Source: an uncultured Burkholderiaceae bacterium
Lineage (GTDB): Bacteria > Pseudomonadota > Gammaproteobacteria > Burkholderiales > Burkholderiaceae_C
Reading direction: 5' to 3'
DNA: 64,000 nucleotides
Assembly: GCA_964544605.1 (NCBI GenBank)
Contig: CAZJBX010000009.1
Span: 3-64,002, forward strand
This document shows, one piece after another, positions 1 through 64,000 of the stretch (its first letter is position 1; each line of letters opens with the position of its first letter). Made by a program: the position numbers and the translations under genes. The notes under the pieces were generated by a model. That model worked only from the letters and a program-made list of their open reading frames with translations. It made no database searches and had not been told where the DNA came from.

Positions 1-126
1 TGTTGGGCTGGATCGGGCGCAATAAATTGCGCCCCTACGGGGGTCATATGCAGAATGCCATGAATGTGATTGGACATGGCAACAAAGGCATCCAAACTCA
101 CCTGCACAAACCGCCCAGGAAAATCA
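1..126 (-). pseudogene. 5-prime-truncated IS200/IS605-type Y1 (RAYT-like, REP-associated tyrosine transposase) gene remnant; runs off the left edge
   Basis: Minus-strand translation of ~1-126 reads TDFPGRFVQVSLDAFVAMSNHIHGILHMTPVGAQFIAPDPAQ, containing the hydrophobic-MxNHxHxI HUH motif of Y1 transposases. Only ~25 codons precede the HUH motif before REP2 and the gyrB stop, so the N-terminal part is missing. Bracketed by inverted GTAG hairpins. Confidence 0.4.
15..38. repeat. REP-type hairpin with GTAG tail (minus strand reads GTAGGGGCGCAATTTATTGCGCCC)
   Basis: 8-bp stem GGGCGCAA/TTGCGCCC with a 4-nt loop, followed by CTAC. Same architecture as 127-150 and 23337-23364. Confidence 0.7.
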
Positions 127-150
127 GTAGGGGCGCGATTCATCGCGCCC
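127..150. repeat. REP-type hairpin with GTAG head (GTAGGGGCGCGATTCATCGCGCCC), inverted relative to 15-38
   Basis: GTAG followed by 8-bp stem GGGCGCGA/TCGCGCCC. Lies between the gyrB stop and the RAYT-like remnant. Confidence 0.7.
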
Positions 151-163
151 TGATTCAACGGGC

Positions 164-2713
<2,550 letters not shown>

Positions 2714-2757
2714 TTAGCGAGGCCACTTCCAGTAAGACGGAGCGGCCTTAAGACGCC

Positions 2758-3909
2758 TTAAATGCGCATGGGCATCACGACATATTTGAAGCCTTCAAGA
2801 CCGGGGGCGGTGATGAGGGCGGAGCTGTTGTCGTCTTGCAATTGGATTTGCACCATGTCTTGGCTGAGGTTGCTCAGCACATCTTGCAAATAGCTGACAT
2901 TGAAGCCAATTTCGATTTCTGGGCCGCTGTAGTCCACATCGATTTCATCCAGCGCCTCTTCTTGTTCGTTGTTGTTCGAACTGACGCGCAGCAGACCGGG
3001 TTCAATGTGCAGGCGCACGCCTTTGAATTTGTCACTCATCATGACAGAGGCGCGTTGCAGAGCGGCTTGCAAAGTGCTACGAGAGACGGTGAGCTGGTGT
3101 TGGTGGTTTTGTGGGATGACGCGGTTGTAGTCTGGGAATTTGCCTTCAATCAGCTTGCTGATAATTTCAAGATCGCCGATGCGGAAACGCGCTTGGTTGC
3201 TGGCAAAGGCCATTTGAATGGGGGTGTCGCTGTCGTCGAGCAGGCGCAACAGCTCCAACACGATTTTGCGCGGCAGGATGAGCTCATGTGTGGGCAGTTC
3301 TTCTGGCGTATTGGGCTTGTCGCCTTCTTCTGTGGTCTGTGTTTGGCTTAAATCATTTTGGCTGAATGCCAAGCGGTGGCCGTCTGTAGCAACCACGGAA
3401 ACATGATGGCCTTGGGTTTGAATCAAGATGCCATTGAGGTAGTGGCGGATGTCTTGCATGGCCATGGCAAAGGCCGACTGCTGTAGGAGCTTTTTCAGGG
3501 TGTTTTGGGGCAGGCTGATTTGCTGGCCGTACTCGCTGGCTTCTTTGACCAAGGGGAATTCTGTGGCGGATAGGCTTTGCAATTTGAAGTTGCTGCGGCC
3601 AGCTTTGAGGCTGATTTGGCCGTCTTTTTCTTCGAGCTTGACTTTTTGCTCAGCCGGTAGCGTGCGCAAGATGTCGATGAGCTTGCGAATGGAAACTGTG
3701 GTTTCGTAGCTATCGGACTCTTCGCCTCCTAGCGGGCTCTTGGTTTGCATTTGGATTTCAAGGTCGCTGGTGGTCAAGATGCTTTGTGCGCCAATTTTCT
3801 TGATGAGCACATTGCTAAGAACAGGAACAGTGCTGCGCTTTTCAACGATGCCTGCAACGCTTTGCAATTGGCTGAGCAATTGGTTTTGTTCGGTTTCAAA
3901 GATGTTCAT
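2758..3909 (-). CDS. dnaN: DNA polymerase III beta sliding clamp
   Basis: 383-aa ORF between dnaA and gyrB. Typical clamp length and C-terminus (..FKYVVMPMRI). Confidence 0.95.
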   Translation of the reverse strand: MNIFETEQNQLLSQLQSVAGIVEKRSTVPVLSNVLIKKIGAQSILTTSDLEIQMQTKSPLGGEESDSYETTVSIRKLIDILRTLPAEQKVKLEEKDGQISLKAGRSNFKLQSLSATEFPLVKEASEYGQQISLPQNTLKKLLQQSAFAMAMQDIRHYLNGILIQTQGHHVSVVATDGHRLAFSQNDLSQTQTTEEGDKPNTPEELPTHELILPRKIVLELLRLLDDSDTPIQMAFASNQARFRIGDLEIISKLIEGKFPDYNRVIPQNHQHQLTVSRSTLQAALQRASVMMSDKFKGVRLHIEPGLLRVSSNNNEQEEALDEIDVDYSGPEIEIGFNVSYLQDVLSNLSQDMVQIQLQDDNSSALITAPGLEGFKYVVMPMRI

Positions 3910-4024
3910 AGTCTCTACTTGTCTTTTATTTAAAAAAAAATTGGTTGTGGTTGTTGGGGCGCTGTTTTGCTTGTTAATTGTCTAAAAACCTTGATAAATC
4001 ATGGACTTAGAGCAACTGCGGTCT

Positions 4025-4124
4025 TGTGTAAAACTGGGCTTTCTTGGGTGTGTGAAATGGGCTTAAGTTTTTTGCCTGACCTGAACCTGTGTAAAAGCGG
4101 CAACTTATCCCTCACTTATCCACA
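4025..4124. promoter_or_regulatory. DnaA-box cluster in the dnaA-dnaN intergenic region
   Basis: Perfect TTATCCACA at 4116-4124. TTATCCCTC (7/9) at 4105-4113. TGTGTAAAA (7/9 to TGTGGATAA) at 4025-4033 and 4088-4096. An A/T tract (TTTATTTAAAAAAAAATT) lies at ~3925-3942. Confidence 0.6.
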
Positions 4125-4141
4125 GTTTACGCACAAATTCA

Positions 4142-5665
4142 TCAACTTCTGAGGCTTTGCTCCAAGATGTGTAAATCGTGCTCAAGTTGGGGGTCGGCTT
4201 CTCGGTCATTGGTGATTTTTTTCACGGCGTGTAGGACGGTGGTGTGATCGCGACCAAAGGCCGCGCCAAGGGCTGGTAGGCTTTTTTGAGTCAGTTCTTT
4301 GGCCAAGAACATGGCCACATGGCGGGCTTTAACGATGTTGGCTTTGCGGCCTTTGGATTGCAGGTCAGAGACGCTGAGGCGGTAGTAGTCGGCGACGGTT
4401 CTTTGGATGTTTTCAACGCTGATTTGGCGGCTTTGCGCGGAGATGAGGTCTTTGAGGACTTCCCGTGCAGTGTGGATGTTGAGGTTTTGCTTCTTTAAGC
4501 GGGTGTTGGCCACCACATTTTTTAGGGCGCCTTCAAGCTCGCGCACATTGGAGGCCACGGTGTGGGCAATGAACCAAGCCACATCTTGTGGCAGCTTGAT
4601 TTGGAATTTCTCTTCGGCCTTTTGGTGCAGGATGGCCACACGCATTTCGACCTCAGGCGGCGAGAGCTTGACATTGAGACCTGAGTTCAAGCGGCTGATG
4701 AGGCGCTCTGGGATGTTGCTCAGCTCTTTTGGGTAGGTATCGCTGGTGAGGATGATTTGCGCCTTCTTCGACAGCAAGGTTTCAAAGGCGTTGAAGAATT
4801 CTTCTAGGGTTTTTTCTTTGTTGCTGAACTGTTGCACATCGTCAATCATCAACAGATTGAGGCTGTGGTAGCGCTCTTTAAAAGGGCCAAAGTTTTTGAT
4901 GCGACAGGCCGTGACGACATCGTTGACGAATTTGTCGGCATGGATGTAGAGCACTTTGGCCTGGGGGTGTTGTTTCAAATAGGCGTGGCCGATGGCGTGC
5001 ATCAAGTGGGTTTTGCCCAAGCCAGAGGCACCATAAATAAAGAGGGGGTTGTAGTCACTGGGCGCGCTGGGCAAGCAAATGGTTTGCCCCATCAGCAAGG
5101 CGGTTTCGTTGGCCTTGCCCGAGACGAGGGTGTCAAAAGTGAGGCTGGGATTGAGGTAGGTTTTGTGCTTTTCCGCTTTTTGGGCTTTGTGCGCAGTGTG
5201 TGTTGTGGGCTCGGCCACATCAAAGAGCTCGGCCATTGGCGGCGGGCTGGAGCGGGCTGGGGCAAGACGGGGTGCCGCTGGCACGGCCAGCGCTTGGGTT
5301 TGACTGGCTGCGGCGACTGAGGCCGCCAAGCTATTGGGCGCTTGCCCGGTCGTGAAGCTGAGGGTCACGGGGCTTGAGCTGACCAGCTCTAAGGCTTTTT
5401 CAAGCAAAACACGGTAGCGGCCACGGACGAAATCCATGGTCACGCGGTTTTTGGCGTAGATGGTCAGGTGGGACTCATCGTCGGAGGCAACCACTTGTAG
5501 GGGAACCAACCAGAGTTTGATTTGTTGGGGTGACACATGTTTTGCAAGTGTGCTCAAGCAAGCCTGCCAAACGGCGGGCTGTAGCTCAAGTGCAGGTGTC
5601 TGAGGAGGGGGAGAGGTCTTAGGCATTGGCTCAATTATAGAGACCCAAAGCCTGTTTTTTGGCAC
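4142..5665 (-). CDS. dnaA: Chromosomal replication initiator DnaA
   Basis: AAA+ Walker A GASGLGKTHL, and the domain IV DNA-binding signature (..LGAAFGRDHTTVLHA). Start is ambiguous: GTG at 5665 or ATG at 5626 (MPKTSPPP..). Confidence 0.97.
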   Translation of the reverse strand: MPKNRLWVSIIEPMPKTSPPPQTPALELQPAVWQACLSTLAKHVSPQQIKLWLVPLQVVASDDESHLTIYAKNRVTMDFVRGRYRVLLEKALELVSSSPVTLSFTTGQAPNSLAASVAAASQTQALAVPAAPRLAPARSSPPPMAELFDVAEPTTHTAHKAQKAEKHKTYLNPSLTFDTLVSGKANETALLMGQTICLPSAPSDYNPLFIYGASGLGKTHLMHAIGHAYLKQHPQAKVLYIHADKFVNDVVTACRIKNFGPFKERYHSLNLLMIDDVQQFSNKEKTLEEFFNAFETLLSKKAQIILTSDTYPKELSNIPERLISRLNSGLNVKLSPPEVEMRVAILHQKAEEKFQIKLPQDVAWFIAHTVASNVRELEGALKNVVANTRLKKQNLNIHTAREVLKDLISAQSRQISVENIQRTVADYYRLSVSDLQSKGRKANIVKARHVAMFLAKELTQKSLPALGAAFGRDHTTVLHAVKKITNDREADPQLEHDLHILEQSLRS

Positions 5666-5728
5666 TCTTGAAGCAGATAAGTTTTTGTTTTATTTGACTT
5701 ATTTATTCTTATGCACAGGCCGAGACAG

Positions 5729-6238
5729 TCAGTTGCCTTGGTGTTTTTCAGTCTTGCGGATTTTGTTCAAAATGCGGCCTTGCTTCATGCGGCTGAGGTG
5801 TTGCACAAAGACGCGGCCATTGAGGTGATCGATCTCATGCTGGATGCAAATCGCAAGTAAACCATCGGCCTCAAGTTCAAAATTTTTGCCGTTTTCATCC
5901 AGCGCTTGTACGGTAACGCTGGTGTGGCGCTCAACATCATCGTAAATGCCTGGCACAGACAAGCAACCTTCTTGGCCTTTGGTCTTATCGCTGCTGCGTA
6001 CGGTGATTTTTGGGTTGATGAAGACGCGGGGCTCGTTTTTTTCTTCGCTCAAGTCCATCACCACCACTTGCAGATGCTGATCCACCTGGGTGGCAGCCAA
6101 ACCAATACCTTGGGCGGCATACATGGTGTCGAACATATCGGCAACCAATGTGCGCATAGAATCATCAACGACTTGCACCTCTTTGGCGAGGGTGGCAAGA
6201 CGGGGGTCGGGATACTTCAGGATAGGTAGAGTGGCCAT
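5729..6238 (-). CDS. def: Peptide deformylase
   Basis: 169 aa with the three deformylase motifs [14 protein letters not shown] and HEIDHLNG. Confidence 0.95.
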
Positions 6239-6372
6239 GGTGTCGCTATTTTGCTATTTTTTTGCACTTTGCGCTAAATGATACCTTTCTAGATGCCCCT
6301 GATTCTTGCAAAATCAAGGGCTTAAAATCAAAATTGCTTGCAATCTCTAAAAAACACTCACAAAGGCGATAC

Positions 6373-7827
6373 ATGACACTTCGTTTCCTTTCCACTTTGG
6401 CTCAGCCCCGAACACTCTTGGCTGCTGGTGCTTTGGCTGCGGCTTCTTTGGTTCATGCGCAAGGTGCTGTGAGCCCCTTCCATGAAGTGCGGGCTGAAGC
6501 GGCTGCCCAAGAGGGGGTTCCCCTTTCTGCTTTGTCGCCCACTGCCCCTGACAGCTACACCGTCAAACGCGGCGATACCTTGTGGGCTATCTCTGGCATG
6601 TTCCTGAAATCCCCTTGGCGCTGGCCTGAACTGTGGGGCATGAACAAAAACCAAATTCGCAACCCCCACCTTATCTACCCTGGGCAAGTGCTTTACCTTG
6701 ATAAAAGCAGTGGCCGTGCGCGTTTGCGTATGGGGCAAGCTGTTGATGGTAGCAATAGTGGCGTGGTGCGCTTGTCGCCTAGAACCCGTGTATCTTCTTT
6801 GAAAGACGATTCTATTTTGCCGATTTCCAATCACATCATTGCGCCTTTTTTGGCTGAAATGATTGTGGTGGATGCGGCTGATTTCGCGCAAGCGCCGCGT
6901 TTTGTGGCTGGTACTGAGGAGCGCACCTTGATGATGCAAGGTGATCGCGCCTATGTGCGCGCCTCACGCGATGGGGACTTGAGCATGGCCCCTGGTGCTG
7001 CTTTGTCACACCGCATTTATCGCAATGCTGAGCCTTTGAAAGATCCCGAGACGGGTGAAATTCTGGCCTATGAAGCCAAATTTTTGGGGCGTGCGCAATT
7101 GGTGCGGCCAGCAGGCACTGCCATGAAAAATGGTGAGCTGATTCAAGCACCCGATGAGGGAAGCCCTGTTCGCCCGCTCTACAACACCGAAGATACCGTT
7201 GATCGCTCTGGCTTCCGTGACAGCGCAGATAACACAGCCATCAACCCCGTTACCCAATACCCCTATAACACTGTGGTGGGTGACGGCTTGCATCTGGGGG
7301 AAAACCGTTGGCGTGATAACTGGCGCTCCTCTTATAAAGGCACTTTCGATAACCGCATCCATGATGAGAAAAGCGCCAATATCATTCCTGCTACGGTGGA
7401 CATCACCCTAAGCCGTGAAGAGATTCGTGTGGGCGACCGCCTTGGCCCTGATGTGGATATGAACGCCCTGGTGTCCTACATCCCTCAGCCCGCCCCCAGC
7501 AATATGCGCGCCCGCGTGGTGTCGGTTTACAGTGGCGAGGTGTTTGCTGGCCAAAACCAAATTGTGGCCATTAACAAAGGCGTGCATGATGGCCTGACGC
7601 GCGGCTCCATTCTTGCCGTGCTCACCAAAGGCGGTTTGGTGCGTGATCGCACCGATGCCAGCCGCCCTCTGTTGCGTTTGCCCAATGAAATCAGCGGCCA
7701 TATGATGGTGTTCAATGTGTTCGATAAAGTCTCTTACGCTCTGCTTCTGGGGGTAACCCAGCCTGTTACGGCTGGTGACTACGCCATTGATCCGCAATCT
7801 TTGGAAAACGAAATGCAAGAGGATTAA
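6373..7827 (+). CDS. LysM peptidoglycan-binding domain protein (secreted)
   Basis: Signal peptide MTLRFLSTLAQPRTLLAAGALAAASLVHAQ. LysM motif YTVKRGDTLWAISGMFL. The def-adjacent position is typical for Burkholderiales. The longest ORF starts at 6262. Confidence 0.8.
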   Translation: MTLRFLSTLAQPRTLLAAGALAAASLVHAQGAVSPFHEVRAEAAAQEGVPLSALSPTAPDSYTVKRGDTLWAISGMFLKSPWRWPELWGMNKNQIRNPHLIYPGQVLYLDKSSGRARLRMGQAVDGSNSGVVRLSPRTRVSSLKDDSILPISNHIIAPFLAEMIVVDAADFAQAPRFVAGTEERTLMMQGDRAYVRASRDGDLSMAPGAALSHRIYRNAEPLKDPETGEILAYEAKFLGRAQLVRPAGTAMKNGELIQAPDEGSPVRPLYNTEDTVDRSGFRDSADNTAINPVTQYPYNTVVGDGLHLGENRWRDNWRSSYKGTFDNRIHDEKSANIIPATVDITLSREEIRVGDRLGPDVDMNALVSYIPQPAPSNMRARVVSVYSGEVFAGQNQIVAINKGVHDGLTRGSILAVLTKGGLVRDRTDASRPLLRLPNEISGHMMVFNVFDKVSYALLLGVTQPVTAGDYAIDPQSLENEMQED

Positions 7828-7831
7828 AGCC

Positions 7832-9070
7832 ATGAGCGCAGCCAGCAGGACCGAATCCCTTGCTTGGCTGCGTTTACAGCTCACCAGCGGCGTTGGACCC
7901 GCCGCAGTACGCCGCTTATTAGCGGCGTTTTCTTTACCTAAACACATCTTTCGGCAGCCTTACGAAGCCTTGCTCACCTGCGTCAATAGCAAACAAGCAC
8001 AAAGTCTGTTGCAGCAGCCTGAGGGCTTTGATGTGGCTGCGCAAACCCTACTGGCTTGGCTGGAGCGGCCTGGCTGCATGGGCATCAGTTTGGCCGATGC
8101 CGCCTACCCCCGGGCCTTGCTGGCCAGCGATGACCCACCTTACTTTCTTTATGTTCAATGCCACGATGCCGCTTGGTGGCACAGCTTGGCCGAGCCTGAG
8201 CAAGCCCCTGTGGTGGCCATGGTGGGTAGCCGCAACCCCACACCGCAAGGCATACAACATGCGCATCAGTTTGCGCAGGGCCTGTCTGAGCGGGGTTTTT
8301 GCATTGCCTCAGGCTTGGCCCTAGGTATTGATGCTTCGGCGCATGAAGGGGCCTTAGAAGGCCGTGGGCGCACACTGGCTGTGGTGGGCACGGGCTTGGC
8401 CACGGTTTACCCCAAACAGCATCAAAGCCTGGCACAACGCATATGGGATCATGGTGGTGCAATCGTAAGTGAGTATCCACTTCATGTTGGGCCACAAGCC
8501 AGTCACTTCCCGAAGCGCAACCGCATCATTGCAGGCTGGGCTTTGGGCACGGTGGTGGTAGAGGCCAATCTCAAATCAGGTTCTTTGATTACGGCCCGCT
8601 TGAGTATGGAAAACAACCGCGATGTGTTTGCCATTCCTGGTTCTATTCATGCCTTGCAATACAAAGGCTGCCATGCACTCATCAAACAAGGCGCGAAATT
8701 GGTCGAGTGCGTGGCGGATATTGTGGAAGAACTGCCTTTAAAAGAGGTGCAAGCTTCTGGGGGTGGTATTGAAATACAAGCGCAGCAAACTGATTTGTTT
8801 GCGGCAAATGAACCCCAACATCTACCAGAAAAAGCGAAGGCCGAGACCAAACCTGCCGTGCCAAGCACCATGCCGCCCTGCCCCATTCGGGCAGAAGAAG
8901 GTAAGGCAGTAGATTTGCTACAAAGCATGGGATTTGACCCCATTCACCTTGATGCGCTACTGCAAGGCTTTAATCTGAGTTTGCCTGAGCTGCAAATGCA
9001 ATTGCTGCAACTGGAGCTACAAGGGCGGGTGCAGCGCTTGGCTGGCGGCTTATATCAGCGCACGCAATAA
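7832..9070 (+). CDS. dprA: DNA-processing protein DprA (Smf)
   Basis: Rossmann-like core VVAMVGSRNPTPQG and IASGLALGIDASAHEGAL. FAIPG motif. ATG at 7832 lies 2 nt after the LysM gene stop. Confidence 0.9.
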   Translation: MSAASRTESLAWLRLQLTSGVGPAAVRRLLAAFSLPKHIFRQPYEALLTCVNSKQAQSLLQQPEGFDVAAQTLLAWLERPGCMGISLADAAYPRALLASDDPPYFLYVQCHDAAWWHSLAEPEQAPVVAMVGSRNPTPQGIQHAHQFAQGLSERGFCIASGLALGIDASAHEGALEGRGRTLAVVGTGLATVYPKQHQSLAQRIWDHGGAIVSEYPLHVGPQASHFPKRNRIIAGWALGTVVVEANLKSGSLITARLSMENNRDVFAIPGSIHALQYKGCHALIKQGAKLVECVADIVEELPLKEVQASGGGIEIQAQQTDLFAANEPQHLPEKAKAETKPAVPSTMPPCPIRAEEGKAVDLLQSMGFDPIHLDALLQGFNLSLPELQMQLLQLELQGRVQRLAGGLYQRTQ

Positions 9071-9077
9071 GGTGGTT

Positions 9078-9773
9078 TTAGCCACGGGGTTTAAAAAAGA
9101 GCAAGCGGCGTTCGGCATCTAAAAAAGGCACTTTCAGGCCAATGTCTTGTTCAATGATGGCCATTTGTGCAAATTGCGCCAAATCCTCTTTTTCTTCCGC
9201 TTTGGCCTTCATGGCGATATAGCTGCCTTCGCTTTTCAGTAAACCTTGGCATAACTGCATAAAGTCAGGCAAAGAGGCAAAGGCGCGGCTGATGATGCCA
9301 TCAAAAAAATCAGCTTGGGTTTGCGCCAGTTTCTCAACCCGGTTGTGGTGAACACGCACATTCTTCAAGGCCAAGTGGCTGGCCGCTTGCTGCATAAAAG
9401 CAGCTTTTTTGCCCACGGTGTCGATGGTTTCAATCTGCCAATCGGGTCGGCAGATCGCCAAAATCAAACCCGGCAAACCCGCGCCTGAGCCCACATCCAG
9501 TAGGCGCGGCTGGGCCTGGCCCAACTCTGCTTGCCAAGCATCAAGGGCGGGGATGATGCTGAGGCAATCGAGCAAGTGATGCGTCAGCATGTCTTCTTTT
9601 GCGCGCAAAGCGGTGAGGTTGTACACCTTATTCCATTTGGCAATCAAATCCATATAGGCCAACAAAGCCTTGATTTGCTCAGCAGAAAGCGACAAGCCAA
9701 TTTCTGCCAAGCCCTGCTCTAGCTTGACCTGCTGTGGGTGTTGTTCTTTCGTTTCCATACTAACGGCTTCCAT
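9078..9773 (-). CDS. rsmG: 16S rRNA (guanine527-N7)-methyltransferase RsmG (GidB)
   Basis: SAM-binding motif [13 protein letters not shown]. Immediately downstream of mnmG. Alternative start at 9758. Confidence 0.92.
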
Positions 9774-11823
9774 TTCTTTTCTTCAAATGAATCAACAAAA
9801 GAGAAATAGCCGCAGGCGTGACGCCGCTGATGCGGGCTGCTTGACCGATGCTGCGGGGGCGTTGTTGGCTCAGGCGCTGGCGCACTTCAATAGACAAAGC
9901 TTCCAAAGCCATATAGTTGAAATCTTCAGGAATGGGGGTTTGTTCTTGCTGGGCCAGTCGTTCGATTTCCTCTTTTTGGCGGTCGATATAACCTGAGTAT
10001 TTAAACAAAATCTCAATTTGCTCTGTGGCCTCTTGGCGCAACTCATCAGGCAAATCATGCAGTGTTTCATGTGAAACAGAGTCACCTAGTAAGCCCTGCT
10101 CTAAGGCCTCTTTGTCTTTTTTACTCAGCAGTTCAGCAGCCTTTGGCCCTGTTTGTCCATCGCTATCTTGGGTTTGCATGGCCATCAAATCGGTATAGGC
10201 TATGTGGGGGCGCTTGAGCAAATCACCCAAAGCGTATTCGTGCTCTAAGGCTTTGCCCAACACACGCTCGGCTTCGGCCTTGCTCACCATGCTGGGGTTG
10301 ACCCAGGTGTTTTTCAGGCGCTCGCTCTCGCGTGCAATGGCCTCTTGCTTGCGGCAGTAGTGGGTCCAGCGCACATCGTCCACCAAACCCAAGCGGCGGC
10401 CATGCGGTGTGAGGCGGCTGTCGGCATTGTCCTCGCGCAATTGCAGGCGGTATTCAGCGCGGCTGGTGAACATGCGGTAAGGTTCAGTCACGCCTTTGCT
10501 GATGAGGTCGTCCACCAATACGCCTGTATAGGCTTCATCACGGCGCGGCAGCCAACTGCTCTGCTCTTTGGCCTGTAAAGCTGCATTCAAGCCAGCAAAC
10601 AAACCCTGTGCAGCGGCTTCCTCATAGCCCGTGGTGCCGTTGATTTGCCCCGCAAAGAATAAACCCTGTATGGCTTGGGTTTCAAAATTGTCTTTTAAAG
10701 AACGCGGGTCAAAGTAATCGTATTCAATGGCATAGCCGGGGCGCAAGATGTGTGCTTGGGCCAAGCCGGGCATGGATCGCACCATGTCGTACTGGATGTC
10801 AAAAGGCAAGCTGGTGGAAATGCCATTGGGGTAGAACTCATTGGTGGTTAAACCTTCAGGTTCTAGAAAAATCTGGTGGCTGTCTTTGTCAGCAAAGCGG
10901 TTGATTTTGTCTTCCACACTGGGGCAGTAACGGGGGCCAACACCTTCAATCTTGCCTGTGAACATGGGGCTGCGATCAAAGCCGCTGCGGATGATGTCGT
11001 GGGTTTTTTCGTTGGTGTAGGTCACCCAGCATGGCAATTGTTGTGGGTGCATACGCCAACTGCCCATAAAGCTGATATGGGGCACTCTGGGGTTGCTGGC
11101 GATGGTTTGGTATTGCAGGCCGTTTGCTGTTTCACGTGGAACGCCACACAAACCCATGCCGTCACCCGGTTGTTCAGTCAGTTGGCTGAAGTCAATGCTG
11201 CGGCCATCAATACGGGGTGGTGTGCCTGTTTTTAGGCGACCTTGGGGCAGTTTCAGCTCCTTCAAGCGGGCTGATAAAGAAATAGAGGGTGGATCCCCTG
11301 CGCGGCCCGCTTGGTGGTTTTCAAGGCCAATGTGGATGCGGCCATCTAAAAAAGTGCCAGCCGTGAGTACCACGGTTTTTGCGCTAAAGCGAATGCCCGA
11401 TTGGGTGATAGCGCCCATGACGCGGTCGCCCTGCACCATCAGGTCTTCACAAGCCTGCTGAAACAACCAAAGATTGGCTTGGTTCTCCAGTGCGCGGCGG
11501 ATGGCGGCTTTGTATAGAATGCGGTCGGCTTGGGCGCGGGTGGCGCGCACGGCTGGGCCTTTGCTGGAGTTGAGCACGCGGAATTGAATGCCCGCCTCAT
11601 CGGTGGCCAAGGCCATGGCACCGCCCAAGGCATCCACTTCTTTCAATAAATGGCCTTTGCCTATGCCGCCAATCGAGGGGTTGCAGCTCATTTGGCCCAA
11701 GGTTTCAATATTGTGGCTGAGCAGCAAGGTGTTGCAGCCCATGCGGGCTGCGGCCAGGGCGGCTTCTGTGCCAGCGTGACCGCCGCCCACAACAATGACA
11801 TCAAATGTTTTTGGGTAATCCAT
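9760..11823 (-). CDS. mnmG: tRNA uridine-5-carboxymethylaminomethyl synthesis enzyme MnmG (GidA), with two lineage-specific insertions
   Basis: FAD motif [44 protein letters not shown]-terminal [22 protein letters not shown] at 11823 chosen ([12 protein letters not shown]). Confidence 0.95.
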
Positions 11824-12029
11824 ATCAGGGTGCTGCACCTTGGGCGCAGGCTCGGTTTTGTGGCTTGTGTCAAGCCCAAGAGATGGGGCCTGTGCCTGTG
11901 GGCTTTTTGGGCGCAATGGGCCAGGCCAAAGATGGGCTCAATTATCGCCTACATGGTCTGGGCTGTTGGCCCTTTTTCCCCTTGTGTATCTGCCTTGTTT
12001 CCTTCAATTTTGGGCTGAAGAAGTAGCGT

Positions 12030-13307
12030 TTGCGCTTTAAGATGGCGGCCATGAAAAAGTTACTGCAGCAGTTTGAATGGATGATCGGCTGGCGCTATGC
12101 GCGGGTGGCCAAACGCGGGCGCGGCAAGGGGTTTATCTCCTTTATATCTGGCGTGTCGATGTTGGGCATTGCGCTGGGCGTGGCAGCGCTGATTGTTGTG
12201 CTGTCGGTGATGAATGGCTTTCAAAGCGAGGTGCGTGACCGCATGTTGTCGGTGGTCTCGCATATTGAGCTTTATGCCCTTGATGAGGGCGCTCTGGACA
12301 CGCCAGCCAGCCAGCAAATTTTGGCGCAAAACACAGCCCTGCAAGGCAGTGCGCCCTTCTCGGCATCACAGGCTTTGGTGGCACGGGGCGAGACCATGCG
12401 CGGCCTGATGCTGCGCGGCATAGATCCCAATCGTGAGGCGCAGGTGTCTGATGTGGTGGCGGATAACCCTGACTTGGCCGAGGTGTTGCAGGAGTTGAGT
12501 TCGGGCAGCTTCCGTGTCGTTTTGGGCCAAGATTTGGCCTATACCTTGGGCGTGGGGGTGGGGGATGCCGTGACTTTGATTGTGCCCAGCGGCCAAGTCA
12601 CGCCCGCTGGCATCAGCCCGCGTTTGCGGCAGTTCACGGTGGTGGGTTTGCTCAATTCGGGCCACCATGAATACGATTCGGCCTTGGCGCTGACGCATTT
12701 GGATGATGCGGTTCGCCTGAGCCGCGCGGCGGTGGGTCTGCGCCTGAAGTTGAAGGACTTGCACGAGGCGCCCAAGGTGGCGGCGCAGTTGCAAGCGGCT
12801 TTGGGTGAGGGTGTGTTGGTGCGCGACTGGACGCAGCAAAACCGCGCTTGGTTTGCCGCCGTGCAACTGGAAAAGCGCATGATGTTCATCATCTTGACCT
12901 TGATTGTGGCGGTGGCGGCTTTCAATTTGGTCAGCACTTTGGTGATGACGGTGACAGATAAGGCCCCTGATATTGCCATCTTGCGCACCTTGGGGGCCAG
13001 CCCTCGCAGCATCATGGGTATTTTCATGGTGCAAGGCGCTTGGGTGGGGCTTATCGGCACGGGGGCGGGTTTGTTGCTGGGCCTCGGCATTGCGACGCAG
13101 ATTGATGTCATCGTGCCTGCCATTGAGCGCCTGCTGCAAACCAGCTTTTTACCCAAAGATGTTTACCTGATTGACCGCCTGCCCAGCGAGCCACGGGCGG
13201 AGGACATTGTGCCGATTGCCTTGATTTCACTGGCGCTGGCTTTTGTGGCCACGCTCTACCCCAGTTGGCGTGCCAGCCGCGTACAACCAGCGCAAGCTTT
13301 GCGTTAA
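12030..13307 (+). CDS. Lipoprotein-releasing ABC transporter permease, LolC/LolE family
   Basis: MacB/FtsX-type architecture: N-terminal TM, large periplasmic domain, three C-terminal TMs. Motif FEWMIGWRYAR. Start could be 12042-12051. Confidence 0.85.
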   Translation: MRFKMAAMKKLLQQFEWMIGWRYARVAKRGRGKGFISFISGVSMLGIALGVAALIVVLSVMNGFQSEVRDRMLSVVSHIELYALDEGALDTPASQQILAQNTALQGSAPFSASQALVARGETMRGLMLRGIDPNREAQVSDVVADNPDLAEVLQELSSGSFRVVLGQDLAYTLGVGVGDAVTLIVPSGQVTPAGISPRLRQFTVVGLLNSGHHEYDSALALTHLDDAVRLSRAAVGLRLKLKDLHEAPKVAAQLQAALGEGVLVRDWTQQNRAWFAAVQLEKRMMFIILTLIVAVAAFNLVSTLVMTVTDKAPDIAILRTLGASPRSIMGIFMVQGAWVGLIGTGAGLLLGLGIATQIDVIVPAIERLLQTSFLPKDVYLIDRLPSEPRAEDIVPIALISLALAFVATLYPSWRASRVQPAQALR

Positions 13308-13324
13308 GAAAAAAAGGGGGAGAA

Positions 13325-14314
13325 ATGGCAGGCTTGTACGCTTTTGATGGCCAAGGCTTGCGCCTGCAAGCGGGCCAGCGCTTGGCCCACCCAGTGGTGC
13401 AGCTCGATATGCTGCTGCGCGGCGTGGGGCAGGTGGTGTTTCAAAACAATGCCTATAGCGGCGCATTGCTTTTGCTGGGCCTGGCCTTGCACGATGTGCG
13501 CTTTGCTGCTGTGGCGGCGCTGGGGGCGTTTTTAAGCAATGTTTTGGCCGCCCTGTGGGGGGTGGCTGCTGGGCCGCTGCGCCAAGGGGTGTATGGCTTC
13601 AATGGCGTGTTGGTGGGCATTGCCCTGCTCTATTTCTTGCAAGCCAGTGTCTTGAGTGCAGCGGTGTTGCTGCTGGCTTTGGCTGTGGCCTTGCTTTTGC
13701 AGCAGGCGCTTGAGCGCGCTTTTGCAGGCCGATGCCCCACTTTGACCGCGCCTTTTGTGTTGGCGAGTTTGCTGGTGTTTTTGGCCGCACCTTTGTTTGC
13801 CCGTATGCAGGTGGGGGCCGAGTTGCCGCGTGCTGGCCTGCCACAAGTGGGGCAGGCGGTGGAGGGCGTGGTCACTTGGGCCAGCTTGGGCTTGGGCACG
13901 GTGCAGGGTTTGGGGCAAATCTTTTTTCAAGGCAGTGTGCTCAGTGGTGCGGTGTTCTTTTTGGCCTTGTTCATCAGCAGCCGCCATGCGGCTCTTGCGG
14001 CTTTGTGTGGCTCTTTTGTGGGCGCTGTGGTGGCTTGGTTGATGGGGGTGGATGAGCCCAGCATTCGCGCGGGCGGTTTTGGTTTTAACAGTGCTTTGGT
14101 GGCGCTGGCTTTGTGGGCGGTGTTTTTGCCGCGCACGGCGGGCCATGCGCTGTATGCGGCCTTTGGTGCGGTGTTGGCGGCTTTTGCCCATGCTGCTTTG
14201 AGCTCGGCGCTGGCACCACTGGGCGCGCCTGCGATGACGGCGGCTTTTGTGCTGTGCACTTGGCTGCTGCTGTGGGCTGCGCCCAAGCGGGCCGCTGGGC
14301 TTACTGCGGTTTGA
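13325..14314 (+). CDS. Urea-transporter (UT) family membrane protein
   Basis: N-terminal LRGVGQVVFQNN..SGALLLLGL, as I recall for the UT family. About 10 hydrophobic helices. SD GGGGGAG upstream of ATG 13325. Confidence 0.55.
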   Translation: MAGLYAFDGQGLRLQAGQRLAHPVVQLDMLLRGVGQVVFQNNAYSGALLLLGLALHDVRFAAVAALGAFLSNVLAALWGVAAGPLRQGVYGFNGVLVGIALLYFLQASVLSAAVLLLALAVALLLQQALERAFAGRCPTLTAPFVLASLLVFLAAPLFARMQVGAELPRAGLPQVGQAVEGVVTWASLGLGTVQGLGQIFFQGSVLSGAVFFLALFISSRHAALAALCGSFVGAVVAWLMGVDEPSIRAGGFGFNSALVALALWAVFLPRTAGHALYAAFGAVLAAFAHAALSSALAPLGAPAMTAAFVLCTWLLLWAAPKRAAGLTAV

Positions 14315-16349
14315 GCTTGGGCAGGCGCTTGAGGCGCTGGCGCAGGGCTTGCAGTTGCGCCTTGTGCCCGCCGGTGGCGGCGTAGCGCTGGGCCTCTAAA
14401 TCAAGCAGCCAAGTCTGCCATTGGCCCTGCCCCACGGCGGCGGCCAGTTGGCGCGGGCTGCTGCTGGGTGTGCTGGCCATGCCCGCTTTTTGCAGCCGTG
14501 CCTTGGCTTGCGCCAGCAAAGCCAGCCAAGGGTCTTGCTGGCGTTTGTGCCAGTAGTTGTAAGCCGTGCCCGCCAGCGCAATGAGCAGCAGCAGGCCACC
14601 CAAAAGCTGTATCAAGCTGTGCCAATTGGGTTGCTCAAAGCCCAGTTTCTTCAGCACATCCATCTGCCGTGTTTGGTTGTAATTGAGCACCCATTGGTTC
14701 CAGGCATTGTTGCTGGCATCCCACACTTGGCGCATCCGTGCCAGCAGCGTGGGGCTGACGGCGGCCTCAAACACGCCGCCTATGGCGCTGGGCCGTGGCC
14801 GCAGGCGGGTTTGCTCCAGATCGATGCGCCAAGGCGCAATCGCACCTGTGGGATCGACGCGCTGCCAACCCTGATCGGGCAGCCAGATTTCAGCCCAAGC
14901 ATGGGCGTCAGAGTTGCGCACCACCCAAAAACCATCGAGGCTGTTGAACTCAGCACCCTGAAAGCCCGTGACCACCCGCGCCGGCACGCCCAAAGCACGC
15001 ATGGCCACCACATAGCTGCTGGCAATGTGTTCACAAAAGCCGGCTTGGGTGTCGAACCAAAACTCATCGGCGCTGTGCCGACCGTAAGGGCCGGGCTCTA
15101 GGGTGTAGCGGTAGTCTTCGTTATGCAGTTTTTGCTGCAAAAAATCTGAAAAGCGCCGCGCCAGTGCCGCCGCATCCAGCTCTGGCTGGGTGGCCAAGGT
15201 TTGTGCCTTCCAGCCCTGCACCCAGGCCACGGTGCGGGGGTTGCTCTGCGGCGGCAAATGGGCCAGTTGGCGCTGCTGCCAAGCGGGCAAATCAAGGCCG
15301 TAGTGGTAGCGCGTGTGGCTTTGCACTTCATAGCGCAGCAAATCGCTGGCGGGGCGGCGCATCAGCAGTTGCATATCGGCGCTTTGCCACACTGGGCGCT
15401 CGGCCAGTGTGGGCAGGCTGGCGGGCAGCTCCAGCGCCATCAGCCAAGGGCGGTAAGAGGGCTCTTGCGTCACGCTATAGCGGTAGCTCGGCCCCAGGGC
15501 TTGCACGCCGGCTTGCAAGGGCGTATCGGGGCCGCTAAAGCGCCCAATGGGGCTCATGCGCCAGCTTTGGCCGTCAAACTCACCGAGCACAGGGCCACGG
15601 AAATACATCTCGCTTTTCGGCGGTGCATCGCCCACAAACTTCAGCCGCAGCGCGACGCTATCGTCCAGCGCCAAGGCTGTGACTTGGCCGATTTCCATCT
15701 GCTCGCTCAAGCCCGTTTTGCCCAAAGACTGGTCTTGCGGCAAACCCCATAGCGGCGCAAAGCGCGGAAACAGCACAAACAAAGCCAGCATGATGGGTGC
15801 GCCCAGCAGCATCAGCCAGCCCGCCGTTTTAAAACTGTGGCGCAAAGGCGGCCGCCCTGCGGGCATGTGCGCATTCACCACCGCCGTCAGCAAGCCCCAC
15901 AAACCCAGCAGCATGGCCACCGCCAAGCCCAAGGTTTGGGCGAATAAAAAATGCGTGATGATGATGAAAAAGCCGAAGAAAAACACCACAAAAGCATCGC
16001 GTCGTGCGCGCAGCTCCAGCGTCTTCATACTCAGCAGCACCACCGCCAAGGTCACGCCGCCATCGCGCCCCGCAATGGTGCTGTGGCTCCACCAAGTGCC
16101 CGCCAAAGCCAGTGCCAACAACAGCACCCGCCAAGCCGCATTGGGCAGCGGGCGGCTGTTTAAAGCCAGCCAGCCGCGCCAAAGCAAAACCCCTGCGGCC
16201 ATGCTGCTGCACCACAGGGGCAAATGGCTGGCGTGCGGGGCAATCACCCACGCAATCACCGCCAGCAAAAACAAAGTATCGCGGGTTTCTCGCGGCCACT
16301 GCCGCCAAGCCAAAAGCTGGCGTTGGGGTTTGGTTGCCGTTATTGCCAC
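14301..16349 (-). CDS. Transglutaminase-domain membrane protein (TgpA-like, DUF3488 N-terminus)
   Basis: Multi-TM N-terminus. Transglutaminase core GFCEHIASSYVVAMRALGVPARVVTGF with downstream DAHAWAEIW and D residues. C-terminal TM. Confidence 0.85.
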   Translation of the reverse strand: MAITATKPQRQLLAWRQWPRETRDTLFLLAVIAWVIAPHASHLPLWCSSMAAGVLLWRGWLALNSRPLPNAAWRVLLLALALAGTWWSHSTIAGRDGGVTLAVVLLSMKTLELRARRDAFVVFFFGFFIIITHFLFAQTLGLAVAMLLGLWGLLTAVVNAHMPAGRPPLRHSFKTAGWLMLLGAPIMLALFVLFPRFAPLWGLPQDQSLGKTGLSEQMEIGQVTALALDDSVALRLKFVGDAPPKSEMYFRGPVLGEFDGQSWRMSPIGRFSGPDTPLQAGVQALGPSYRYSVTQEPSYRPWLMALELPASLPTLAERPVWQSADMQLLMRRPASDLLRYEVQSHTRYHYGLDLPAWQQRQLAHLPPQSNPRTVAWVQGWKAQTLATQPELDAAALARRFSDFLQQKLHNEDYRYTLEPGPYGRHSADEFWFDTQAGFCEHIASSYVVAMRALGVPARVVTGFQGAEFNSLDGFWVVRNSDAHAWAEIWLPDQGWQRVDPTGAIAPWRIDLEQTRLRPRPSAIGGVFEAAVSPTLLARMRQVWDASNNAWNQWVLNYNQTRQMDVLKKLGFEQPNWHSLIQLLGGLLLLIALAGTAYNYWHKRQQDPWLALLAQAKARLQKAGMASTPSSSPRQLAAAVGQGQWQTWLLDLEAQRYAATGGHKAQLQALRQRLKRLPKLKPQ

Positions 16350-16392
16350 GCTTATATCAAAAGTAAGTATTTACTTTATGGCATCCGAAGAC

Positions 16393-16839
16393 TTACTGCC
16401 AGCCCATCACAGACAGGCCACGCTCAGACAGGCAAGTCTCCACATAGCGGCGGTACATGGGGTTGCCTTGGTTCTCATAAGCGCCGCTGACCGCGCCGCC
16501 TGCGGCGCCCACAACGGCGGCTTTGCTGCCGTGGCGCACGGCAGTTTCACCGCTGCGGCCTGTGACCAAAGCGCCCACGGCGGCCATCACGCCTGTGGTG
16601 GCTGCACCTTTGCCTACTTTTTCAGATAGGGCGTTGTTGCTGGCGCTGAGCCCCTGCCTTTGCGCGGCGGCAATGCAGGTGTTGATGGCGTTTTGAGCAG
16701 CAGCATCGCCCATGCTTTGGAATTTGGCATTTGGGTAGAGCACGGGGCGGGCGTTGGCGCTTTTATCGGCGCTGGCACAAGCGCCCAGCAGCAGAGCCAA
16801 GGCCAGAGCGGGATACACTAAAAGGCGTTGCGTGTTCAT
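16393..16839 (-). CDS. Glycine-zipper lipoprotein
   Basis: Lipobox LLLGAC after MNTQRLLVYPALALA. Gly/Ala-rich zipper GAATTGVMAAVGALVTG..VVGAAGGAVSGA. SD GGAGAA upstream. Confidence 0.7.
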   Translation of the reverse strand: MNTQRLLVYPALALALLLGACASADKSANARPVLYPNAKFQSMGDAAAQNAINTCIAAAQRQGLSASNNALSEKVGKGAATTGVMAAVGALVTGRSGETAVRHGSKAAVVGAAGGAVSGAYENQGNPMYRRYVETCLSERGLSVMGWQ

Positions 16840-16994
16840 TGGGGTTCTCCGAGAGCAAATGAGGTGGCAGTGGGGCGGCATTTGCGCCCCGCACCTTGTT
16901 CAGAAACGCTGGCGGCAGACCGCACGATGACGCAGCATCAGCGCCGCTTTGCGCCAAAAGGCCAAGACTAGCAGTTTTTCCCCATCCTCGCCGT

Positions 16995-17894
16995 ATGAAC
17001 AGCCCAAGCCCCACCCCTGACATCGCCGCCATACTTGAGCGCATCGCGCAAGAGTTGGCCCAAACCAATGCCCTGTTGGCGCAAAGCCTGCCTCGGCCCG
17101 CCGTTGCGCCCGATTGGCGCGCTGCCATAGCTTGGCGTTGGCAGCAGCGCCAAGGGCAAAAGCTGTTGCAACCTGTGCAGCACCTCAGCCGCATCCGCCT
17201 CGATGCCCTGCAAGCGATTGAAGAGCAAAAACAGCGCCTGCTGCAAAACACGCAATACTTTGTGGCCGGCAAGCCCGCCAACCATGTGCTGCTCTCGGGC
17301 GCGCGCGGCACGGGGAAATCATCCTTGATCAAGGCCGTGTTGCAAGAGTTGGCGGGCCAAGGCTTGCGCCTCATTGAAGTGGACAAAGACGATTTGATTG
17401 ACCTGCCCGAAATTGTGGAATTGGTGGCTGATCGCCCTGAAAAATTCATCATCTACTGCGATGACATGAGCTTTGAGGCGGGTGAAACCCAATACAAACC
17501 CTTGAAGTCGGTGCTCGACGGTTCAATTGCCGCCACCAGCAGCAATGTGCTGGTTTACGCCACCAGCAACCGCCGCCACCTATTGCCCGAGACCATGAAG
17601 GACAACCAAAGCTACCAGCACAGTGACGACGGCGAACTGCACCCCGGCGAAGCGGTGGAAGAAAAAATCTCGCTCTCTGAGCGCTTTGGCCTGTGGCTGA
17701 GCTTCTACACCTTCAGCCAAGAGGAATACCTGGCCGTGGCCAAGCATTGGCTGGGCGAATTTGGCGCAGATGCGGCGCAAATTGAGGCGGCGCGGGCCGA
17801 TGCTCTACTCTGGGCGCTCACGCGCGGCTCGCGCTCAGGCCGTGTGGCGCGGCAATTTGCTTTGGACTGGGCCGCCCAACACGGCACAAACTAG
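16995..17894 (+). CDS. DUF815-family AAA-type ATP-binding protein
   Basis: Walker A LLSGARGTGKSSL, Walker B-like FIIYCDDMSF. Length and motif order are typical of the conserved DUF815 family. Confidence 0.75.
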   Translation: MNSPSPTPDIAAILERIAQELAQTNALLAQSLPRPAVAPDWRAAIAWRWQQRQGQKLLQPVQHLSRIRLDALQAIEEQKQRLLQNTQYFVAGKPANHVLLSGARGTGKSSLIKAVLQELAGQGLRLIEVDKDDLIDLPEIVELVADRPEKFIIYCDDMSFEAGETQYKPLKSVLDGSIAATSSNVLVYATSNRRHLLPETMKDNQSYQHSDDGELHPGEAVEEKISLSERFGLWLSFYTFSQEEYLAVAKHWLGEFGADAAQIEAARADALLWALTRGSRSGRVARQFALDWAAQHGTN

Positions 17895-17991
17895 GGTTTT
17901 TACTAGGTGCGGCTTGCCCACTATGCACGCGGCAAAGGCCGCCGCACCGCCATAATGGAAACTTTTAAAACGATTGGATTGGACGAAAGCC

Positions 17992-18588
17992 ATGAAACGA
18001 CTCCTTACCACTGCTGTACTGGCTGGCCTTGTGGCCACCCCCGTCTTGGCGCAAGATGCGCAAGAAGCCCAAGTGGATGACATTTACGGCGAGCTGGCCT
18101 ACACGCGCCTGAAAGTTGACAGCGATTTGCTCAGCAAAAAAGCCGAACCTACGATGCTGCGCGGCGTATTGGGTAAAGGCTTCACGCCTTGGCTCAATGG
18201 TGAGCTGATGCTGGGCATCGGCCTCAATGATGCCAGCGCCACCTTGGCTCCTGGCCTTGCCGCTGGTTCGCAAACCGAGGCCAAATCACAAGAGCTGAAA
18301 ACCTTGCTGGGCCTGTATGCCACCCCCACTGTGAAGTTGGGTGAAAAGGGCAAAGTTTTTGCCCGTGTGGGTTGGGCCAATACCACCACCAGTGATGTCA
18401 AAATTCCTGGGGCTGGCACGATTCGCACAGAGCGCCTGCTGAAAAAACACGACAGCCTGTCTTACGGCGCAGGTGCTGCTTTCAATCTGAACGAGAGCTT
18501 TAGCCTGGGCATGGACTATATGGTCTATTACAAACGCAAAGACGAAAAAGTCGATGGCGTGAGCTTCAGCTTGGGCTACCGCTTCTAA
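17992..18588 (+). CDS. Small outer-membrane beta-barrel protein (OmpW/OmpA-like porin family)
   Basis: Signal peptide MKRLLTTAVLAGLVATPVLAQ. Alternating beta-strand pattern. C-terminal ..FSLGYRF ends with an aromatic residue. Confidence 0.75.
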   Translation: MKRLLTTAVLAGLVATPVLAQDAQEAQVDDIYGELAYTRLKVDSDLLSKKAEPTMLRGVLGKGFTPWLNGELMLGIGLNDASATLAPGLAAGSQTEAKSQELKTLLGLYATPTVKLGEKGKVFARVGWANTTTSDVKIPGAGTIRTERLLKKHDSLSYGAGAAFNLNESFSLGMDYMVYYKRKDEKVDGVSFSLGYRF

Positions 18589-18613
18589 GCACAGCCTGCT
18601 GCCCAGCCAGCCG

Positions 18614-18643
18614 AAAACGCGAGGCCATGCTTCGCGTTTTTTT
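18614..18643 (+). terminator. Rho-independent terminator after the OMP gene
   Basis: Stem AACGCGA/TCGCGTT followed by a run of T (..CTTCGCGTTTTTTT). Confidence 0.7.
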
Positions 18644-18700
18644 ATGCCCGCTTTTTGCGCTTGGCAGGCGGGCTGCGCGAGTGCGAGACAATAGCGGCTT

Positions 18701-19147
18701 ATGCATACGAAAAAAATCACCGAGGTCGCTGTAGGTATTTTGCTGCGGCCAGATGGCCCTGTTTTATTCACCAGCCGCCCTGAGGGCAAGCCCTATGCGG
18801 GCTATTGGGAATTCCCCGGCGGCAAGCTGGAGGCGGGCGAAAGCCTAGCGCAAGCGCTGGCGCGTGAGCTGCATGAGGAGCTGGGCATCCGCATTGAAAC
18901 GGCCCCGCCTTGGCGCGTGACCGAGCACGCTTACGAACATGCCCATGTGCGCCTGCATTGGTTCAAGGTGCTGGCTTGGCAGGGCGAGCTGCAAATGCGC
19001 GAGGGCCAAGCGGCGCAGTGGCAAAGTCTGCCGCCGCAAATTGAACCGATATTGCCCGGTGCTTGGCCGGTGCTCGATTGGCTGCAAGCCGAAGCCGATG
19101 CGGGCCAACTGTGGCCGCAAGATGAGGAGGGCCAGCGCCATGCCTGA
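18701..19147 (+). CDS. mutT: 8-oxo-dGTP diphosphatase MutT (Nudix)
   Basis: Nudix box GGKLEAGESLAQALARELHEELGI. WEFPGGK motif. 148 aa. Confidence 0.85.
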   Translation: MHTKKITEVAVGILLRPDGPVLFTSRPEGKPYAGYWEFPGGKLEAGESLAQALARELHEELGIRIETAPPWRVTEHAYEHAHVRLHWFKVLAWQGELQMREGQAAQWQSLPPQIEPILPGAWPVLDWLQAEADAGQLWPQDEEGQRHA

Positions 19148-19913
19148 GCTGGAAGATTGGGACGAGAGCCTGCCGGGGGTCAGTATTTCAGAGGGCGACG
19201 GCCTGCGCTATTTGCACCTGGGCGACACGCCGTGGATACAAGGGGCCATGCGCCTGCGAAAACCCCAGCATGTGGAGCTGCAATATGTGCAGCGCATGTT
19301 GGCTTGGCTGCTGTGGCATGAGGCCGTGGATGCCCCCACTGTGGCGGCCCTGCGCACGGTGCAACTGGGCTTGGGCGCGGCCAGCCTCACCAAGTTCTGC
19401 GGCAAAACCTTGGGCAGCAACAATTTGGCCATTGAAATCAACGCCCAAGTGGTGGCCGCCTGCCGCACTTGGTTTGCCTTGGGGCCAGACGAGCCGCGCA
19501 ACCAAGTTTGGCTTTGCGATGCGCAAGACTGGCTGCAAGCGCCGCAGGGCAAAAACCAAGCCGATGCCCTGATGGTGGACTTGTACGACCACGAAGCCGC
19601 CGCGCCCGTGCTGGATGGCCCCAGCTTTTACCGCCTCTGCCACGAGGCCCTGACCGAGCACGGCATCCTCAGCGTCAATCTTTTTGGCCGCGACCACAGC
19701 TTTGATGCCAGCCTCAAGCGCATCGCCGCCGTCTTTGGGCCCAATCGGGTCTGGCACTTCAAACCCACGGTGGAAGGCAATGCCATTGTGCTGGCCAGCA
19801 AAAGCCTGCCGCTGCCGCCGCAAGAGCTGCTGGAGCGCCGCTGCGTCGATTTGCAAAACCTGTTTGGCTTCAACACCAAATCGTGGTTGAAGGCGATCAA
19901 GCCCGCGCTTTAA
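19140..19913 (+). CDS. Spermidine-synthase-like class I methyltransferase-fold protein
   Basis: ATG overlaps the mutT stop (ATGCCTGA). Motifs VQLGLGAASLTKF and ADALMVDLYD..P resemble the polyamine aminopropyltransferase fold. Confidence 0.6.
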   Translation: MPELEDWDESLPGVSISEGDGLRYLHLGDTPWIQGAMRLRKPQHVELQYVQRMLAWLLWHEAVDAPTVAALRTVQLGLGAASLTKFCGKTLGSNNLAIEINAQVVAACRTWFALGPDEPRNQVWLCDAQDWLQAPQGKNQADALMVDLYDHEAAAPVLDGPSFYRLCHEALTEHGILSVNLFGRDHSFDASLKRIAAVFGPNRVWHFKPTVEGNAIVLASKSLPLPPQELLERRCVDLQNLFGFNTKSWLKAIKPAL

Positions 19914-19922
19914 ACGGCCTTG

Positions 19923-21209
19923 TCATACAGCGCCGTCATACAGCGCCTTCACGCAGCGGGCTATGCTGGCCACGCCCTTGGCCAGCACCTCAGGGCTTTG
20001 CGCGTAGCTCATGCGAATGCACTCATGCGCGTGCGGGTAGTTGGCCACATCCATGCCAGGGAAGTAAAACTCACCGGGCACCACCAAAGTGCCCTCGGCC
20101 TTGAGCTGGGCATATAGCTGGCTGCTGGGCACGGGCAGACCCACAAAGCGCAGCCACAAAAAGAAGGCCCCTTCTGGCTGGTGAATTTGTAGCGGGTAGC
20201 CCGCCAGCGCCTTTTGCAGCAAGCCCACGGCCAGCGCCGCGCGCTCTTGGTAATAGGGCCGAATCACATCTTGCGAAAGCTGCCACAAACTGCCCGCCCC
20301 ATCGTGCGCCAACATGGGCCGCACCAAGCTGGCGGCCATGCGGCTGGGGGCCAAACTCAGCACCGCATTCAAGGCGCTGATGCGGGCAATCACCTCAGGC
20401 GCAGCCACCACAATGCCTGTGCGTAAACTGGGCAAACCCGTTTTAGACAGGCTAAAGCAATAAATATGGTGGGGCTGCCAGCGCAGCGCCACGGGCTTGA
20501 ACAAAATATTCGGAAAGGGCGCGCCATAGGCGTAATCCACAATCAGCGGGATGCCCTGCGCGGCGGCCAGTGCGCTCAGGCGCTCTATCTCCTCATCCTC
20601 CAGCACATTGCCGCTGGGGTTGGTCGGGCGTGAGCAGCATATCGCGCCCACATCCCCGCGCGCCAGCAGGCGCTTCACCTCAGCAAAATCAATGCGGTAT
20701 TTGAAAAACCCCGCCCTGCCCTGCCAAGTGCTGGGCTCAATGCGCGGCTGCGCCGCCACAAAATGCGGCGCATCCACATGCACATCGGCATAGCCCAAAT
20801 ACTCTGGCACCAAAGGCAGCAAAATCTGCCGCTGCCCGCCTTGGCCGTCATCGCCTGAAAACAAATTGAACAAATAGAAAAACGCATTCTGCGAACCATT
20901 GCTCAGGGCCACATGCTCTGGCCCAATGCCCCAACCGTATTGGCGGTTGAAGAAATCGGCCAAAGTCTGCAAAAACGCCGCATCGCCCTGTGAGCCCGAA
21001 TAGGCCGAGGCCGCATCCATAAAACCCTTGGCCCCCAGCGCCTCATAGGCCGCGCCATAAGCGGCCTCCACCGCCGCAATGCGGGCGGGGTTGCCGCCGC
21101 CCAGCATGGCCTCAATCTGCCCGCCAGACTGCGCCAAAGCCAAATCATCCATCAGCAGCAAAGCCCCTGTTTTCTGGCTGAACTTTTGCCCAAACTTCGA
21201 CAACTGCAT
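19923..21209 (-). CDS. avtA: Valine--pyruvate aminotransferase
   Basis: N-terminus MQLSKFGQKFSQKTGALLLMDDL..MLGGGNP matches my recollection of AvtA. PLP lysine context FSLSKTGLP. Confidence 0.8.
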   Translation of the reverse strand: MQLSKFGQKFSQKTGALLLMDDLALAQSGGQIEAMLGGGNPARIAAVEAAYGAAYEALGAKGFMDAASAYSGSQGDAAFLQTLADFFNRQYGWGIGPEHVALSNGSQNAFFYLFNLFSGDDGQGGQRQILLPLVPEYLGYADVHVDAPHFVAAQPRIEPSTWQGRAGFFKYRIDFAEVKRLLARGDVGAICCSRPTNPSGNVLEDEEIERLSALAAAQGIPLIVDYAYGAPFPNILFKPVALRWQPHHIYCFSLSKTGLPSLRTGIVVAAPEVIARISALNAVLSLAPSRMAASLVRPMLAHDGAGSLWQLSQDVIRPYYQERAALAVGLLQKALAGYPLQIHQPEGAFFLWLRFVGLPVPSSQLYAQLKAEGTLVVPGEFYFPGMDVANYPHAHECIRMSYAQSPEVLAKGVASIARCVKALYDGAV

Positions 21210-21240
21210 CTCTACTTCCTTTAAAACCCCGCAACGCGGC

Positions 21241-22959
21241 CTAAAAGCCCTCTACCGCCTGCACCAGCAATTGCAACTTGCGTTGATTGCGCCACTCATT
21301 CGCATCCAACTGGTAGGCCAGCTTCACCTCTTGCGGCAGGCTATCGGCGCGGCCAAACCAAATCGCATCCCACTCTTGGCCGTCAATTTGCAGGCGCAGC
21401 TTGCTGTGGTTCTGCGCCTGCCCCACCAAACGCTGCTCCAGCACCCGCGCCGTATTGCTGAACACGGGCGGCGCAAAACCCTGCCCCCACACCTGCTGCG
21501 CCAGGCTGTCGTACACATCCAGCCGCATCTCCTCGGCACGCAAAGGCCCATCTGTCAGCAGCTTTTGCGCCAGCGCCTCAGGCGAGAGCAAGTCGGCTGC
21601 CACCTGCTGCCAGGCCGCCTCAAAAGCGGGCAACTGCGCACGCTCCAAAGTGCAGCCTGCCGCCATCGCATGGCCGCCAAAACGCAGCAAGACCCCTGGG
21701 GCGCGCTTGGCCAGCAAATCCAAAGCATCGCGCAAATGAAAACCCGCAATCGAGCGCCCAGAACCTTTCAGTAAGTGGGCACTCCCTTCAGCACCAGATG
21801 CTGCAAACACAAAGGTCGGCCTGTGCAAGCGGTCTTTTACCCGCGCTGCCACAATGCCCACCACCCCTTCATGAAAACCCTCATCAAACAGCACCAGCGC
21901 AGGCGGCAGCGCCGCATCTTGCGCCTGCAAAGCCGCTAACGCTTGCATGGCCTGCTCCTGCATCTCATGCTGCAAACTTTGGCGCTCTTGGTTGAAGCTG
22001 TTGAGCGCCTCGGCCCACTCTTGTGCCTGCGCCGCATCATCGGTGCGCAGGCACTCAATGCCCACACGCATATCGGCCAAACGCCCCGCCGCATTGATGC
22101 GTGGGCCAATTGCAAAGCCCAAATCTTGTGTGCTCAACTGCGCCGCCTGCTTGCCCGCAATATGCAGTAAAGCGTGCAAGCCAGCGGGCATCTTGCCCTG
22201 CCGCATCAGCGCCACACCGTGCGCCACCAAGCGGCGGTTATTCGCATCCAGCGGCACCACATCGGCCACCGTGCCCAAGGCCACCAGAGGCAACAGCGGG
22301 CCAAAATTGGGCTGGCTCTGGGCGCTGAACGCCCCCGCCTCGCGCAGCGCCTTACGCAAAGCCAGCAGCAGGTAAAAAGCTACCCCCACCCCCGCCAAAT
22401 TTTTGCTGGCAAAGCCGCAGCCCGGCTGGTTGGGGTTCAATATCGCCTCGGCCTGCGGCAGCACGGCGGCGGGCAAATGGTGGTCGGTAATCAACACCTG
22501 CAAACCCAGCGCCTGGGCACGGGCCACGCCCGCCACGCTGGCAATGCCGTTGTCCACCGTCAGCAGCACCGCAGCGCCCGTGGCCGCCACCCGCTCGCTA
22601 ATGGCGGGGGTCAAGCCATAGCCATCCACCATGCGGTCGGGCACGGTGTAATCCACCTGCTCAAAACCCAGCAGCGCCAAACCCCGCAGCAGCACCGCGC
22701 AGGCCGTGGCGCCATCGCAATCGTAGTCCGCCACAATGCAAATCTTGCGCTGCGCCGCCCGCGCCGCCAGCAGCAAGCCCACAGCGGCATCCATACCCAG
22801 CAGGCCATCGGGTGCAAGCAAATGCGCCAAACCCATATCCAGCTCAGCGGCCGTTTGCACGCCACGGTTGGCAAACAAACGCGCCAACAAAGGCGGCTGG
22901 CCGGCTTGCTCTAAAGCCCAAGCTGCGTGGGGAGAAGGGGAGCGGGTGATGATCTGCAT
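21241..22959 (-). CDS. recJ: Single-stranded-DNA-specific exonuclease RecJ
   Basis: DHH-family motifs IVADYDCDGATA, LTVDNG, ITDHH, GGHAMAAG. 572 aa. Confidence 0.95.
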   Translation of the reverse strand: MQIITRSPSPHAAWALEQAGQPPLLARLFANRGVQTAAELDMGLAHLLAPDGLLGMDAAVGLLLAARAAQRKICIVADYDCDGATACAVLLRGLALLGFEQVDYTVPDRMVDGYGLTPAISERVAATGAAVLLTVDNGIASVAGVARAQALGLQVLITDHHLPAAVLPQAEAILNPNQPGCGFASKNLAGVGVAFYLLLALRKALREAGAFSAQSQPNFGPLLPLVALGTVADVVPLDANNRRLVAHGVALMRQGKMPAGLHALLHIAGKQAAQLSTQDLGFAIGPRINAAGRLADMRVGIECLRTDDAAQAQEWAEALNSFNQERQSLQHEMQEQAMQALAALQAQDAALPPALVLFDEGFHEGVVGIVAARVKDRLHRPTFVFAASGAEGSAHLLKGSGRSIAGFHLRDALDLLAKRAPGVLLRFGGHAMAAGCTLERAQLPAFEAAWQQVAADLLSPEALAQKLLTDGPLRAEEMRLDVYDSLAQQVWGQGFAPPVFSNTARVLEQRLVGQAQNHSKLRLQIDGQEWDAIWFGRADSLPQEVKLAYQLDANEWRNQRKLQLLVQAVEGF

Positions 22960-23038
22960 GGGCGCAATTATGCGGGCCTTCCTACCCCCGTCATGGCGAA
23001 GGTTCTTTAGATCCTGTGGCCATCCCTTGCCGTATGGC

Positions 23039-23302
23039 GTGCGGCGCTCTGCGCCGCTTTAGATCAAGTGCCGAAATGAGGGCGGGAAGCCCAAAGCGCC
23101 GTCAAACGGCGCACTCCAAAATACCTGCCTTGCAGCCCAAGATTGCCACGGCAGGCTGCGCCCGCCTCTGGAGTGCGGCGCTCTGCGCCGCTTTAGATCA
23201 AGTGCCGAAATGAGTGCGGGAAGCTCAAAGCGCCGTCAAACGGCGCACTCCAAAATACCTGCCTTGCAACACAGGATTGCCACGGCAGGCTGCGCCCGCC
23301 TC
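23039..23302. repeat. 2 x 134-bp tandem direct repeat built from inverted REP-like hairpins (BIME-like)
   Basis: Copy 1 is 23039-23172; copy 2 is 23173-~23302 (about 6 mismatches). Each copy holds GGAGTGCG-hairpin-CGCTTTAG, its inverted relative (CAAAGCGCCGTCAAACGGCGCACTCC), and a third stem CCTGCC..GGCAGG. Confidence 0.85.
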
Positions 23303-23336
23303 GCCAGATGGGGTTTGTTGGGCTGCGCACATTCTC

Positions 23337-23364
23337 GTAGGGGCGTTGCATGCAACGCCCCTAC
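23337..23364. repeat. Perfect 28-nt palindromic REP (GTAGGGGCGTTGCATGCAACGCCCCTAC)
   Basis: Direct reading. Same GTAGGGGCG family as the hairpins at 15-38 and 127-150. Confidence 0.8.
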
Positions 23365-23441
23365 TGAGTCACAGCAATGACAGCATTTGTTAAGCACAGC
23401 ACAGGCCTTTATGATGGGCAGCCTAGACACAGGAGATAGGC

Positions 23442-24146
23442 ATGAGTTTGAGTTTTCCGCAAGATTTTCCCATCAGCAAAAAGTGGCCGCCGCAGCACCC
23501 CGAGCGATTGCAGCTTTATAGCTTGCTGACGCCGAATGGCCAGAAGGTGAGTGTGGCGCTGGAGGAAATGGGCATTCCTTACGAGAGCCACACCATCAAC
23601 ATCATGGCCGATGAGCAGTTTGCGCCTGAGTTTTTGCAGATTTGCCCGAACAATAAAATCCCCGCCATCATTGACCCGCATGGCCCCAATGGGCAGGCTT
23701 TGGCTTTGTTTGAGTCAGGCGCGATTTTGATTTATTTGGCCGAAAAAACGGGGCAGTTTTTGCCGCAAGATGCCGCTGGGCGCTACACCTGTTTGCAGTG
23801 GCTGATGTGGCAAATGGGTGGCGTGGGGCCGATGTTTGGCCAAGTGGGTTTTTTCCACAAATACGCGGGCAAAGATTGGGAGGACAAGCGCCCCCTGGCC
23901 CGCTATGCGAATGAGGGCCGCCGCCTGCTGGGTGTGCTGGACAAAGAGCTGGCGCAGCGCGAGTGGCTGGCGGGCGATTACAGCATTGCCGATATGGCGG
24001 TGCTGCCCTGGGTGCGGAATTTGGTGGCGCATTACGGCGCGGGTGATTTGGTCGGCATGGCTGATTTCAAGCAGGTGCAGCGGGCGCTCAGTGCATTTGA
24101 GGCGCGGCCTGCGGTGGCGAGGGTATTGGCTGAAGCGGGCCGTTAA
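23442..24146 (+). CDS. Nu-class glutathione S-transferase (YfcG/YghU-like)
   Basis: LYSLLTPNGQKVSVALEEMGIPYE...FLQICPNNKIPAIIDP matches the thioredoxin-like N-domain of Nu-class GSTs. SD AGGAGA upstream. Confidence 0.85.
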   Translation: MSLSFPQDFPISKKWPPQHPERLQLYSLLTPNGQKVSVALEEMGIPYESHTINIMADEQFAPEFLQICPNNKIPAIIDPHGPNGQALALFESGAILIYLAEKTGQFLPQDAAGRYTCLQWLMWQMGGVGPMFGQVGFFHKYAGKDWEDKRPLARYANEGRRLLGVLDKELAQREWLAGDYSIADMAVLPWVRNLVAHYGAGDLVGMADFKQVQRALSAFEARPAVARVLAEAGR

Positions 24147-24306
24147 TTTTTGCGGGCAGGCATCTGCGGGCTTGGGCGGTCTGCGGTGTTGCAAATCCTC
24201 ACCATAGCAAGACTATGGCTGCGGTTTGCGCCTAGCATCCCACGCCAATCCGCAGCGCTTGCACGCAAAAATTGCAGTCAGCAGCGATACGAAGCAGGTT
24301 CAAGCG

Positions 24307-24594
24307 CTATAGGTGTAGGTAAGGGTCTTGTTTTTGGTGAAGGATTCGAACGACTGTTAGGGCCGCTTCATCAAGCAAGAAAAAAATCACATGAGAGCCG
24401 CACAAGTATTTTTTGAACTCTGGCGATACTTCGCAGGGGCGGCCCAGCCTAGAGCCAGTGGCCAAGTTGTTGCAGGCATTCCAGATGCTTTCTGTGTATT
24501 TATCGGCCCTGTCCGCCCCCCATATTTCAGCGCCATAGTCCCAAATATCGCTCAGGTCATCGCTTGCCGCAGGGGTCAATAAGAGGCGTTTCAT
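24307..24594 (-). CDS. parE: Type II toxin, ParE/RelE family
   Basis: 95 aa. A..DL..IWDY motif (AASDDLSDIWDYGAEIWG) and C-terminal VVRILHQKQD are typical of ParE. Starts 3 nt after the parD stop. Confidence 0.85.
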   Translation of the reverse strand: MKRLLLTPAASDDLSDIWDYGAEIWGADRADKYTESIWNACNNLATGSRLGRPCEVSPEFKKYLCGSHVIFFLLDEAALTVVRILHQKQDPYLHL

Positions 24595-24597
24595 TCT

Positions 24598-24846
24598 TTA
24601 TTTTTCAAAGAATGTGGCTCGTTTCTTCGCCTTGAACGCCTCGAAGTCCAGGGGTTGGGGCTGGCCTGATGCAAGCCCTTGGGCCAGCTCTTTTTTTAGC
24701 ATTTGCACCTTGGCTTCATGCTCCTCCAAGAGCCTTAGGCCCGCTCGCACGACATCGCTAGCCGAACCATAGCGGCCCTGCTGAACCTGAACATCAATGA
24801 AATCCACAAAATGCGCCCCAAGAGCGACAGAAGTCGTGCGGCTCAT
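24598..24846 (-). CDS. parD: Type II antitoxin, ParD (ribbon-helix-helix) family
   Basis: MSRTTSVALGAHFVDFIDVQVQQGRYGSASDVVRAGLRLLEE is the ParD RHH signature. SD GGAG 8 nt upstream of ATG 24846. Confidence 0.85.
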   Translation of the reverse strand: MSRTTSVALGAHFVDFIDVQVQQGRYGSASDVVRAGLRLLEEHEAKVQMLKKELAQGLASGQPQPLDFEAFKAKKRATFFEK

Positions 24847-24858
24847 AGCCTGCTCCAG

Positions 24859-24876
24859 TGTTACCAACAAGTAACA
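24859..24876. promoter_or_regulatory. Palindromic candidate ParD operator overlapping the parDE promoter
   Basis: TGTTAC-caacaa-GTAACA lies 13 nt upstream of the parD ATG. It is flanked on the minus strand by TTGTTA (-35-like) and TAACAC (-10-like). Confidence 0.5.
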
Positions 24877-24941
24877 AATTTTAACAATCTGTGCTTTTCA
24901 GGCAAGCGCGTTGAGGCAGCTCAAAGCTCGTTGGGCTTGGG

Positions 24942-24975
24942 TAAAAAGAAAAGTGTGGCCACAAACTGCGGCCAC
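24942..24975 (-). terminator. Rho-independent terminator downstream of gabD
   Basis: Minus-strand RNA GUGGCC-gcaguuugu-GGCCAC followed by a U-rich tract (ACUUUUCUUUUU). Confidence 0.65.
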
Positions 24976-24986
24976 AAGCCGCTGCC

Positions 24987-26447
24987 TTAAACCATGGCGC
25001 CAAAGGCGATGGTTTTTTCTTCAAAATATTCGGCCATGCCTTGGTGCCCCCCTTCACGGCCCAAGCCCGATTGCTTGACGCCGCCAAAGGGGGTTTGGTC
25101 GGATGAGAGCAGGCCGCCATTGACGCTGACCATCCCGGCTTCCAGTTGTTCGGCGACGCGCCAGACGCGCTGCAAATCGCGGCTGTAGAGGTAGGCGGCC
25201 AAGCCGTATTCGGTGTCATTGGCCATACGCAGGGCTTGGGCTTCGTCCTCAAAGCGGAAGATGGAGAGCAGGGGGCCAAAGGTTTCTTCACAAGACAGGC
25301 GCATACCGTGCTGGCAATCGGCCAATACCGTGGGTGCAAAGAACTGTGCACCCAGCTCAGGCAAGGGCTGGCCGCCGACGACGGCGCGTGCGCCCTGCTG
25401 CACGGCGTTTTGCACATGGGCGTGGACTTTGGCGACGGCTTTGTCATTGATGAGGGGGCCAATGTGCACGCCTTCGGCATCGGCGGGGCCAGTTTTCAGT
25501 GCGCCGACGACGCGGCCCATGCGCTCGACCAAGGCATCGTAAATGCCGGCCTGCACCAGCACGCGGTTGGGCGAGACGCAGGCTTGGCCCGCATTGCGGA
25601 ATTTTTGCGCCATCAGGCCCGCTTCCACCACATCCAAATCGGCGTCATCAAACACCAGCACGGGGGCATTGCCGCCCAGCTCAAGGGCGAGTTTTTTCAC
25701 CGTGTCGGCGCATTGGCGCATGAGCAATTGCCCCACGCCGGTGGAGCCAGTGAAGGACAGATGCCGCACCACGGGGCTGCGGCAGAGGGTGTTGCCAATG
25801 GCGGCGGCATCAGGCCCAGCAACGATGTGCAGGCACTCGCGCGGCAGGCCCGCGCGGTAGGCCAGCTCGGCCGCAGCAATGGCCGATAGCGGCGTTAAAT
25901 CAGCGGGTTTGAGCACCACGGTGCAGCCCGCAGCCAAGGCGGGCGCGACTTTGCGCGTGACCATGGCGAGTGGAAAGTTCCACGGCGTGATGGCGGCGCA
26001 CACGCCCACGGGCTGGCGGATAACGATGGCTTTTTGCCCTGGCATGGCGGGGGTGAGGACTTCGCCATAGGCGCGTTTGGCCTCCTCGCTAAACCATTCG
26101 ACAAAGCTGGCGGCGTAGCGCACTTCGCCCGCGCCTTCGGCCAAGGGTTTGCCGTTTTCGGCGCTCAAAATGCGGGCCAAATCGCTTTCGTGTTCCAGCA
26201 GCAGCTCGTACCAGCGGCGCAGCACACGGGCGCGCTCGTAAGCGGTTTTGGCTTGCCAAGCGGGCAAGGCTTGCGCCGCGCTGGCGATGGCGGCCTCAGT
26301 TTCGGCCTCGCCCTGGGCGGGCAGGCTGGCGACGACGCTGTTGTTGGCGGGGTTGTGCACGGCAAATTGGCCCGCCGTGGGCGCAGCGCCTAGGGCTACT
26401 TGCGGCAGCAGGCTGGGGTCTTGCAGGGTGTGCAGTTGCAAAGGCAT
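24987..26447 (-). CDS. gabD: NAD(P)-dependent succinate-semialdehyde dehydrogenase
   Basis: Aldehyde dehydrogenase motifs VLKPA, LELGGNAP, catalytic Cys context FRNAGQACVSPNR. ATG at 26447 (MPLQLHTLQDP). The longer ORF to 26624 overlaps the neighbouring gene. Confidence 0.85.
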   Translation of the reverse strand: MPLQLHTLQDPSLLPQVALGAAPTAGQFAVHNPANNSVVASLPAQGEAETEAAIASAAQALPAWQAKTAYERARVLRRWYELLLEHESDLARILSAENGKPLAEGAGEVRYAASFVEWFSEEAKRAYGEVLTPAMPGQKAIVIRQPVGVCAAITPWNFPLAMVTRKVAPALAAGCTVVLKPADLTPLSAIAAAELAYRAGLPRECLHIVAGPDAAAIGNTLCRSPVVRHLSFTGSTGVGQLLMRQCADTVKKLALELGGNAPVLVFDDADLDVVEAGLMAQKFRNAGQACVSPNRVLVQAGIYDALVERMGRVVGALKTGPADAEGVHIGPLINDKAVAKVHAHVQNAVQQGARAVVGGQPLPELGAQFFAPTVLADCQHGMRLSCEETFGPLLSIFRFEDEAQALRMANDTEYGLAAYLYSRDLQRVWRVAEQLEAGMVSVNGGLLSSDQTPFGGVKQSGLGREGGHQGMAEYFEEKTIAFGAMV

Positions 26448-26515
26448 GGGGGTGTCTCCTGTTGTTCTGGGGTTTGTTGGGTGCAATATAGGCGCAAATT
26501 GTGCGCTGTGCGGCG

Positions 26516-27544
26516 CTACAGTGTTTGCAGCCACTGCCCAATCACCTGCGGCAAAAAATCGCAGCCACAAGGCAGGCTTTGTGCGGTAGGAAAGCCCACA
26601 TGCCCGCCCTGCTGCGGCTGCCACAGCCAGGTGCTGGCGCTCAATTCGTGCACAGTCGGTATGGCCTGCGCGGGCACAATCGGGTCATTGTGCGTTTGTA
26701 CCAGCAAAGTGGGCAGGCGCAGGGCGGCCAAATGCGGCTTGGCCGAGCACTTGGCCCAGTAGTCCTCAGCGCCTTTAAAACCGTGTACGGGCGCGGTGAA
26801 GTGCTCGTCGAATTCAAAAAAAGTTTTGGCCCGCAAAATCGCCTCGCCATCAAACAGGCCCGGGTGCAGGGCCAGGCGCTCCATCGCACGCGGAATCATG
26901 GTTTGCAAAAAATTACGCACATAAATGCTGCGGTGCAGGCGCTGGCTGTCCATTTGCTTGGCGCCAGCGGCCAAATCAATGGGGCTGCAAATGGCGGCCA
27001 TGGCACGGGCCACTTGGCTGGCGCTCTCGCCCATTTCTTGGCCCCAGCGCAGCAGGGCGTTGCCGCCCAAGCTCACGCCCACCAAATACAAAGGCGCGGC
27101 CTGCCCTTGCGGAGTTTGTTGTGCCGCCAGTTGCGCCTGCATGTGGCGGGCAATCCAGTCAATTTCTTCAAAATCGCCCGAATGGTAGGCCCGTGGCGCG
27201 GCGTTCACCTCGCCGCTGCAACCTCTGGCGTGGGCCACGGCAAAGCCCATGCCTTGCAGCTCGCACCAGCGCAGCAAACCGCGTGCATATTGACTGGCCG
27301 ATGAGCCTTCCAGGCCATGAAACAGCAGCACAAAACCGCGCTCGGCCTGCCACGCATGGCGGCCAAAATCCACATCCACAAAATCCCCATCGGGGCTGTG
27401 CCAGCGCTCACGGCGGTAAGCCGCAGCCACGGCCTGCTCACCATAATGCGTGCGGCCCCACAGCGCAGGCGCAATCGTTTGGCTATGGCCATCGGGCAGC
27501 CACCACGGCGGCTGGTAATCCACACTTAAAACTTGTCCACTCAT
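26516..27544 (-). CDS. Alpha/beta-fold hydrolase (YheT/ABHD-like)
   Basis: Nucleophile elbow GVSLGGN, HG oxyanion motif LLFHGLEGS, C-terminal GGHVGF. 342 aa. Confidence 0.75.
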   Translation of the reverse strand: MSGQVLSVDYQPPWWLPDGHSQTIAPALWGRTHYGEQAVAAAYRRERWHSPDGDFVDVDFGRHAWQAERGFVLLFHGLEGSSASQYARGLLRWCELQGMGFAVAHARGCSGEVNAAPRAYHSGDFEEIDWIARHMQAQLAAQQTPQGQAAPLYLVGVSLGGNALLRWGQEMGESASQVARAMAAICSPIDLAAGAKQMDSQRLHRSIYVRNFLQTMIPRAMERLALHPGLFDGEAILRAKTFFEFDEHFTAPVHGFKGAEDYWAKCSAKPHLAALRLPTLLVQTHNDPIVPAQAIPTVHELSASTWLWQPQQGGHVGFPTAQSLPCGCDFLPQVIGQWLQTL

Positions 27545-27660
27545 AGGGGGCAAATTGTGGCAGAAGCCCGTACCCGCGCCGCCTCAGCGGGTTTTGTTGT
27601 TTCGCTTGGTTTATGCTTGGCTTATACAGAGCGCCGCACAAAAAACAGGAAGGAAGAAAA

Positions 27661-28149
27661 ATGACGCAAGAACGCTTTAAACCTGGCATCACCGTGGGTG
27701 CCATCATCGAACAAAACGGTAAATTCCTACTGGTTGAAGAATGCACCAGCCAAGGCTTGGTGCTCAACAACCCCGCTGGCCACCTGGAGCCTGCCGAAGA
27801 CCTAGTGGCGGGCTGCGCCCGTGAAGTGCTGGAAGAAACTGGCTACGACTTTGTGCCCGAGCAAGTGCTGGGCATCTACCTCAACCACTACCCCAGCCAT
27901 GATGCCGCCACCCAAGGCGATGTGCGCCTGCGCCCGCACTACCTGCGCTTTGCTTTTGTCGGGCGCTTGGGTCAGCACCACCCCGAACGCGGGCTGGATA
28001 AAGGCATTGTGCGTACCGTGTGGATGACGGCCGACGAAATCCGCCGCGCGCCCAATCTGCGCAGCCCCACCGTGCTGCAATGCCTGCAAGACTACGAAGC
28101 GGGCCAGCGCTTTGGGCTGGACATGCTGCGCATGGTGAATACGGATTGA
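27661..28149 (+). CDS. Nudix hydrolase, NudJ-like
   Basis: Nudix box GHLEPAEDLVAGCAREVLEETG. Overall collinearity with my recollection of E. coli NudJ (..NLRSP..Y..GQR). Confidence 0.75.
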   Translation: MTQERFKPGITVGAIIEQNGKFLLVEECTSQGLVLNNPAGHLEPAEDLVAGCAREVLEETGYDFVPEQVLGIYLNHYPSHDAATQGDVRLRPHYLRFAFVGRLGQHHPERGLDKGIVRTVWMTADEIRRAPNLRSPTVLQCLQDYEAGQRFGLDMLRMVNTD

Positions 28150-28224
28150 GGGGTTGGGGTGGTGTGGATGAGTCACTGAAGACATGGTGCATCGTGTTTC
28201 CACATCTTGCTGTTTTCTCTTGTC

Positions 28225-28307
28225 ATTGCGGGCTTGACCCGCAATCTTAGGTGTTTGAGCGTCGCAAAAACCAAGATGCTGAATCAAGTTCAGCATGACG
28301 CAGTGGG
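28225..28307. repeat. Hairpin pair H2 (ATTGCGGG-CTTGA-CCCGCAAT, 28225-28245) and H1 (ATGCTGAA-TCAAG-TTCAGCAT, 28276-28296). 28266-28307 is the left 42-bp direct repeat.
   Basis: Direct reading. 28266-28307 matches 28884-28925 with 3 mismatches. Confidence 0.85.
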
Positions 28308-28405
28308 TGGTGCGACTTTTTGTTTTTTTTCGTCACATCTTGTCGCATGTCTTTTGCAAAATGCCCCTATCCGGCCAGCGGGCCGTATTTGCAAAAGGAA
28401 AAAGT

Positions 28406-28864
28406 ATGAACAAGTTTGAAGACAAGTTGGCTGCCAAAGCCATTGAGCGTTTGCCAGAAATCGCCAAGGTGGTGGCCAAGGACAAAACCCTGATGTACAT
28501 CCACTGGGCTGAGTTGGGCAGGCGAGATGACAGAGAGATGGGCGAGCTGATTCGGCTCAAGCTCAGCTATGAGCTGGCCGTCAATACCCTGATTATGAAG
28601 ACAACGAATTCGATGGGAGAGCGCTATTTGAAGGCTGACGGCTTGGCTGTGGTGGTGCAGCGCGTGCTGGCTCGGCCCGATGTGACAGAGGCCATTGCAG
28701 AAGGGGTGTGGCAGGTGTCGCGCATTTGGGGTGGCGAGGACATCAAGAAAAAGATTTTGGCGACCCCAGGGTACAAAGAAGAAGTTTTGCCCAAATTGCA
28801 GGGTTTTCAGCAAGAGTTGCAGGACTTTGCCGCTGAGCTGGATGCGAAGCCGGCCAAATCGTAA
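28406..28864 (+). CDS. Orphan hypothetical protein (152 aa, predicted all-alpha, no motif recognised)
   Basis: ATG 28406 preceded by AAGGAA. A sampled line (28441) is 50% G+C, versus about 60% in native genes. Bracketed by 42-bp direct repeats. The track ORF start at 28295 would read through hairpin H1. Confidence 0.6.
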   Translation: MNKFEDKLAAKAIERLPEIAKVVAKDKTLMYIHWAELGRRDDREMGELIRLKLSYELAVNTLIMKTTNSMGERYLKADGLAVVVQRVLARPDVTEAIAEGVWQVSRIWGGEDIKKKILATPGYKEEVLPKLQGFQQELQDFAAELDAKPAKS

Positions 28865-28883
28865 GGGGCCTTCGTTTGTGGCT

Positions 28884-28925
28884 GAAAACCCAGATGCTGA
28901 ATCAAGTTCAGCATGACGAAGTGGG
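28884..28925. repeat. Right 42-bp direct repeat containing hairpin H1 (28894-28914)
   Basis: GAAAACCCAGATGCTGAATCAAGTTCAGCATGACGAAGTGGG versus AAAAACCAAGATGCTGAATCAAGTTCAGCATGACGCAGTGGG at 28266-28307. Confidence 0.85.
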
Positions 28926-29012
28926 GGGGCTTGGGGAAGAAGCGTGTGGTGTGCGTGGGCCAAGGAGCCGAGCATGAGGCCCGCCCCTTGGTGGTGTGAG
29001 GCGGTTGAGCCC

Positions 29013-30599
29013 TTATTCCCACTCAATCGTGGCAGGCGGTTTGCTGGAGATGTCGTAGGTGACGCGGCTGACGCCATCGACTTGGGTGATGATGCGGGTG
29101 GAGACGGCTTCGAGCAAATCGTAGGGCAGGTGTGCCCAGCGGGCCGTCATGAAGTCGGTGGTTTCCACCGCACGCAGGGCAATGACGAAGTCGTACACGC
29201 GTTTGCCGCCACTCACGCCCACCGATTTAACGGGCACAAACACCGCAAAGGCTTGGCTGGTGCTGTCGTACCAGCTTTTGCCATTGGCGGGGTTGCTGGT
29301 GTTGCGCAGGGCTTGAATAAAGAGGTCATCGGCCTGGCGCAGGATGTCGGCATAGGTTTTTTTCACTTCGCCCACAATGCGAACGCCCAAGCCCGGGCCG
29401 GGGAAGGGGTGGCGATAGACCATATCAGCAGGCAGGCCCAGGGCCACACCCAGCTCGCGCACCTCGTCTTTAAAGAGGTCTTTCAGGGGTTCGAGCAGTT
29501 TCAGGCCGAGCTGCTCAGGCAGGCCGCCGACATTGTGGTGGCTTTTGATGGTGGCGGTTTTTTTGCCGCCTGATTCGATGATGTCGGGGTAGATGGTGCC
29601 TTGGGCCAGCCAGCTTACGCCTTGGCTGCCGGGGCGGGCGGCTTTGAGTTTTTCGGCCTCGGCTTTGAAGACATCGACAAAGAGGCGGCCAATGATTTTG
29701 CGTTTTTGCTCAGGTTCGCTCACGCCAGCGAGTTCACCCAAAAAGAGGTTTTCCGCATCCACGCGCACAACTTTGGCTTGCAGTTTGTCGGCAAACATTT
29801 GCATGACCATGTCGCCTTCATTCAGGCGCATGAGGCCGTGATCGACAAAGACGCAGGTGAGTTGGTCGCCAATGGCGCGGTGGATGAGGGCGGCGCAGAC
29901 GGTGGAATCGACGCCACCAGACAGGCCGAGGATGACCTCTTCATCGCCCACTTGGGCTTTGATGTGGGCCACGGCTTCTTCAATATGGCGTTGCATTTGC
30001 CAGTCGGTTTGGGCGGCGCAAATCTCGCGTGCAAAGCGGGCCAAGAGGGCCGCGCCAGCGGGACTGTGGGCGCTTTCTTCAGGGTGAAATTGCAGGCCGT
30101 AGAAGTGGCGGCTGGTATCGCCCATGGCAGCCACGGCGCAGCCCTCGGCGCTGGCCAGGGTGCTAAAGCCCGCAGGCAGTTGCGCCACTTGCTCGCCCGT
30201 GGCCAGCCAAGCGGCGCTTTGCTGGGCCAAGTCTTGCAGCAGGCCAGTGGGGTTTGGCACTTGAATGTGGGCATCGACAAAACCGCTGGGGCCTTGTTGC
30301 GCCAATTGGCCGCCCAATTGCAGGGCCATGGTGTGCATACCGTAGCCGATGCCGAGCACGGGCAGGCCCAGCTCAAACACGGCTTGCGGGGCGCGGTCGC
30401 CTGCTTCGGCGGTGTCGGTGTAGCCGCCAGCCAGGATGATGCCTTTGAGCGGGCGCTCTTGCGCGTATTGGCGCAGCCAGTCCTCCGTCACATCGCTGGG
30501 ATAAACCTCGCAATACACCTGCGCTTCACGCACGCGGCGGGCGATGAGCTGGGTGAGTTGAGAGCCGAAATCAAGGATGAGGAGGGTGTCGTGTTGCAT
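29013..30599 (-). CDS. guaA: GMP synthase (glutamine-hydrolysing)
   Basis: GATase domain LILDFGSQ..; PP-loop GLSGGVDS; C-terminal ..[14 protein letters not shown] at 30599. The 5-prime extension to 30974 overlaps trpB2. Confidence 0.95.
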
Positions 30600-30679
30600 G
30601 GTGCTGGCCTTGTGGCGTAAAGAACAGGATTTTAAACGGAGGCACTTTTGTGCGGTGCAATAAATGCAGTGCTGGGGCC

Positions 30680-30708
30680 AAAAAAAGACCCCGCCGATGG
30701 GCGAGGTC
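30680..30708 (-). terminator. Rho-independent terminator downstream of the trpB2-like gene
   Basis: Minus-strand RNA GACCUCGCC-cauc-GGCGGGGUC followed by UUUUUUU. Confidence 0.75.
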
Positions 30709-30732
30709 GCTCGCTTTGTGCGTTGGCCCAAC

Positions 30733-32091
30733 TCAGCCGACTTGGGGCAGGTTTTGCAAGGCCGCTTCAATTTGCGCTTGCGGGTAGTCGTAGTCTTGCA
30801 GCTCGCCAGCGAAGTATTTGTCGTAGCTGAGCATGTCAAAGTGGCCGTGGCCTGAGAGGGTGAAGAAGATGACCTTGGGCTCGCCGCTTTCTTTGGCGGC
30901 AAGGGCCTCATCAATGGCGCCGCGCACGGCGTGGCAGGATTCGGGCGCGGGGATGATGCCTTCGGCACGGGCAAAGGTTACGCCCGCCTCAAAGGTGGCC
31001 AGTTGTGAGACCGCGCGCGCTTCAATGATGCCTTCATGCACAAGCTGGGAGACTTGCGTGGATGCGCCGTGGTAGCGCAGGCCGCCAGCGTGGATGCCTG
31101 GGGGCACAAAGTCGTGGCCCAAGGTGTATTGCTTCATCAGCGGGGTCAGGCCCACGGCATCGCCAAAGTCGTAGGCGTAGTGGCCACGGGTGAGGCTGGG
31201 GCAGGAGGCGGGCTCGATGGCCAGCAGGCGCACTTGTTTGCCAGCGGCTTTGTCGGCGACAAAGGGGAAGGCAGTGCCCGCAAAGTTGGAGCCGCCGCCA
31301 CAGCAGCCGATGACGACATCGGGGTAAACGCCTGCCATTTCAAGTTGCTTTTTCGCCTCTTGGCCAATGATGGTTTGGTGCGTGCACACATGGTTGAGCA
31401 CGGAGCCGAGGGCGTAGCTGGTGTCTTTGCGGCTGGCCGCTTCTTCCACCGCCTCAGAGATGGCGATGCCCAAGCTGCCGGGGGAGTTGGGGTCTTGGGC
31501 GAGGATTTTGCGGCCGCTTTCAGTGTGGGGGCTGGGTGAGGCGATGACTTCTGCGCCCCAAGTTTGCATCATGCTGCGGCGGAAGGGTTTTTGCTCGTAA
31601 CTGACTTTGACCATGTACACGCGTACATCCAGGCCGAACATTTGCCCTGCCAAGGCCAAAGAGGAACCCCATTGGCCCGCGCCGGTTTCAGTGGACAGGC
31701 GCTTGATGCCCGCGAGTTTGTTGTAGTAAGCCTGCGGGATGGAGCTATTGACTTTGTGTGAGCCAGCAGGGGAAACACCTTCGTATTTGTAGAAGATTTT
31801 GGCGGGTGTGCCCAAGGCGGCCTCTAGGCGGTGGGCGCGGAACATGGGCGTGGGGCGGTAGGTGCGGAAGGCGTCGCGCACGGCCTCAGGGATTTCAATC
31901 CAGCGCTGGGTCGAGACTTCTTGCTCGATGAGGCTGTCGGGGAAGATGGCGCTCAAGGCATCGGGCGTGAGGGGCTGGCCGTCTGGGCCGAGTACGGGCG
32001 CGGGCGGGCTGGGCAAATCAGCGGCGATGTTGTACCAGTGCGTGGGGATGTCGTTTTCACCCAAGAGGAATTTGGTTTGTTGGCTGTCCAT
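30733..32091 (-). CDS. TrpB-like PLP-dependent enzyme (tryptophan synthase beta, TrpB2 type)
   Basis: 452 aa, longer than TrpB1. GSHKVNS PLP-lysine motif, GGGSNFAG glycine loop, typical TrpB2 N-terminal extension. Confidence 0.85.
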
Positions 32092-32106
32092 GCAAGTCTC
32101 CTTGTA

Positions 32107-33165
32107 TCAAGTGAATAAATCGGGTTTGCTCGGCGCGCTCAGGCCCAAATGCCGCCAAGCGGAGAGCGTGGCGATGCGGCCCCTAGGGGTGCGCTGAATA
32201 AAGCCCTGTTGAATGAGGTAAGGCTCAATCACATCTTCAATCGTGCCTGCTTCTTCGCCAATGCTGGCGGCAAGGTTGTCCAGCCCCACAGGGCCGCCGT
32301 CAAAGCGGTGGATGAGGGCTTCGAGCAGTTTGCGGTCCATGAGGTCAAAGCCCTGCGGATCGACATCGAGCATGGCCAGCGCTTGCTGCGCCATGTCTAG
32401 CGTGATTTGGCCTTGGCCTTTGACATCGGCGTAGTCACGCACGCGGCGCAGCAGGCGGTTGGCAATGCGCGGCGTGCCACGGCTGCGGCGGGCGATTTCA
32501 AAGCTGCCTGCGGCGTCGGTAGGCACATTCAGCAGGCCAGCCGAACGGGTGACGATGCGGGCCAGCTCTTCAGGCGTGTAGAACTCCAGCCGCGCCACGA
32601 TGCCAAAGCGATCGCGCAGGGGGTTGGTGAGCATACCTGCGCGGGTGGTGGCGCCGACCAAGGTGAAGGGCTGCAAATCGAGCTTGATGCTGCGCGCTGA
32701 TGGCCCCTCGCCAATCATGATGTCGATTTGGTAGTCCTCTAGTGCGGGGTAGAGGATTTCCTCCACCACGGGGCTGAGGCGGTGGATTTCATCGATGAAC
32801 AGCACATCGCCTTCTTCCAAATTCGTCAGCAGGGCGGCGAGGTCTTTGGGTTTTTCCAGCACTGGGCCACTGGTTTGGCGCAGGTTCACGCCCAGCTCTT
32901 GCGCGACGATGTGGCTGAGCGTGGTTTTGCCCAAACCAGGCGGGCCAAACAGCAGCACATGGTCAAGGGCCTCTTGGCGTTTTTTCGCTGCGCCGATGAA
33001 GATTTCGAGCTGCTCACGCACCTTCTCTTGGCCCACATAGTCGTCGAGCAGTTTGGGCCGCAGGGCGCGCTCCAAGGCTTCCTCGCGGGCGCTGGCGCTG
33101 TGCGCGGATACGGTGCGGGCGGCTGGGGCGGGGCTGGGGGCGAAATCGTCGGTTTGAATGCTCAT
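32107..33165 (-). CDS. ruvB: Holliday junction branch-migration ATPase RuvB
   Basis: Walker [16 protein letters not shown], sensor TTRAG. ATG at 33165 (MSIQTDDF..). Confidence 0.95.
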
Positions 33166-33184
33166 CACGGGCGGCCTTGGCGCT

Positions 33185-33835
33185 TTAGGGGCAGGGGCTG
33201 AATTCTTGGCCCTGCAAAACGGGGCGCAGGCGCAGCAATTGCTCGCGCAGGCTTTCGTCGGCGGCCTCAATGCGCAGGTGCACGCCATCCACGGGTTCGA
33301 GCAAAGTGATGATTTGTGCCGTATTCACGCCGCGCTTTTTCAGTTGGGCCAAGCCCAAATTGGCCTGGCTTTCTTGGTCGTAATAGGCCAGCACAATGCC
33401 GTGCTGAAAACCGGGCGGCGCATCTTTGAAGTTGCTGATGCGCAGGCGGCGCAGTTCTTCTTTCTTTTTGTTCAAGGTGGCGGCATTGGGGTAGCGGCCC
33501 AAATAAATCATCCATTGGCCAGCGGTTTTCAGCTCTTGGCGCTGCCAACTGCCAGCGGGCAAATGGGCTTTGAATTGGGTCTCAATGTGCTGGGCTAGGC
33601 TGGGCTCAAGCAAGGCGCTGCTGAGGCAAACCGTGGGGTTGCTCAATTGCGCCAGATGCTGCGGTGTGGAGTTGGTAATCAGGCGCAGTTGCTGGGGATT
33701 CAGTTCCTCTTGCAAATAGGCTGAGCTGCGATGGGTTTGAGGGTCAAAACCCCAAAGCGCCAGCCAGCCGTGGCTCCAGGCCCAAAAGCCCAGATTGAGC
33801 AGCAGCAAGAGAATGAGGAAGGCGCGCAGTTTCAT
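33185..33835 (-). CDS. Membrane-anchored SPOR-like protein
   Basis: N-terminal [22 protein letters not shown]. The C-terminal ~80 aa resemble a SPOR repeat ([10 protein letters not shown]..). Located between birA and ruvB. Confidence 0.5.
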
Positions 33836-33850
33836 AGATAGAGGGCAAGT

Positions 33851-34795
33851 CTAAGCCAAGCTGGAGCGCAAAGAGATTTCGGCGCTGTAGATGGTTTCCA
33901 CGCTGCCGTCGGCATGTTGAATTTGGTAGCCACCATCAGCGGCCACGCCGAGGGCGATGGCCGCTTGCTGCGGCGTGGGGCCTTGGCGGGCGGCTTGAGC
34001 CTGCACGGGCTGGCCGCGCAAAATGTCGCGGCTTTGAAAACGCGGCGCAAAAGGTGCAAAGCCGCTGTGTTCAAACTGCAACAAGGCTTGGCAGATGGTG
34101 AATATGAGGCGGTGACACAGGGCGGGCAAATCGGCCAGTTGCGGCGCTTGGGGGCCAAAGACTTGGGCCAAATCGGCCACGGGGCTGCGCAAATCGGGGC
34201 CACTGGGGCCGCCCTCTACATTCAGGCCGACGCCAGCGACGAGCCAGCGCGGGCTGTGGCCGGTGGCCAAGGCTTGCACTGGCAGCAGGCTGGAATCAAT
34301 GGGGGTGGTTTCCAGCAGAATGCCGCCGAGTTTGGCGTATTGGCCACCGCCTTGCGGCAGGGGCAGACAGATATCATTGGGCCACTTTAAGGCGATTTCT
34401 GCGCCCAAGGTTTCCGCCACGGCGCAGCCCACGGCCAGCGAGAGGCCAGACCAATCGGGCGGCGCATAGGCCAGGCCGATAGAGAAGCTCAGGCTGCGCC
34501 AAGCGGCTTGCGCGGCGTTGGCGCTGCCGCTTTGCCATTCTCGCCCCAAGCGGCCACGGCCTGCGCTTTGGGTATCGGCCCAAAGCAGTTGCGGGTGGGT
34601 GCGCCCGGCTTGCGCTTGGCGCAGCAATTCGGAGTTGCTGGAATCGACCACAGGCAGGTGCCGCACTTCTAGGCCCGCCAGCCGCTGGGGGGCCAGCTCA
34701 AGCAGGGCGTGATGAAGTGAGGCAGACCAAGTGGCGGCGGCAGACACGGCAGCGGCCTTAGTTTTGTACTGGGTCGAGCGGGCGGCGATGCTCAA
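33851..34795 (-). CDS. birA: Biotin--[acetyl-CoA-carboxylase] ligase
   Basis: GRGRLGREWQS biotin-binding loop. No N-terminal HTH evident (class I-like). The start may lie downstream, because the ORF overlaps the surA end by 38 nt. Confidence 0.8.
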   Translation of the reverse strand: MSIAARSTQYKTKAAAVSAAATWSASLHHALLELAPQRLAGLEVRHLPVVDSSNSELLRQAQAGRTHPQLLWADTQSAGRGRLGREWQSGSANAAQAAWRSLSFSIGLAYAPPDWSGLSLAVGCAVAETLGAEIALKWPNDICLPLPQGGGQYAKLGGILLETTPIDSSLLPVQALATGHSPRWLVAGVGLNVEGGPSGPDLRSPVADLAQVFGPQAPQLADLPALCHRLIFTICQALLQFEHSGFAPFAPRFQSRDILRGQPVQAQAARQGPTPQQAAIALGVAADGGYQIQHADGSVETIYSAEISLRSSLA

Positions 34796-36140
34796 TATAG
34801 GCGCGGGCGCGGACTTCTTCGGCCCAGATTTTGTAGTTTTCCTCGCCCTTGACTTTTTTCAGGGCTTGGCGTGCCAGCTCGCGCTGCTGCAAATCGCTCA
34901 AGTCCACGCGTTGGCGGTCTTGCACTTCAATCAAGTGCACGCCGAAACGACTGACCACGGGTGCAGAAACACGGCCTGGCTCCAGGGTGTCCATCACGCT
35001 TTCAAATTCAGGCACAAATTGGCCAGGTTCGGCCCAGCCGAGGCTACCGCCTTGCTCGGCGGAACCATCTTGCGAGTAGCGGGCGGCGGCTTGTTCAAAG
35101 CTGATGCGACCCGCCACGATGTCTTGCCGCAGTTGGCTCAGTTGTGCCACCAATTGGTCTTGGCTTTGGCCCTCATCGCTGCGCAAAATGATGTGGCGCA
35201 CAGCGGTTTGCACCACGGTGTTGGCGGCGCTGGGGACGCGGCGCTCCAGCAGCTTGAGGATGTGGAAACCTGCGGGAGAGCGCACGGGCTCAGAGACTTC
35301 GCCCACTTGCAGTTGGTTGGCGACCAGCACAAAGAGGTCGGGGTATTGATCGCGCAGGCGCAAGCCCATAGCGCCGCCCATATCGCGGCTGCCGTCCGAA
35401 TGCGTTTCCGCGATTTTGGCAAAGCTGCCACGGCGGGCTTGTTGCGCCAGTTGGCGCGCTTTGGCTTGCAGGCTTTGCGCCTGGGCCACGCTGGCGTTTT
35501 CAGGCACGGCCACCAAAATCTGCGCCAAATGCAGGCGCTCGTAACTGGCATCGCCTGTCAAGCGGGCTTGTTCGGCGAGCCAGTTGTCGATTTCTTCTTC
35601 GCTGACTTTGGCGTTGTTGATGTGGTAGTCGTGGATGCGTTCGAGCAGCAACTCATCGCGCAAATCGCTGCGCAATTGCACGATGGAGACGCCATCGTTG
35701 CGCAGTTTTTGCAGCAATTGGTCTTCCGTCATATTGCTGCGCACGGCCAAATTGTGCAGGGCCGCTTGCACGCTGGCCTCGTCCACCGTCATGCCCATGT
35801 CTTTGGCATCTTGCACCATGGCGCGATCGGTGATGATTTTGTCGAGCACGGTTTGCTCCAGCTCTTGTGAGGGCGGCAGGGCTTGGCCCGCATGGAGCAG
35901 TTGTACGGAAATGCGCAGGACGCGTGAGCGCAGGTCTTGGTAAGTGATGGGCTCATCATTGACGACGACCAAAATCCAATCGCTTTTGCGCTGTTGCTTG
36001 GGATCCAGAGGTTGTGCGCTGATCAGTTGTGTCTCGCTGTGTAGTCGGGTGCTGGATGTGGCCTTGCCTTGGGCCAAGGCGCTCAGGCTCAGGGTCAAGG
36101 CCAAGGGCAATAGAGTGAGGGTGCGTGGTTGAAGGCGCAT
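34758..36140 (-). CDS. surA: Periplasmic chaperone / peptidyl-prolyl isomerase SurA
   Basis: Signal peptide, SurA N-domain, two parvulin domains (..FHILKLLE.., ..GVHLIEVQDR). Directly downstream of lptD. Confidence 0.9.
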   Translation of the reverse strand: MRLQPRTLTLLPLALTLSLSALAQGKATSSTRLHSETQLISAQPLDPKQQRKSDWILVVVNDEPITYQDLRSRVLRISVQLLHAGQALPPSQELEQTVLDKIITDRAMVQDAKDMGMTVDEASVQAALHNLAVRSNMTEDQLLQKLRNDGVSIVQLRSDLRDELLLERIHDYHINNAKVSEEEIDNWLAEQARLTGDASYERLHLAQILVAVPENASVAQAQSLQAKARQLAQQARRGSFAKIAETHSDGSRDMGGAMGLRLRDQYPDLFVLVANQLQVGEVSEPVRSPAGFHILKLLERRVPSAANTVVQTAVRHIILRSDEGQSQDQLVAQLSQLRQDIVAGRISFEQAAARYSQDGSAEQGGSLGWAEPGQFVPEFESVMDTLEPGRVSAPVVSRFGVHLIEVQDRQRVDLSDLQQRELARQALKKVKGEENYKIWAEEVRARAYIEHRRPLDPVQN

Positions 36141-36150
36141 AAGGCATCCC

Positions 36151-38556
36151 TTAGTCGAGGTCTAAAAATGGGCGGTTGCGGGTGATGTTGGGGTCGCGCA
36201 GCAATTGGTAGCGCGGCACATTCTCTTGCAGGGTTTGCAGCGGACTGGCACCGATGCGTGAGAAACCCACAAACTCTAACTGAAACAAAATGCGCTTGGA
36301 GGACTGGCTGGCGGTGTTGCTGCGGCGCTCCAACGCAAAGCGGCCAATCCAGCAGCCGCCGTCGTATTCCAAACCAATCAGGCTATCCACGGGCTTGTTC
36401 TCAGGCAGGCTGTAGTTGATGCGGCCCACGCTATACCAACGGCCAGGCCCTAGGCCCCAGCCCGCGTATTGCGCCCCACTGACGGGGGCGCTACCGCGAT
36501 TGAGCGGCCACTGCCAGCCGATGTCCAGCAGCTCGCTTTGGCCGCGTTGGTAGCGGTAGGCGGCAGACACCACATGGTAGGGGCTGGGGTGGTAGCGTCC
36601 GCCCAAAGTGGCGCGTTCCGAGCGCTCACTCTTGGGGTTGTATTGCACGATGCCGTCGGCGCTCCAGCGTTCGCTGATTTGTGCTTGTGCGCCAAACAGC
36701 ATGTCAGACAGGCGGGCTTCGTCAGCCTCGCCGCCGGGCAGCACCACGCGCTGGTCTTTGAAGCGCAGGCGCTGGGCATAGGCCAAGCGCAGCAGCTCGC
36801 CGCCCGTCTCAGGGTTCACCAAGCGCGATTGCACGCCCAAAGTCAGCAGGTTGTTATTGGCCACACGGTCTTCGCCGTTGAAGGCGTTTTCGGTGTAAAT
36901 GCTGGTGAAGTTGAAATCGTTTTGCGCACTGTCGAAATTGGGCAAATCGTTTTGCTCGCGGTAAGGCGTGTAGGTGTAGAAGGCGCGTGGCTCTAGGCTT
37001 TGCACATAATTTTTGCCAAAAAATGTGGCCTCGCGCTCAAAAATCAAACCCGCATCCAAGCTCAAAGTCGGCACGCTCAGACTGTGGTTTTTGCGGCCTG
37101 TGGGCAGGGCTTCGTCCAGCGCGTAGTGGCGCCACTGCCATTTGGCCTTGGGCACCACAAACCAACTGGGCTGGCGCAGGGCGTAGGCGACTTCTGCCTT
37201 GGCCACGGTGCGGCGGCCATTGGGCTGCAAGGTCAGGCTTTTGTCGGCCTCAAACTTGCTGTGCTCGATTTCAGTGTGGTAGCGAAAACCGCTGATGCCG
37301 CCGCCCTTCCAGCCCAAGGTGAGTGAGGGCAGGCGATCGTAAGGCGGCGTTACCACAGACTCATCAATCTGCTGGGTTTGCCATTTCAGGCTGCGAATGC
37401 GGGCGTAGCGGCCTTCGCTCTCCCAATCAAGGCGCAGCTCGCTGGGCAGGGTGCGCTCGGTGAGGGCATTCACATCTGAAAAATCGCGCCAGTAGTTGCC
37501 GTCACTCACGCGGTTCAGGCGGGCGCTCAAGTTCAGGCTGTCGCGTGGGCTCAACTGCGCGGGCAAGTCCAAGGCTTGCTGAAAATCGCCTGAAATGCCC
37601 CAGCGGTCGCGGTGGCGCAGGCGGTCATTGGGCATGATGTTGCCGCGCCATTGCAGGGCATTGCGCTCACCCAAATAGCGGAACTCCTGCCCCAAGCTCA
37701 GGCCGCGCTTGGTTTTGATGCTGGGCGTGAAAGTGGCGTCCATATGCGGCGCAATGTTCCAGTACACAGGCTGGTGGTATTCCACGCCGCTGGTGCTGTC
37801 AATGGCGATGGAAGGCGGCAGCAGGCCGCTTTTGCGTTTGTCCGTCAGGGGGAAGCTGAGAATCGGTGCAGCCAGAATCGGCACATCCATAAAGCGCAGT
37901 TGCACGCCACGGGCCAAGCCCGTTTCGTCGTCCAAATCAAAGTCCACCTTGTCGGCGCGCAGCTCCCAAGCGGGCTTGCCGTTTTTGCCCGCGCAGGCGT
38001 GGCCCTTGGGGTCTTCTGGGGTGCAAATGCAAGAGCTGTAATTGCCGCCGATTAAGGTGGCGTGCTGCTTGTCAATGAACTGGATGCGCTCAGCCTGACC
38101 GCCGCCTTGGCTGATGGCAAAGTGGTAGCTCGGCGTAGTCATATAGCCTTCGAGCGTGTCGGGGTCGATATTCACTTCATCGCCAGTGAAGACATTGCCG
38201 TCTTTCTCAATGCGCACACTGCCACGCGCCAGAGCGCGGTTGTCGCTTTGGCGGTATTCCAGCGCATCGGCCTGCACCGTCGTGCCTTCGTATTCGAGCT
38301 TGGCCGAGCCTGAGAGCACGACATTCTCACCCGTCACACCGCTGAGGGTGTCGCCCTCAAGATAGATGTTTTCTGCGGCCAAGGGCAGGGGCACATCTTG
38401 GCCCAAAAGCTGGGCGCTAGAGGGCCGCGCCACGCGTTCAGCGGTGGCATGGCTTTGCTCTTGCGCTTGCAAAGAGGCGGCCAGCAAGCTGCCAGCCAGC
38501 GCCAACGCCGACAAGCGAAACGGGGAGCGAGTGAGAGAAAAAGAAGGCCGCTGCAT
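36151..38556 (-). CDS. lptD: LPS-assembly outer-membrane protein LptD
   Basis: 801 aa. Signal peptide, OstA N-domain, large beta-barrel. Conserved lptD-surA pairing. Confidence 0.92.
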   Translation of the reverse strand: MQRPSFSLTRSPFRLSALALAGSLLAASLQAQEQSHATAERVARPSSAQLLGQDVPLPLAAENIYLEGDTLSGVTGENVVLSGSAKLEYEGTTVQADALEYRQSDNRALARGSVRIEKDGNVFTGDEVNIDPDTLEGYMTTPSYHFAISQGGGQAERIQFIDKQHATLIGGNYSSCICTPEDPKGHACAGKNGKPAWELRADKVDFDLDDETGLARGVQLRFMDVPILAAPILSFPLTDKRKSGLLPPSIAIDSTSGVEYHQPVYWNIAPHMDATFTPSIKTKRGLSLGQEFRYLGERNALQWRGNIMPNDRLRHRDRWGISGDFQQALDLPAQLSPRDSLNLSARLNRVSDGNYWRDFSDVNALTERTLPSELRLDWESEGRYARIRSLKWQTQQIDESVVTPPYDRLPSLTLGWKGGGISGFRYHTEIEHSKFEADKSLTLQPNGRRTVAKAEVAYALRQPSWFVVPKAKWQWRHYALDEALPTGRKNHSLSVPTLSLDAGLIFEREATFFGKNYVQSLEPRAFYTYTPYREQNDLPNFDSAQNDFNFTSIYTENAFNGEDRVANNNLLTLGVQSRLVNPETGGELLRLAYAQRLRFKDQRVVLPGGEADEARLSDMLFGAQAQISERWSADGIVQYNPKSERSERATLGGRYHPSPYHVVSAAYRYQRGQSELLDIGWQWPLNRGSAPVSGAQYAGWGLGPGRWYSVGRINYSLPENKPVDSLIGLEYDGGCWIGRFALERRSNTASQSSKRILFQLEFVGFSRIGASPLQTLQENVPRYQLLRDPNITRNRPFLDLD

Positions 38557-38650
38557 GGGTGGTGGGTCAAGTCAAGCTGTGGGCAGAGGGAGGCGGCGCA
38601 GCCGTTAAACTTCGCCCCATCTGCCTCTTGATGCCAATCCGCCATTATCC

Positions 38651-39724
38651 ATGACTGCCCCTGCTTCTTCTGCCGCCATCGTGTGGCCTTCTGCCCAGCG
38701 CCAAGCCGCTTTTGAAACCTGGCTGGCCGCGCTTGCCCCAGCCCAAGGGCTGAACGCCGCCAGCCTGCGTGTGGCCTCAGCCGATGCCTCGTTTCGCCGC
38801 TACTTCCGCATTGACACCCTGGCGGGAGCCAGCCGCATCATCATGGATGCGCCGCCTGAAGTGGAGAACAGTGCGCCCTTTGTGCGCATGGCCCGCTTGC
38901 TGGGTGCGGCAGGCTTGGCCGTGCCCGAAGTGCTGGACTGGGACGAGGCCCAGGGTTTTATGCTGCTGAGCGATTTGGGTGCAGACACCATGATGAGCGC
39001 CTTGAACAGCGCGCAGCCCGAGGCCGCCCTGCCCCTGTTCAAGCAGGCCATTGCCGCCTTGGTGCAAATGCAGCAGCAGGGCCAGCCTGCCAGCCTGCCG
39101 CCTTATGACGAGGCGCTGCTGCGCCGCGAGTTGCAGCTTTTCCCTGATTGGTATGTGCAGCAGCACAAAGGCATTGCCTTGAGCGAGGCCGAGAGCGCCA
39201 CCTTGCAGCAGGCTTTTGAGCGCATCGTGGCCGAAGTGCTGCAAGCGCCCACTGTGCTGGTGCACCGTGACTTCATGCCGCGCAACCTCATGCTGCCCGT
39301 GCAAGCAGGCGGCCCGCTGGGTGTGCTGGACTTCCAAGATGCGGTGCATGGCCCCATCACTTACGACATCGCCAGCCTCATGCGCGATGCCTTTATCAGT
39401 TGGCCTGAGGATTTTGTGATTGATGTGACCGTGCGCTACTGGCAAGCAGCACGCGCGGCGGGCCTGCCCGTGCCCGAGGACTTTGGCGAATTTTGGCGTG
39501 CGGTGGAATGGATGGGCTTGCAGCGCCACCTGAAAGTGGCGGGGATTTTTGCCCGCCTCACCCTGCGTGATGGCAAAGAAAAGTATTTGGCCGATGCGCC
39601 ACGCTTCATCCACTACATCCGCCACACTTGCGCACGCTATATCGAGTTGAAACCTTTGCTGCGCCTCATCGACCGCATTGAAGGCATAGAAGAAGCCAAT
39701 GCCTATTCTTTTGGGCGTTTGTAA
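38651..39724 (+). CDS. amgK: Aminoglycoside-phosphotransferase-fold kinase, AmgK-like (anomeric MurNAc/GlcNAc kinase)
   Basis: APH fold motifs DASFRRYFRI, HRDFMPRNLM, DFQDA. Divergent from lptD, as amgK is in other proteobacteria. Confidence 0.6.
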   Translation: MTAPASSAAIVWPSAQRQAAFETWLAALAPAQGLNAASLRVASADASFRRYFRIDTLAGASRIIMDAPPEVENSAPFVRMARLLGAAGLAVPEVLDWDEAQGFMLLSDLGADTMMSALNSAQPEAALPLFKQAIAALVQMQQQGQPASLPPYDEALLRRELQLFPDWYVQQHKGIALSEAESATLQQAFERIVAEVLQAPTVLVHRDFMPRNLMLPVQAGGPLGVLDFQDAVHGPITYDIASLMRDAFISWPEDFVIDVTVRYWQAARAAGLPVPEDFGEFWRAVEWMGLQRHLKVAGIFARLTLRDGKEKYLADAPRFIHYIRHTCARYIELKPLLRLIDRIEGIEEANAYSFGRL

Positions 39725-39751
39725 ACCCAACCCACCCAATAGGAGAGCCCC

Positions 39752-40168
39752 ATGAACACCCCCAACCCAGCCCAATTGGCCCTAGGCCCGCGTCGCCTGA
39801 GTGTGATGAAGCACAGCTTCCAAGTGGCGGCCCTGCCCGCCTTTGTGCTGGGGGCGCTGACGGCGGCTGTGCCGCGTTTGTGGAGCTTGATTGGCTTGGA
39901 TGTGGGCGCTAACGGCGTGGTCGCCATGCTGTATTCCTGCGTGCTCATGGCCGTGGGGGTGTGGTCTTTCCTTGGCGCGCGCCGCCCTGAGGCCCACACT
40001 GGCTTGTGGCTGTTTATGGGGGTTTACAAGGGTTTGGCCTTTGTCGTGCTGAGCCTGCATTTTTGGGCCGCAGGCACGGGGCCGCTGGCGGGCTGGGCCA
40101 TTGCGGGCATTTATTTGTTTTTGAGCATCTATAGCCTGCTGCTCTACCCTTGGCGGCAGGCCCTGTAA
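39752..40168 (+). CDS. Small integral membrane protein (4 predicted TM helices)
   Basis: 138 aa and hydrophobic throughout. No motif recognised. Confidence 0.5.
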   Translation: MNTPNPAQLALGPRRLSVMKHSFQVAALPAFVLGALTAAVPRLWSLIGLDVGANGVVAMLYSCVLMAVGVWSFLGARRPEAHTGLWLFMGVYKGLAFVVLSLHFWAAGTGPLAGWAIAGIYLFLSIYSLLLYPWRQAL

Positions 40169-40205
40169 AGCGGCCACGGGCGAAGCAATCGGCGGGGGAT
40201 TTGCC

Positions 40206-41699
40206 ATGCACGATTTCGGCATCATTGGTAGCGGCTTTGGCGGCGCTGTGGCGGCTGATGTCCTCAGCCGAGCGGGGGCCGATGTGCTGCTGCTCGAACG
40301 CGGCCCTTGGCGGCGCAGCCTGCCGACGCAAAGCAGCTCACTCGACCCGGCCCTGCTGCGGCCCTTGCCGCAGGGGCGGCATTTTTTGAGCCATGTGCTG
40401 CACGCCCTGCACCACCCCAAGCTGCCCACGGGCGGCGTGCGCGGCCACCGCCACGGCCTGCTGGAAGTTTTTGCCGAGCCAGGCATTCGCGCCATTTGCA
40501 CCAGTGCCGTGGGCGGCGGCAGCCATGCGTATGGCGGCTTGCACGCCCTGCCCTTGCGTGCTGATTATTGGGATGGCCATGCCGAGGGCTTGAGCAGCGC
40601 GGGCATGGCGGCGCACTATCAGGCGCTGTTGCAGCAATGGGGCTCGGCCCCTGCGCCTGCGCCCGAGCACCCGCTGCGCCAAGGCCAACCCGTGCAAGCT
40701 TGGGAGCAGACGGGCGGCCCCTTTGTGCCCCTGCCTGCGGCGCAAGAGCCGCACTGGGGCTATTTGCTGGCGGGCAGTGGCAAGCCGCAGCCGCGCCAAG
40801 TGCATGGCCTGCTGCGGCAGGAGGCCGACTTCCAGCAAGAGGGCTTGTTTGGCTCGCCCACGGGCGGCAAAACCACTTTGGATGTCGCCTGCCTGCTGCC
40901 CGCCATGCAAGCGGCGGGGTTGCAAGTGCAGGCCGAGTGCGCCGTCAGCCACATCGCGCAGCGGCCTGGCGGCGGCTTTGTGCTGCACTACAGCCAAGGC
41001 GCTCAGTCCCAGCAAGTGGCCGTGCGCCAAGTGCTGGTGGCGGCGGGCACGCTGGGCACGGTGGCCTTGCTGCTGCGCAGCCAAGCGGCGGGTGGCCTGC
41101 CGCCCATGCCGGCCTTGGGCCAAGGCTGGGTCAGCAATGGCGATGCCATGGCCTACTTCCCCGTGCGCACGGCGGGCGCGGCACACAGCCGCCACGGCAT
41201 GTACCAGCGCATTTTTCGGCATGAGGCCGACGGTGAAAACGGGCCGATTTTTCTGCAAACGGGTTTGAGCGGCTTGGGTGCCGTGCCCATGCCAGCGGCC
41301 TTGCGGCGCTGGCTGGACCGCGACCTTTTTATTTCCGCCATGGGCATAGACGATGTGCCGGGCCGCCTGTGGCTGGATGCCCGCCAGCGCCTGCGGATGG
41401 ATTACGCGCGCCAAGCGCAGGCGGTGTTTCAGCGCGTGGATGCCCACTGGCGCAGCTTGGGCGCGCTATCGGGCCAGCGCCTGTATTGGGGCCAAGGCGT
41501 GGCCACAGTGCATCCTTTGGGTGGTGCTTGTGTGGGCGCAGATCCGCAGCGCAGCGTGGTCAATGGGCAGGGCCAAGCGCACCAAGTGCCCAGCCTTTTT
41601 GTGGTGGATGGCAGCGCCCTGCCTGCGGCCTTGGGCAGCCCGCCCTCGCTCAGTATTGCGGCCTGGGCGCGGCATGTGGCGCAGGGCTTGCGGGCCTAG
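40206..41699 (+). CDS. GMC-family FAD-dependent oxidoreductase (cholesterol-oxidase-like)
   Basis: N-terminal dinucleotide motif FGIIGSGFGGAVAA..LLLERG. C-terminal GMC motif HPLGGACVG...VVDGSALP. Confidence 0.75.
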   Translation: MHDFGIIGSGFGGAVAADVLSRAGADVLLLERGPWRRSLPTQSSSLDPALLRPLPQGRHFLSHVLHALHHPKLPTGGVRGHRHGLLEVFAEPGIRAICTSAVGGGSHAYGGLHALPLRADYWDGHAEGLSSAGMAAHYQALLQQWGSAPAPAPEHPLRQGQPVQAWEQTGGPFVPLPAAQEPHWGYLLAGSGKPQPRQVHGLLRQEADFQQEGLFGSPTGGKTTLDVACLLPAMQAAGLQVQAECAVSHIAQRPGGGFVLHYSQGAQSQQVAVRQVLVAAGTLGTVALLLRSQAAGGLPPMPALGQGWVSNGDAMAYFPVRTAGAAHSRHGMYQRIFRHEADGENGPIFLQTGLSGLGAVPMPAALRRWLDRDLFISAMGIDDVPGRLWLDARQRLRMDYARQAQAVFQRVDAHWRSLGALSGQRLYWGQGVATVHPLGGACVGADPQRSVVNGQGQAHQVPSLFVVDGSALPAALGSPPSLSIAAWARHVAQGLRA

Positions 41700-41737
41700 C
41701 TCTATCATGCGGCCTGTGCTTTTTTTATTTGCCCGCC

Positions 41738-43033
41738 ATGAAGCCTGCCCCGACTGAAGCCGCCCAAGCCTTTGCCCACCGCCGCCGCCAAGCCCAGCTT
41801 TTGCTGCTGCTGGCCATGCTGCTGTTTGTGGCCAGCTTGCTGTGGGCCAAATACTGGCCAGCGCAGGCGTTTTATGCGGGCGCGCTCAAAGCCTTTGCGG
41901 AGGCGGCGATGGTCGGCGGCTTGGCCGATTGGTTTGCCGTCAGCGCCCTGTTTCGGCGCATTCCCATCCCCTTCCTCAGCGGCCACACCGATGTGCTGCG
42001 CCGCAACCAAAGCCGCGTGGCGCACAACCTGGCCTTGTTTGTGCGGCAGCATTTTTTCAGCCCTGAGGCCATCAGCCAACTGCTGCGCCAGCACGATTTG
42101 CCCCTGCTCTTGGCGCGTTGGCTGCGGCAAAAACGCAACCGCCAAAACTTGGCCGCGCATTTGCAAACGGCGCTGCAAGGGGCGCTGCACAGCTGGGATG
42201 ACGCACCCATTCGCCGCCTCATTCAAAACGGCCTGCAAGATGCCCTGCGCCAAGCCGAGCTGCGCCCTGCCATTGCCCGCAGCTTGGCCTTGTTCACGCA
42301 TGAGGGCCGCCATCAAGAATTGCTCGATGCCCTCATCACCCGCTTGGCCGCTTACTTGGCCAAAGAGGAAACGCATGGCCGCTTTGCCCACCTGCTGGCC
42401 GATTATTTGCGCGAGGAATACCCCGTGTGGGAGAAGATGCTGCCGACGCAAGCCATCAGCGGCAAGGGGGCCAATATCGTGCAAGACATCATGCAAAGCT
42501 TCTTCTACAAAATACAAAGCCAGCCCGATCACTTTGTGCGACAAGAGGTCAACGACTGGGTGGCGCAGTCTTTGCAGCGCATTGAGCACGACCGGGCTTG
42601 GGCCGAAAGAATCCACGCCATGCAAGCCTATGCCGCCGATAACCCCGAATTCCAGCGCTTTGCCGCCAGCATTTGGGAAGACATCCGCCACTGGCTGCTG
42701 CAAGACTTGGCCCAGCCCAACTCCCAACTGCACCGCCTGAGCCAAAGCCTGGGCCTGTGGCTGGCGCAAACCCTGCTGCGCGATGCCGATTTGCGCCGCA
42801 GCCTGCAAAACCGCCTGGAGGCTGCCGCACAAAGCATGGCCCCTGAGCTGGGGCAGTTTCTAGAAGGCCACATCGCCAGCACCTTGGCCGGCTGGGATAG
42901 CGCCCTCATGGTGCAAGAGATTGAAACCCAAGTGGGCAAAGACCTGCAAGGCATCCGCATCAACGGCACCCTATTGGGCGGCGCCATTGGCCTGCTGCTG
43001 TGGGGCTTGGCCCAGCTTGTAAACTTGCTCTAA
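41738..43033 (+). CDS. DUF445-family membrane protein (YjiN-like)
   Basis: AMVGGLADWFAVSALFRRIP and C-terminal DLQGIRINGTLLGGAIGLLL are the DUF445 signatures. ATG at 41738. The longer ORF from 41369 overlaps the GMC gene. Confidence 0.75.
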   Translation: MKPAPTEAAQAFAHRRRQAQLLLLLAMLLFVASLLWAKYWPAQAFYAGALKAFAEAAMVGGLADWFAVSALFRRIPIPFLSGHTDVLRRNQSRVAHNLALFVRQHFFSPEAISQLLRQHDLPLLLARWLRQKRNRQNLAAHLQTALQGALHSWDDAPIRRLIQNGLQDALRQAELRPAIARSLALFTHEGRHQELLDALITRLAAYLAKEETHGRFAHLLADYLREEYPVWEKMLPTQAISGKGANIVQDIMQSFFYKIQSQPDHFVRQEVNDWVAQSLQRIEHDRAWAERIHAMQAYAADNPEFQRFAASIWEDIRHWLLQDLAQPNSQLHRLSQSLGLWLAQTLLRDADLRRSLQNRLEAAAQSMAPELGQFLEGHIASTLAGWDSALMVQEIETQVGKDLQGIRINGTLLGGAIGLLLWGLAQLVNLL

Positions 43034-43055
43034 TCTTTTTTAAGCCCGAAGCACC

Positions 43056-44087
43056 ATGACCTTTACCGCCCAACAAGCCCTGCAACGCGTCATTGAAAAC
43101 CGCGAAATCTTTCACGATGAAATGCTCAGCCTCATGCGGCAAATCATGCAGGGCCAAGTCAGCCCCACCCTGATTGCCGCCATCATCAGCGGCCTGCGCG
43201 TGCGCAAAGAAACCGTGGGCGAAATCGCCGCCGCCGCGCAAGTCATGCGTGAATTTGCCACCCAAGTCGAAGTGCCGCACAGCGCCCATTTGGTCGATAT
43301 TGTGGGCACAGGCGGCGATGGCGCAGAGAGCTTCAATGTCTCCACCACCAGCATGTTCGTGGCCGCCGCAGCGGGGGCCAAAGTCAGCAAACACGGCGGG
43401 CGCTCGGTCAGCAGCAAATGCGGCAGCGCCGATTTGGTCGAGCACCTTGGTGCCAGCTTGAACTTAAGCCCAGAGCAAATCGCCCAATGCGTGGCCGAGA
43501 CGGGCATCGGCTTTATGTTTGCGCCCAACCACCACCCCGCCATGCGGCATGTGGCCGCCGTGCGCAAAGAGCTGGGCGTGCGCAGCATCTTCAACATCCT
43601 CGGCCCGCTCACCAACCCTGCGGGCGCGCCCAACATCCTGCTGGGTGTCTTCCACCCTGATTTGGTCGGCATCTTGGTGCGCGTGCTGCAACGCCTCGGG
43701 GCCGAGCACGCCCTGGTGGTGTGGGGCCGCGACGGCCTCGATGAAATTAGCCTCGGCGCCGCTACCTATGTGGGCGAGCTCAAAGACGGCCAAGTGCGCG
43801 AATACGACATCCACCCTGAGGACTTTGGCATTGCCATGCACTCGGGCCGCAGCCTCAAAGTCGCCTGCGCTGAAGATTCGGCCCGCCTCATGCACAGCGT
43901 GCTGCACGGCGAGGCTGGCCCCGCCCGCGACATCGTGCTGCTCAACAGCGGCGCGGCGCTGTATGCCGCCAATATCGCCGCCAGCATTGCCGAGGGCATT
44001 GCGCTGGCTCGCCAAGCCATCGACAGCGGCGCGGCCCTGGCCAAGCAAAAAGAATTTGTGGCCGCCACACAAAAACTGGCGGCTTGA
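43056..44087 (+). CDS. trpD: Anthranilate phosphoribosyltransferase
   Basis: [35 protein letters not shown] motifs. 343 aa. Confidence 0.95.
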
Positions 44088-44174
44088 ATGCCATCGCCTG
44101 CCGCAAGCGACACCATTTGTCGCCTGTTTGCCTAGCATTGCCGTTGTCTCAATGCAATTAGAAAGGTGGCGCGT

Positions 44175-45143
44175 ATGGCGCAAGATCGTGTAGAAGTTTT
44201 ATTGGAGCGCGTGGCCGTGGCGCTGGAAGCCATTGCCACGCATTTGCAAGCGGCTGCGCCTGCTGGGGCCGTGGCCCAGCCCGTGGTGGCTGCCGCGCAA
44301 ACAGTGCTGCGACAGGTGGCGCAGGCAGAAGGGGCTGACAGCGCAGAAGCCGCTGCTGTCTCTTTGCCTGCCGTGCAAATGGGGCCAGGGCAGGTTTTGG
44401 GGCCGTTTTTGGCCCACCACGGCATCAGCATCAAGGTGCTGCCGCAGGCCGAGGAGGCCGACCGCGTGATTGACAGCTTGGCCCTGTATTTGGGCGACAA
44501 CTACGCCGCATTGGCCACGCTGTTGGGCAAAATGAAGCGCACCATGCAAAAGGGCGAGGGCTTTACCGAAAGTCTGAAAGACCGCCCCCAAAGCGATGTC
44601 ACCACGGTGTGTCAATTTGCCACCCGCTTGCATGAAATCGCATTTTTGGAGCAATATCAATACCAGCGCTCTCCTGCTTATTTGATTCGCGCCAAAACAT
44701 CGAGCCTGCCTATGGGGCAACGCTTTTTTGGCGGGCAATGGCTGGAGCGCTACATCTGGCAAAAGGTCAAGGCCGTGCACGCCCGCGCCTGTGAAGAATT
44801 TGGCCGTCCGCTGTCACTTGAGTGTTTGGTGAACCCGCAAATCGTGCTGCCCAATGGCGATGACTTTGAGCTGGACATCCTCGCCTCGATAGGCGGCAAC
44901 ATCTACTGGATTGAAGCCAAAACCGGCGACTACCAGCAGCATGTGAACAAATACGCCAAATTTGCCAAACAACTGGGGCTGGATCGCCAGCACTCTTGGA
45001 TGGTGCTCAGCGAAGCCAGCCCCGATCGCTGCGACACCCTGTCTGCCTTGTTTGGTATGCAGGTGAGCCATTTGCAGGGCTTTGAAGCCCGCCTATGGGC
45101 GCAATTGCAAGCTGACGAAGCGGCGGGTTTGCTCAATTTGTAA
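44175..45143 (+). CDS. Hypothetical protein with C-terminal Card1/DUF1887-like PD-(D/E)xK nuclease domain
   Basis: C-terminus FFGGQWLERYIWQKV ... NGDDFELDILASIGGNIYWIEAKTGDY gives E...D-x13-ExK, in the order I recall for the Card1/Can2 nuclease domain. Ala-rich N-terminal ~70 aa. SD AAAGGTGG upstream of ATG 44175 (GTG at 44166 possible). Confidence 0.6.
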   Translation: MAQDRVEVLLERVAVALEAIATHLQAAAPAGAVAQPVVAAAQTVLRQVAQAEGADSAEAAAVSLPAVQMGPGQVLGPFLAHHGISIKVLPQAEEADRVIDSLALYLGDNYAALATLLGKMKRTMQKGEGFTESLKDRPQSDVTTVCQFATRLHEIAFLEQYQYQRSPAYLIRAKTSSLPMGQRFFGGQWLERYIWQKVKAVHARACEEFGRPLSLECLVNPQIVLPNGDDFELDILASIGGNIYWIEAKTGDYQQHVNKYAKFAKQLGLDRQHSWMVLSEASPDRCDTLSALFGMQVSHLQGFEARLWAQLQADEAAGLLNL

Positions 45144-45161
45144 ACCCTGCTGCGCCAGCCC

Positions 45162-45190
45162 AAAAAAAAGGACGCTGCGGCGTCCTTTTT
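45162..45190. terminator. Bidirectional Rho-independent terminator between the nuclease-like gene and gatB
   Basis: AAAAAAAA-GGACGC-tgcg-GCGTCC-TTTTT. Confidence 0.8.
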
Positions 45191-45206
45191 CTTGTGCGGC
45201 CGTGGT

Positions 45207-46676
45207 TTATGCCATTTTGTCGCGCAGCATTTGCGTGAAGACGGCGGGGTTGCCCTGGCCTTTGCTGGCCTTCATGGCTTGGCCGACCATGGCGTTCAGG
45301 GCCTTGTCTTTGCCGCCTTTGAATTCCTCCACCATTTTTGGGTTGGCGGCGATGATGCCGTCGATGATTTTTTCGAGTGCGCCCGTGTCTTGAATTTGGC
45401 GCAGGCCTTTGGCGTCAATGATTTTTTCCACATCGGCCTGGCCACCTTCCCACAGCACATCCAGCACTTGTTTGCCGGCGTTGTTGCTGATGTCGCCTTT
45501 GGCGATGAGGGCAATCATTTGCCCCAGGGCTTCGGGCGGCACGGGGCAGGCGGTGATGTCGGCTTCAAGTGCATTCAGGCGTTTGGCGATGTCGCCCATG
45601 ACCCAGTTGGCCGCCAGTTTGCCTTGGCCTGAGGCTTGGGCCGCCGCTTCAAAGTAGGCGGCGTTGGCGGGGCTGGATGTGAGGGTGACGGCATCGTATT
45701 CGGGCAGCTCGTAGTCGGCCATCAGGCGCTCGACCAACTGGCGCGGCAGCTCAGGCATTTGCGCCTGCACTTCTTGCACCCAACTGCGCTCAATGATGAG
45801 GGGGGGCAGGTCGGGGCTGGGGAAGTAGCGGTAGTCGGCGGCGTCCTCTTTTTCGCGCATGGCGCGGGTTTCGCCCGTGTCGGGGTCAAACAAAACGGTC
45901 GCTTGTTTGAAGCTGAGGCCGTCCTCAATTTGCTCGATTTGCCAGCGCACCTCGTAGTCGATGGCCTGCTGCATGTGGCGGAAGCTGTTGAGGTTTTTGA
46001 TTTCACGGCGCGTGCCCAAGGGCTGACCAGGGCGGCGCACCGAGACATTGGCATCGCAGCGGAAGGAGCCTTCTTGCATATTGCCGTCGCAGATGCCAAT
46101 CCAGGTGACGATTTTGTGCAGCTCTTTGGCATAGGCCACGGCCTCGGCGCTGGAGCGCATATCGGGCTCGGTGACGATTTCCAGCAGCGGCATACCGGCG
46201 CGGTTGAGGTCGATGCCGCTCATGCCGTCAAAGTCTTCGTGCAGGCTTTTGCCCGCGTCTTCCTCAAGGTGGGCGCGCACCAAACGCACGGTTTTCTTCA
46301 CGCGCTCTTTGGCCTTGCCTTCTTCCACAAAAAAGGAGACTTTGCCGCCGATGACGACGGGGTGCTCAAACTGGCTGGTTTGAAAGCCGCTGGGCAGGTC
46401 AGGGTAGAAGTAGTGTTTGCGGTCAAAGATGCTGCGCTCGGCCACTTCAGAGCCAACGGCCAGGCCAAACTGAATGGCGCGCTCGACGGCTGCGCGGTTC
46501 ATCACGGGCAGGGTGCCGGGCAGGGCCAAATCGCCTGCGCTGGCTTGGCTGTTGGGCGCAGCGCCAAAGGCGGTGGGGCTGCGGCTGAAGATTTTGCTGT
46601 GGGTGGCCAGTTGGGCATGGGTTTCAAAGCCGATGACGACTTCATAGCCTTGAATGAGTTGGGGGCTGCTGCTCAT
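45207..46676 (-). CDS. gatB: Asp/Glu-tRNA amidotransferase subunit B
   Basis: [27 protein letters not shown]-terminal YqeY-like domain. gatCAB order. Confidence 0.95.
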
Positions 46677-46693
46677 GGGGGTATCTCTTGGGG

Positions 46694-48157
46694 TTAGTTG
46701 GCTTGGTAGCAGGCGGGGCTGGGGCGGCTGCTGGTGTTGGCGGCCTCAAACTGGGCTGCAATTTGCAGCAAGCGGGCTTCGCCAAAGTAGGGGCCGACCA
46801 GTTGCAGGCCCACGGGCAGGCCATCGGCCAAGCCAATCGGCAGGCTGAGGGCGGGTAGGCCAGCCAAGGCGGCGGCGGCGGTGTAGCGGTTGGCGGCAAT
46901 GGCGCTGCTGGCTTGACCCACGGCGGGCGCAGGGCCAGCGGCCACAGGCAGCGCAATGGCGGCGCAGCCGGCCAGCGCAGTGTGCAGCTCTTGCGCCATC
47001 AGGCGGCGCACTTTTTGCGCTTGGAAGTAGTGGCTTTGGATGTGGGCTTCGGCCAGCACATGGTTGCCCAAAATGAGGAATTGCTGCAGCAAATCGCCAA
47101 AGCCCTCGCTGCGCGATTGGGTGTAGAGGGCATCGAGCTTGCTGGCATCGGCGCTGCGGTGGCCAAAGCGCACGCCGTCGTAGCGGGCCATATTGCTGGT
47201 GGCCTCGGCTGCGCCCAGCAATTCAAAGCAGGTGGCGGCGAGTTCGCTTTGCGGCAGCTCAATCGGCAGCAGTTCAGCGCCCAGGCTTTGCAATTGCGCC
47301 AAGGCTGCTTCAGTCGCTTGCGCTGTAGCGGGGGCCAAATCAGCCAGCACAGCGGCGCTGGGGCGGGCGATTTTCAGCCCAGCCAAGCCCGTGCCCAAGT
47401 CGCGGGCAAAGTCCTCGGCGGGGGCATCCAAGCTGGTGGCATCGCGGGCGCAGTCTGGCCCGGCCAAATGCTGCAAAAGCAAGGCGGCATCGGCGGCGCT
47501 GCGGCTGAGGGTGGCCACTTGCTCGCAAGAGGAAACCAAGGCCGCAATACCAAAGCGGCTGACGCGGCCATAGCTGGGCCTGAGCGCCAGCACGCCTTGG
47601 TGGGCGGCCGCTTGCAGCAGGCTGCCGCCAGCATCCACACCCACCGCAGCGGGGGCCAAGCCTGCGGCCACGGCCACGGCGGCGCCACTGGCGGCACCAC
47701 CGGGCAGGCGCTGGGCGTCAAAGGCGTTTTGCACCGTGGCGCTGGCGCAATTGCCGCCTTGGGCATTGAGGCCGAATTCGTCCAAATTCAATTTGCCCAA
47801 AGTGACAGTGCCTTGGGCGCTAAGGGCCTCAATCGCCGCCGCATCAAAGGGCGAGCGATAGCCCGCCAGCATTTTGCTGCCTGCGCTGGTTTCAAAGTGT
47901 GCGCTTACTAGGTTGTCTTGGTAGGCCAGCGGCAGGCCCAGCAGCGGCGCGGCTTCACCGGCGCTCAGGCGGGCATCGGCGGCTTGCGCTTGGGCCAGTG
48001 TGGTGGCGGCGTTTTGCGCGGCAAATGCGCCCAGCTCAGGGTGGGCGGCGGCGCGATCCAAATAATGCTGCGCCAAGGCGCTGGCGGAAGTGCTTTTGTT
48101 TTGCAAAAGGGCGGCTTGCTGCTGCAAGCTCAAGTGGTGTAGGGCGGGGCTGCTCAT
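46694..48157 (-). CDS. gatA: Asp/Glu-tRNA amidotransferase subunit A
   Basis: Amidase signature GGSSGG-type region ([15 protein letters not shown]), 487 aa from ATG 48157 ([10 protein letters not shown]..). Confidence 0.92.
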
Positions 48158-48214
48158 GGGGTGGGGCTCAAAAAGATGGGGGCAATGCAAAGGGGCGCAA
48201 AAGGGGCGCGGCGC

Positions 48215-48526
48215 TTATTCAATGACGCGGGGCACCAAAAACAGGCCGTCTTGCGCGGCGGGGGCGTTTTGCATCAGGCGCTCGCGGTCGATGTCGGTTT
48301 GCGCCACATCGGCGTGCAGACCCAAGCGGCCCTCTTGCAAATCGGGGCTGGGGCGGGTCAAGGGGGCAATGCCTTCGGTATTTGTCGCCAGCAGGTTTTG
48401 CGCGGCTTGCAAGCTGCCTTGCAGGGCGCTGAGTGCGGTTTGGGCTTGGGCCTCGCTCAAGCGGAGATGGGCCAATTTGGCGCAGTGCAAAACCTGCGCG
48501 AGTTCAATGGGGGCTTGCTGGGACAT
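48215..48526 (-). CDS. gatC: Asp/Glu-tRNA amidotransferase subunit C
   Basis: 103 aa. HCAKLAHLRLSEAQ.. and C-terminal FLVPRVIE are typical of GatC. Upstream of gatA. Confidence 0.88.
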   Translation of the reverse strand: MSQQAPIELAQVLHCAKLAHLRLSEAQAQTALSALQGSLQAAQNLLATNTEGIAPLTRPSPDLQEGRLGLHADVAQTDIDRERLMQNAPAAQDGLFLVPRVIE

Positions 48527-48755
48527 AAGGGCCTCTTGAGGGCTGAAGGCCAAGCCGAGCCGAATGCGGCTGTGCGCTTGGCTTGAAAAGGTGAGAAAGG
48601 GGCCAATAAGCCATGTAAAACAAGGGCTTAGACCACTGTCTGTAGAAATAAGTAAGGTATGATTCTATCTTTAGAAATGGGCCCGAGAAACAGACCGTTT
48701 TGGCTTTGTGGATGGGGCCTCATTTTTGCTCTTTTGCCCCCCTTGTTTGGGCTGA

Positions 48756-49904
<1,149 letters not shown>

Positions 49905-49917
49905 TAGGGAAGCACAT

Positions 49918-49943
49918 GGGGAGCACAGTCTCCCCAGTTTTTT
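49918..49943 (+). terminator. Hairpin plus T-run between mreB and mreC (attenuator or partial terminator)
   Basis: GGGGAG-cacagt-CTCCCC-ag-TTTTTT, 14 nt after the mreB stop and 8 nt before the mreC ATG. Confidence 0.55.
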
Positions 49944-49950
49944 GTGATTT

Positions 49951-50907
49951 ATGGCCCGCCACACCATTGACCGCCGTGCGCCGCCCCTGTTTCGACACGG
50001 GCCGAGTTTGCGCAGTCGTTGGCTGAGCTTTGCCATTTTTTCGGTGCTGATGATGCTGGCCGACCACCACTGGCATTGGGCCCAGCCCGTGCGCACGGCC
50101 CTGAGTGTGGCCATGGCCCCGGTGCAGGCTTTGGTGCGCAGCCCAGTTGAGGGCGCGCGCCATTTGCAGCAATATTTCGCTGATTTAAAGCTGGCGCAAA
50201 GCCAAGCGGCCCGTGCTGAAAAAGAACTCGCTAGCCTGGCCGCGCAACGCGCCGAGCTGATGCAATTGCGCCGCGAAACCGCCGACCTGCGGCAGTTGCT
50301 GGATTTGCAGCAGCAGCGCTTTGGCCAAGGCTTGGGCGCTGAAGTGGTGCTGACTGCGCCCGACCCCTATAGCCGCAAAGTCATCATTGATAAAGGCAGC
50401 CAGCATGGGGTGCAATTGGGCTCGCCCGTGCTCGATGCTTTTGGTGTGCTGGGGCAGGTGACGCAGTTGTATTTGCGCTCGGCGGAAGTGAGCTTGCTGA
50501 TTGGCCAAGGCTTTACCGTGCCCGTGCGCAACCAACGCACTGGCGAGTTGAGCGTGGCCTATGGCGTGCCCCATGCGGCCTTGGGCCAGTTGGAGCTGCG
50601 CTATTTGCCCAGCACGGCTGATGTGAAAGTGGGCGATGTGCTCACCACCAGCGGGCTTGATGGCGTCTATCCGCCTGCGCTGACGGTGGCCACCATCGAC
50701 AGCGTGGACCGCCGCAGCGACACCACTTTTGTGAAGGTGTTTGCCCAGCCTGTGGGCCAGATGTCGGCCAAATATGTTTTGGTGGTGCAGCCCTTGGGCC
50801 TGCACGATTTGGAGCCTGAAGCCCTGGCCTTGGCACAGGGCGCTTTGCGCGGGCAAGCGCCTGCCGCAGAGGGCCAAACGGTGAGCACACAGGAGGCCGC
50901 GCCATGA
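49951..50907 (+). CDS. mreC: Rod-shape-determining protein MreC
   Basis: N-terminal TM, coiled coil (LKLAQSQAARAEKELASL..), beta-barrel domains (GSPV..GVLGQV). Follows mreB. Confidence 0.9.
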   Translation: MARHTIDRRAPPLFRHGPSLRSRWLSFAIFSVLMMLADHHWHWAQPVRTALSVAMAPVQALVRSPVEGARHLQQYFADLKLAQSQAARAEKELASLAAQRAELMQLRRETADLRQLLDLQQQRFGQGLGAEVVLTAPDPYSRKVIIDKGSQHGVQLGSPVLDAFGVLGQVTQLYLRSAEVSLLIGQGFTVPVRNQRTGELSVAYGVPHAALGQLELRYLPSTADVKVGDVLTTSGLDGVYPPALTVATIDSVDRRSDTTFVKVFAQPVGQMSAKYVLVVQPLGLHDLEPEALALAQGALRGQAPAAEGQTVSTQEAAP

Positions 50908-51437
50908 TGATGACCACCGATGATGGGCAAGTGCTTTTGCCCGTATCGCACCGCTTTTTGTGGGGCAGTGTCATTTTGGCCTTGCTGCTGGAGGCAGGGT
51001 TGTTGCAGTTCTCCGGCCCAGCCGGTTTGATGCTGCCCGATGTGCTGCTGCTGGTGCTGCTGTTTTGGGCCTTGTATCAGCCCTATCGCGTGGGCGTGAT
51101 GTGGGCCTTTGTCTTGGGCCTGTGTGTGGATGTGCTGCACTACGGCTTGCTGGGCCAACATGCCCTGACTTATGTGACCATGGTGGCCCTGATACAAGCG
51201 GCGCACCGCCGTTTGGTGCAGTTTCCGGCCCTAGAGCAAGCGCCGCAATTGCTGCCCATTTTCGTCTTGGGTCAGTTTTTGCTGGTGGCCGTGGGTCTCA
51301 TCAGCAGTTGGACTTGGCCGGGCTGGTGGGTGCTGGGCAAGCCCGTGTTAGAGGCCCTGCTGTGGCCTGTGGTGGTGTGGGTGCTGCAAGCGCCGCAGCG
51401 CCGCCCGCCCGATGACGATGCCCACCGCCCTTTGTGA
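50904..51437 (+). CDS. mreD: Rod-shape-determining protein MreD
   Basis: 177-aa polytopic membrane protein. Its start overlaps the mreC stop (ATGA). Confidence 0.85.
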   Translation: MMMTTDDGQVLLPVSHRFLWGSVILALLLEAGLLQFSGPAGLMLPDVLLLVLLFWALYQPYRVGVMWAFVLGLCVDVLHYGLLGQHALTYVTMVALIQAAHRRLVQFPALEQAPQLLPIFVLGQFLLVAVGLISSWTWPGWWVLGKPVLEALLWPVVVWVLQAPQRRPPDDDAHRPL

Positions 51438-51452
51438 TGGGAGCTGGGGCGC

Positions 51453-53609
51453 ATGACCGAGCTACACAATTCACAGCAAGAACTCAGCCGCTTTCAACGC
51501 CGTGTGTGGGTGGCGGCGGGGCTGATGCTGCTGCTCTTTTCCTTGGTCTTTGTGCGTTTGGTGCTGCTGCAAGTGGTGCGGCACGAGGGCTTTGCCCAGC
51601 AAGCCGAGCGCAACCGCACGGCAGTGGTGCCCATCGTGCCGCATCGGGGCTGGATTTTGGACCGCAACGGCGTGGTGCTGGCCAGCAACTACTCGGCCTA
51701 CACCCTTGAAGTCACGCCCTCTGAGCTGGCGGGTAAAGACTTGGAAGTTTTGATTGAGGAGCTGTCTGAGCTGGTTCACATCAGCCCCCGTGACATCAAC
51801 CGCTTTAAAAAACTGCGGGCCGAATCCAAGCGCTTTGAGCCGATTCCGCTGCGTATGCGCCTGAGCGATGAGGAAGTCATGCGCTTTACTGCGCAGCGTT
51901 ACCGTTTCCCTGGGGTTGAAGTGCAGGCACGCCTGTTCCGCAGCTATCCCTTGGCAGAAACGGCCAGCCATGTCATTGGCTACATTGGCCGCATCAATCA
52001 GCAAGAAAAAGACGCCATTGCCGAGATGGAGGCCGAAAAGCGCGCCAACTACCGGGGCACCGACCACATCGGCAAAACGGGCATTGAGCAAAGCTATGAG
52101 GAATTGCTGCACGGCACCACAGGCGCTGAACAAGTGGAAACTTCGGCCGGCGGTCACGCCCTGCGTTTGCTCGGCTCTGTGCCGCCCAAGGCGGGTGAAA
52201 CCATCGTTCTCAGCATCGACATCAAACTGCAAAAACTGGTGGAAGACATGTTTGGCGACCGCCGTGGCGCACTGGTGGCGATTGAGCCGAACACAGGCGA
52301 GGTGTTGGCCTTTGTCAGTAAACCCACTTACGACCCCAATTTGTTTGTGGACGGCATCGATGTGGAAAACTGGCGTGCCCTCAATGAATCCCTCAACCGC
52401 CCCCTCATCAACCGTGCCCTGCGCGGCGTTTATCCGCCTGGCTCCACCTACAAGCCCTTTATGGCCTTGGCCGCTGTGCAACTGGGCTACCGCACACCCA
52501 GCACAGTGGTGAATGACCCTGGCTACTGGATGCTGGGCAAGCACCGCTTCCGTGGGCATGGCGTGGGCCGTGTCGATATGCGCCGCAGCATCGTCAAATC
52601 CAGCAATGTGTATTACTACTCCTTGGCCCATCAAATGGGAGTGGAGGCCATGCACGACTTCATGGCCCCCTTGGGCTTTGGGCAAAAAACGGGCATCGAT
52701 TTGCAGGGCGAATCCACCGGCGTGTTGCCCAATCAGGCTTGGAAGCGCAAGCGCTTTGGCAGCGATAAAAACCCCCGCCGTGGCGACTGGGTGGCGGGTG
52801 AAACCATCTCGCTGGGCATCGGCCAAGGCTATAACAACTTCACCATCTTGCAGTTGGCCCATGCCACGGGCACCTTGGTCAATGGCGGCATCAGCCGCAC
52901 ACCCTATTTGGCCCAAGGCACGCAAGACATGGCCACGGGCGAGCGCCGCCCATTTGCCCGTACGCCTGCCAAAACAATGGGCTATCGGGCCGATTACCTT
53001 GAGGCCATCAAAGAGGCCATGGTCGGCGTGACGACCGAGGGCACGGGGCGGCGCGCCTTCTCAGGGGCCAAATACCGCAGCGGCGGCAAAACGGGCACGG
53101 CCCAAGCCGTGACGGTGGGGCAAAAAGAGCGCTACAACGCCGCCAAACTGGCCGAGCACCAGCGCGACCACGCCCTCTACATCGCCTTTGCGCCCGCTGA
53201 GCACCCCACCATTGCGCTGGCCGTCATTGTGGAAAACGCAGGCTTTGGCGGCGACCAAGCCGCGCCCATTGCCCGCCGCGCTATGGACTACTGGGTGCTG
53301 GGCCACTACCCCAGCGAGCAGGACATGCAGCTCATCCGCTACGGCAAAGCTGGCCCGCCTGTGGGCCAGCCGCGCATTGCCGCAGAAGTGCCCTTGGTGC
53401 CACACCAAAAAACCTTGGTGCTGACCGAAGAAGGCCGCTTGGCCGAAAGCGAAATCACCCCCGCACCGCCTGAAATTGAAGCCCTGCCCGATGCCAGGCT
53501 TGAGCGCGAAGACGACGAAGCCGCAGCCGCTGGAGCACCGCCCGCCGCCTCACCCACGGCGGCTGCTGCGAGTGCAGCGGCCCCAGCCCGCGCCCATGCC
53601 GCACCCTGA
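51453..53609 (+). CDS. mrdA: Penicillin-binding protein 2 (elongasome transpeptidase) with a ~90-aa Ala/Pro-rich C-terminal tail
   Basis: SxxK STYKP, SxN SSN, KTG KTGTA. N-terminal TM anchor. Follows mreBCD. Confidence 0.93.
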   Translation: MTELHNSQQELSRFQRRVWVAAGLMLLLFSLVFVRLVLLQVVRHEGFAQQAERNRTAVVPIVPHRGWILDRNGVVLASNYSAYTLEVTPSELAGKDLEVLIEELSELVHISPRDINRFKKLRAESKRFEPIPLRMRLSDEEVMRFTAQRYRFPGVEVQARLFRSYPLAETASHVIGYIGRINQQEKDAIAEMEAEKRANYRGTDHIGKTGIEQSYEELLHGTTGAEQVETSAGGHALRLLGSVPPKAGETIVLSIDIKLQKLVEDMFGDRRGALVAIEPNTGEVLAFVSKPTYDPNLFVDGIDVENWRALNESLNRPLINRALRGVYPPGSTYKPFMALAAVQLGYRTPSTVVNDPGYWMLGKHRFRGHGVGRVDMRRSIVKSSNVYYYSLAHQMGVEAMHDFMAPLGFGQKTGIDLQGESTGVLPNQAWKRKRFGSDKNPRRGDWVAGETISLGIGQGYNNFTILQLAHATGTLVNGGISRTPYLAQGTQDMATGERRPFARTPAKTMGYRADYLEAIKEAMVGVTTEGTGRRAFSGAKYRSGGKTGTAQAVTVGQKERYNAAKLAEHQRDHALYIAFAPAEHPTIALAVIVENAGFGGDQAAPIARRAMDYWVLGHYPSEQDMQLIRYGKAGPPVGQPRIAAEVPLVPHQKTLVLTEEGRLAESEITPAPPEIEALPDARLEREDDEAAAAGAPPAASPTAAAASAAAPARAHAAP

Positions 53610-54666
53610 TTGCATTATCGTAGGCGCTGGCTTGGCAGGCGCTTGCGCCGCCCGAACCCTCGCCTTGGCAGGGCAGCAAATCTTGCTTTTAGATGCCGCC
53701 GCTGGCCCTGCCCAGGGCGGTGCATCGGCCCTGCCCGTCGGCCTCATGGCCCCCATCAAAGGCGGCAAAAGCCACGCCGCTGAAGCGGGCCAAGCCGACT
53801 GGGACGCGCAAGGCATGGCCACCACCCACGCATGGCTGCGCGAGCTCACAGCCCAAGGCCGCCTGCAACAAGGCCAAGACTGGCAACCCTGCGGCAGCGC
53901 CGAACGCGCGCCTGATAATGCGGGCGGCTGGCTCTGGCAGGCCGATGCCGCCTGGGTCAAACCCCAGCGCCTGGCCACCGCTTGCGCCCAAGAAGCGGGC
54001 GTGCATAGCCGCTACAACACGGCGGTGCAAAGCCTGCACCATGCAAACGGCCTGTGGCAAGTGCAACTGGCCAGTGGCGAGTATTTGCAAGCGCCCTGCA
54101 TCTTGCTGGCTGCTGCATGGCCCAGCCAAACCCTGCTGCAAAACCTCAAGGCCGCCGCCCTGCCCCAGCCCACAGCCCTCTTGCAGCGCCTGCAACATAA
54201 AAAAATACTCAACCCCACGGCCGGCCAAGCCATCTACGCGCCCTGGCAGCCTGAATGGGCCGAACACCTGCCTTTGCACAAGCAACACAGCCCCCACGCC
54301 TGCAACGGCCACGGCCACTTCGTGCCTGCCGTGCCTATGGGCATGGGCCAAACTGAATACTGGCTCAGTGGCGCCACCTATGTCCACCAAGCCAGCGCCA
54401 ACGCCGCCAACAGCGCCGAAGGCGAAGCCGCCAACCTACAGCGCCTGAGCGAACTGCTGCCCCAGCTTGCCCCCCATGTGCAAGCGCAACAGCAAGTGGG
54501 TTTATTGCAACGCTTCAACGGCCTGCGCTGCACCACACCCAGCCGCCGCCCCATCGTCGGCGAACTGGCCCACGGCCTCTGGCTGGCCGCAGGTTTTGGC
54601 TCACGCGGCCTCAGCCACGCACCCCTGGCGGCGGAGCACCTGGCGCAGCGCATTGTGGGGCGATGA
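53596..54666 (+). CDS. FAD-dependent oxidoreductase (DAO family; resembles the MnmC oxidase domain)
   Basis: ATG 53596 overlaps the mrdA end. Dinucleotide motif CIIVGAGLAGACAA..LLLD. C-terminal GFGSRGL. Confidence 0.65.
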   Translation: MPHPDCIIVGAGLAGACAARTLALAGQQILLLDAAAGPAQGGASALPVGLMAPIKGGKSHAAEAGQADWDAQGMATTHAWLRELTAQGRLQQGQDWQPCGSAERAPDNAGGWLWQADAAWVKPQRLATACAQEAGVHSRYNTAVQSLHHANGLWQVQLASGEYLQAPCILLAAAWPSQTLLQNLKAAALPQPTALLQRLQHKKILNPTAGQAIYAPWQPEWAEHLPLHKQHSPHACNGHGHFVPAVPMGMGQTEYWLSGATYVHQASANAANSAEGEAANLQRLSELLPQLAPHVQAQQQVGLLQRFNGLRCTTPSRRPIVGELAHGLWLAAGFGSRGLSHAPLAAEHLAQRIVGR

Positions 54667-54705
54667 TGAAGCGGTGGGGGCAGGGGGTGCCGCAATAAAA
54701 GATTC

Positions 54706-54790
54706 GTCACTGCGGGCTTGACCATGACGAAACAGCCGCGTCACTGCGGGCTTGACCATGACGAAACAGCCGCGTCACTGCGGGCTTGAC
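54706..54790. repeat. 34-bp tandem repeat, 2.5 copies (GTCACTGCGGGCTTGACCATGACGAAACAGCCGC)
   Basis: Units start at 54706, 54740 and 54774. Only the third unit continues into the intact H2 hairpin (54777-54797). Confidence 0.85.
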
Positions 54791-54920
54791 CCGCAGTCTC
54801 TGTTGCTGATTGCGCTGCCGAAGGGTTGAGATCGCGACTCGGAGGCTGCCATGACGAAGCAGGGCGAAAATGCTTTAAGCCCCACGCCTTTTGCGCATGG
54901 CCTCGGCCAGTTGCGGCAGC
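54758..54920. repeat. Left copy of the ~164-bp direct repeat flanking the DpnI-like cassette; includes H2 hairpin and a decayed copy of the aroG 3-prime end
   Basis: Hand alignment with 55884-56047 gives ~88% identity. Minus-strand reading of 54876-54920 gives LPQLAEAMRKRRGA*, versus the genuine aroG end LAQLAEAVRQRRGV*. Confidence 0.85.
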
Positions 54921-55057
54921 TTAAAGGGCAATAAATTGGGCCAAAAAAGCGGGCCGTGCATAAAAGGCGCGGCTGGTGCTGCCGTGCCCCGCGCCTTTGG
55001 CCAAAATGCTAGACTGATTCATGCTCATCGCTTCAACGATCCAAACTGTCTGTCTCT

Positions 55058-55825
55058 ATGCAACTGAGTTTTCGCCCCCATCTTGCTGCGGCTTATAAAA
55101 GCCCCGCACAAATTGCCCGTGTGTTGACTGAAGAATGGTTAAGTCGGGAGGTTTATTGTCCCAATTGTGGGGAGCACCCTTTAAAAGCATTTCCAAACAA
55201 CACCCCTGTTGCTGATTTCTTTTGTGCCAACTGTGATGAGGAGTTTGAGCTGAAAAGTAAAAAAGGAAATTTAGGACATCACATCAACGATGGCTCCTAC
55301 AAGGTCATGCTAGAGCGCATTCAGGCAGAAAACAATCCTCATTTTTTCTTCTTAAATTACGGCGCAGATTGGCAAGTCCAGCAGTTGCTATTGATACCAA
55401 AACATTTTTTTACACCAAGCGTTATTGTCGCGCGAAAACCTCTGACCGACACAGCCAAAAGAGCAGGCTGGATAGGTTGCAAAATTGACTTGACCAAACT
55501 GCCTTCTGCTGGCCATATCTTTGTGGTGCGGGAGGGTAAAGCCTGTCCTCCTGAACAAGTCCGAGAGAATTACCGAAAGACCCTATTTTTAGGTCAACAG
55601 AAAGTCAAAAACAGAGGCTGGACCTTGAGTGTGATGCACTGTATTGAGCGTCTGAATAAAGAGGTTTTTAGTTTGCAAGAACTCGATTTCTTTGTTCCTG
55701 AGTTGCAAGCGCAATACCCCAAAAATAAATTCATACGAGAAAAAATCCGTCAGCAACTTCAAATTCTCAGGGATCAAGGTTGGTTAGAGTTTCAGTCGCG
55801 CGGGGTTTATCGGAGGATATTTTGA
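55058..55825 (+). CDS. DpnI / Dam-replacing-protein family methyl-directed (type IIM) restriction endonuclease
   Basis: 255 aa. CPNCG..CANC Cys4, PVADFFCANCDEEFELKSKKG (D..ExK), NNPHFFFL, RKPL..AKRAGWIGCKIDL, C-terminal winged-helix-like REKIRQQLQILRDQGWLEF..RGVYRR. Collinear with my recollection of S. pneumoniae DpnI. About 38-40% G+C in sampled lines. Confidence 0.85.
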   Translation: MQLSFRPHLAAAYKSPAQIARVLTEEWLSREVYCPNCGEHPLKAFPNNTPVADFFCANCDEEFELKSKKGNLGHHINDGSYKVMLERIQAENNPHFFFLNYGADWQVQQLLLIPKHFFTPSVIVARKPLTDTAKRAGWIGCKIDLTKLPSAGHIFVVREGKACPPEQVRENYRKTLFLGQQKVKNRGWTLSVMHCIERLNKEVFSLQELDFFVPELQAQYPKNKFIREKIRQQLQILRDQGWLEFQSRGVYRRIF

Positions 55826-55883
55826 TTTCTTCATCTGACGAAGGCGTTTAAGTTGAAAGCCGAAATGTCAGTTCAAGTCCGGC

Positions 55884-56047
55884 ATGACGAAATAGCCGCG
55901 TCACTGCGGGCTTGACCCGCAGTCTCTGTTGCGGATTGCGCTGCCGAAGGGTTGTGATGGCGGCTCGGTGGCCGCTATGAGGAAGCAGGGGCGAAAGCGC
56001 CTTAAACCCCACGCCTTTGCCGCACGGCCTCGGCCAGTTGCGCCAGC
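55884..56047. repeat. Right copy of the ~164-bp direct repeat; overlaps the genuine aroG 3-prime end
   Basis: See 54758-54920. H2 hairpin at 55903-55923. Confidence 0.85.
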
Positions 56048-57078
56048 ACGGGCTGGGTTTGCTCAAAGCTGATGCAGGCGTCGGTGACGCTGATGCCGTA
56101 GGCGGGTTTTTCGCCGTTTTTCACATCTTGGCGGCCTTCGTGGATGTGGCTTTCAATCATGACGCCAGTGATGCGGGCGTCGCCAGCGGCGATTTGCGCG
56201 GCGACATCGGCGGCGACTTCAATTTGCTTGGCGTGTTGTTTGCTGCTGTTGGCGTGCGAGAGGTCGATCATGACTTGCGGGCGTTGCTGGGCCGCTTGCA
56301 GTTGTTCGCAGGCCGCTTGCACATGTTCGGCGCTGTAGTTGGGCGCTTTGCCGCCGCGCAAGATGAGGTGGCAGTCGGCGTTGCCGTGTGTTTCAAAAAT
56401 GGCGGCCAGGCCCATTTTTGTCATGCCCATGAAGGCGTGGGGGCTGGCTGCGGCTTGCAGGGCATCCACGGCGACTTTGACGCCGCCATCGGTGCCGTTT
56501 TTAAAACCGACGGGGCAAGACAGGCCGCTGGCGAGTTGGCGGTGGCTTTGGCTTTCTGTGGTGCGCGCGCCAATAGCACCCCAGCTGACCAAGTCGCTGA
56601 TGTATTGTGGGCTGAGCAGGTCTAAAAATTCTGTGCCCACGGGCAGGCCGAGGTCGAGCACATCCAGCAGCAGGCGGCGCGCGAGCCCCAAGCCTTTGTT
56701 CATGGCGAAGCTGCCGTCCATATCGGGGTCGTTGATATAGCCCTTCCAGCCCACGGTGGTGCGGGGTTTTTCAAAGTAAACACGCATGACGATGAGCAGG
56801 TCTTGGGCGTGTTTTTCGGCTTCCATTTTCAGCAGGCGGGCGTAGGCCATGGCTTGCTCGTGGTCGTGGATGGAGCAAGGCCCGACGATGACGAGCAGGC
56901 GCTCATCTTGGCCGTGGAGGATGGCGGAGATGGCGGCGCGGCTGGATTCAACCAAGTCAAGCGCGGCTTGCGGCGCAGGCATCCATTCTTCCAACACGGC
57001 AGGGGTGACGAGGGGGCGCACGCATTTGATGCGCAGGTCCTCAACGCGGGTTTGGTCTTGGGTGCAGGGGGTGTTCAT
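56002..57078 (-). CDS. aroG: Class I 3-deoxy-7-phosphoheptulonate (DAHP) synthase
   Basis: LLVIVGPCSIHD, KPRTTVGWKGYINDP, IDLSHANS motifs. The isozyme (F/G/H) cannot be assigned from sequence alone. ATG at 57078. Confidence 0.92.
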   Translation of the reverse strand: MNTPCTQDQTRVEDLRIKCVRPLVTPAVLEEWMPAPQAALDLVESSRAAISAILHGQDERLLVIVGPCSIHDHEQAMAYARLLKMEAEKHAQDLLIVMRVYFEKPRTTVGWKGYINDPDMDGSFAMNKGLGLARRLLLDVLDLGLPVGTEFLDLLSPQYISDLVSWGAIGARTTESQSHRQLASGLSCPVGFKNGTDGGVKVAVDALQAAASPHAFMGMTKMGLAAIFETHGNADCHLILRGGKAPNYSAEHVQAACEQLQAAQQRPQVMIDLSHANSSKQHAKQIEVAADVAAQIAAGDARITGVMIESHIHEGRQDVKNGEKPAYGISVTDACISFEQTQPVLAQLAEAVRQRRGV

Positions 57079-57082
57079 GGCT

Positions 57083-57871
57083 TTATTCCTTGGGGGTGTC
57101 GGCGGCCTCGTGTGGCACAAACCAGCGCGCCAGCAACATGCCCAGTTCGTAGAGCACCATCATGCAGGCGAGCAAGATGAGCATGGACAGGGCATCGGGC
57201 GGGGTGATGACGGCGCAAATGACGGCTGCGGCCAGCAGCACATAGCCGCGCCAGGCTTTGAGTTGTTCGAGCCGCACAAAGCCAAAGCGCACGGCGAGTA
57301 TGACGACGACGGGCACTTGAAAGGCGGCGGCAAAGGCCAGATAGAGGTTCAAGATGGTGGTGACATAGGAGGCCACATCGGGCATGGCATTGACGGATGG
57401 CGGCGAGAAGCTTTGAATGAAGCCGAACATATGGCCCAGTACAAAAAGCTGCACAAAGGCAATGCCGATATAGGCCAAGGCGCTGCCCAAAAAAATCAGC
57501 GGCAGCACAAAGCGCTTTTCATGCTTATAGAGGCCGGGGGCGACAAAGCGCCAAGCCTGAAACATGACCCAAGGTAGGGCCAAGAGCACGGCGGCAATCA
57601 GCAGCACTTTCAGCGGCACCACAAAGGGCGAGAGCACGCCGGTGGCGATGAGCTTGGCATCGGCAGGCATATGGGCGCGAATGGGGCGGGCCAGCCAGTC
57701 CATCAGTTGTGCGGGGCCAGGGTAGATGGCCAGCACGATGAGCATGGCGATGATGCCGTAGGCGCTGTGCAGCAGGCGGTCGCGCAGCTCCAGCAAATGC
57801 GCCACAAAGGGCTGTTCGCTGCCCGCAAGCTCATCTGCTGGCTCAGTGGGTGGGGGCAAAGAGGCGGTCAT
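57083..57871 (-). CDS. tatC: Twin-arginine translocase subunit TatC
   Basis: FVAHLLELRDRL start region, six TM helices. ATG 57871 overlaps the tatB stop (ATGA). Confidence 0.92.
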   Translation of the reverse strand: MTASLPPPTEPADELAGSEQPFVAHLLELRDRLLHSAYGIIAMLIVLAIYPGPAQLMDWLARPIRAHMPADAKLIATGVLSPFVVPLKVLLIAAVLLALPWVMFQAWRFVAPGLYKHEKRFVLPLIFLGSALAYIGIAFVQLFVLGHMFGFIQSFSPPSVNAMPDVASYVTTILNLYLAFAAAFQVPVVVILAVRFGFVRLEQLKAWRGYVLLAAAVICAVITPPDALSMLILLACMMVLYELGMLLARWFVPHEAADTPKE

Positions 57872-58308
57872 CGGCGGTAGTTTTTGGGGCGAAAGCGGGC
57901 CACGCGGGCCGCGCCCGATTGCACATAGCGGCGCGTGCCGTGGCTGGTTTTGTACCAATACGGCAGGGCGGTGCGCTTGGTGCGCCAGTTTTTATTGGGG
58001 TGGCGGTATTGCGGCGGGGCGGTGTCGGCCTCAGCTTCGCCGGCTAGGGCGCGGCGCAGTTCTTCGGCGCTGGTGCTCAGGCTGTGCCCAATGTCGCGGG
58101 CCTCGGCCTCTATGTCAGCTTGCATGGCTTTGAGCTCATCGAGGGCAATGCTGTGGTTGATTTCGCCTTTGATATCGGCCAACGCGCGTTGCGCCTTGCC
58201 CCACCAGCGGCCAGCGGTGCGGGCCACGGTGGGCAGTTTTTCAGGCCCCACCACAATCAAGGCCAAGGCCCCGATGATGGCGAGTTTAGAAAAGCCAAAG
58301 TCCAGCAT
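57868..58308 (-). CDS. tatB: Twin-arginine translocase subunit TatB
   Basis: MLDFGFSKLAIIGALALIVVGPEKLP N-terminus. Lies between tatA and tatC. Confidence 0.9.
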   Translation of the reverse strand: MLDFGFSKLAIIGALALIVVGPEKLPTVARTAGRWWGKAQRALADIKGEINHSIALDELKAMQADIEAEARDIGHSLSTSAEELRRALAGEAEADTAPPQYRHPNKNWRTKRTALPYWYKTSHGTRRYVQSGAARVARFRPKNYRR

Positions 58309-58338
58309 ATCTTGCTTTAAGCCAATGTAAGCGCCCGC

Positions 58339-58557
58339 TTACACCTTCTCTTTGCTTTCCACATCAATGGTGTCGGCGGTTTTTTGGCTGCTGTTGTTGC
58401 TGAGCTTGTCGGCCTCCTCGCCTTCGCGCATACCGTCTTTAAAACCTTTCACGGCGCTGCCCAGATCTTTGCCCACGCTGCCGAGTTTTTTGGTGCCAAA
58501 CACCAGCACCACAATGACCAGAACAATCAACCAATGCCATACAGATAAGCTGCCCAT
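58339..58557 (-). CDS. tatA: Twin-arginine translocase subunit TatA
   Basis: [33 protein letters not shown]. 72 aa from ATG 58557. Confidence 0.9.
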
Positions 58558-58630
58558 AAGCTGGCCTTTCTTGCTAAAAATAAAAATTGTTGCAGTGCCA
58601 CATTTTACGGCCGTGGCGCAAAGAGGCCGT

Positions 58631-59197
58631 TCAAGGCAGGCTTTGGTAAGCGGGCGCAGGCACTTTCTCGCTTGTGCCCTCGGCGTCAAACATCAGCGCC
58701 TTGCCCAGCCGCAGTTGCACCCATTCGGGGTAGCGCCAGTGGCTGTCTGCGGTGGCGGTTTTGATGCCGATGGGAAAGCCAATATTGATGCCGACCCCGC
58801 CACGAGAGCCGCCGCTGCCCAAGCCGACTGCGCCATACACGCTGCTGCTATTGCCCGCGCCCACGCCTTGCGCTGTGCCCGCACGGGGGCGCAGGCGGGC
58901 GGTGGTGGGCTGCTTGCTGCCCGGTGCTTCGCAGTCGATGCTCAGGTCTTGGTTAGAGCGCGTGACCACTGCCGGCTCGCCCGTTTTAACGACGACAAAG
59001 CCGTGCGGGTTAGAGAGGCGGCAGTTCAGGCCCGGCATGGGCAGGCCCTGGGCATCGAGCACTTCGACCCGCAGCGTTTGCTGCGTGGCGCTGAGGCCGT
59101 CGGCGTTTGGATTGCCCGTGCCCGCGCAAGCGCCCAATACGAGGGCGAGCACGCTGGCAGTGCCTGCGCTGAGGGCCAGTTGGCGTAAACGGTTCAT
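58631..59197 (-). CDS. Hypothetical lipoprotein
   Basis: Lipobox LVLGAC after [18 protein letters not shown]. Gly-rich C-terminal half. No family recognised. Confidence 0.6.
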
Positions 59198-59296
59198 GGG
59201 CGGCGCTCCTTGTGTGGGCTTGAAAGGGAAAGCAACAAGTGTAGTGTTTTGCACCTGCGGCTGCAGGGCGGCGGTGCAAAGACTTATCATCGCCCC

Positions 59297-60094
59297 ATGT
59301 CTGTTTGCACCCCTGATTTGCCCCCCCAGCCCGATGCCGATGAGGACGGCCTGCTGCGCTACAGCCGCCATTTGCTGCTCGATGACTGGGGCTTTGAAGC
59401 GCAAAGCGCCATAGCCAGCAAAACTGCCTTGGTCTTGGGCTTGGGCGGCTTGGGCTGTGCGGCGGCGCAGGCTTTGGCCAGTGCGGGCGTGGGTCGCTTG
59501 CTGCTGGCCGATGGCGATACCGTGGAGCTGTCGAATTTGCAGCGCCAATTGCTGCACGATATGGATAGCCTGGGCATGGGCAAAGCGGCCTCAGCGCACA
59601 AGCGCTTGGCAGCCATCAACCCCAGTATTGCCTACGAATGCCTGCCCACATTTTTAGAAGGCGCGGCGCTGGCTGCTGCCGTGGCGCAGGCCGATGTGGT
59701 GCTCGATTGCAGCGACCGCCTGAGCACGCGGGTGAATTTGAATGCCGCTTGTGTGGCGGCGGGCAAGCCCTTGGTCAGCGGCTCGGCCATCCGCTGGCGT
59801 GGGCAGTTGTTTGTGTACCAGCCCGGCCAAAGTGCGCCCTGCTACAACTGCCTGTATCCGCAAGAGGGCGAGGACAGCGTGCAGCCGCCCGATGAGCCCT
59901 GCGCCACCATGGGCGTGTTTGCGCCGCTGGTGATGCTCATTGGCAGCCTGCAAGCGGCGCAGGCTTTGAAGCTGCTGGGCGGCCTGCCCGTGCCCACGGG
60001 CGAGCTGCGCCTGTTGGATGTGCTGGGCGACGGTGTGCAAACCGTGCGCCTGCCGCGCCAGCCCGATTGCCGCGTTTGCGGCGGCGCGGCTTAG
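59297..60094 (+). CDS. moeB: HesA/MoeB/ThiF-family adenylyltransferase (molybdopterin-synthase adenylyltransferase-like)
   Basis: RYSRHLLL, GLGGLGCAAAQALASAGVG, DxD..SNLQRQ, CxxC pairs (CYNC, CRVC). Confidence 0.8.
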   Translation: MSVCTPDLPPQPDADEDGLLRYSRHLLLDDWGFEAQSAIASKTALVLGLGGLGCAAAQALASAGVGRLLLADGDTVELSNLQRQLLHDMDSLGMGKAASAHKRLAAINPSIAYECLPTFLEGAALAAAVAQADVVLDCSDRLSTRVNLNAACVAAGKPLVSGSAIRWRGQLFVYQPGQSAPCYNCLYPQEGEDSVQPPDEPCATMGVFAPLVMLIGSLQAAQALKLLGGLPVPTGELRLLDVLGDGVQTVRLPRQPDCRVCGGAA

Positions 60095-60879
60095 TCTGCG
60101 GCGCTGGCGGCTTTAGCGGCTTTTTTGGCTTCTATGGCCAGGCGCTTTTTACGGGCGCGGATGTTGAGCAGCTCCACCGTCATGGAGAACAGCATGGCCG
60201 CATAGATATAGCCTTTGCCGATGTGCGCGCCAAAGCCTTCGGCCACCAGCGCCATACCGACCATGACCAAAAAGGCCAGCGCCAGCACTTTGACGGAGGG
60301 GTGGCTATCGACAAATTCGCCAATGGCTTTGGCCGCCAGCATCATCACGACCACGGCAATGATGACGGCTGTGGCCATGACCCAAATCTGGTTCACCATG
60401 CCCACGGCGGTGATGACGGAATCGAGCGAAAAGACGATATCGAGGATGGCGATTTGAATGATGGTGCCCCAAAACAGCTTGGTCCCCGTGGCCTTGAGGG
60501 TGGCCACTTCGCTCTCTGATACATGCTCGGCGGTGTTCAGCTCAGGCGCTTCCACTTCGACAAAAATTTCGTGCGCGGCCTTCCACAGCAAAAACAAACC
60601 GCCAAAGAGCAGCACCAAATCGCGGCCTGTGAAGCCGTGATCAAAAATCGCAAACAGCTCTTTGGTCAAGCCCATCATCCAGCTCAAAGAAAAGAGCAGG
60701 GCCAAGCGCGTGAACATGGCGAAACCCAGACCCAAGCGGCGGCCCAAATCGCGCTGTTTCTCAGGCAGGCGGCTGACCAAAATGGTCAAAAAGATGATGT
60801 TGTCCACACCCAGCACAATCTCTAGCGCTGTCAACATGCCCAAGGCTATCCACATTTGTGGGTCGGTTAAAAATTCCAT
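60091..60879 (-). CDS. TerC-family integral membrane protein
   Basis: LEIVLGVDNIIFL and ILDIVFSLDSVITAVG are the duplicated TerC motifs. Convergent 4-nt overlap with moeB. Confidence 0.85.
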   Translation of the reverse strand: MEFLTDPQMWIALGMLTALEIVLGVDNIIFLTILVSRLPEKQRDLGRRLGLGFAMFTRLALLFSLSWMMGLTKELFAIFDHGFTGRDLVLLFGGLFLLWKAAHEIFVEVEAPELNTAEHVSESEVATLKATGTKLFWGTIIQIAILDIVFSLDSVITAVGMVNQIWVMATAVIIAVVVMMLAAKAIGEFVDSHPSVKVLALAFLVMVGMALVAEGFGAHIGKGYIYAAMLFSMTVELLNIRARKKRLAIEAKKAAKAASAAD

Positions 60880-60981
60880 GGTTTTGCGTCTTTAAAAAGC
60901 AAGGCCCTATGCCTTGAGATGGCGGCATATTAGCAAAGAAAAAAGCCCTGTTTTGGCGCTAAATTTAAGCATTGCAGCCCG

Positions 60982-61653
60982 CTATGCCTTGCCATTATTG
61001 CGTTTGCTGCTATCAATAGATGAGCTAGAAAAAGCCCAACTTTCTTCTTTTTGCAGCCAATTTTCAAAGCTTTGCCACAGCGCTTGTACGCTGCTGGGCC
61101 GCAAGGCTTGGCATTGCGCCAAGGCCAAAACCGCCGCCTCAAAGCTGGCCAACTGCCCCGCCTGCTGCGCTTGGCGAATGCGGTAGCGCGTGGCGGGCAC
61201 AGCGGCCAAGGGCAGGCGTGGCAGGCTGTGCAGGGTGGGGTTGAGGTAGAGCATTTTGCGGCTTTTGCGCCAAGTGGCATCCAGCAGCACAAGGCGCAAG
61301 TGCTGCGGCATCTGCGCCTGCCAATGTGCGGGCAGGGGCGGCGGCGTGGGCAGGCTGGGGTCGGGGCTGGGTGGGTAGAGCAGCAGCGTGCGCGGCGCAG
61401 GCTGGCCCGCTTGCCAAGGCGCGTGCAGCAGGGCTTGTAAATCTTGGGGTGCAAAGACTTCGGCCACCGCCAAGCGGCTGTGCGCGGGCAGGCTCAAATG
61501 CAGCAGGCGGGCGCTGTTTTTGGCGTGGCCTGCTTCTTGTGGGTGCTGCAAGATGAGCAGCTCGGCGGCACAGGGCTGCGGCCGCACCAGCGCACAAAAA
61601 CAAGCCCGCAAAGCACGCAGGCAATGCGGGCAGTGGGCGCGGCGCTGGCTCAA
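60982..61653 (-). CDS. DTW-domain tRNA-uridine aminocarboxypropyltransferase (TapT/TuaA-like)
   Basis: N-terminal CPHC..CFC zinc motif, LLILQHPQE, DATW motif (VLLDATWRKS). TTG start proposed at 61653; the longer track ORF overlaps the upstream gene. Confidence 0.7.
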   Translation of the reverse strand: MSQRRAHCPHCLRALRACFCALVRPQPCAAELLILQHPQEAGHAKNSARLLHLSLPAHSRLAVAEVFAPQDLQALLHAPWQAGQPAPRTLLLYPPSPDPSLPTPPPLPAHWQAQMPQHLRLVLLDATWRKSRKMLYLNPTLHSLPRLPLAAVPATRYRIRQAQQAGQLASFEAAVLALAQCQALRPSSVQALWQSFENWLQKEESWAFSSSSIDSSKRNNGKA

Positions 61654-61661
61654 GCGGCGGC

Positions 61662-62708
61662 TTAGTCGGGGAACTTCACCACCACCTTGCCAGAGGTGGG
61701 CACAGATTGGCAAGACAGCACCATGCCGCGCGCCAAATCGCGCTCGCTCAGGGCCTCGTTGTGGCGCATCTCTACCGTGCCTTCTTCCAGCTTGCACATG
61801 CAGGTGGAGCACATGCCCGCTTGGCAAGAATAGGGCGGCTGGATTTTGTTGCGCAGGGCCGCTTCCAAAATCGTTTCGTTTTCGTTCACATCCACCACAT
61901 GGGTCTCGCCCCAGAGCTTGATGGTGACCTGTGCGCCATCGACCGCACCGGCGACGGCGCTGTGGTCTTGCTCGGCCCCTTCTTCGGGCAAGGAGACAAA
62001 GCGCTCCACATGCACGGCATCGCCAGGCAAACCAGCGTCCAGCGCGGCGGCTTCGGCGGCATCCATAAAGGCCGCAGGGCCGCAAATAAAGACCTCGGGC
62101 TGCTGCATGTTGGGCAGTTGCTCTTGAATGAATTTGCCCAAGCTGCCACGGTTGGCAAAGCCATTGTCTTGGTCGAGCCAGTGGATGACTTGCAGGCGCT
62201 CCATGTAATCCATAGAAAGCTGCTGCAATTTCTCAAGGAAGATGACGCTGGCCCAATCGCGGTTGGCGTAAAACAGCGTGACCTTGCCCGTGCCGTGCTG
62301 CAAGGCGCTGCGGGCGATGGAGAACACGGGGGTGATGCCGCTGCCGCCGGCAAACAGCAGTTTGTCGCGGCTGAGGTCTTTCGACAAAAACAGGCCGCTG
62401 GGGGGCAGCAGCTCAATGCTGTCGCCTTTTTTCAAGTTGTCGCAGAGCCAGTTGGAGGCGCGGCCATCGGCCACGCGCTTGACGGTGACGCGGGGGCGCG
62501 GGTCCAGCCCAGGGGCCGAAGACATGGAATAGCAACGGGGCAAAAACTTGCCTTGGTGGGGCACGCGCAGGGTCAAAAACTGGCCCGATTGGTAGGCAAA
62601 CTGCTCGGCCAGCTCAGGCGGCACATCAAAACTGAAAGACTTGGCCTCATCCGTTTCACTGATGACGGAGGCCACGGTTAGGGTGATGTAAGAGGGGTTT
62701 GTGCTCAC
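61662..62708 (-). CDS. Ferredoxin--NAD(P)H reductase with C-terminal plant-type 2Fe-2S domain (PaaE/KshB-like)
   Basis: FAD-binding RCYSMSS, NAD-binding LLFAGGSGITP, C-terminal CQAGMCSTCMC..C cluster. GTG start proposed at 62708 (VSTNPSYITL). Confidence 0.8.
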   Translation of the reverse strand: MSTNPSYITLTVASVISETDEAKSFSFDVPPELAEQFAYQSGQFLTLRVPHQGKFLPRCYSMSSAPGLDPRPRVTVKRVADGRASNWLCDNLKKGDSIELLPPSGLFLSKDLSRDKLLFAGGSGITPVFSIARSALQHGTGKVTLFYANRDWASVIFLEKLQQLSMDYMERLQVIHWLDQDNGFANRGSLGKFIQEQLPNMQQPEVFICGPAAFMDAAEAAALDAGLPGDAVHVERFVSLPEEGAEQDHSAVAGAVDGAQVTIKLWGETHVVDVNENETILEAALRNKIQPPYSCQAGMCSTCMCKLEEGTVEMRHNEALSERDLARGMVLSCQSVPTSGKVVVKFPD

Positions 62709-62807
62709 GCGGCAACCTTTGCATGAATGACTTAAAGCGCTCGATTTTATCGCCAGCGGCCATTGCATAATTGGCCCCCATCAAGCAACGCTGAGGAGAC
62801 TGGGCTT

Positions 62808-64000
62808 ATGAGCAAAATTGAAAACGCCGATAAACAGCAATCTGCCATCACGATTCGGCCCCCGCGCCGCATTGAGAGCGCCGCGCAAGAAGCCTGGAAC
62901 GGCAGCGCCGATGTGATTGTGGTGGGCTGGGGCTTGGCCGGTGCCAGCGCTGCCCTGCAAGCGCGTGAGGACGGGCAAGAAGTCTTGTTGCTGGAGCGCT
63001 TTGACGGCGGCGGTGCCAGCCGCATGTCGGGCGGCATTGTGTACGCTGGCGGCGGCACGCCCTACCAAAAGGCGGCAGGCTTTGATGGCGACACGGTGGA
63101 CAATATGTTCACTTATTTGAAAAAAGAAAACCAAGGCCGCGTCAGCGATGCCACTTTGCGCCGCTTTTGCGAAGACAGCGCGGGCAATTTGGCTTGGCTG
63201 GAGCAGCACGGCGCGCGCTATGAGGCGAGCTTTCTCAAGCACAAAACCTCTTACCCGCCGAAAAGCAAATTCTTCTACTACTCAGGCAATGAAATCGTGC
63301 CCGCCTACCGCACGGCCGGCCACCCGCCCATGCCGCGCGGCCACCGCACTTGTGGCGCCAATCTCTCAGGCGAGGCCCTGATGGATGCCATGCAAGCGGC
63401 CACACAAAAAAGCGGCACCAAGGTGATGATGCAAACCGTGGTGGATCGCTTGGTGGTGGATGCCCAAGGCACAGTGGTGGGCGTGGAATGCTATGTGCTG
63501 CCGCCTGAACACCCCTTGACCAAACGCCACCATAAGCTTTCGCTCAGCATTCCGAAGTGGCGCACCAGTATTCCTGTGTGGTCGCAAAAAATGCGCAATG
63601 AGCAAGCCCGCATTGAAAAAGAACTGATTGGCAGCGGCGCGGCGCAACTGCAATTGCTGCGCGCCCGCAAAGGCGTGGTGCTGGCCACAGGCGGCTTTGT
63701 TTTGAACCCGCAAATGGTGGCCGAACATGCGCCCCACTTTGCGCCCGCCTTCCACATTGGCGCAGGCGGCTGCGATGGCAGCGGCATCCGCATGGGCCAA
63801 ACCGTGGGCGGCGATACGGGCTATATGAACAATTTTTCAGGCTGGCGTTTTATCACCCCACCCGTCACTTGGCCCAAAGGCATTGTGGTGAACCGCCAAG
63901 GCGCGCGCTTTTGCAACGAGCAGGTTTATGGCGAGCGCCTCGGCCATGAATTGATGGAGCACCAAGGCGGCAAGGCTTGGCTGATTTTGGACAAACGCTT
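62808..64000 (+). CDS. FAD-binding dehydrogenase (fumarate-reductase / KstD-like flavoprotein); 3-prime partial at the window edge
   Basis: Not in the ORF track because it has no stop in the window. ATG 62808 preceded by GAGGAG. Translation MSKIENADKQQ..ADVIVVGWGLAGASAALQAREDGQEVLLLERFDGGGASRMSGGIVYAGGGT. Confidence 0.75.
   Translation, partial: MSKIENADKQQSAITIRPPRRIESAAQEAWNGSADVIVVGWGLAGASAALQAREDGQEVLLLERFDGGGASRMSGGIVYAGGGTPYQKAAGFDGDTVDNMFTYLKKENQGRVSDATLRRFCEDSAGNLAWLEQHGARYEASFLKHKTSYPPKSKFFYYSGNEIVPAYRTAGHPPMPRGHRTCGANLSGEALMDAMQAATQKSGTKVMMQTVVDRLVVDAQGTVVGVECYVLPPEHPLTKRHHKLSLSIPKWRTSIPVWSQKMRNEQARIEKELIGSGAAQLQLLRARKGVVLATGGFVLNPQMVAEHAPHFAPAFHIGAGGCDGSGIRMGQTVGGDTGYMNNFSGWRFITPPVTWPKGIVVNRQGARFCNEQVYGERLGHELMEHQGGKAWLILDKR

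Follow-up and report, generated by a model that had tools for sequence, protein, structure and literature searches.

The window analysed in this work, the whole stretch of 64,000 nucleotides (C9:3-64002), belongs to a Brachymonas-like genome of 2.27 Mb (58 contigs, 58.8% GC; designated G000) and carries short hairpin repeats at two loci. The first one surrounds an orphan ORF next to guaA, and the second one surrounds a gene of the DpnI family located between a FADox gene and aroG. The features of both loci, in window coordinates, are the following:

28221..28248, plus strand: A unit (=H2), left arm of a tail-to-tail doublet, tGTCAT-TGCGGG-CTTGA-CCCGCA-ATCTt
28273..28300, minus strand: C unit (=H1), inverted right arm of the same doublet, reading CGTCAT-GCTGAA-CTTGA-TTCAGC-ATCTT on the minus strand
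28406..28864, plus strand: orphan ORF of 152 aa with native-like codon usage, between the A>C< doublet and the lone C< unit
28891..28918, minus strand: second C unit (=H1), between the orphan ORF and the guaA stop codon
54705..54756, plus strand: two head-only A fragments (CGTCACTGCGGGCTTGAC), each joined to CATGACGAAACAGCCG
54773..54800, plus strand: A unit (=H2), C/G-compensated subtype, CGTCAC-TGCGGG-CTTGA-CCCGCA-GTCTC
54828..54856, minus strand: degenerate inverted B unit, 5 mismatches from GAGAT-TGCGGC-TCGGGGG-GCCGCA-ATGACG
54875..54920, minus strand: 46-nt duplicate of the aroG 3' end (a pseudo-end; the real one is 56002-56047), which makes up the right part of the left copy of the 164-bp repeat
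55058..55825, plus strand: DpnI-family methyl-directed restriction endonuclease gene (Pfam PF06044, 2e-73; PF17726)
about 55862-55889, minus strand: decayed inverted unit, reading GTCAT-GCCGGA-CTTGA-ACTGAC-ATTTC on the minus strand
55899..55926, plus strand: A unit (=H2), same sequence as the copy at 54773-54800
55954..55982, minus strand: degenerate inverted B unit, just ahead of the true aroG stop codon at 56002

The H2 core (TGCGGGCTTGACCCGCA) is found exactly at 28227-28243, 54779-54795, and 55905-55921, and the window contains four matches to it at up to two mismatches, against 0.06 expected by chance. The H1 sequence (ATGCTGAATCAAGTTCAGCAT) is found exactly at 28276-28296 and 28894-28914, with 0.00 occurrences expected, and tails of the form ATGACG(A/C)AG are present at 54724, 54758, 54851, and 55977. 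An initial annotation of the sequence had located H1 and H2 at these positions and had proposed that they are oppositely oriented members of one BIME/REP-like family, and our analysis confirms both observations. When every H2 copy of the genome was extracted with its flanks, a longer oriented unit was revealed (CGTCAY-stem-loop-return stem-RTCT(C)), which in H2 reads GTCAT-TGCGGG-CTTGA-CCCGCA-ATC. Since the opposite strand of H1 (GTCAT-GCTGAA-CTTGA-TTCAGC-ATC) shares its head, loop, and tail with H2 and differs from it in the stem, where the changes are fully compensated, H1 and H2 belong to a single family and are oppositely oriented. The most frequent partner of H2 is a third type, B (GTCAT-TGCGGC-CCCCGA-GCCGCA-ATCTC), and an intact arm of the GCCGGA type, to be compared with the decayed unit at 55862..55889, occurs elsewhere. 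Folded as single-stranded DNA, the doublet at 28215-28305 forms two hairpins closed by GTCAT/ATGAC (z = -3.8), and the head-only fragments at 54705..54756 constitute a 34-nt tandem array ahead of a complete A unit. A search of the whole window at up to seven mismatches recovered seven units, all of them at the two loci, and none in the reversed control. The candidate copy next to parE (24163-24192), annotated initially as a possible decayed member beside parDE, has only an 11-mer in common with the family, forms no hairpin, and fails this search; it was discarded.

To guard against circularity in evaluating the stems, partner arms were gathered by their flanks alone, both from this genome and from loci of other phyla. 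Pairing at five or more of the six outer positions was observed in 75% of the 56 distinct partner arms, compared with 4% of the shuffled inserts. In an alignment of 31 arms with 17-nt inserts, 87.6% of the cells are paired (60.6% in shuffles) and 55 cells present changes on both sides (18 in shuffles), and none of the 500 shuffles reached either of the observed values. All six stem pairs change on both sides in this alignment, and a control in which the partner was slid by 1-3 columns left 27-45% of the cells paired. The head GTCAT is invariant, while the loop positions C, G, and A and the tail ATC are at least 90% conserved. The units are selected single-strand hairpins, which upholds the earlier suggestion that they are recognized in this form, and, with an unpaired sequence that is conserved and stems that vary freely but with compensation, they point to recognition of the folded single strand by a protein.

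The initial annotation found the hairpins only at these two loci; this holds within the window and not for the genome as a whole, where we identified 41 exact H2 cores. A flank-plus-stem caller identified about 105 units, against eight in the reversed genome, in 38 intergenic regions (approximately 90% of the units are intergenic), and a stricter typing yielded 49 A, 32 B, and 8 C units in 42 clusters. A relaxed caller was dropped, and the unit counts were taken from the stricter ones, because it was too noisy (180 units versus 82 in the control). Convergent gene pairs make up 18 of the 38 unit-bearing intergenic regions versus 13% of all intergenic regions (chi-square p=2e-9), a placement at gene 3' ends that is typical of REP-like repeats. 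For 22 of the 39 exact A (H2) units there is an inverted partner 18-30 nt downstream, and for three of them a direct one. The doublet is made up of an A unit, a spacer of 18-30 nt, and an inverted B (TGCGGC-CCCCGA-GCCGCA) or C (=H1) unit with the heads outward, and this tail-to-tail arrangement places one correctly oriented unit on each DNA strand. The large arrays adjoin genes for a ComP-like minor pilin, a PilY1-like protein, an RTX/cadherin-like giant protein with an exporter, and small secreted proteins.

A literature search for the H2 core sequence found no paper. In a scan of one genome per prokaryotic species, the exact 26-nt H2 was found in more than 118 stretches, whose hosts belong to Bacteroidota, Endomicrobia, Coriobacteriia, Firmicutes, Campylobacterota, Desulfuromonadales, and several Proteobacteria; the GC content of the host contigs is between 33% and 64%, and the flanks are unrelated. 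Doublets of the A>...<B and A>...<C types also recur in these loci of other phyla. The strong bias toward convergent 3' ends and the stability of the hairpins could be taken to mean that the units are RNA-level elements only, which serve as terminators or as 3' hairpins that stabilize the mRNA, and that no protein is dedicated to them. However, the stems are not followed by a T-run, and they co-vary whereas the unpaired head, loop, and tail do not change. In addition, the same 26-mer is found in phyla over that whole range of GC, no Rfam family matches the region (a scan of 27-57 kb at E<=1 returned chance-level matches only), and the repeats are linked to the nuclease genes described below. 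We regard an exclusive role in RNA as very unlikely; a secondary terminator effect of the units is possible.

At both loci of the window, a gene is placed between hairpins, and it was from this layout that the initial annotation derived its main proposal: the units would be attC-like or HUH-like sites, found only beside accessory genes, at which a hairpin-specific recombinase inserts single-gene cassettes. The gene of the DpnI family is indeed lineage-specific, as had been supposed, because the FADox-aroG site is empty in two species of the same genus (G002 and G003), where both genes are convergent and 23-56 nt apart, with neither DpnI nor hairpins. Its GC content is 44%, its codon usage is foreign, and the native codon model does not call it; no donor is traceable, since the nearest relatives are only about 55% identical. 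The gene is also missing from 80 further metagenome aroG loci, although the FADox-aroG synteny is not kept there, and a metagenome scan with aroG for closer strains gave a best identity of 79%, with neither that synteny nor DpnI; the searches yielded no strain of the same species.

The direct repeats around both genes were likewise confirmed, but neither pair supports the hairpins as insertion boundaries. Around the DpnI gene, the 164-bp repeat (54757-54920 versus 55883-56047, about 89% identical) carries one H2 unit together with a degenerate B unit, the tail of another unit upstream of them, and 46 nt from the end of the aroG coding sequence. Between the two copies, H2 is identical, whereas differences are found in the B arm and in the aroG piece, which have diverged. 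Because the repeat runs 46 nt into aroG, it is a segmental duplication whose edges are not hairpins, rather than a target-site duplication produced at one of them. The simplest reading would be a homology-driven event using the doublet-plus-aroG segment. Around the orphan ORF, the 44-nt repeat (28267-28310 versus 28885-28928, with 41 of the 44 positions identical) corresponds merely to a C unit plus the extended consensus of the family (GAAAACC-AGAT...ATGACGAAGTGGGG), which recurs at other loci. The ORF itself has no Pfam or NCBIfam family and no relative in 5.8 billion clustered proteins or in genome contigs; an exhaustive HMMER search returned only the ORF itself and one weak repeat match, and its single-sequence fold is all-helical at low confidence (pLDDT 48). 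In the relatives, the NUDIX-guaA synteny is not conserved, hence the guaA locus offers no empty site for this ORF.

An enrichment of the units next to low-GC genes had also been anticipated. We considered as low-GC islands those 450-nt stretches below 46% GC within 1.2 kb and used the other intergenic regions of at least 60 nt for comparison. Such islands accompany nine of the 37 unit-bearing regions versus 64 of the 937 others (odds ratio 4.4, p=0.001), so the enrichment of about 4-fold does exist; however, three quarters of the loci (about 76%) are in surroundings of ordinary GC, many of them between core genes that are only 80-330 nt apart, and the genes called on either side do not differ from the genome in codon usage (p=0.59). 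This does not agree with an exclusive association with accessory cassettes.

The genome does encode an integron integrase (C44:120-1082, 472 bits), located at a contig edge so that its upstream region, which may hold an attC array unrelated to the units, runs off the contig. Like the units, attC sites are imperfect palindromes, which are read as folded single strands and bound single-gene cassettes. In contrast to them, the units end in CGTCAT/ATGACG and not in the attC ends RYYYAAC/GTTRRRY, that is, they have no R''/R' core sites; no unit lies on the intI contig, where no array of them is found; most units flank no cassette; and the same 26-mer occurs in phyla in which integrons are rare. We consider insertion of cassettes by a hairpin-specific recombinase highly improbable. 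The earlier interpretation is thus partly supported, while the new cassette-capture mechanism that it put forward is mostly unsupported.

Neisseria minimal mobile elements, which are said to have been described by Saunders and Snyder in 2002, offer a further likeness to the DpnI locus. They also consist of variable genes between conserved genes in repeat-rich intergenic spots, as do the dRS3/NIME regions, and members of the DpnI ('dam-replacing') family of restriction genes are among them. Their exchange would take place by transformation and homologous recombination in the flanks. Unlike in Neisseria, no over-represented DUS-like uptake word was found in the genome, so that the ComP-like pilin is the only hint of natural competence, and the empty sites are observed here at the genus level only (G002 and G003). 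The dRS3 repeats of Neisseria are also discussed in PMC11893778.

Given their placement and their doublets, the units could also be an ordinary REP/REPIN family moved by a RAYT, a Y1 HUH transposase of the genome. The search for such enzymes proposed initially did find a RAYT-like gene (C5:52763-53455; Y1_Tnp 25.5 bits, REP_Tyr_transpos 55.8 bits) in addition to the integron integrase, but neither of them adjoins H1 or H2. REP/BIME and REPIN elements with their RAYT (TnpA-REP) transposases are reportedly the subject of work by Nunvar in 2010, Bertels and Rainey in 2011, and Ton-Hoang in 2012. The present family resembles them in being composed of short extragenic palindromes at gene 3' ends, in its inverted doublets, in the recognition of a single-strand hairpin, and in having its repeats on both sides of one cognate gene that is present in a single copy. 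It differs from them in that the units have a GTCAY head and no GTAG head, and the product of the gene that they bracket is a nuclease of the GIY-YIG type instead of an HUH Y1 enzyme. Furthermore, the RAYT-like gene lies between hsdS and hsdR, the palindromes inside its own frame are of the GTAG type, and a separate family of GTAG palindromes with about 100 copies is its likelier partner. Mobilization of the units by the RAYT has, in our opinion, hardly any probability.

A hairpin family with a nuclease partner has recently been published. The NTS/SRM hairpins (CGTCAT-TCCCGC-GMAV-GCGGGA-ATCYRG; Chenal et al. 2025, Nat Commun, PMC11893778) are bound, as ssDNA only, by small GIY-YIG nucleases named Ssn, which cut a few nucleotides upstream (PMC11893778). 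The ssn genes are typically flanked by the motif on both sides, the repeats are almost never inside genes and cluster near surface-protein genes, and the nuclease reduces transformation with motif-carrying DNA (PMC11893778). The initial annotation had found no integrase or intact RAYT in the window and had considered that the mechanism, if genome-wide, would be undescribed; neither the lack of a candidate hairpin-binding enzyme nor the novelty can be maintained, because the same genome contains a small GIY-YIG gene (C9:66442-66732, minus strand) 2.4 kb past the end of the window, and the hairpin/nuclease pair was already known.

This gene is the only strong small GIY-YIG match of the genome, and its product of 119 aa, with a core of 97 aa, has a single domain (PF01541, 65 bits over residues 6-78; Pfam). 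Exact H2 units bracket it on both sides, at C9:66394 (plus strand) and C9:66778 (minus strand), with their heads outward; one of them overlaps the 3' end of the gene and the other is 45 nt upstream of its start. The C-terminus of the protein (...AQIAGQARND) is H2 translated, and a 69%-identical homologue ends in ...EIAGQARND, also the translation of H2. A search of PDB sequences with the protein gave no match. A second GIY-YIG match, at C15, was set aside, as the 147-aa protein is of another type and its gene has no units in the vicinity.

The pairing between hairpin and nuclease extends to other lineages. A homologue of 51% identity (G031) is bracketed by canonical NTS (GTCATTCCCGCGCAGGCGGGAATC), another one (G023) by units with a TCCGGC stem, and a third one (G032) has a unit with a TCCGTT stem beside it, on one side only. 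Among the relatives, the closest homologue is that of G004 (64% identity), which contains three pieces of the ssn gene, each with an adjoining H2 on one side. Among 41 related genomes, the H2 26-mer is present only in G000, G001, and G004; an Ssn homologue above 60% identity exists only in G000 and G004 and in none of the 38 relatives without H2. At four of the loci from other phyla, an Ssn homologue of 52-56% identity is directly beside H2. These data show that the units are tied to one Ssn-type gene and that the stems co-vary with the nuclease across lineages. It is important to note that in G001, which belongs to the same genus, no ssn gene was detected despite the presence of 15 H2 units; this counts against the pairing and could be due to gene loss or to an assembly gap. 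The synteny around the ssn element is not conserved in relatives, which therefore offer no empty site for it.

The likeness to NTS/SRM comprises the oriented hairpin with a non-palindromic CGTCAT head and an AATC tail, the almost wholly intergenic location of tens to hundreds of copies, the motif-ssn-motif layout, the co-variation of stems with the nuclease, and the homologue located between canonical NTS units. The repeats also cluster near pilus and surface genes, a neighborhood that mirrors the Neisseria picture as a tendency and not as a rule. The differences are found in the stem, whose polarity is swapped, in the 5-nt CTTGA loop, in the units being mainly doublets with unlike arms (A/B, A/C), and in the head-only tandem arrays. 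The published SRM search motif (HGTCWYN(0-2)YYVSBRHN(0-5)WNVSBRGN(0-2)RNCYNB), an operational string derived from 29 genomes, accepts the canonical NTS and misses all three unit types (H2, B, and H1); its ten matches in this genome are unrelated to the units. The H2 family escapes the motif because its 5' arm is purine-rich (TGCGGG) where NTS has TCCCGC. Due to this failure, we classified the family as a stem-swapped variant and not as a plain member, bearing in mind that the motif is only an operational string. In Neisseria, a swapped stem sequence abolished Ssn activity (PMC11893778), so that recognition of the B and C (H1) arms by the single Ssn of this genome is only a possibility.

Taken together, we consider it quite probable that H1 and H2 are NTS/SRM-type units of an Ssn-related hairpin repeat whose cognate enzyme is the single small GIY-YIG nuclease. 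Each unit comprises a CGTCAY head, a stem of 6-8 bp, a CTTGA-type loop, and an RTCT tail. By analogy with the Neisseria enzyme, the nuclease would bind the hairpin only in ssDNA and cut a few nucleotides 5' of the head. Since a doublet offers a correct unit on each strand, either strand could be cut when entering the cell or when exposed at a fork, and such cutting may trim incoming or exposed single strands and in this way modulate recombination around hairpin-flanked genes, as might be expected from the Neisseria system. The DpnI gene and the orphan ORF would then be ordinary lineage-specific genes in intergenic spots that hold repeats, and the hairpins would not have inserted either of them by site-specific recombination.

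With this assignment, a puzzling repeat is attributed to a nuclease system described only in 2025. Censuses of Ssn targets undercount, since the published motif misses a whole hairpin class whose 26-mer is identical from Bacteroidota to Betaproteobacteria. Our study also adds three architectural features, namely the pairing of unlike arms in doublets, the tandem arrays made up of heads alone, and the location of arrays next to genes for pili and RTX proteins, which bear on whether Ssn elements are selfish replicators or host tools and on whether they influence where foreign genes settle. A more far-reaching reading, which we regard as unlikely, is that the H2-bracketed ssn gene represents a REPIN-like replicator of many phyla in its autonomous form, with the gene-less doublets as the non-autonomous counterpart. 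This replicator would be driven by a GIY-YIG single-strand nuclease, whose cuts beside the hairpins would create hot spots for duplication, rearrangement, and foreign-gene gain. If true, it would explain the head-only arrays, the 164-bp duplication, the 4-fold low-GC enrichment, and a junction observed in the sister species G001.

In that species, the FADox gene is convergent to guaA with two other genes between them, an arrangement that unites the two loci of the window; an assembly error in this metagenome-assembled genome is possible. As for the head-only arrays, made up of a truncated head plus upstream flank, they are found upstream of 19 of the 139 H2 units in other phyla and downstream of three. 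Both the arrays and the junction fit breakage at unit spots.

Just beyond the window, in the Brachymonas-like source genome (2.27 Mb), lies a gene of the small GIY-YIG single-strand DNA nuclease family (Ssn) that is itself bracketed by the hairpin repeat:

C9:66442-66732 (locus L145:1501-1791), minus strand: Ssn-type GIY-YIG gene, 2.4 kb past the window end

Two exact H2 units (oriented hairpin repeats with a CTTGA loop) were identified, one on each side of this gene, and the left unit is preceded upstream by a tandem array of at least four copies of the head-only fragment CGTCATTGCCGTCCTCTCATCT, beyond which there is a 100-N gap. Such arrays also occur elsewhere:

window 54705-54756, and loci L025, L029, L036, L083, L097 and others: truncated unit head with its upstream flank, in tandem before a complete H2

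Head-only tandem arrays ahead of complete H2 units are found in several phyla: of 139 H2 units, 19 have one upstream versus 3 downstream. One idea is that they arose through slippage, or through repair, where a hairpin had been cut or had stalled. The exact 26-nt H2 (L023-L140) is especially frequent in termite-gut and rumen metagenome-assembled genomes (Bacteroidales, Endomicrobia, Coriobacteriia, and Defluviitaleaceae), where the inverted partner arms have many different stems but keep a constant loop and flanks.

In the source genome, the neighbours of the largest hairpin arrays (L159, L168, and L169) are a ComP_DUS-like minor pilin, a PilY1-like protein, and an RTX/cadherin-like protein of 1682 aa accompanied by its type I exporter, which parallels the clustering of the Neisseria hairpin (NTS) near pilus and surface genes. 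No over-represented DUS-like word was found in this genome. Two array regions are as follows:

C6:27878-28378 (L159:1079-1579), minus strand: ComP_DUS-like minor pilin, adjoining one of the largest arrays
C18:18000-23500 (L158): low-GC stretch of 3.8 kb with two arrays totalling 13 units

The space between and after the L158 arrays holds three ORFs without a Pfam family: a pair of paralogues for small membrane proteins of 166 and 168 aa, each starting with MIGLSFLLLIIVW, and one ORF of 232 aa.

One junction in the sister species G001 involves both hairpin spots of the window:

G001 C100 (L019:1536-5816): FADox convergent to guaA

FADox and guaA are separated there by a PhnA-like gene and a Fic-like fragment. 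The window's two hairpin-bearing intergenic spots are therefore joined in G001, and this junction reflects either a rearrangement between the two spots or an assembly chimera.

Two further genes were identified in the source genome:

C44 (L157:69-1085): integron integrase (472 bits to TIGR02249, whose cut-off is 265)
C5:52763-53455 (L001:1018-1710): RAYT-like Y1 gene, flanked by the type I restriction genes hsdS and hsdR

The integrase sits at the extreme edge of its contig, with the housekeeping genes fusA and tuf downstream, and any cassette array would be off the contig. At two places the RAYT-like reading frame contains in-frame insertions of GTAG-type palindrome pairs, which translate as ...GAQFIAP...NRAPT, a peptide also present in the hsdS frame. 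Genome-wide, two more repeat families occur: the palindrome GTAGGGGCGTTGCATGCAACGCCCCTAC in approximately 80-100 copies, and an unrelated element that contains CCAGAGCACATATCCCAATCGCTTATAAT in approximately 57 copies.

Follow-up and report, generated by a model that had tools for sequence, protein, structure and literature searches.

The gene and its flanks

The window analyzed here is a stretch of 64,000 nucleotides from an uncultured Burkholderiaceae bacterium. At positions 44175 to 45143 of its forward strand lies a genuine gene, delimited by the open reading frame and by alignment of homologues, that encodes a protein of 322 amino acids (P0001) followed by a stop codon. The coding sequence, for which there are 165 close homologues, is that of a CARF-less nuclease of the Can2/Card1 type. 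An SD-like AGGTGG (44163–44168, forward strand) can be read in the sequence 6 nt upstream of the ATG. A GTG at 44166 is an alternative start, but it falls within this SD, and the N-termini of the homologues match the ATG at 44175.

The gene upstream is trpD (43056–44087; Pfam Glycos_transf_3, E = 2.6e-92), which ends 87 bp before the nuclease gene. On the other side lies gatB (45207–46676, reverse strand), convergent with the nuclease gene, and the two have in common a bidirectional intrinsic terminator (45162–45193), located by its inverted repeat and fold energy. Its hairpin, A8-GGACGC-TGCG-GCGTCC-T5 at 45162–45190, folds with −30.9 kcal/mol (z = −4.3). The initial annotation, made by reading the sequence, had described a gene with an SD of its own, an 87-bp gap to trpD, and a strong bidirectional terminator at its end, and in all of this it was correct. 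It had also placed the gene where trpC would be expected. This is apt insofar as the trpD–trpC adjacency is kept in other genera of the host's family. However, displacement of trpC by the gene is ruled out: the adjacency is already broken in congeners that do not have the nuclease gene, so the break predates the gene and there was no trpC replacement, and the host carries an intact trpC elsewhere, on a different contig. Around the nuclease gene, a search for flanking direct repeats that might represent an insertion scar gave nothing convincing. Its GC3 is 0.675, compared with 0.72–0.78 for the neighboring genes.

Domain architecture and active site

A phmmer search of the protein against the PDB gave no match, and NCBIfam returned nothing meaningful, so profile- and fold-based methods were needed. 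The Pfam family PF09002 (Card1_endonuc) matches residues 182–277 with 15.6 bits (E = 0.012). Similarity to Can2/Card1 is so low that the 26.4-bit gathering cut-off is missed, as it is by two relatives, P0256 (25.7 bits) and P0223 (23.2 bits). By these scores, the protein is a remote homologue outside the current PF09002 boundary. In PADLOC, fourteen CARF_PDDEXK/Csx1 profiles match it (best E = 5e-9). The AF2 model (pLDDT 88, pTM 0.78) retrieves from the PDB, using Foldseek, Cdn1 (9u49_A, E = 8.3e-11), VC1899 (1xmx, E = 2.7e-10), and Can2 (7bdv, E = 1.3e-7), each with a probability of 1.00 over ∼250–268 aligned columns. The Can2/Card1/Cdn1/VC1899 group therefore provides both the top structural and the top profile matches. 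Among viral structures (BFVD), Foldseek found only generic, nonsignificant PD-(D/E)xK matches. The initial annotation had recognized a Card1/Can2-type PD-(D/E)xK nuclease at the C-terminus, and the fold and profile searches that it had proposed as a check uphold this.

The PD-(D/E)xK (REase) core comprises residues 176–322 (44700–45140, forward strand), as indicated by Pfam, by profile-versus-PDB alignment to Cdn1 and VC1899, and by Foldseek. Its E-ExD-ExK motif was mapped on the basis of the Cdn1 catalytic residues E274, E308, D310, E323, and K325 (PMC12825302), and conservation was evaluated in 137 family representatives with pairwise identity of ≤50%. E191 in the GxWLE helix (codon 44745–44747) corresponds to Cdn1 E274 and is invariant in 136 of the 137; E232-L-D234 (44868–44876) corresponds to E308/D310 and is invariant in all 137; and E247-A-K249 (44913–44921) corresponds to E323/K325 and is invariant in 136 (all on the forward strand). 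The conservation of the D/E/K residues that the annotation had expected of homologues is therefore observed. The middle residue of ExK is A in 62 representatives and C in 34, the latter giving the "ECK" motif of Can2/Card1. The motifs quoted in the annotation, FFGGQWLERYIWQKV and NGDDFELDILASIGGNIYWIEAKTGDY, are all present, although ELD and EAK are separated by 12 residues rather than by 13.

Ahead of the core, residues 73–175 (44391–44699, forward strand) form an INS-like domain. Its counterpart is the insertion domain that Can2, Card1, and VC1899 already possess between CARF and the REase core (PMC10783487, PMC7969007). An hhalign comparison with 11 full-length CARF4 nucleases (probability 96.2%, E = 2.7e-9) aligns residues 73–254 with template positions 152–321, and the INS stretch alone (73–175) with 152–240. 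The alignment starts just past the template CARF, at a common FLxAHG motif. Similarly, residues 78–259 correspond to positions 142–307 of the 364 in PADLOC profile PDLC01880. On the strength of profile alignment and position, we assign residues 73–175 as the INS domain, and the ∼100 amino acids that had been taken for an unrecognized sensing region lose that status. When the domain was modeled alone (pLDDT 86) and compared with the PDB, Foldseek gave no match with E < 0.2 and did not retrieve the Can2 INS; the weak, nonsignificant matches were to SepF, ribosomal S8, and winged-helix proteins. These neither confirm nor exclude the winged helix-turn-helix suggested earlier. Pfam and the isolated-domain fold search detected no modified-base reader domain in the protein.

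What precedes the INS domain is short. Residues 1–26 (44175–44252, forward strand) make up an amphipathic heptad helix with the conserved consensus LLERIAxALERIA. In the AF2 model the helix spans residues 2–26, with pLDDT of 85–94 across residues 1–20. It is acidic (net charge −2), and one heptad register places hydrophobic residues at all six a/d positions. The hydrophobic a/d core is found across homologues, with L, I, or V at positions 10, 13, 17, and 20 in most of the 137 representatives. From this heptad pattern, residues 1–26 are predicted to be a coiled-coil dimerizer. It should be noted that a monomer model cannot show dimerization, and that the helix could also pack against the nuclease and inhibit it, or could contact a partner instead. 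The helix is followed by a disordered linker of variable length (residues 27–72; 44253–44390, forward strand) with pLDDT < 50 and 16 Ala among its 46 residues, in a part of the alignment that is unconserved and rich in gaps. The Ala-rich, low-complexity stretch reported in the N-terminal half is this linker.

The annotation had seen no sign of a CARF domain, and rightly so. Residues 1–72 contain a single helix and disorder, CARF profiles in the Pfam and PADLOC searches gave no CARF match, and there is no N-terminal CARF with the cOA-binding motif NxTGGTK that is seen in Can2/Card1. The proposal of a new sensor–nuclease architecture has to be dropped, however, because CARF is replaced by nothing more than the heptad helix and the disordered linker. 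The architecture is one in which a sensor was lost, not one in which a new sensor was gained.

The missing CARF, together with an end branch (0.49) that is long relative to those of clade mates, could be taken as signs of decay, that is, of a functionless Can2 remnant without its 5′ half. The conservation data disfavor this explanation, to which we give next to no weight: the same architecture occurs in hundreds of full-length homologues from many phyla, the active site is invariant and the N-terminal helix conserved, and the frame is unbroken and flanked by an SD and a terminator of its own.

Relatives, inheritance, and gene neighborhoods

A profile search recovered 1015 representative clusters at E ≤ 1e-3, of which 357 reach E ≤ 1e-30, and we found no description of a CARF-less coiled-coil family in the literature searched. 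At the position of the helix and linker of P0001, longer relatives have a TM anchor and a coiled coil of 60–250 residues. Their order is TM helix, Q/E/A-rich coiled coil, acidic linker, and then the same nuclease module. The coiled coil has weak matches to crescentin, IF, and TRIM_CC. Positive charges lie on the C-terminal side of the TM helix, and the nuclease part of these anchored relatives is accordingly predicted to be cytoplasmic. The C-terminal extension domain of the sub-clade that includes P0223 and P0256 has no homologue in the host genome.

The gene is rare. When one genome from each of 185,579 species was scanned with a pattern, 64 loci were found, and the gene is missing from 3 congeners of the host and from 33 genomes of the same family. 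A tblastn search with P0001 gave no match in the phage and plasmid collections. The clade to which it belongs (support 99/94) has at least nine phyla intermixed, with short internal branches. These comparisons, together with a GC3 below that of its neighbors, show that the gene is a one-gene insert gained by horizontal transfer. In the Roseiflexaceae and cyanobacterial clades, by their look, inheritance is vertical, and the Roseiflexaceae loci are syntenic; this apparent vertical inheritance fits a cellular role.

Neighborhoods were compared by clustering all ORFs of ≥60 amino acids that lie up to 5 kb away from 60 homologue loci. There was no recurrent neighbor outside of the Roseiflexaceae synteny, and in Pfam and PADLOC tallies of 142 neighboring proteins, no family occurred more than four times and nothing was recurrent. 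The neighbors are mostly housekeeping genes, with a few DNA methylases, Cas1, or dGTPase. An N6_N4 DNA-methylase domain is present in two of the 142, a few more match type II/III methyltransferase profiles, and Cas1 was a single case among ∼50 homologue loci. The nuclease had been described as standing alone, without an adjacent cyclase or cas gene, and this is confirmed both at the locus and by the analysis of homologue neighborhoods. No methylase was found in the neighborhood of the gene in the window, and P0001 thus has neither the adjoining methyltransferase nor the reader domain of a type II or type IV restriction-modification system. The defense context of the family is weak, given the few methylase, Cas1, and dGTPase neighbors and the empty phage and plasmid searches.

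These data bear on whether the protein could be a cellular endonuclease of RNA turnover or processing, with an RNase Y-like layout, that cuts single-stranded RNA in normal metabolism and not in defense. In RNase Y, a coiled coil connects a membrane anchor to a catalytic domain. The long family members have this layout in common with it, although the analogy is architectural only, because the HD/KH fold of RNase Y is unrelated to the PD-(D/E)xK fold of the family and P0001 has no TM segment. The N-terminal TM helix and coiled coil of the long relatives, with their probably cytoplasmic nuclease, would suit such a role, as would the mostly housekeeping neighbors, the syntenic and apparently vertical inheritance in Roseiflexaceae, and the fact that Cdn1 is a ribonuclease and Can2 cuts ssRNA (PMC12825302, PMC7969007, PMC10783487). 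We nevertheless think it unlikely, because the gene is so rare, because P0001 falls in a clade with transfer across phyla, and because none of the host's close relatives that were examined has the gene, whereas sister species could not do without a housekeeping RNase.

Another candidate role is in DNA repair, where the nuclease would act on particular structures or lesions, in the manner of EndoMS/NucS or as a cutter of flaps or junctions, and would have been acquired as an accessory function. EndoMS is the closest DNA-bound structural relative of the Can2 nuclease domain (PMC7969007), one homologue sits between gyrB and dcd/uvrD/dnaA, and the Foldseek matches to the PDB also include Bax1, MGME1, and EndoMS. 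These matches are weak and nonsignificant (E ≥ 0.03), however, there is no consistent linkage with repair genes, and inspection by eye noticed no clamp- or SSB-binding motif. Such a function is, in our judgment, very improbable.

Control and possible role of the nuclease

The host genome was searched for a source of the cA4 or cA6 signal that switches on Can2-type enzymes. It contains no Cas10 palm domain, no SMODS (CD-NTase) domain, and no second Card1_endonuc. The full CARF4 profile returned an empty result, which is weak evidence, and a CARF-only HMM run over six-frame ORFs reached a best E of 0.078. The only CRISPR system is of type II-C, with Cas9 and Cas1; the association with type III CRISPR-Cas (Cas10) that characterizes Can2/Card1 is lacking for P0001. 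Given a genome without Cas10, CD-NTase, or a stand-alone CARF, and with type II-C as its sole CRISPR, control by cyclic oligoadenylate is unlikely.

A different form of switching would be allosteric, with a small molecule, or a partner encoded elsewhere, binding to INS/REase or to the helix in a NucC-like manner. NucC is a cA3-activated, restriction-like PD-(D/E)xK effector of nucleotide-signaling immunity that has neither CARF nor SAVED. It resembles P0001 in being a PD-(D/E)xK effector without CARF, but it is missing from the Foldseek structural matches listed for P0001, and it adjoins a CD-NTase or Cas10, neither of which is present in this genome. A free, nonspecific nuclease does need restraint, the conservation of the N-terminal helix extends beyond the heptad pattern to the sequence itself, as would be expected for a specific interface, and REase loops of TbrCan2 help to form the cA4 pocket (PMC10783487). 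Nevertheless, there is no Cas10, SMODS cyclase, or CARF in the host genome, no conserved gene lies next to the family, and generic long coiled coils stand in for the helix in relatives. Taken together, we regard a switch of this kind as improbable.

Compared with the CARF4-PD-(D/E)xK proteins Can2/Card1/Cdn1 and VC1899 (DUF1887/PF09002; ancillary nucleases of type III CRISPR), P0001 has the same INS and REase parts with E-ExD-E(A/C)K. It differs from Can2/Card1 in having no CARF and no NxTGGTK, with a helix and disordered linker at residues 1–72 instead, and in occurring outside any cas locus in a host without type III CRISPR. By analogy with Can2/Card1, it probably works as a homodimer, cutting ssRNA or ssDNA or nicking DNA. 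A precedent for a DUF1887-type nuclease without a CARF sensor comes from Helicobacter pylori: TieA (HP0986), which stands alone and carries the DUF1887 annotation, is reported to be a DNase without sequence specificity (PMC5100599). TieA is likened to P0001 by description only, and the passage of that paper describing it mentions no coiled-coil head.

The reading that we favor, with a probability of roughly 0.7, is that P0001 is a catalytically competent, metal-dependent nuclease of the Can2/Card1/Cdn1 lineage that kept INS and REase, lost CARF, is independent of a signal, and has an accessory role in conflict. In Can2/Card1, the CARF dimer holds the two nuclease halves, and cA4 binding shifts both into an active arrangement. 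In P0001, a short, parallel N-terminal coiled coil may take over the holding role of CARF, tethering two nuclease modules via the flexible linker of ∼45 residues, and in relatives the holding part would be a long stalk that in many cases has a membrane anchor. The enzyme would then need no signal to cut single-stranded RNA or DNA or to nick DNA. A signal-independent, nonspecific nuclease should be toxic, and thus some control must exist; it could be exerted through expression, localization, or access to substrate, and not through a second messenger. Given its rarity, its patchy distribution, and its movement between phyla, the gene presumably does not encode a core housekeeping enzyme, and its role may be that of an accessory, conflict-type nuclease (innate defense or entry exclusion).

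It is also possible, although we would sooner doubt than assert it, that the family as a whole arose from the effector half of the type III CRISPR proteins Can2/Card1 and makes up an unrecognized class of innate immune nucleases that act without a signal. Pairing of the modules would fall to the coiled coil, and the anchored forms would sit at the inner membrane face where single-stranded nucleic acid enters, whether injected, conjugated, or transforming, so that one gene might confer protection of the entry-exclusion type.

To our knowledge, every Can2/Card1 nuclease described so far is an effector that responds to the cyclic-oligoadenylate alarm of type III CRISPR. Here, a large, conserved, and mobile family retains the full effector module with the sensor swapped for a coiled coil and, sometimes, a membrane anchor, which shows that the Can2 effector module has been put to use outside of CRISPR signaling. 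If a defense role is true, the family would constitute a new one-gene immune system and a natural experiment on ligand-free activation of the Can2 nuclease; if it is instead a cellular RNase, cyanobacteria, Chloroflexota, and hot-spring bacteria would have a new player in RNA decay. At present, proteins of the family fall under the PF09002 threshold and are labeled "hypothetical."

Location of the nuclease gene and the fate of trpC

The nuclease gene occupies 44175-45143 on the forward strand and encodes 322 aa. The ATG at 44175 is the start, given that homologue N-termini align there and that a GTG three codons upstream falls within the ribosome-binding site (AGGTGG, read from the sequence 6 nt 5' of the start codon). 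The initial annotation described a gene with its own Shine-Dalgarno sequence 87 bp after trpD (43056-44087) and a strong bidirectional terminator at its end, and both descriptions hold: the hairpin 3' of the stop codon, A8-GGACGC-TGCG-GCGTCC-T5 (-30.9 kcal/mol, z = -4.3), is common to the gene and the convergent gatB. Every sequence motif that it quoted was found in the translation, with a small correction to the ELD-to-EAK spacing (12 residues rather than 13). The overall gene order is LptD, APH-family kinase, GMC oxidoreductase, DUF445, trpD, the nuclease gene, gatB-gatA-gatC (opposite strand) and mreB.

The gene had also been placed where trpC would be expected. This is correct insofar as two other genera of the family have trpC directly 3' of trpD. 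Within the host's genus, two congeners without the nuclease gene already lack this adjacency: the gene 3' of trpD is a convergent carboxylesterase gene in one genome and a different convergent gene in the other. The host's own trpC is intact on another contig (C26:2182-3066, locus L022), with an MFS transporter gene on one side and Ham1/RdgB on the other. Displacement of trpC by the nuclease gene is therefore rejected; the gene's site is a junction prone to rearrangement. Nearby, a second lineage-specific insert (39752-41699) separates the APH kinase gene from DUF445. It comprises a 138-aa hydrophobic ORF and the GMC oxidoreductase gene (GC 68.7% vs 60-63% in neighbors), and both are missing at the corresponding place in the two congeners G001 and G002.

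A Can2-type effector module

The protein scores 15.6 bits against Pfam Card1_endonuc, short of the 26.4-bit cut-off, and a phmmer search against the PDB gave no match. It is matched by 14 PADLOC profiles for CARF-PD-(D/E)xK or Csx1 effectors, the best (E 5e-9) aligning residues 78-259 with profile positions 142-307 of 364. An AlphaFold2 model built with 36 homologues as input (pLDDT 88, pTM 0.78) has three parts: a helix (2-26), disorder at about residues 27-70, and a single globular body (75-322). In Foldseek searches of the PDB, significant matches are to the Can2 family only, including Cdn1 (9u49, E 8e-11), VC1899 (1xmx, E 3e-10), and several Can2 structures (E 1e-7 to 6e-5). Each alignment spans ~250-268 columns, well beyond the nuclease core (~145 residues).

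A profile-versus-PDB alignment, read with the Cdn1 paper (PMC12825302), equates E191, E232, D234, E247, and K249 with Cdn1 catalytic residues E274, E308, D310, E323, and K325, respectively. These five are invariant in 136-137 of 137 family representatives (mutual identity at most 50%), as are G187, W189, and W245. Thus, the earlier reading of the C terminus as a Card1/Can2-type nuclease with conserved D/E/K motif residues is borne out, and the idea that the gene is a decayed remnant is effectively ruled out by the conservation data.

The ~100 residues ahead of the nuclease core had been taken for a new, unrecognized domain. In Can2, a module of “four α-helices flanking two antiparallel β-strands”, common to VC1899 (PMC7969007), lies between CARF and the REase core; named the INS domain, it contacts substrate (PMC10783487). 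Profile-profile comparison with 11 full-length CARF4-PD-(D/E)xK proteins taken from same-class genomes (probability 96.2%, E 2.7e-9) aligned residues 73-254 with template positions 152-321, opening at a shared FLxAHG motif. Because this start falls directly after the template's CARF domain, residues 73-322 can be read as a complete Can2-type effector half, INS plus REase. Modeled alone, the middle domain (pLDDT 86) gave weak fold-search matches to SepF, S8, and winged-helix proteins and did not retrieve Can2 INS domains, so the putative INS assignment rests on profile alignment and position; the wHTH domain that the initial annotation entertained may still apply. As judged from these comparisons, the protein carries a complete, conserved Can2-type effector module. 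A full-text literature search turned up no account of Can2 relatives with a coiled coil in place of CARF, and we regard the protein as a new architecture of an already known nuclease kind. For a stand-alone, DUF1887-annotated nuclease there is a precedent, by its description, in H. pylori TieA (PMC5100599).

The predicted coiled-coil head and the question of control

Residues 1-26, which stand where Can2 proteins have CARF, carry the consensus LLERIAxALERIA of the family and fit a single heptad register (6/6 a/d positions hydrophobic), with hydrophobic positions kept across the 137 representatives and a net charge of -2, as opposed to cationic membrane-binding helices. When 1.8 billion representative proteins were searched with a profile, 1015 members were recovered at E <= 1e-3 (357 at E <= 1e-30), the majority equal in length to this protein. 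Some reach 400-570 residues; these begin with a transmembrane helix and basic residues, read as placing the remainder in the cytoplasm, and continue with 60-250 residues of Q/E/A-rich coiled coil (weakly matching models of crescentin, intermediate-filament, and TRIM coiled coils), an acidic linker, and the nuclease module. The short helix is therefore a minimal version of the family's variable coiled-coil head. Other variants include a sub-clade with a conserved C-terminal extension (P0223 and P0256, about 135 aligned residues, 37% identity) and, among these two plus P0260 and P0231, one member with an N-terminal TPR and a 1321-aa protein matched by the family profile in four stretches.

In the host genome (2.27 Mb, 99.7% complete), we found no Cas10 palm domain, SMODS cyclase, second Card1-type nuclease, or CARF4-type CARF. 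The sole CRISPR locus is type II-C (Cas9 and Cas1). On all these findings, control of the nuclease by cyclic oligoadenylate is unlikely. Control by a hidden allosteric ligand or partner protein instead also seems improbable. The CRISPR locus, outside the window, is split over two contig ends (C7, about 74000-80900; C10, about 67600-69100), and comprises genes for Cas9 (1122 aa) and Cas1 plus arrays whose 36-nt repeat is GTTCCGGCCAGAGCACATATCCCAATCGCTTATAAT.

In Can2/Card1, a CARF dimer holds two nuclease halves, which cA4 binding shifts into the active arrangement (PMC7969007, PMC10783487, PMC12825302). Here, the coiled coil could pair two nuclease modules via a flexible tether, yielding a signal-independent nuclease that would act on single-stranded RNA or DNA, or nick DNA. 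The host might be protected by helix autoinhibition, low expression, or substrate selectivity, all of which are possible. That such an enzyme serves in DNA repair appears very improbable.

Distribution, transfer, and neighborhoods

The gene is absent from 3 same-genus and 33 same-family genomes; among 24 genomes from other families of the order, one has a relative (36-37% identity). A pattern scan of 185,579 species (one genome each) found 64 family loci, including in Meiothermus, Gloeomargaritales, hot-spring Synechococcus, Roseiflexaceae, Gemmataceae, Achromatium, Thiomargarita, and Bryobacteraceae. Searches of phage and plasmid collections gave no match. In a maximum-likelihood tree, the protein falls within a 20-row clade (support 99/94) in which at least 9 phyla are mixed with short internal branches, pointing to probable gene transfer between phyla. 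Its end branch (0.49, vs mostly 0.05-0.25 and a few of 0.3-0.6 for clade mates, rows L031-L048) suggests a faster rate of evolution, or post-transfer amelioration, in a protein whose active site is intact. GC3 is 0.675, compared with 0.72-0.78 in adjoining genes. This is a stand-alone, horizontally acquired gene without a sensor or known signal source.

The main rival reading, that the protein serves RNA turnover much as RNase Y does, would fit the coiled-coil architecture with its anchor and the clades showing vertical inheritance; we consider it unlikely. Because the distribution is patchy and mobile, an accessory, conflict-type role is most likely.

Homologue neighborhoods vary between genomes. 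Clustering of flanking ORFs found common neighbors solely within Roseiflexaceae, reflecting vertical synteny, and no neighbor family (Pfam and PADLOC) recurs above 4 of 142 neighboring proteins. Among these, DNA methylases are few and Cas1 and dGTPase occur once each, which is not enough to call a defense island. Two loci, L005 (Gloeomargaritales) and L024, hint at mobile or toxin-antitoxin-rich surroundings in certain hosts only: in one cyanobacterial genome the homologue is surrounded by a PIN gene and fragments of IS605/IS1/DDE transposases, and in another genome a FitA-like RHH gene and DinB come after it.

What the first reader, a model, noticed from the sequence alone, without database searches (positions are those of the whole stretch)
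54758..56047. Low-GC DpnI-family methyl-directed restriction endonuclease cassette inserted at the aroG 3-prime end, bracketed by ~164-bp direct repeats
Seen in sequence: ORF 55058-55825 carries CPNCG..CANC (Cys4), PVADFFCANCDEEFELKSKKG (D..ExK of a PD-(D/E)xK site), NNPHFFFL, RKPL..AKRAGWIGCKIDL, and a winged-helix-like tail REKIRQQLQILRDQGWLEF..RGVYRR. This is the motif order I recall for DpnI and the neisserial Dam-replacing proteins, which cut only G(m6A)TC DNA. Hand counts of 60-nt lines give 40% (55321) and 38% (55681) G+C inside the ORF, versus 60% (54001) and 52% (56101) in the flanks. 54758-54920 and 55884-56047 are imperfect direct repeats (~88% identity). The right copy ends in the genuine aroG terminus (LAQLAEAVRQRRGV*), and the left copy keeps an in-frame decayed copy (LPQLAEAMRKRRGA*). 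The ~960-bp unique segment 54921-55883 therefore looks like an insertion that duplicated its target. No methyltransferase, controller protein, integrase or transposase accompanies it. Inference: this is a horizontally acquired solitary type IIM defence gene. The host must keep GATC unmethylated. The cassette may move by repeat-mediated recombination, as described for the pneumococcal DpnI/DpnII and neisserial drp loci.
Basis: partly seen in the sequence, partly recalled or inferred. Interest (0 to 1): 0.7.

Follow-up and report, generated by a model that had tools for sequence, protein, structure and literature searches.

The report
Solitary DpnI-type restriction gene insert
A betaproteobacterium carries a foreign-looking gene for a well-known type of enzyme that cuts only methylated GATC DNA, lodged between two housekeeping genes and flanked by a duplicated 164-base stretch; the gene is an ordinary new member of a large family and only the flanking duplication is unusual.

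Summary
ORF 55058-55825 (+) is a full-length DpnI-family type IIM restriction endonuclease. It matches Pfam DpnI and DpnI_C, PADLOC mREase_II, and PDB 4esj (DpnI) end to end at E = 6e-91. All 17 catalytic, zinc-binding, Gm6ATC-readout and winged-helix residues named in the DpnI structure papers are conserved.

The gene has 44% G+C in a 61-66% context. It lies in a 1.3-kb stretch between convergent aroG and an FAD-oxidoreductase gene. The only syntenic relative has a 41-bp spacer there. None of four relatives at 82-83% AroG identity has DpnI beside aroG.

The direct repeats are real (54757-54920 and 55883-56047, 147/165 identical). That element is widespread in metagenomes and occurs elsewhere in the window. 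The last 46 nt of aroG follow the element in each copy. The distal copy is decaying. How the duplication arose is unresolved. GATC methylation status cannot be tested here.

This is a new member of a family with more than 7000 relatives. Interest is low to moderate.

The parts
53596..54666 (+). Left flanking gene: FAD-dependent oxidoreductase (DAO family, weak resemblance to the MnmC C-terminal domain). It converges on aroG.
   Evidence: Pfam PF01266 at 5e-34. NCBIfam MnmC-type models match below their cut-offs. The exact protein is on Logan contigs L002 and L003, which both stop at window 54734.
54705..54772 (+). Two identical tandem 34-nt units. Each is the first half of the hairpin element's left arm (CGTCACTGCGGGCTTGAC) joined to CATGACGAAACAGCCG. 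The second unit overlaps the start of the left repeat.
   Evidence: the repeat finder family D3, 100% identical. The first 31-mer that occurs twice starts at 54705, which explains why the Logan unitigs end at 54734. Similar partial arm duplications occur in metagenome copies of the element.
54757..54920 (+). Left (distal, decaying) copy of the 164-nt direct repeat.
   Evidence: It is 89% identical to the right copy.
54773..54858 (+). REPIN-like hairpin doublet inside the left repeat. The left arm is intact and the right arm is degraded.
   Evidence: Exact core motif at 54774. Alignment A1. Its fold is no better than shuffles, z = -0.81.
54875..54920 (-). Pseudo-copy of the last 46 nt of aroG, including a stop codon. 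It reads LPQLAEAMRKRRGA*.
   Evidence: Translation. The AV to AM change hits a valine that is invariant in 40 relatives.
54921..55057 (+). Unique 137-nt segment upstream of the DpnI-family gene (G+C 0.53). No consensus promoter was recognised and no obvious Shine-Dalgarno sequence is present.
   Evidence: Composition. Promoter scan found nothing. Sequence read directly.
55058..55825 (+). DpnI-family type IIM (Gm6ATC-dependent) restriction endonuclease gene, 255 aa. It has an N-terminal PD-(D/E)XK domain with a Cys4 zinc site and a C-terminal winged helix.
   Evidence: PF06044 at 2e-73 and PF17726 at 3.4e-28. PDB 4esj at 6e-91 over residues 1-254. PADLOC mREase_II at 4.7e-107. 17 of 17 key residues conserved.
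55826..55882 (+). Unique 57-nt segment downstream of the gene (G+C 0.44). Its end, TTCAAGTCCGG, together with the following CATGACG, looks like the remnant of a right arm of the hairpin element (about 55866-55889).
   Evidence: Sequence, compared with right arms of the GCCGGATCAAGTCCGGCATGAC type. This is my reading and was not tested statistically. The fold is not significant.
55883..56047 (+). Right (proximal, functional) copy of the direct repeat, 165 nt.
55899..55984 (+). REPIN-like hairpin doublet inside the right repeat. Both arms still fold. It lies in the aroG 3' untranslated region.
   Evidence: Exact core motif at 55900. Fold z = -2.97, and 0 of 200 shuffles fold as well.
56002..57078 (-). 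Right flanking gene aroG (DAHP synthase), 358 aa. Its last 46 nt (56002-56047) lie inside the right repeat.
   Evidence: PF00793 at 2e-96. NCBIfam TIGR00034 and NF009395 match above their cut-offs. Translation.

Best explanation
ORF 55058-55825 encodes a solitary DpnI-family type IIM restriction endonuclease.

By homology it binds fully methylated Gm6ATC with two domains. One is the PD-(D/E)XK catalytic domain (E25, D53, E64, K66, with a Cys4 zinc site and the L129/R135/W138 methyl pocket). The other is the C-terminal winged helix. It cuts that DNA, so it destroys incoming phage or plasmid DNA that carries Dam-type methylation. The host's own GATC sites must be unmethylated and are therefore spared, which is why no partner methyltransferase is needed.

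The gene is foreign to this Comamonadaceae-type genome. It sits in a lineage-specific 1.3-kb stretch between the convergent aroG and FAD-oxidoreductase genes.

That stretch is bounded by 164/165-nt direct repeats. Each repeat consists of a 16-nt leader, a REPIN-like two-hairpin element, a short spacer and the last 46 nt of aroG.

My preferred account of the repeats is one homologous crossover. Incoming DNA, circular or joined at its other end illegitimately, already carried a copy of the 'hairpin element + aroG end' next to the DpnI gene. It recombined with the resident copy. A single crossover of this kind automatically leaves the shared segment on both sides of the insert. The aroG-proximal copy stayed functional and the distal copy has since decayed.

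Shown: family membership, residue conservation, composition, the repeats, absence of the gene at this site in relatives, and decay of the distal copy.

Inferred: enzymatic specificity, the defence role, unmethylated host GATC, and the recombination route.
For: Identity:
- Pfam DpnI at 2e-73 and DpnI_C at 3.4e-28, both far above their gathering scores.
- PDB DpnI 4esj at 6e-91, ungapped over 254 residues, 50.8% identical.
- PADLOC mREase_II at 4.7e-107.
- All 17 residues named in PMC3424567 and PMC4117772 are conserved.

Foreign origin:
- GC 0.44 and GC3 0.43, against 0.61-0.66 and 0.73-0.75 in the neighbours.
- The nearest non-self homologue is only 55% identical, and the top hits are spread over Flavobacteria, Neisseria, Streptococcus and others.
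- Of 80 related aroG loci, only L004 keeps the tatC-aroG-oxidoreductase-mrdA order. It has a 41-bp spacer and no DpnI.
- L005, L208 and L209 also lack DpnI beside aroG.

Solitary status is normal for the family. Homologues P0002 and P0023 are single genes among housekeeping genes, without a methyltransferase, and are also lower in G+C than their flanks.

Repeats.

Decay of the distal copy: a valine invariant in relatives is lost and a hairpin is lost.

Independent support for the layout:
- Logan unitig L001, seen in 3 samples, equals window 54777-55923 exactly. It physically links the DpnI gene to the pseudo-aroG fragment.
- L002 and L003 end at 54734, as expected from the tandem units.

Maintenance: if the two copies began identical, an unconstrained ORF would remain intact in about 1% of simulations.

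Neisserial precedent: drg is also a low-G+C (40.5-42.4%) GmeATC-specific insert (abstracts and text of PMC4269198 and PMC516771).
Against: - No enzymatic or methylome data exist.
- No consensus sigma-70 promoter or terminator was found, and no obvious ribosome-binding site precedes the ATG. Expression is therefore unproven.
- The empty-site comparison comes from a distant relative: AroG 83%, MrdA 72%, oxidoreductase 51% identical. That relative has no copy of the repeat sequence.
- Downstream synteny of aroG varies within the clade. The ancestral state of this exact junction is therefore not established.
- No closer relative exists in the databases searched.
- The single-crossover route is one of several that give the same end product.
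- The 11% divergence between copies may reflect donor-recipient divergence rather than age. That would weaken the purifying-selection argument.
- GATC is depleted about 3.6-fold in the window. It is similarly depleted in relatives without this gene. The depletion therefore says nothing specific about this gene.
Confidence: 0.8

Rival explanations
1. The insertion event itself created the duplication. A staggered break or replicative repair at the aroG 3' end copied about 164 nt of target on both sides of the incoming 962-bp segment.
For: Direct repeats in the same orientation abut the unique segment exactly. The repeat includes non-element sequence, the aroG 3' end. This rules out two independent insertions of the hairpin element.
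Against: To my knowledge, transposase-type target duplications are 2-14 bp, and none approaches 164 nt. No transposase or integrase is in the cassette or among the neighbours. The cassette has no terminal inverted repeats. No single-copy precursor site was found.
Confidence: 0.25
2. The arrangement is an assembly artefact. The low-G+C DpnI segment belongs to another molecule or organism and was threaded into the contig through the shared repeat. Alternatively, it exists mainly as a 1126-bp circle beside an empty chromosomal site.
For: The hairpin element is shared by many taxa. In the k=31 Logan graph the DpnI unitig L001 starts and ends inside the same 39-nt stretch shared by both copies. The graph is therefore a loop, and by itself it is compatible with a circle plus an empty site.
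Against: L001 contains, next to the DpnI gene, the diverged pseudo-copy of this organism's own aroG end (54875-54920). The gene is therefore physically linked to host-derived sequence. The longest identical stretch between the copies is only 39 nt, so any assembler k above about 41, or ordinary reads, resolves the path. The 74-kb NCBI contig asserts the integrated form. The same unitig occurs in 3 samples.
Confidence: 0.05
3. The gene is a silent or decaying remnant, or it has been co-opted for a role other than defence. It is not an active restriction enzyme.
For: No recognisable promoter, terminator or ribosome-binding site was found. The title and abstract of PMC4269198 report that the neisserial homologue Drg affects viability and biofilm formation.
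Against: The reading frame is intact and all 17 catalytic and recognition residues are conserved. That outcome is expected in about 0.2% of neutral simulations at the divergence seen in the flanking repeats. The promoter scan covers sigma-70 consensus sites only.
Confidence: 0.12
4. The gene is an old resident of this junction that was lost in the sampled relatives. It is not a lineage-specific gain.
For: The 11% divergence of the repeats suggests the structure is not recent. Synteny downstream of aroG varies in the clade. DpnI homologues are generally lower in G+C than their hosts, so low G+C need not mean recent arrival.
Against: GC3 of 0.43 against 0.73-0.75 shows very little amelioration. 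Four of four relatives lack it. The syntenic relative has only 41 bp at the junction, with no remnant.
Confidence: 0.1

Closest known systems
R.DpnI of Streptococcus pneumoniae (PDB 4esj, 4kyw), the type IIM Gm6ATC-dependent restriction endonuclease
   Same: Same length and two-domain architecture. The two align without gaps over 254 residues at 50.8% identity. The catalytic E25/D53/E64/K66, the Cys4 zinc site, the N48/R126/R135 readout, the L129/R135/W138/G140 methyl pocket and the K229/R231 winged-helix residues are identical. There is no partner methyltransferase.
   Different: The host is a high-G+C betaproteobacterium rather than a Firmicute. The gene stands alone, whereas from my own knowledge the pneumococcal cassette also carries dpnD; I did not verify that here. 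No alternative DpnII-type cassette was seen at the locus. The flanks are a 164-nt duplication rather than conserved homology arms shared with an alternative cassette.
Neisserial dam-replacing gene product Drg / NmeBII (Pfam 'Dam-replacing family')
   Same: Same Pfam family. It is a solitary chromosomal gene and is much lower in G+C than its host (40.5-42.4% against 51-57%; PMC4269198 and PMC516771). It is interpreted as horizontally acquired. N. gonorrhoeae copies are 43.8% identical to this protein.
   Different: Drg sits in the leuS/dam locus in place of dam. Here the site is the aroG/oxidoreductase junction, and the related empty site is a 41-bp spacer with nothing replaced.
REPINs and BIMEs (pairs of inverted REP hairpins; Bertels and Rainey, PMC3116915 and PMC3337134)
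   Same: The element inside each repeat has two hairpin-forming arms in inverted orientation separated by a short variable spacer. It is intergenic and dispersed. The doublet is the dominant form: 59 of 66 convergent neighbouring arm pairs lie within 150 nt.
   Different: The arm head is GTCAT, not the GTAG-type head I recall for RAYT-associated REPs. The two arms often have different stem sequences. No RAYT gene was seen. Copy number in this window is low, at 3-4 loci. The same 25-nt arm occurs in contigs from 32% to 71% G+C, which is not typical of species-specific REPIN populations.
Integrative elements that target the 3' end of a gene and carry a replacement copy of that end (attL/attR direct repeats)
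   Same: Direct repeats flank the insert and include the 3' end of the target gene. The proximal copy keeps the gene intact and the distal copy is a displaced fragment.
   Different: There is no integrase. The insert is about 1 kb with a single cargo gene. The repeats are 89% identical, not near-identical.

Membership tests
DpnI / Dam-replacing family (type IIM Gm6ATC-dependent restriction endonucleases) | N-terminal catalytic domain matches PF06044 above its gathering score | tested here: met
   246.4 bits against a cut-off of 26.7, covering residues 1-179 of the protein and positions 1-181 of 183 in the profile.
DpnI / Dam-replacing family (type IIM Gm6ATC-dependent restriction endonucleases) | C-terminal winged-helix domain matches PF17726 | tested here: met
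   98.1 bits against a cut-off of 23, residues 185-252.
DpnI / Dam-replacing family (type IIM Gm6ATC-dependent restriction endonucleases) | PD-(D/E)XK catalytic residues E25, D53, E64 and K66 (PMC3424567) | tested here: met
   All four are identical at the same positions in the ungapped alignment.
DpnI / Dam-replacing family (type IIM Gm6ATC-dependent restriction endonucleases) | Zinc site formed by four cysteines in two CXXC motifs, placed between E25 and D53 and between D53 and E64 | tested here: met
   C34, C37, C56 and C59 are present.
DpnI / Dam-replacing family (type IIM Gm6ATC-dependent restriction endonucleases) | Gm6ATC readout and methyl-binding cleft: N48, D78, R126, L129, R135, W138 and G140 (PMC4117772) | tested here: met
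   All seven are identical.
DpnI / Dam-replacing family (type IIM Gm6ATC-dependent restriction endonucleases) | Winged-helix DNA-binding residues K229 and R231 | tested here: met
   Both are identical.
DpnI / Dam-replacing family (type IIM Gm6ATC-dependent restriction endonucleases) | Cleavage of Gm6ATC DNA only when it is methylated | not testable with these tools
   This needs an in vitro digest of Dam+ against dam- DNA.
DpnI / Dam-replacing family (type IIM Gm6ATC-dependent restriction endonucleases) | No cognate methyltransferase, and host GATC sites unmethylated | tested here: inconclusive
   No methyltransferase is among the neighbours. The only [DNS]PP[YFW] motif in any frame of at least 150 aa is in DprA. 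But 64 kb is a small part of a genome, and methylation state cannot be read from sequence.
Pneumococcal DpnI/DpnII exchangeable cassette locus | Alternative DpnI-type and DpnII-type cassettes occupy the same locus in different strains, between shared homologous flanks | tested here: inconclusive
   No relative closer than 83% AroG identity exists in the searched collections. Four relatives have neither cassette at aroG. The second strain seen in Logan data has the same junction.
Neisserial drg locus | The gene occupies the dam locus (leuS/dam) in place of dam | tested here: not met
   Here the neighbours are aroG and an FAD oxidoreductase. The related empty site is a 41-bp spacer.
Transposon or IS insertion with target-site duplication | Short target duplication, terminal inverted repeats and a transposase | tested here: not met
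   The repeats are 164 nt. There are no inverted repeats at the cassette ends. There is no transposase in the cassette or the neighbours.
Integrase-mediated island at a gene's 3' end | att direct repeats that include the gene's 3' end, plus a tyrosine or serine recombinase gene | tested here: not met
   The repeat feature is present. The 962-bp unique segment holds only the DpnI-family ORF, so there is no recombinase.
REPIN / BIME (for the element inside the repeats) | [quoted passage not shown] | tested here: met
   Window copies are at 28221-28300, 54773-54858 and 55899-55984, with a solo arm at about 28890-28918.
REPIN / BIME (for the element inside the repeats) | An associated RAYT transposase and a population of many near-identical copies within the genome | tested here: inconclusive
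   Only 3-4 loci occur in 64 kb. No RAYT was looked for beyond the ORFs scanned. The rest of the genome is not available.

The most novel reading that the evidence does not exclude
The 1126-bp unit, made of the DpnI gene plus one copy of the repeat, may be a recombination-mobilised single-gene cassette. Under this reading the widespread GTCAT-type hairpin doublets act as portable homology or landing pads. Small accessory or defence genes would then be inserted into, excised from (as circles) and exchanged between genomes at these elements without a dedicated recombinase in the cassette. Three observations are consistent with this but do not demonstrate it. A second orphan gene (28406-28864) is bracketed by direct copies of the same element's right arm. 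The k=31 assembly graph around DpnI forms a loop. Partial arm duplications recur at element borders.
Probability: 0.08. Interest if true: 0.6.

Novelty: new member of a known kind. Interest (0 to 1): 0.3.

Why it matters
The gene adds one more divergent member (at most 55% identical to anything sampled) to a large, well-characterised family of methyl-directed restriction enzymes, in a poorly sampled Comamonadaceae-type lineage. It would be of practical interest only if its specificity or properties differed from DpnI, and the conserved recognition residues argue against that.

The context is worth more than the gene. It is a clean example of a one-gene defence insert without any mobility gene, bounded by a long duplication built around a REPIN-like element. 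It also lies in a clade with unusually strong avoidance of ACGT, GATC and CCGG, which suggests a long history of restriction pressure on 4-bp palindromes. Both points could be followed up cheaply with reads and a methylome.

Tried and rejected
- Rfam search of 54500-56200 with permissive thresholds gave only two chance-level hits. The repeat is not a described RNA family.
- The sigma-70 promoter and intrinsic terminator scan of 54600-56100 found nothing.
- Exact look-ups of the DpnI protein and the flanking oxidoreductase returned only short contigs that break at the repeats. The exact AroG look-up found nothing.
- The listing of cluster members gave no accession or organism name.
- A full-text search for the element's sequence strings, and for the spurious peptides I associated with it, returned only unrelated primer matches.
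- I considered that a GIY-YIG nuclease mobilises the hairpin element. Such ORFs abut arms in L140 and L163, but only 2 of 120 loci have one. I did not pursue it.
- I considered that the arms define gene cassettes. Same-orientation arm pairs 0.3-2.3 kb apart exist. But they also bracket housekeeping genes such as pgk, as expected for any intergenic repeat. This is kept only as a low-probability reading.
- P0123, an AroG hit with an anomalously high score, is a 465-aa protein with an internal duplication in an unrelated context.
- The plasmid and phage collections show no vehicle. The two 'plasmid' hits are 2.17-Mb N. gonorrhoeae records. The one phage hit covers only the winged-helix domain.
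- Direct repeats around two other DpnI homologues (L204, L206) are only short chance-level matches.
- I did not run structure prediction. A solved structure of a 51%-identical homologue aligns end to end, so a model would add nothing.
Full report
**Observation**

- ORF 55058-55825 (+) encodes 255 aa with the quoted motifs.
- G+C in 200-nt windows falls to 0.405-0.465 inside the ORF, against 0.60-0.69 on both sides.
- The ORF has GC 0.439 and GC3 0.43. aroG has 0.614 and 0.747. The upstream oxidoreductase has 0.663 and 0.734.
- The repeat finder and a global alignment give direct repeats at 54757-54920 and 55883-56047. They are 164 and 165 nt with one single-base indel and 147/165 = 89% identity.
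- The right copy holds the true end of aroG...LAQLAEAVRQRRGV*.
- The left copy reads LPQLAEAMRKRRGA* in frame on the minus strand.

**What the gene is**

The protein is a full-length member of the DpnI / Dam-replacing family.

- Pfam gives PF06044 at 2e-73 (residues 1-179) and PF17726 at 3.4e-28 (residues 185-252).
- PADLOC gives mREase_II, 'Type II methyl-directed restriction enzyme', at 4.7e-107 over the whole length.
- The sequence of solved R.DpnI (4esj, 4kyw) aligns without gaps over residues 1-254 at E = 6e-91, with 50.8% identity.

I took the defining residues from the two structure papers rather than from memory.

- PMC3424567 names the catalytic residues E25, D53, E64 and K66. It also describes a Zn2+ ion held by four cysteines in two CXXC motifs.
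- PMC4117772 names base readout by N48, D78, R126 and R135. It names the methyl cleft formed by L129, R135 and W138, with G140 required. It also names the winged-helix residues K229 and R231.

All 17 positions are identical in this protein. The enzyme therefore very probably has DpnI's specificity for fully methylated Gm6ATC. That is an inference from homology, not a measurement.

**Surroundings**

Upstream are mreB-mreC-mreD-mrdA and a DAO-family FAD oxidoreductase at 53596-54666. Downstream, on the other strand, are aroG at 56002-57078 and tatC.

Nothing in the 962-bp unique segment other than the DpnI-family ORF looks like a gene.

No methyltransferase, integrase or transposase domain was found in the neighbours or in ten less obvious ORFs of the window. 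The only [DNS]PP[YFW] motif in any frame of at least 150 aa lies in DprA.

The window begins with gyrB-dnaN-dnaA by my reading of the translations, so it is chromosomal and near the replication origin.

**Is it an insertion?**

The best matches are 82-83% identical: an uncultured Burkholderiaceae MAG and a Brachymonas MAG. The remaining matches are Comamonadaceae-type genera.

Of the 80 loci, only L004 keeps the tatC-aroG / oxidoreductase-mrdA order, and it has no DpnI. In L004 the two convergent stop codons are 41 bp apart, against 1335 bp in the window.

A protein search found no AroG between 83% and 100% identity among 5.8 billion sequences. Two further relatives at 82-83% (L208, L209) have other genes downstream of aroG and also no DpnI. 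Homology of all four relatives to the window stops about 20 nt before the aroG stop codon.

The gene and the repeat sequence are therefore specific to this lineage among everything sampled. Together with the composition, this supports horizontal acquisition.

There is a caveat. L004 is distant (MrdA 72%, oxidoreductase 51% identical), and synteny downstream of aroG varies in the clade.

No donor is identifiable. The family has more than 7000 members at E <= 1e-20, but the nearest non-self member is 55% identical, and the top hits span Flavobacteria, Streptococcus, Neisseria and several proteobacterial classes.

No vehicle is evident. The plasmid collection gave only two 2.17-Mb N. gonorrhoeae records. 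The phage collection gave only a partial winged-helix match.

Two homologues examined in context, P0002 and P0023, are likewise solitary genes among housekeeping genes. They are lower in G+C than their flanks and have no long flanking repeats. Solitary status and low G+C are thus habits of the family. The long duplication is peculiar to this locus.

**What the repeats are made of**

The 17-nt motif GTCACTGCGGGCTTGAC, within the hairpin core, occurs three times at the left border, once at the right border, and once, with one mismatch, at 28222.

Their G+C ranges from 0.32 to 0.71.

The same architecture recurs in those hits and in the window:
- a left arm, (C)GTCAT-stem-CTTGA-stem-ATC;
- a variable spacer;
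- a right arm, GAT-stem-loop-stem-ATGAC, whose stem sequence varies while keeping its pairing.

With a detector that accepts any stem, 59 of 66 convergent neighbouring arm pairs lie within 150 nt. The doublet is therefore the normal form.

This is the layout of REPINs and BIMEs (PMC3116915, PMC3337134). However, the head is GTCAT rather than a GTAG type, and I found no associated transposase. Rfam has nothing for it.

Each repeat copy at the DpnI locus consists of four parts:
- a 16-nt leader (CATGACGAAAYAGCCG);
- a full doublet (54773-54858 on the left, 55899-55984 on the right);
- a short spacer;
- the last 46 nt of aroG.

The aroG part shows that the repeat is a segmental duplication and not two independent insertions of the element.

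The two extra 34-nt units at 54705-54772 are half of a left arm fused to the leader. Similar partial arm duplications precede full arms in several metagenome copies.

**State of the two copies**

The copy next to aroG keeps both hairpins (fold z = -2.97; 0 of 200 shuffles fold as well). The distal copy has lost the right-arm hairpin (z = -0.81).

The distal pseudo-aroG fragment changes a valine that is invariant in 40 relatives, AV to AM.

I ran a rough simulation. Suppose the copies were identical when formed and the observed 17 substitutions and one indel are split evenly between them. An unconstrained 768-nt ORF then stays intact in about 1.1% of runs. It stays intact with all 17 key residues unchanged in about 0.2%.

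Either the gene has been kept by selection, or the copies were already diverged when the structure formed.

**How the structure arose**

No result here settles this.

I favour a single homologous crossover, either Campbell-type or homology-facilitated illegitimate recombination. The incoming DNA would have carried the DpnI gene next to a copy of the element plus aroG end. My reasons are:
- such a crossover yields exactly this end product without a recombinase;
- it tolerates pre-diverged copies;
- dispersed repeats are natural substrates for it.

But it has no known enzymology at 164 nt, and no transposase or terminal inverted repeats are present.

An integrase-type island at a gene's 3' end fits the repeat geometry but lacks the integrase.

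**Reliability of the assembly**

The exact DpnI protein is also on a 1147-bp Logan unitig seen in three samples. That unitig equals window 54777-55923 base for base.

Its ends are exactly where a k=31 graph must break, because the longest identical stretch between the copies is 39 nt (54768-54806 and 55894-55932).

The unitig contains the pseudo-aroG fragment beside the DpnI gene. The gene is therefore physically linked to host-derived sequence and is not a chimera with an unrelated low-G+C organism.

The k=31 graph is nevertheless a loop. By itself it cannot tell an integrated copy from a 1126-bp circle plus an empty site. Only the 74-kb contig asserts integration. Reads would settle this.

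Contigs L002 and L003 end at 54734, as the tandem 34-nt units predict. L003 is a second strain with four synonymous differences.

**Host GATC status**

This cannot be tested with 64 kb.

GATC is depleted about 3.6-fold (51 observed, 182 expected). CCGG is depleted about 4-fold. ACGT is almost absent (1 observed, 84 expected).

The same pattern holds in L004, L005, L208 and L209. It does not hold in about 75 other Comamonadaceae loci. It is therefore an old clade trait and not a consequence of this gene.

It does suggest a long history of restriction pressure on 4-bp palindromes, including GATC, in this clade. A methyl-directed GATC enzyme makes biological sense in that setting. The pneumococcal logic applies: DpnI cells survive phage grown on GATC-methylating hosts (PMC3812788). 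That link is speculation.

**Comparison with known systems**

The protein passes every sequence-level membership test for the DpnI family.

The locus is not a neisserial-type dam replacement. drg sits in the leuS/dam locus (PMC4269198), whereas this site is an aroG/oxidoreductase spacer.

It cannot be shown to be a pneumococcal-type exchangeable cassette, because no alternative cassette was seen and no close relatives are available.

Its low G+C relative to the host parallels drg, which has 40.5-42.4% against 51-57%.

**Verdict**

This is a new, fairly divergent member of a well-known family, in an ordinary solitary arrangement. The 164-nt duplication built around a REPIN-like element is a modest curiosity whose mechanism is open.

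Interest is 0.3.

The most novel reading not excluded is that these hairpin doublets serve as recombination landing pads for single-gene cassettes. A second bracketed orphan gene lies at 28406-28864. I give this reading about 8%, because such arms also bracket housekeeping genes elsewhere.

Noticed in passing
whole window (single ACGT at 11134); also L002, L004, L005, L208, L209: There is extreme avoidance of 4-bp palindromes. ACGT is 1 observed against 84 expected. CCGG is 78 against 322. GATC is 51 against 182. GTAC has a ratio of 0.49. The four nearest relatives (AroG 82-83% identical) share the pattern, but about 75 other Comamonadaceae loci do not. It is therefore a clade trait. No restriction-modification gene that would explain it was found in the window.
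   Followed up: partly
Its layout is a left arm GTCAT-stem-CTTGA-stem-ATC, a variable spacer, and a right arm GAT-stem-loop-stem-ATGAC. Right-arm stems differ between copies while keeping their pairing. Partial duplications of the left arm often precede the full arm. It is not in Rfam, and a full-text search for its sequence strings found nothing. The exact-match search inflates the apparent sequence conservation.
   Followed up: partly
window 28406-28864 (+), between a NUDIX gene (27613-28149) and guaA (29013-30974, -): A 152-aa orphan ORF has no Pfam or PADLOC match. It sits in a local dip in G+C (0.546). On the left is a full hairpin doublet. On the right is a solo right arm that is nearly identical to the doublet's right arm (GATGCTGAATCAAGTTCAGCATGACG). 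This is a second single gene flanked by direct copies of the same element.
   Followed up: partly
L140 6942-7283 (-); L163 356-712 (-): Small GIY-YIG-type nuclease ORFs (YxYxxxN...LYVGVT...REKQLKNWKR) lie 25-43 nt from hairpin arms. Only 2 of the 120 metagenome loci have such a gene, and none of the 80 Comamonadaceae control loci does.
   Followed up: partly
window 1-12000: By my reading of the translations, the window opens with gyrB (164-2647, -), dnaN (2758-3909, -) and dnaA (4142-5665, -). These are followed by def, a 521-aa ORF I read as a LysM-type protein, dprA (confirmed by Pfam), rsmG and mnmG. This origin-proximal stretch has 50-57% G+C against about 60-65% for the rest. Composition therefore varies within the genome even among housekeeping genes.
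   Followed up: partly
L204 5001-5780 and L206 5001-5777: The two DpnI homologues examined in context both lie immediately beside a glpX (FBPase) gene, although the other neighbours differ. In L204 the gene is also adjacent to a 455-aa protein with a faint AIPR (abortive-infection) Pfam hit.
   Followed up: no
L003 (SRR21159530) against window 54558-54625: A second strain of the same organism is present. It has four synonymous differences within 70 nt at the end of the oxidoreductase gene. The DpnI unitig from the same run is identical to the window.
   Followed up: no
L207 38-1435 (protein P0123): A 465-aa AroG homologue on a 2.9-kb ENA contig has an internal duplication of about 100 residues. 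It is probably an assembly or gene-call artefact. It produced a misleadingly high score in the AroG search.
   Followed up: yes
window 16896-17894 (+): An ORF matches DUF815 (an AAA-type ATPase of unknown function) at E = 1.9e-104. Three other sizeable GC3-supported ORFs (18939-19913, 41705-42832, 44166-45143) have no Pfam match, and some may be mis-called frames.
   Followed up: no
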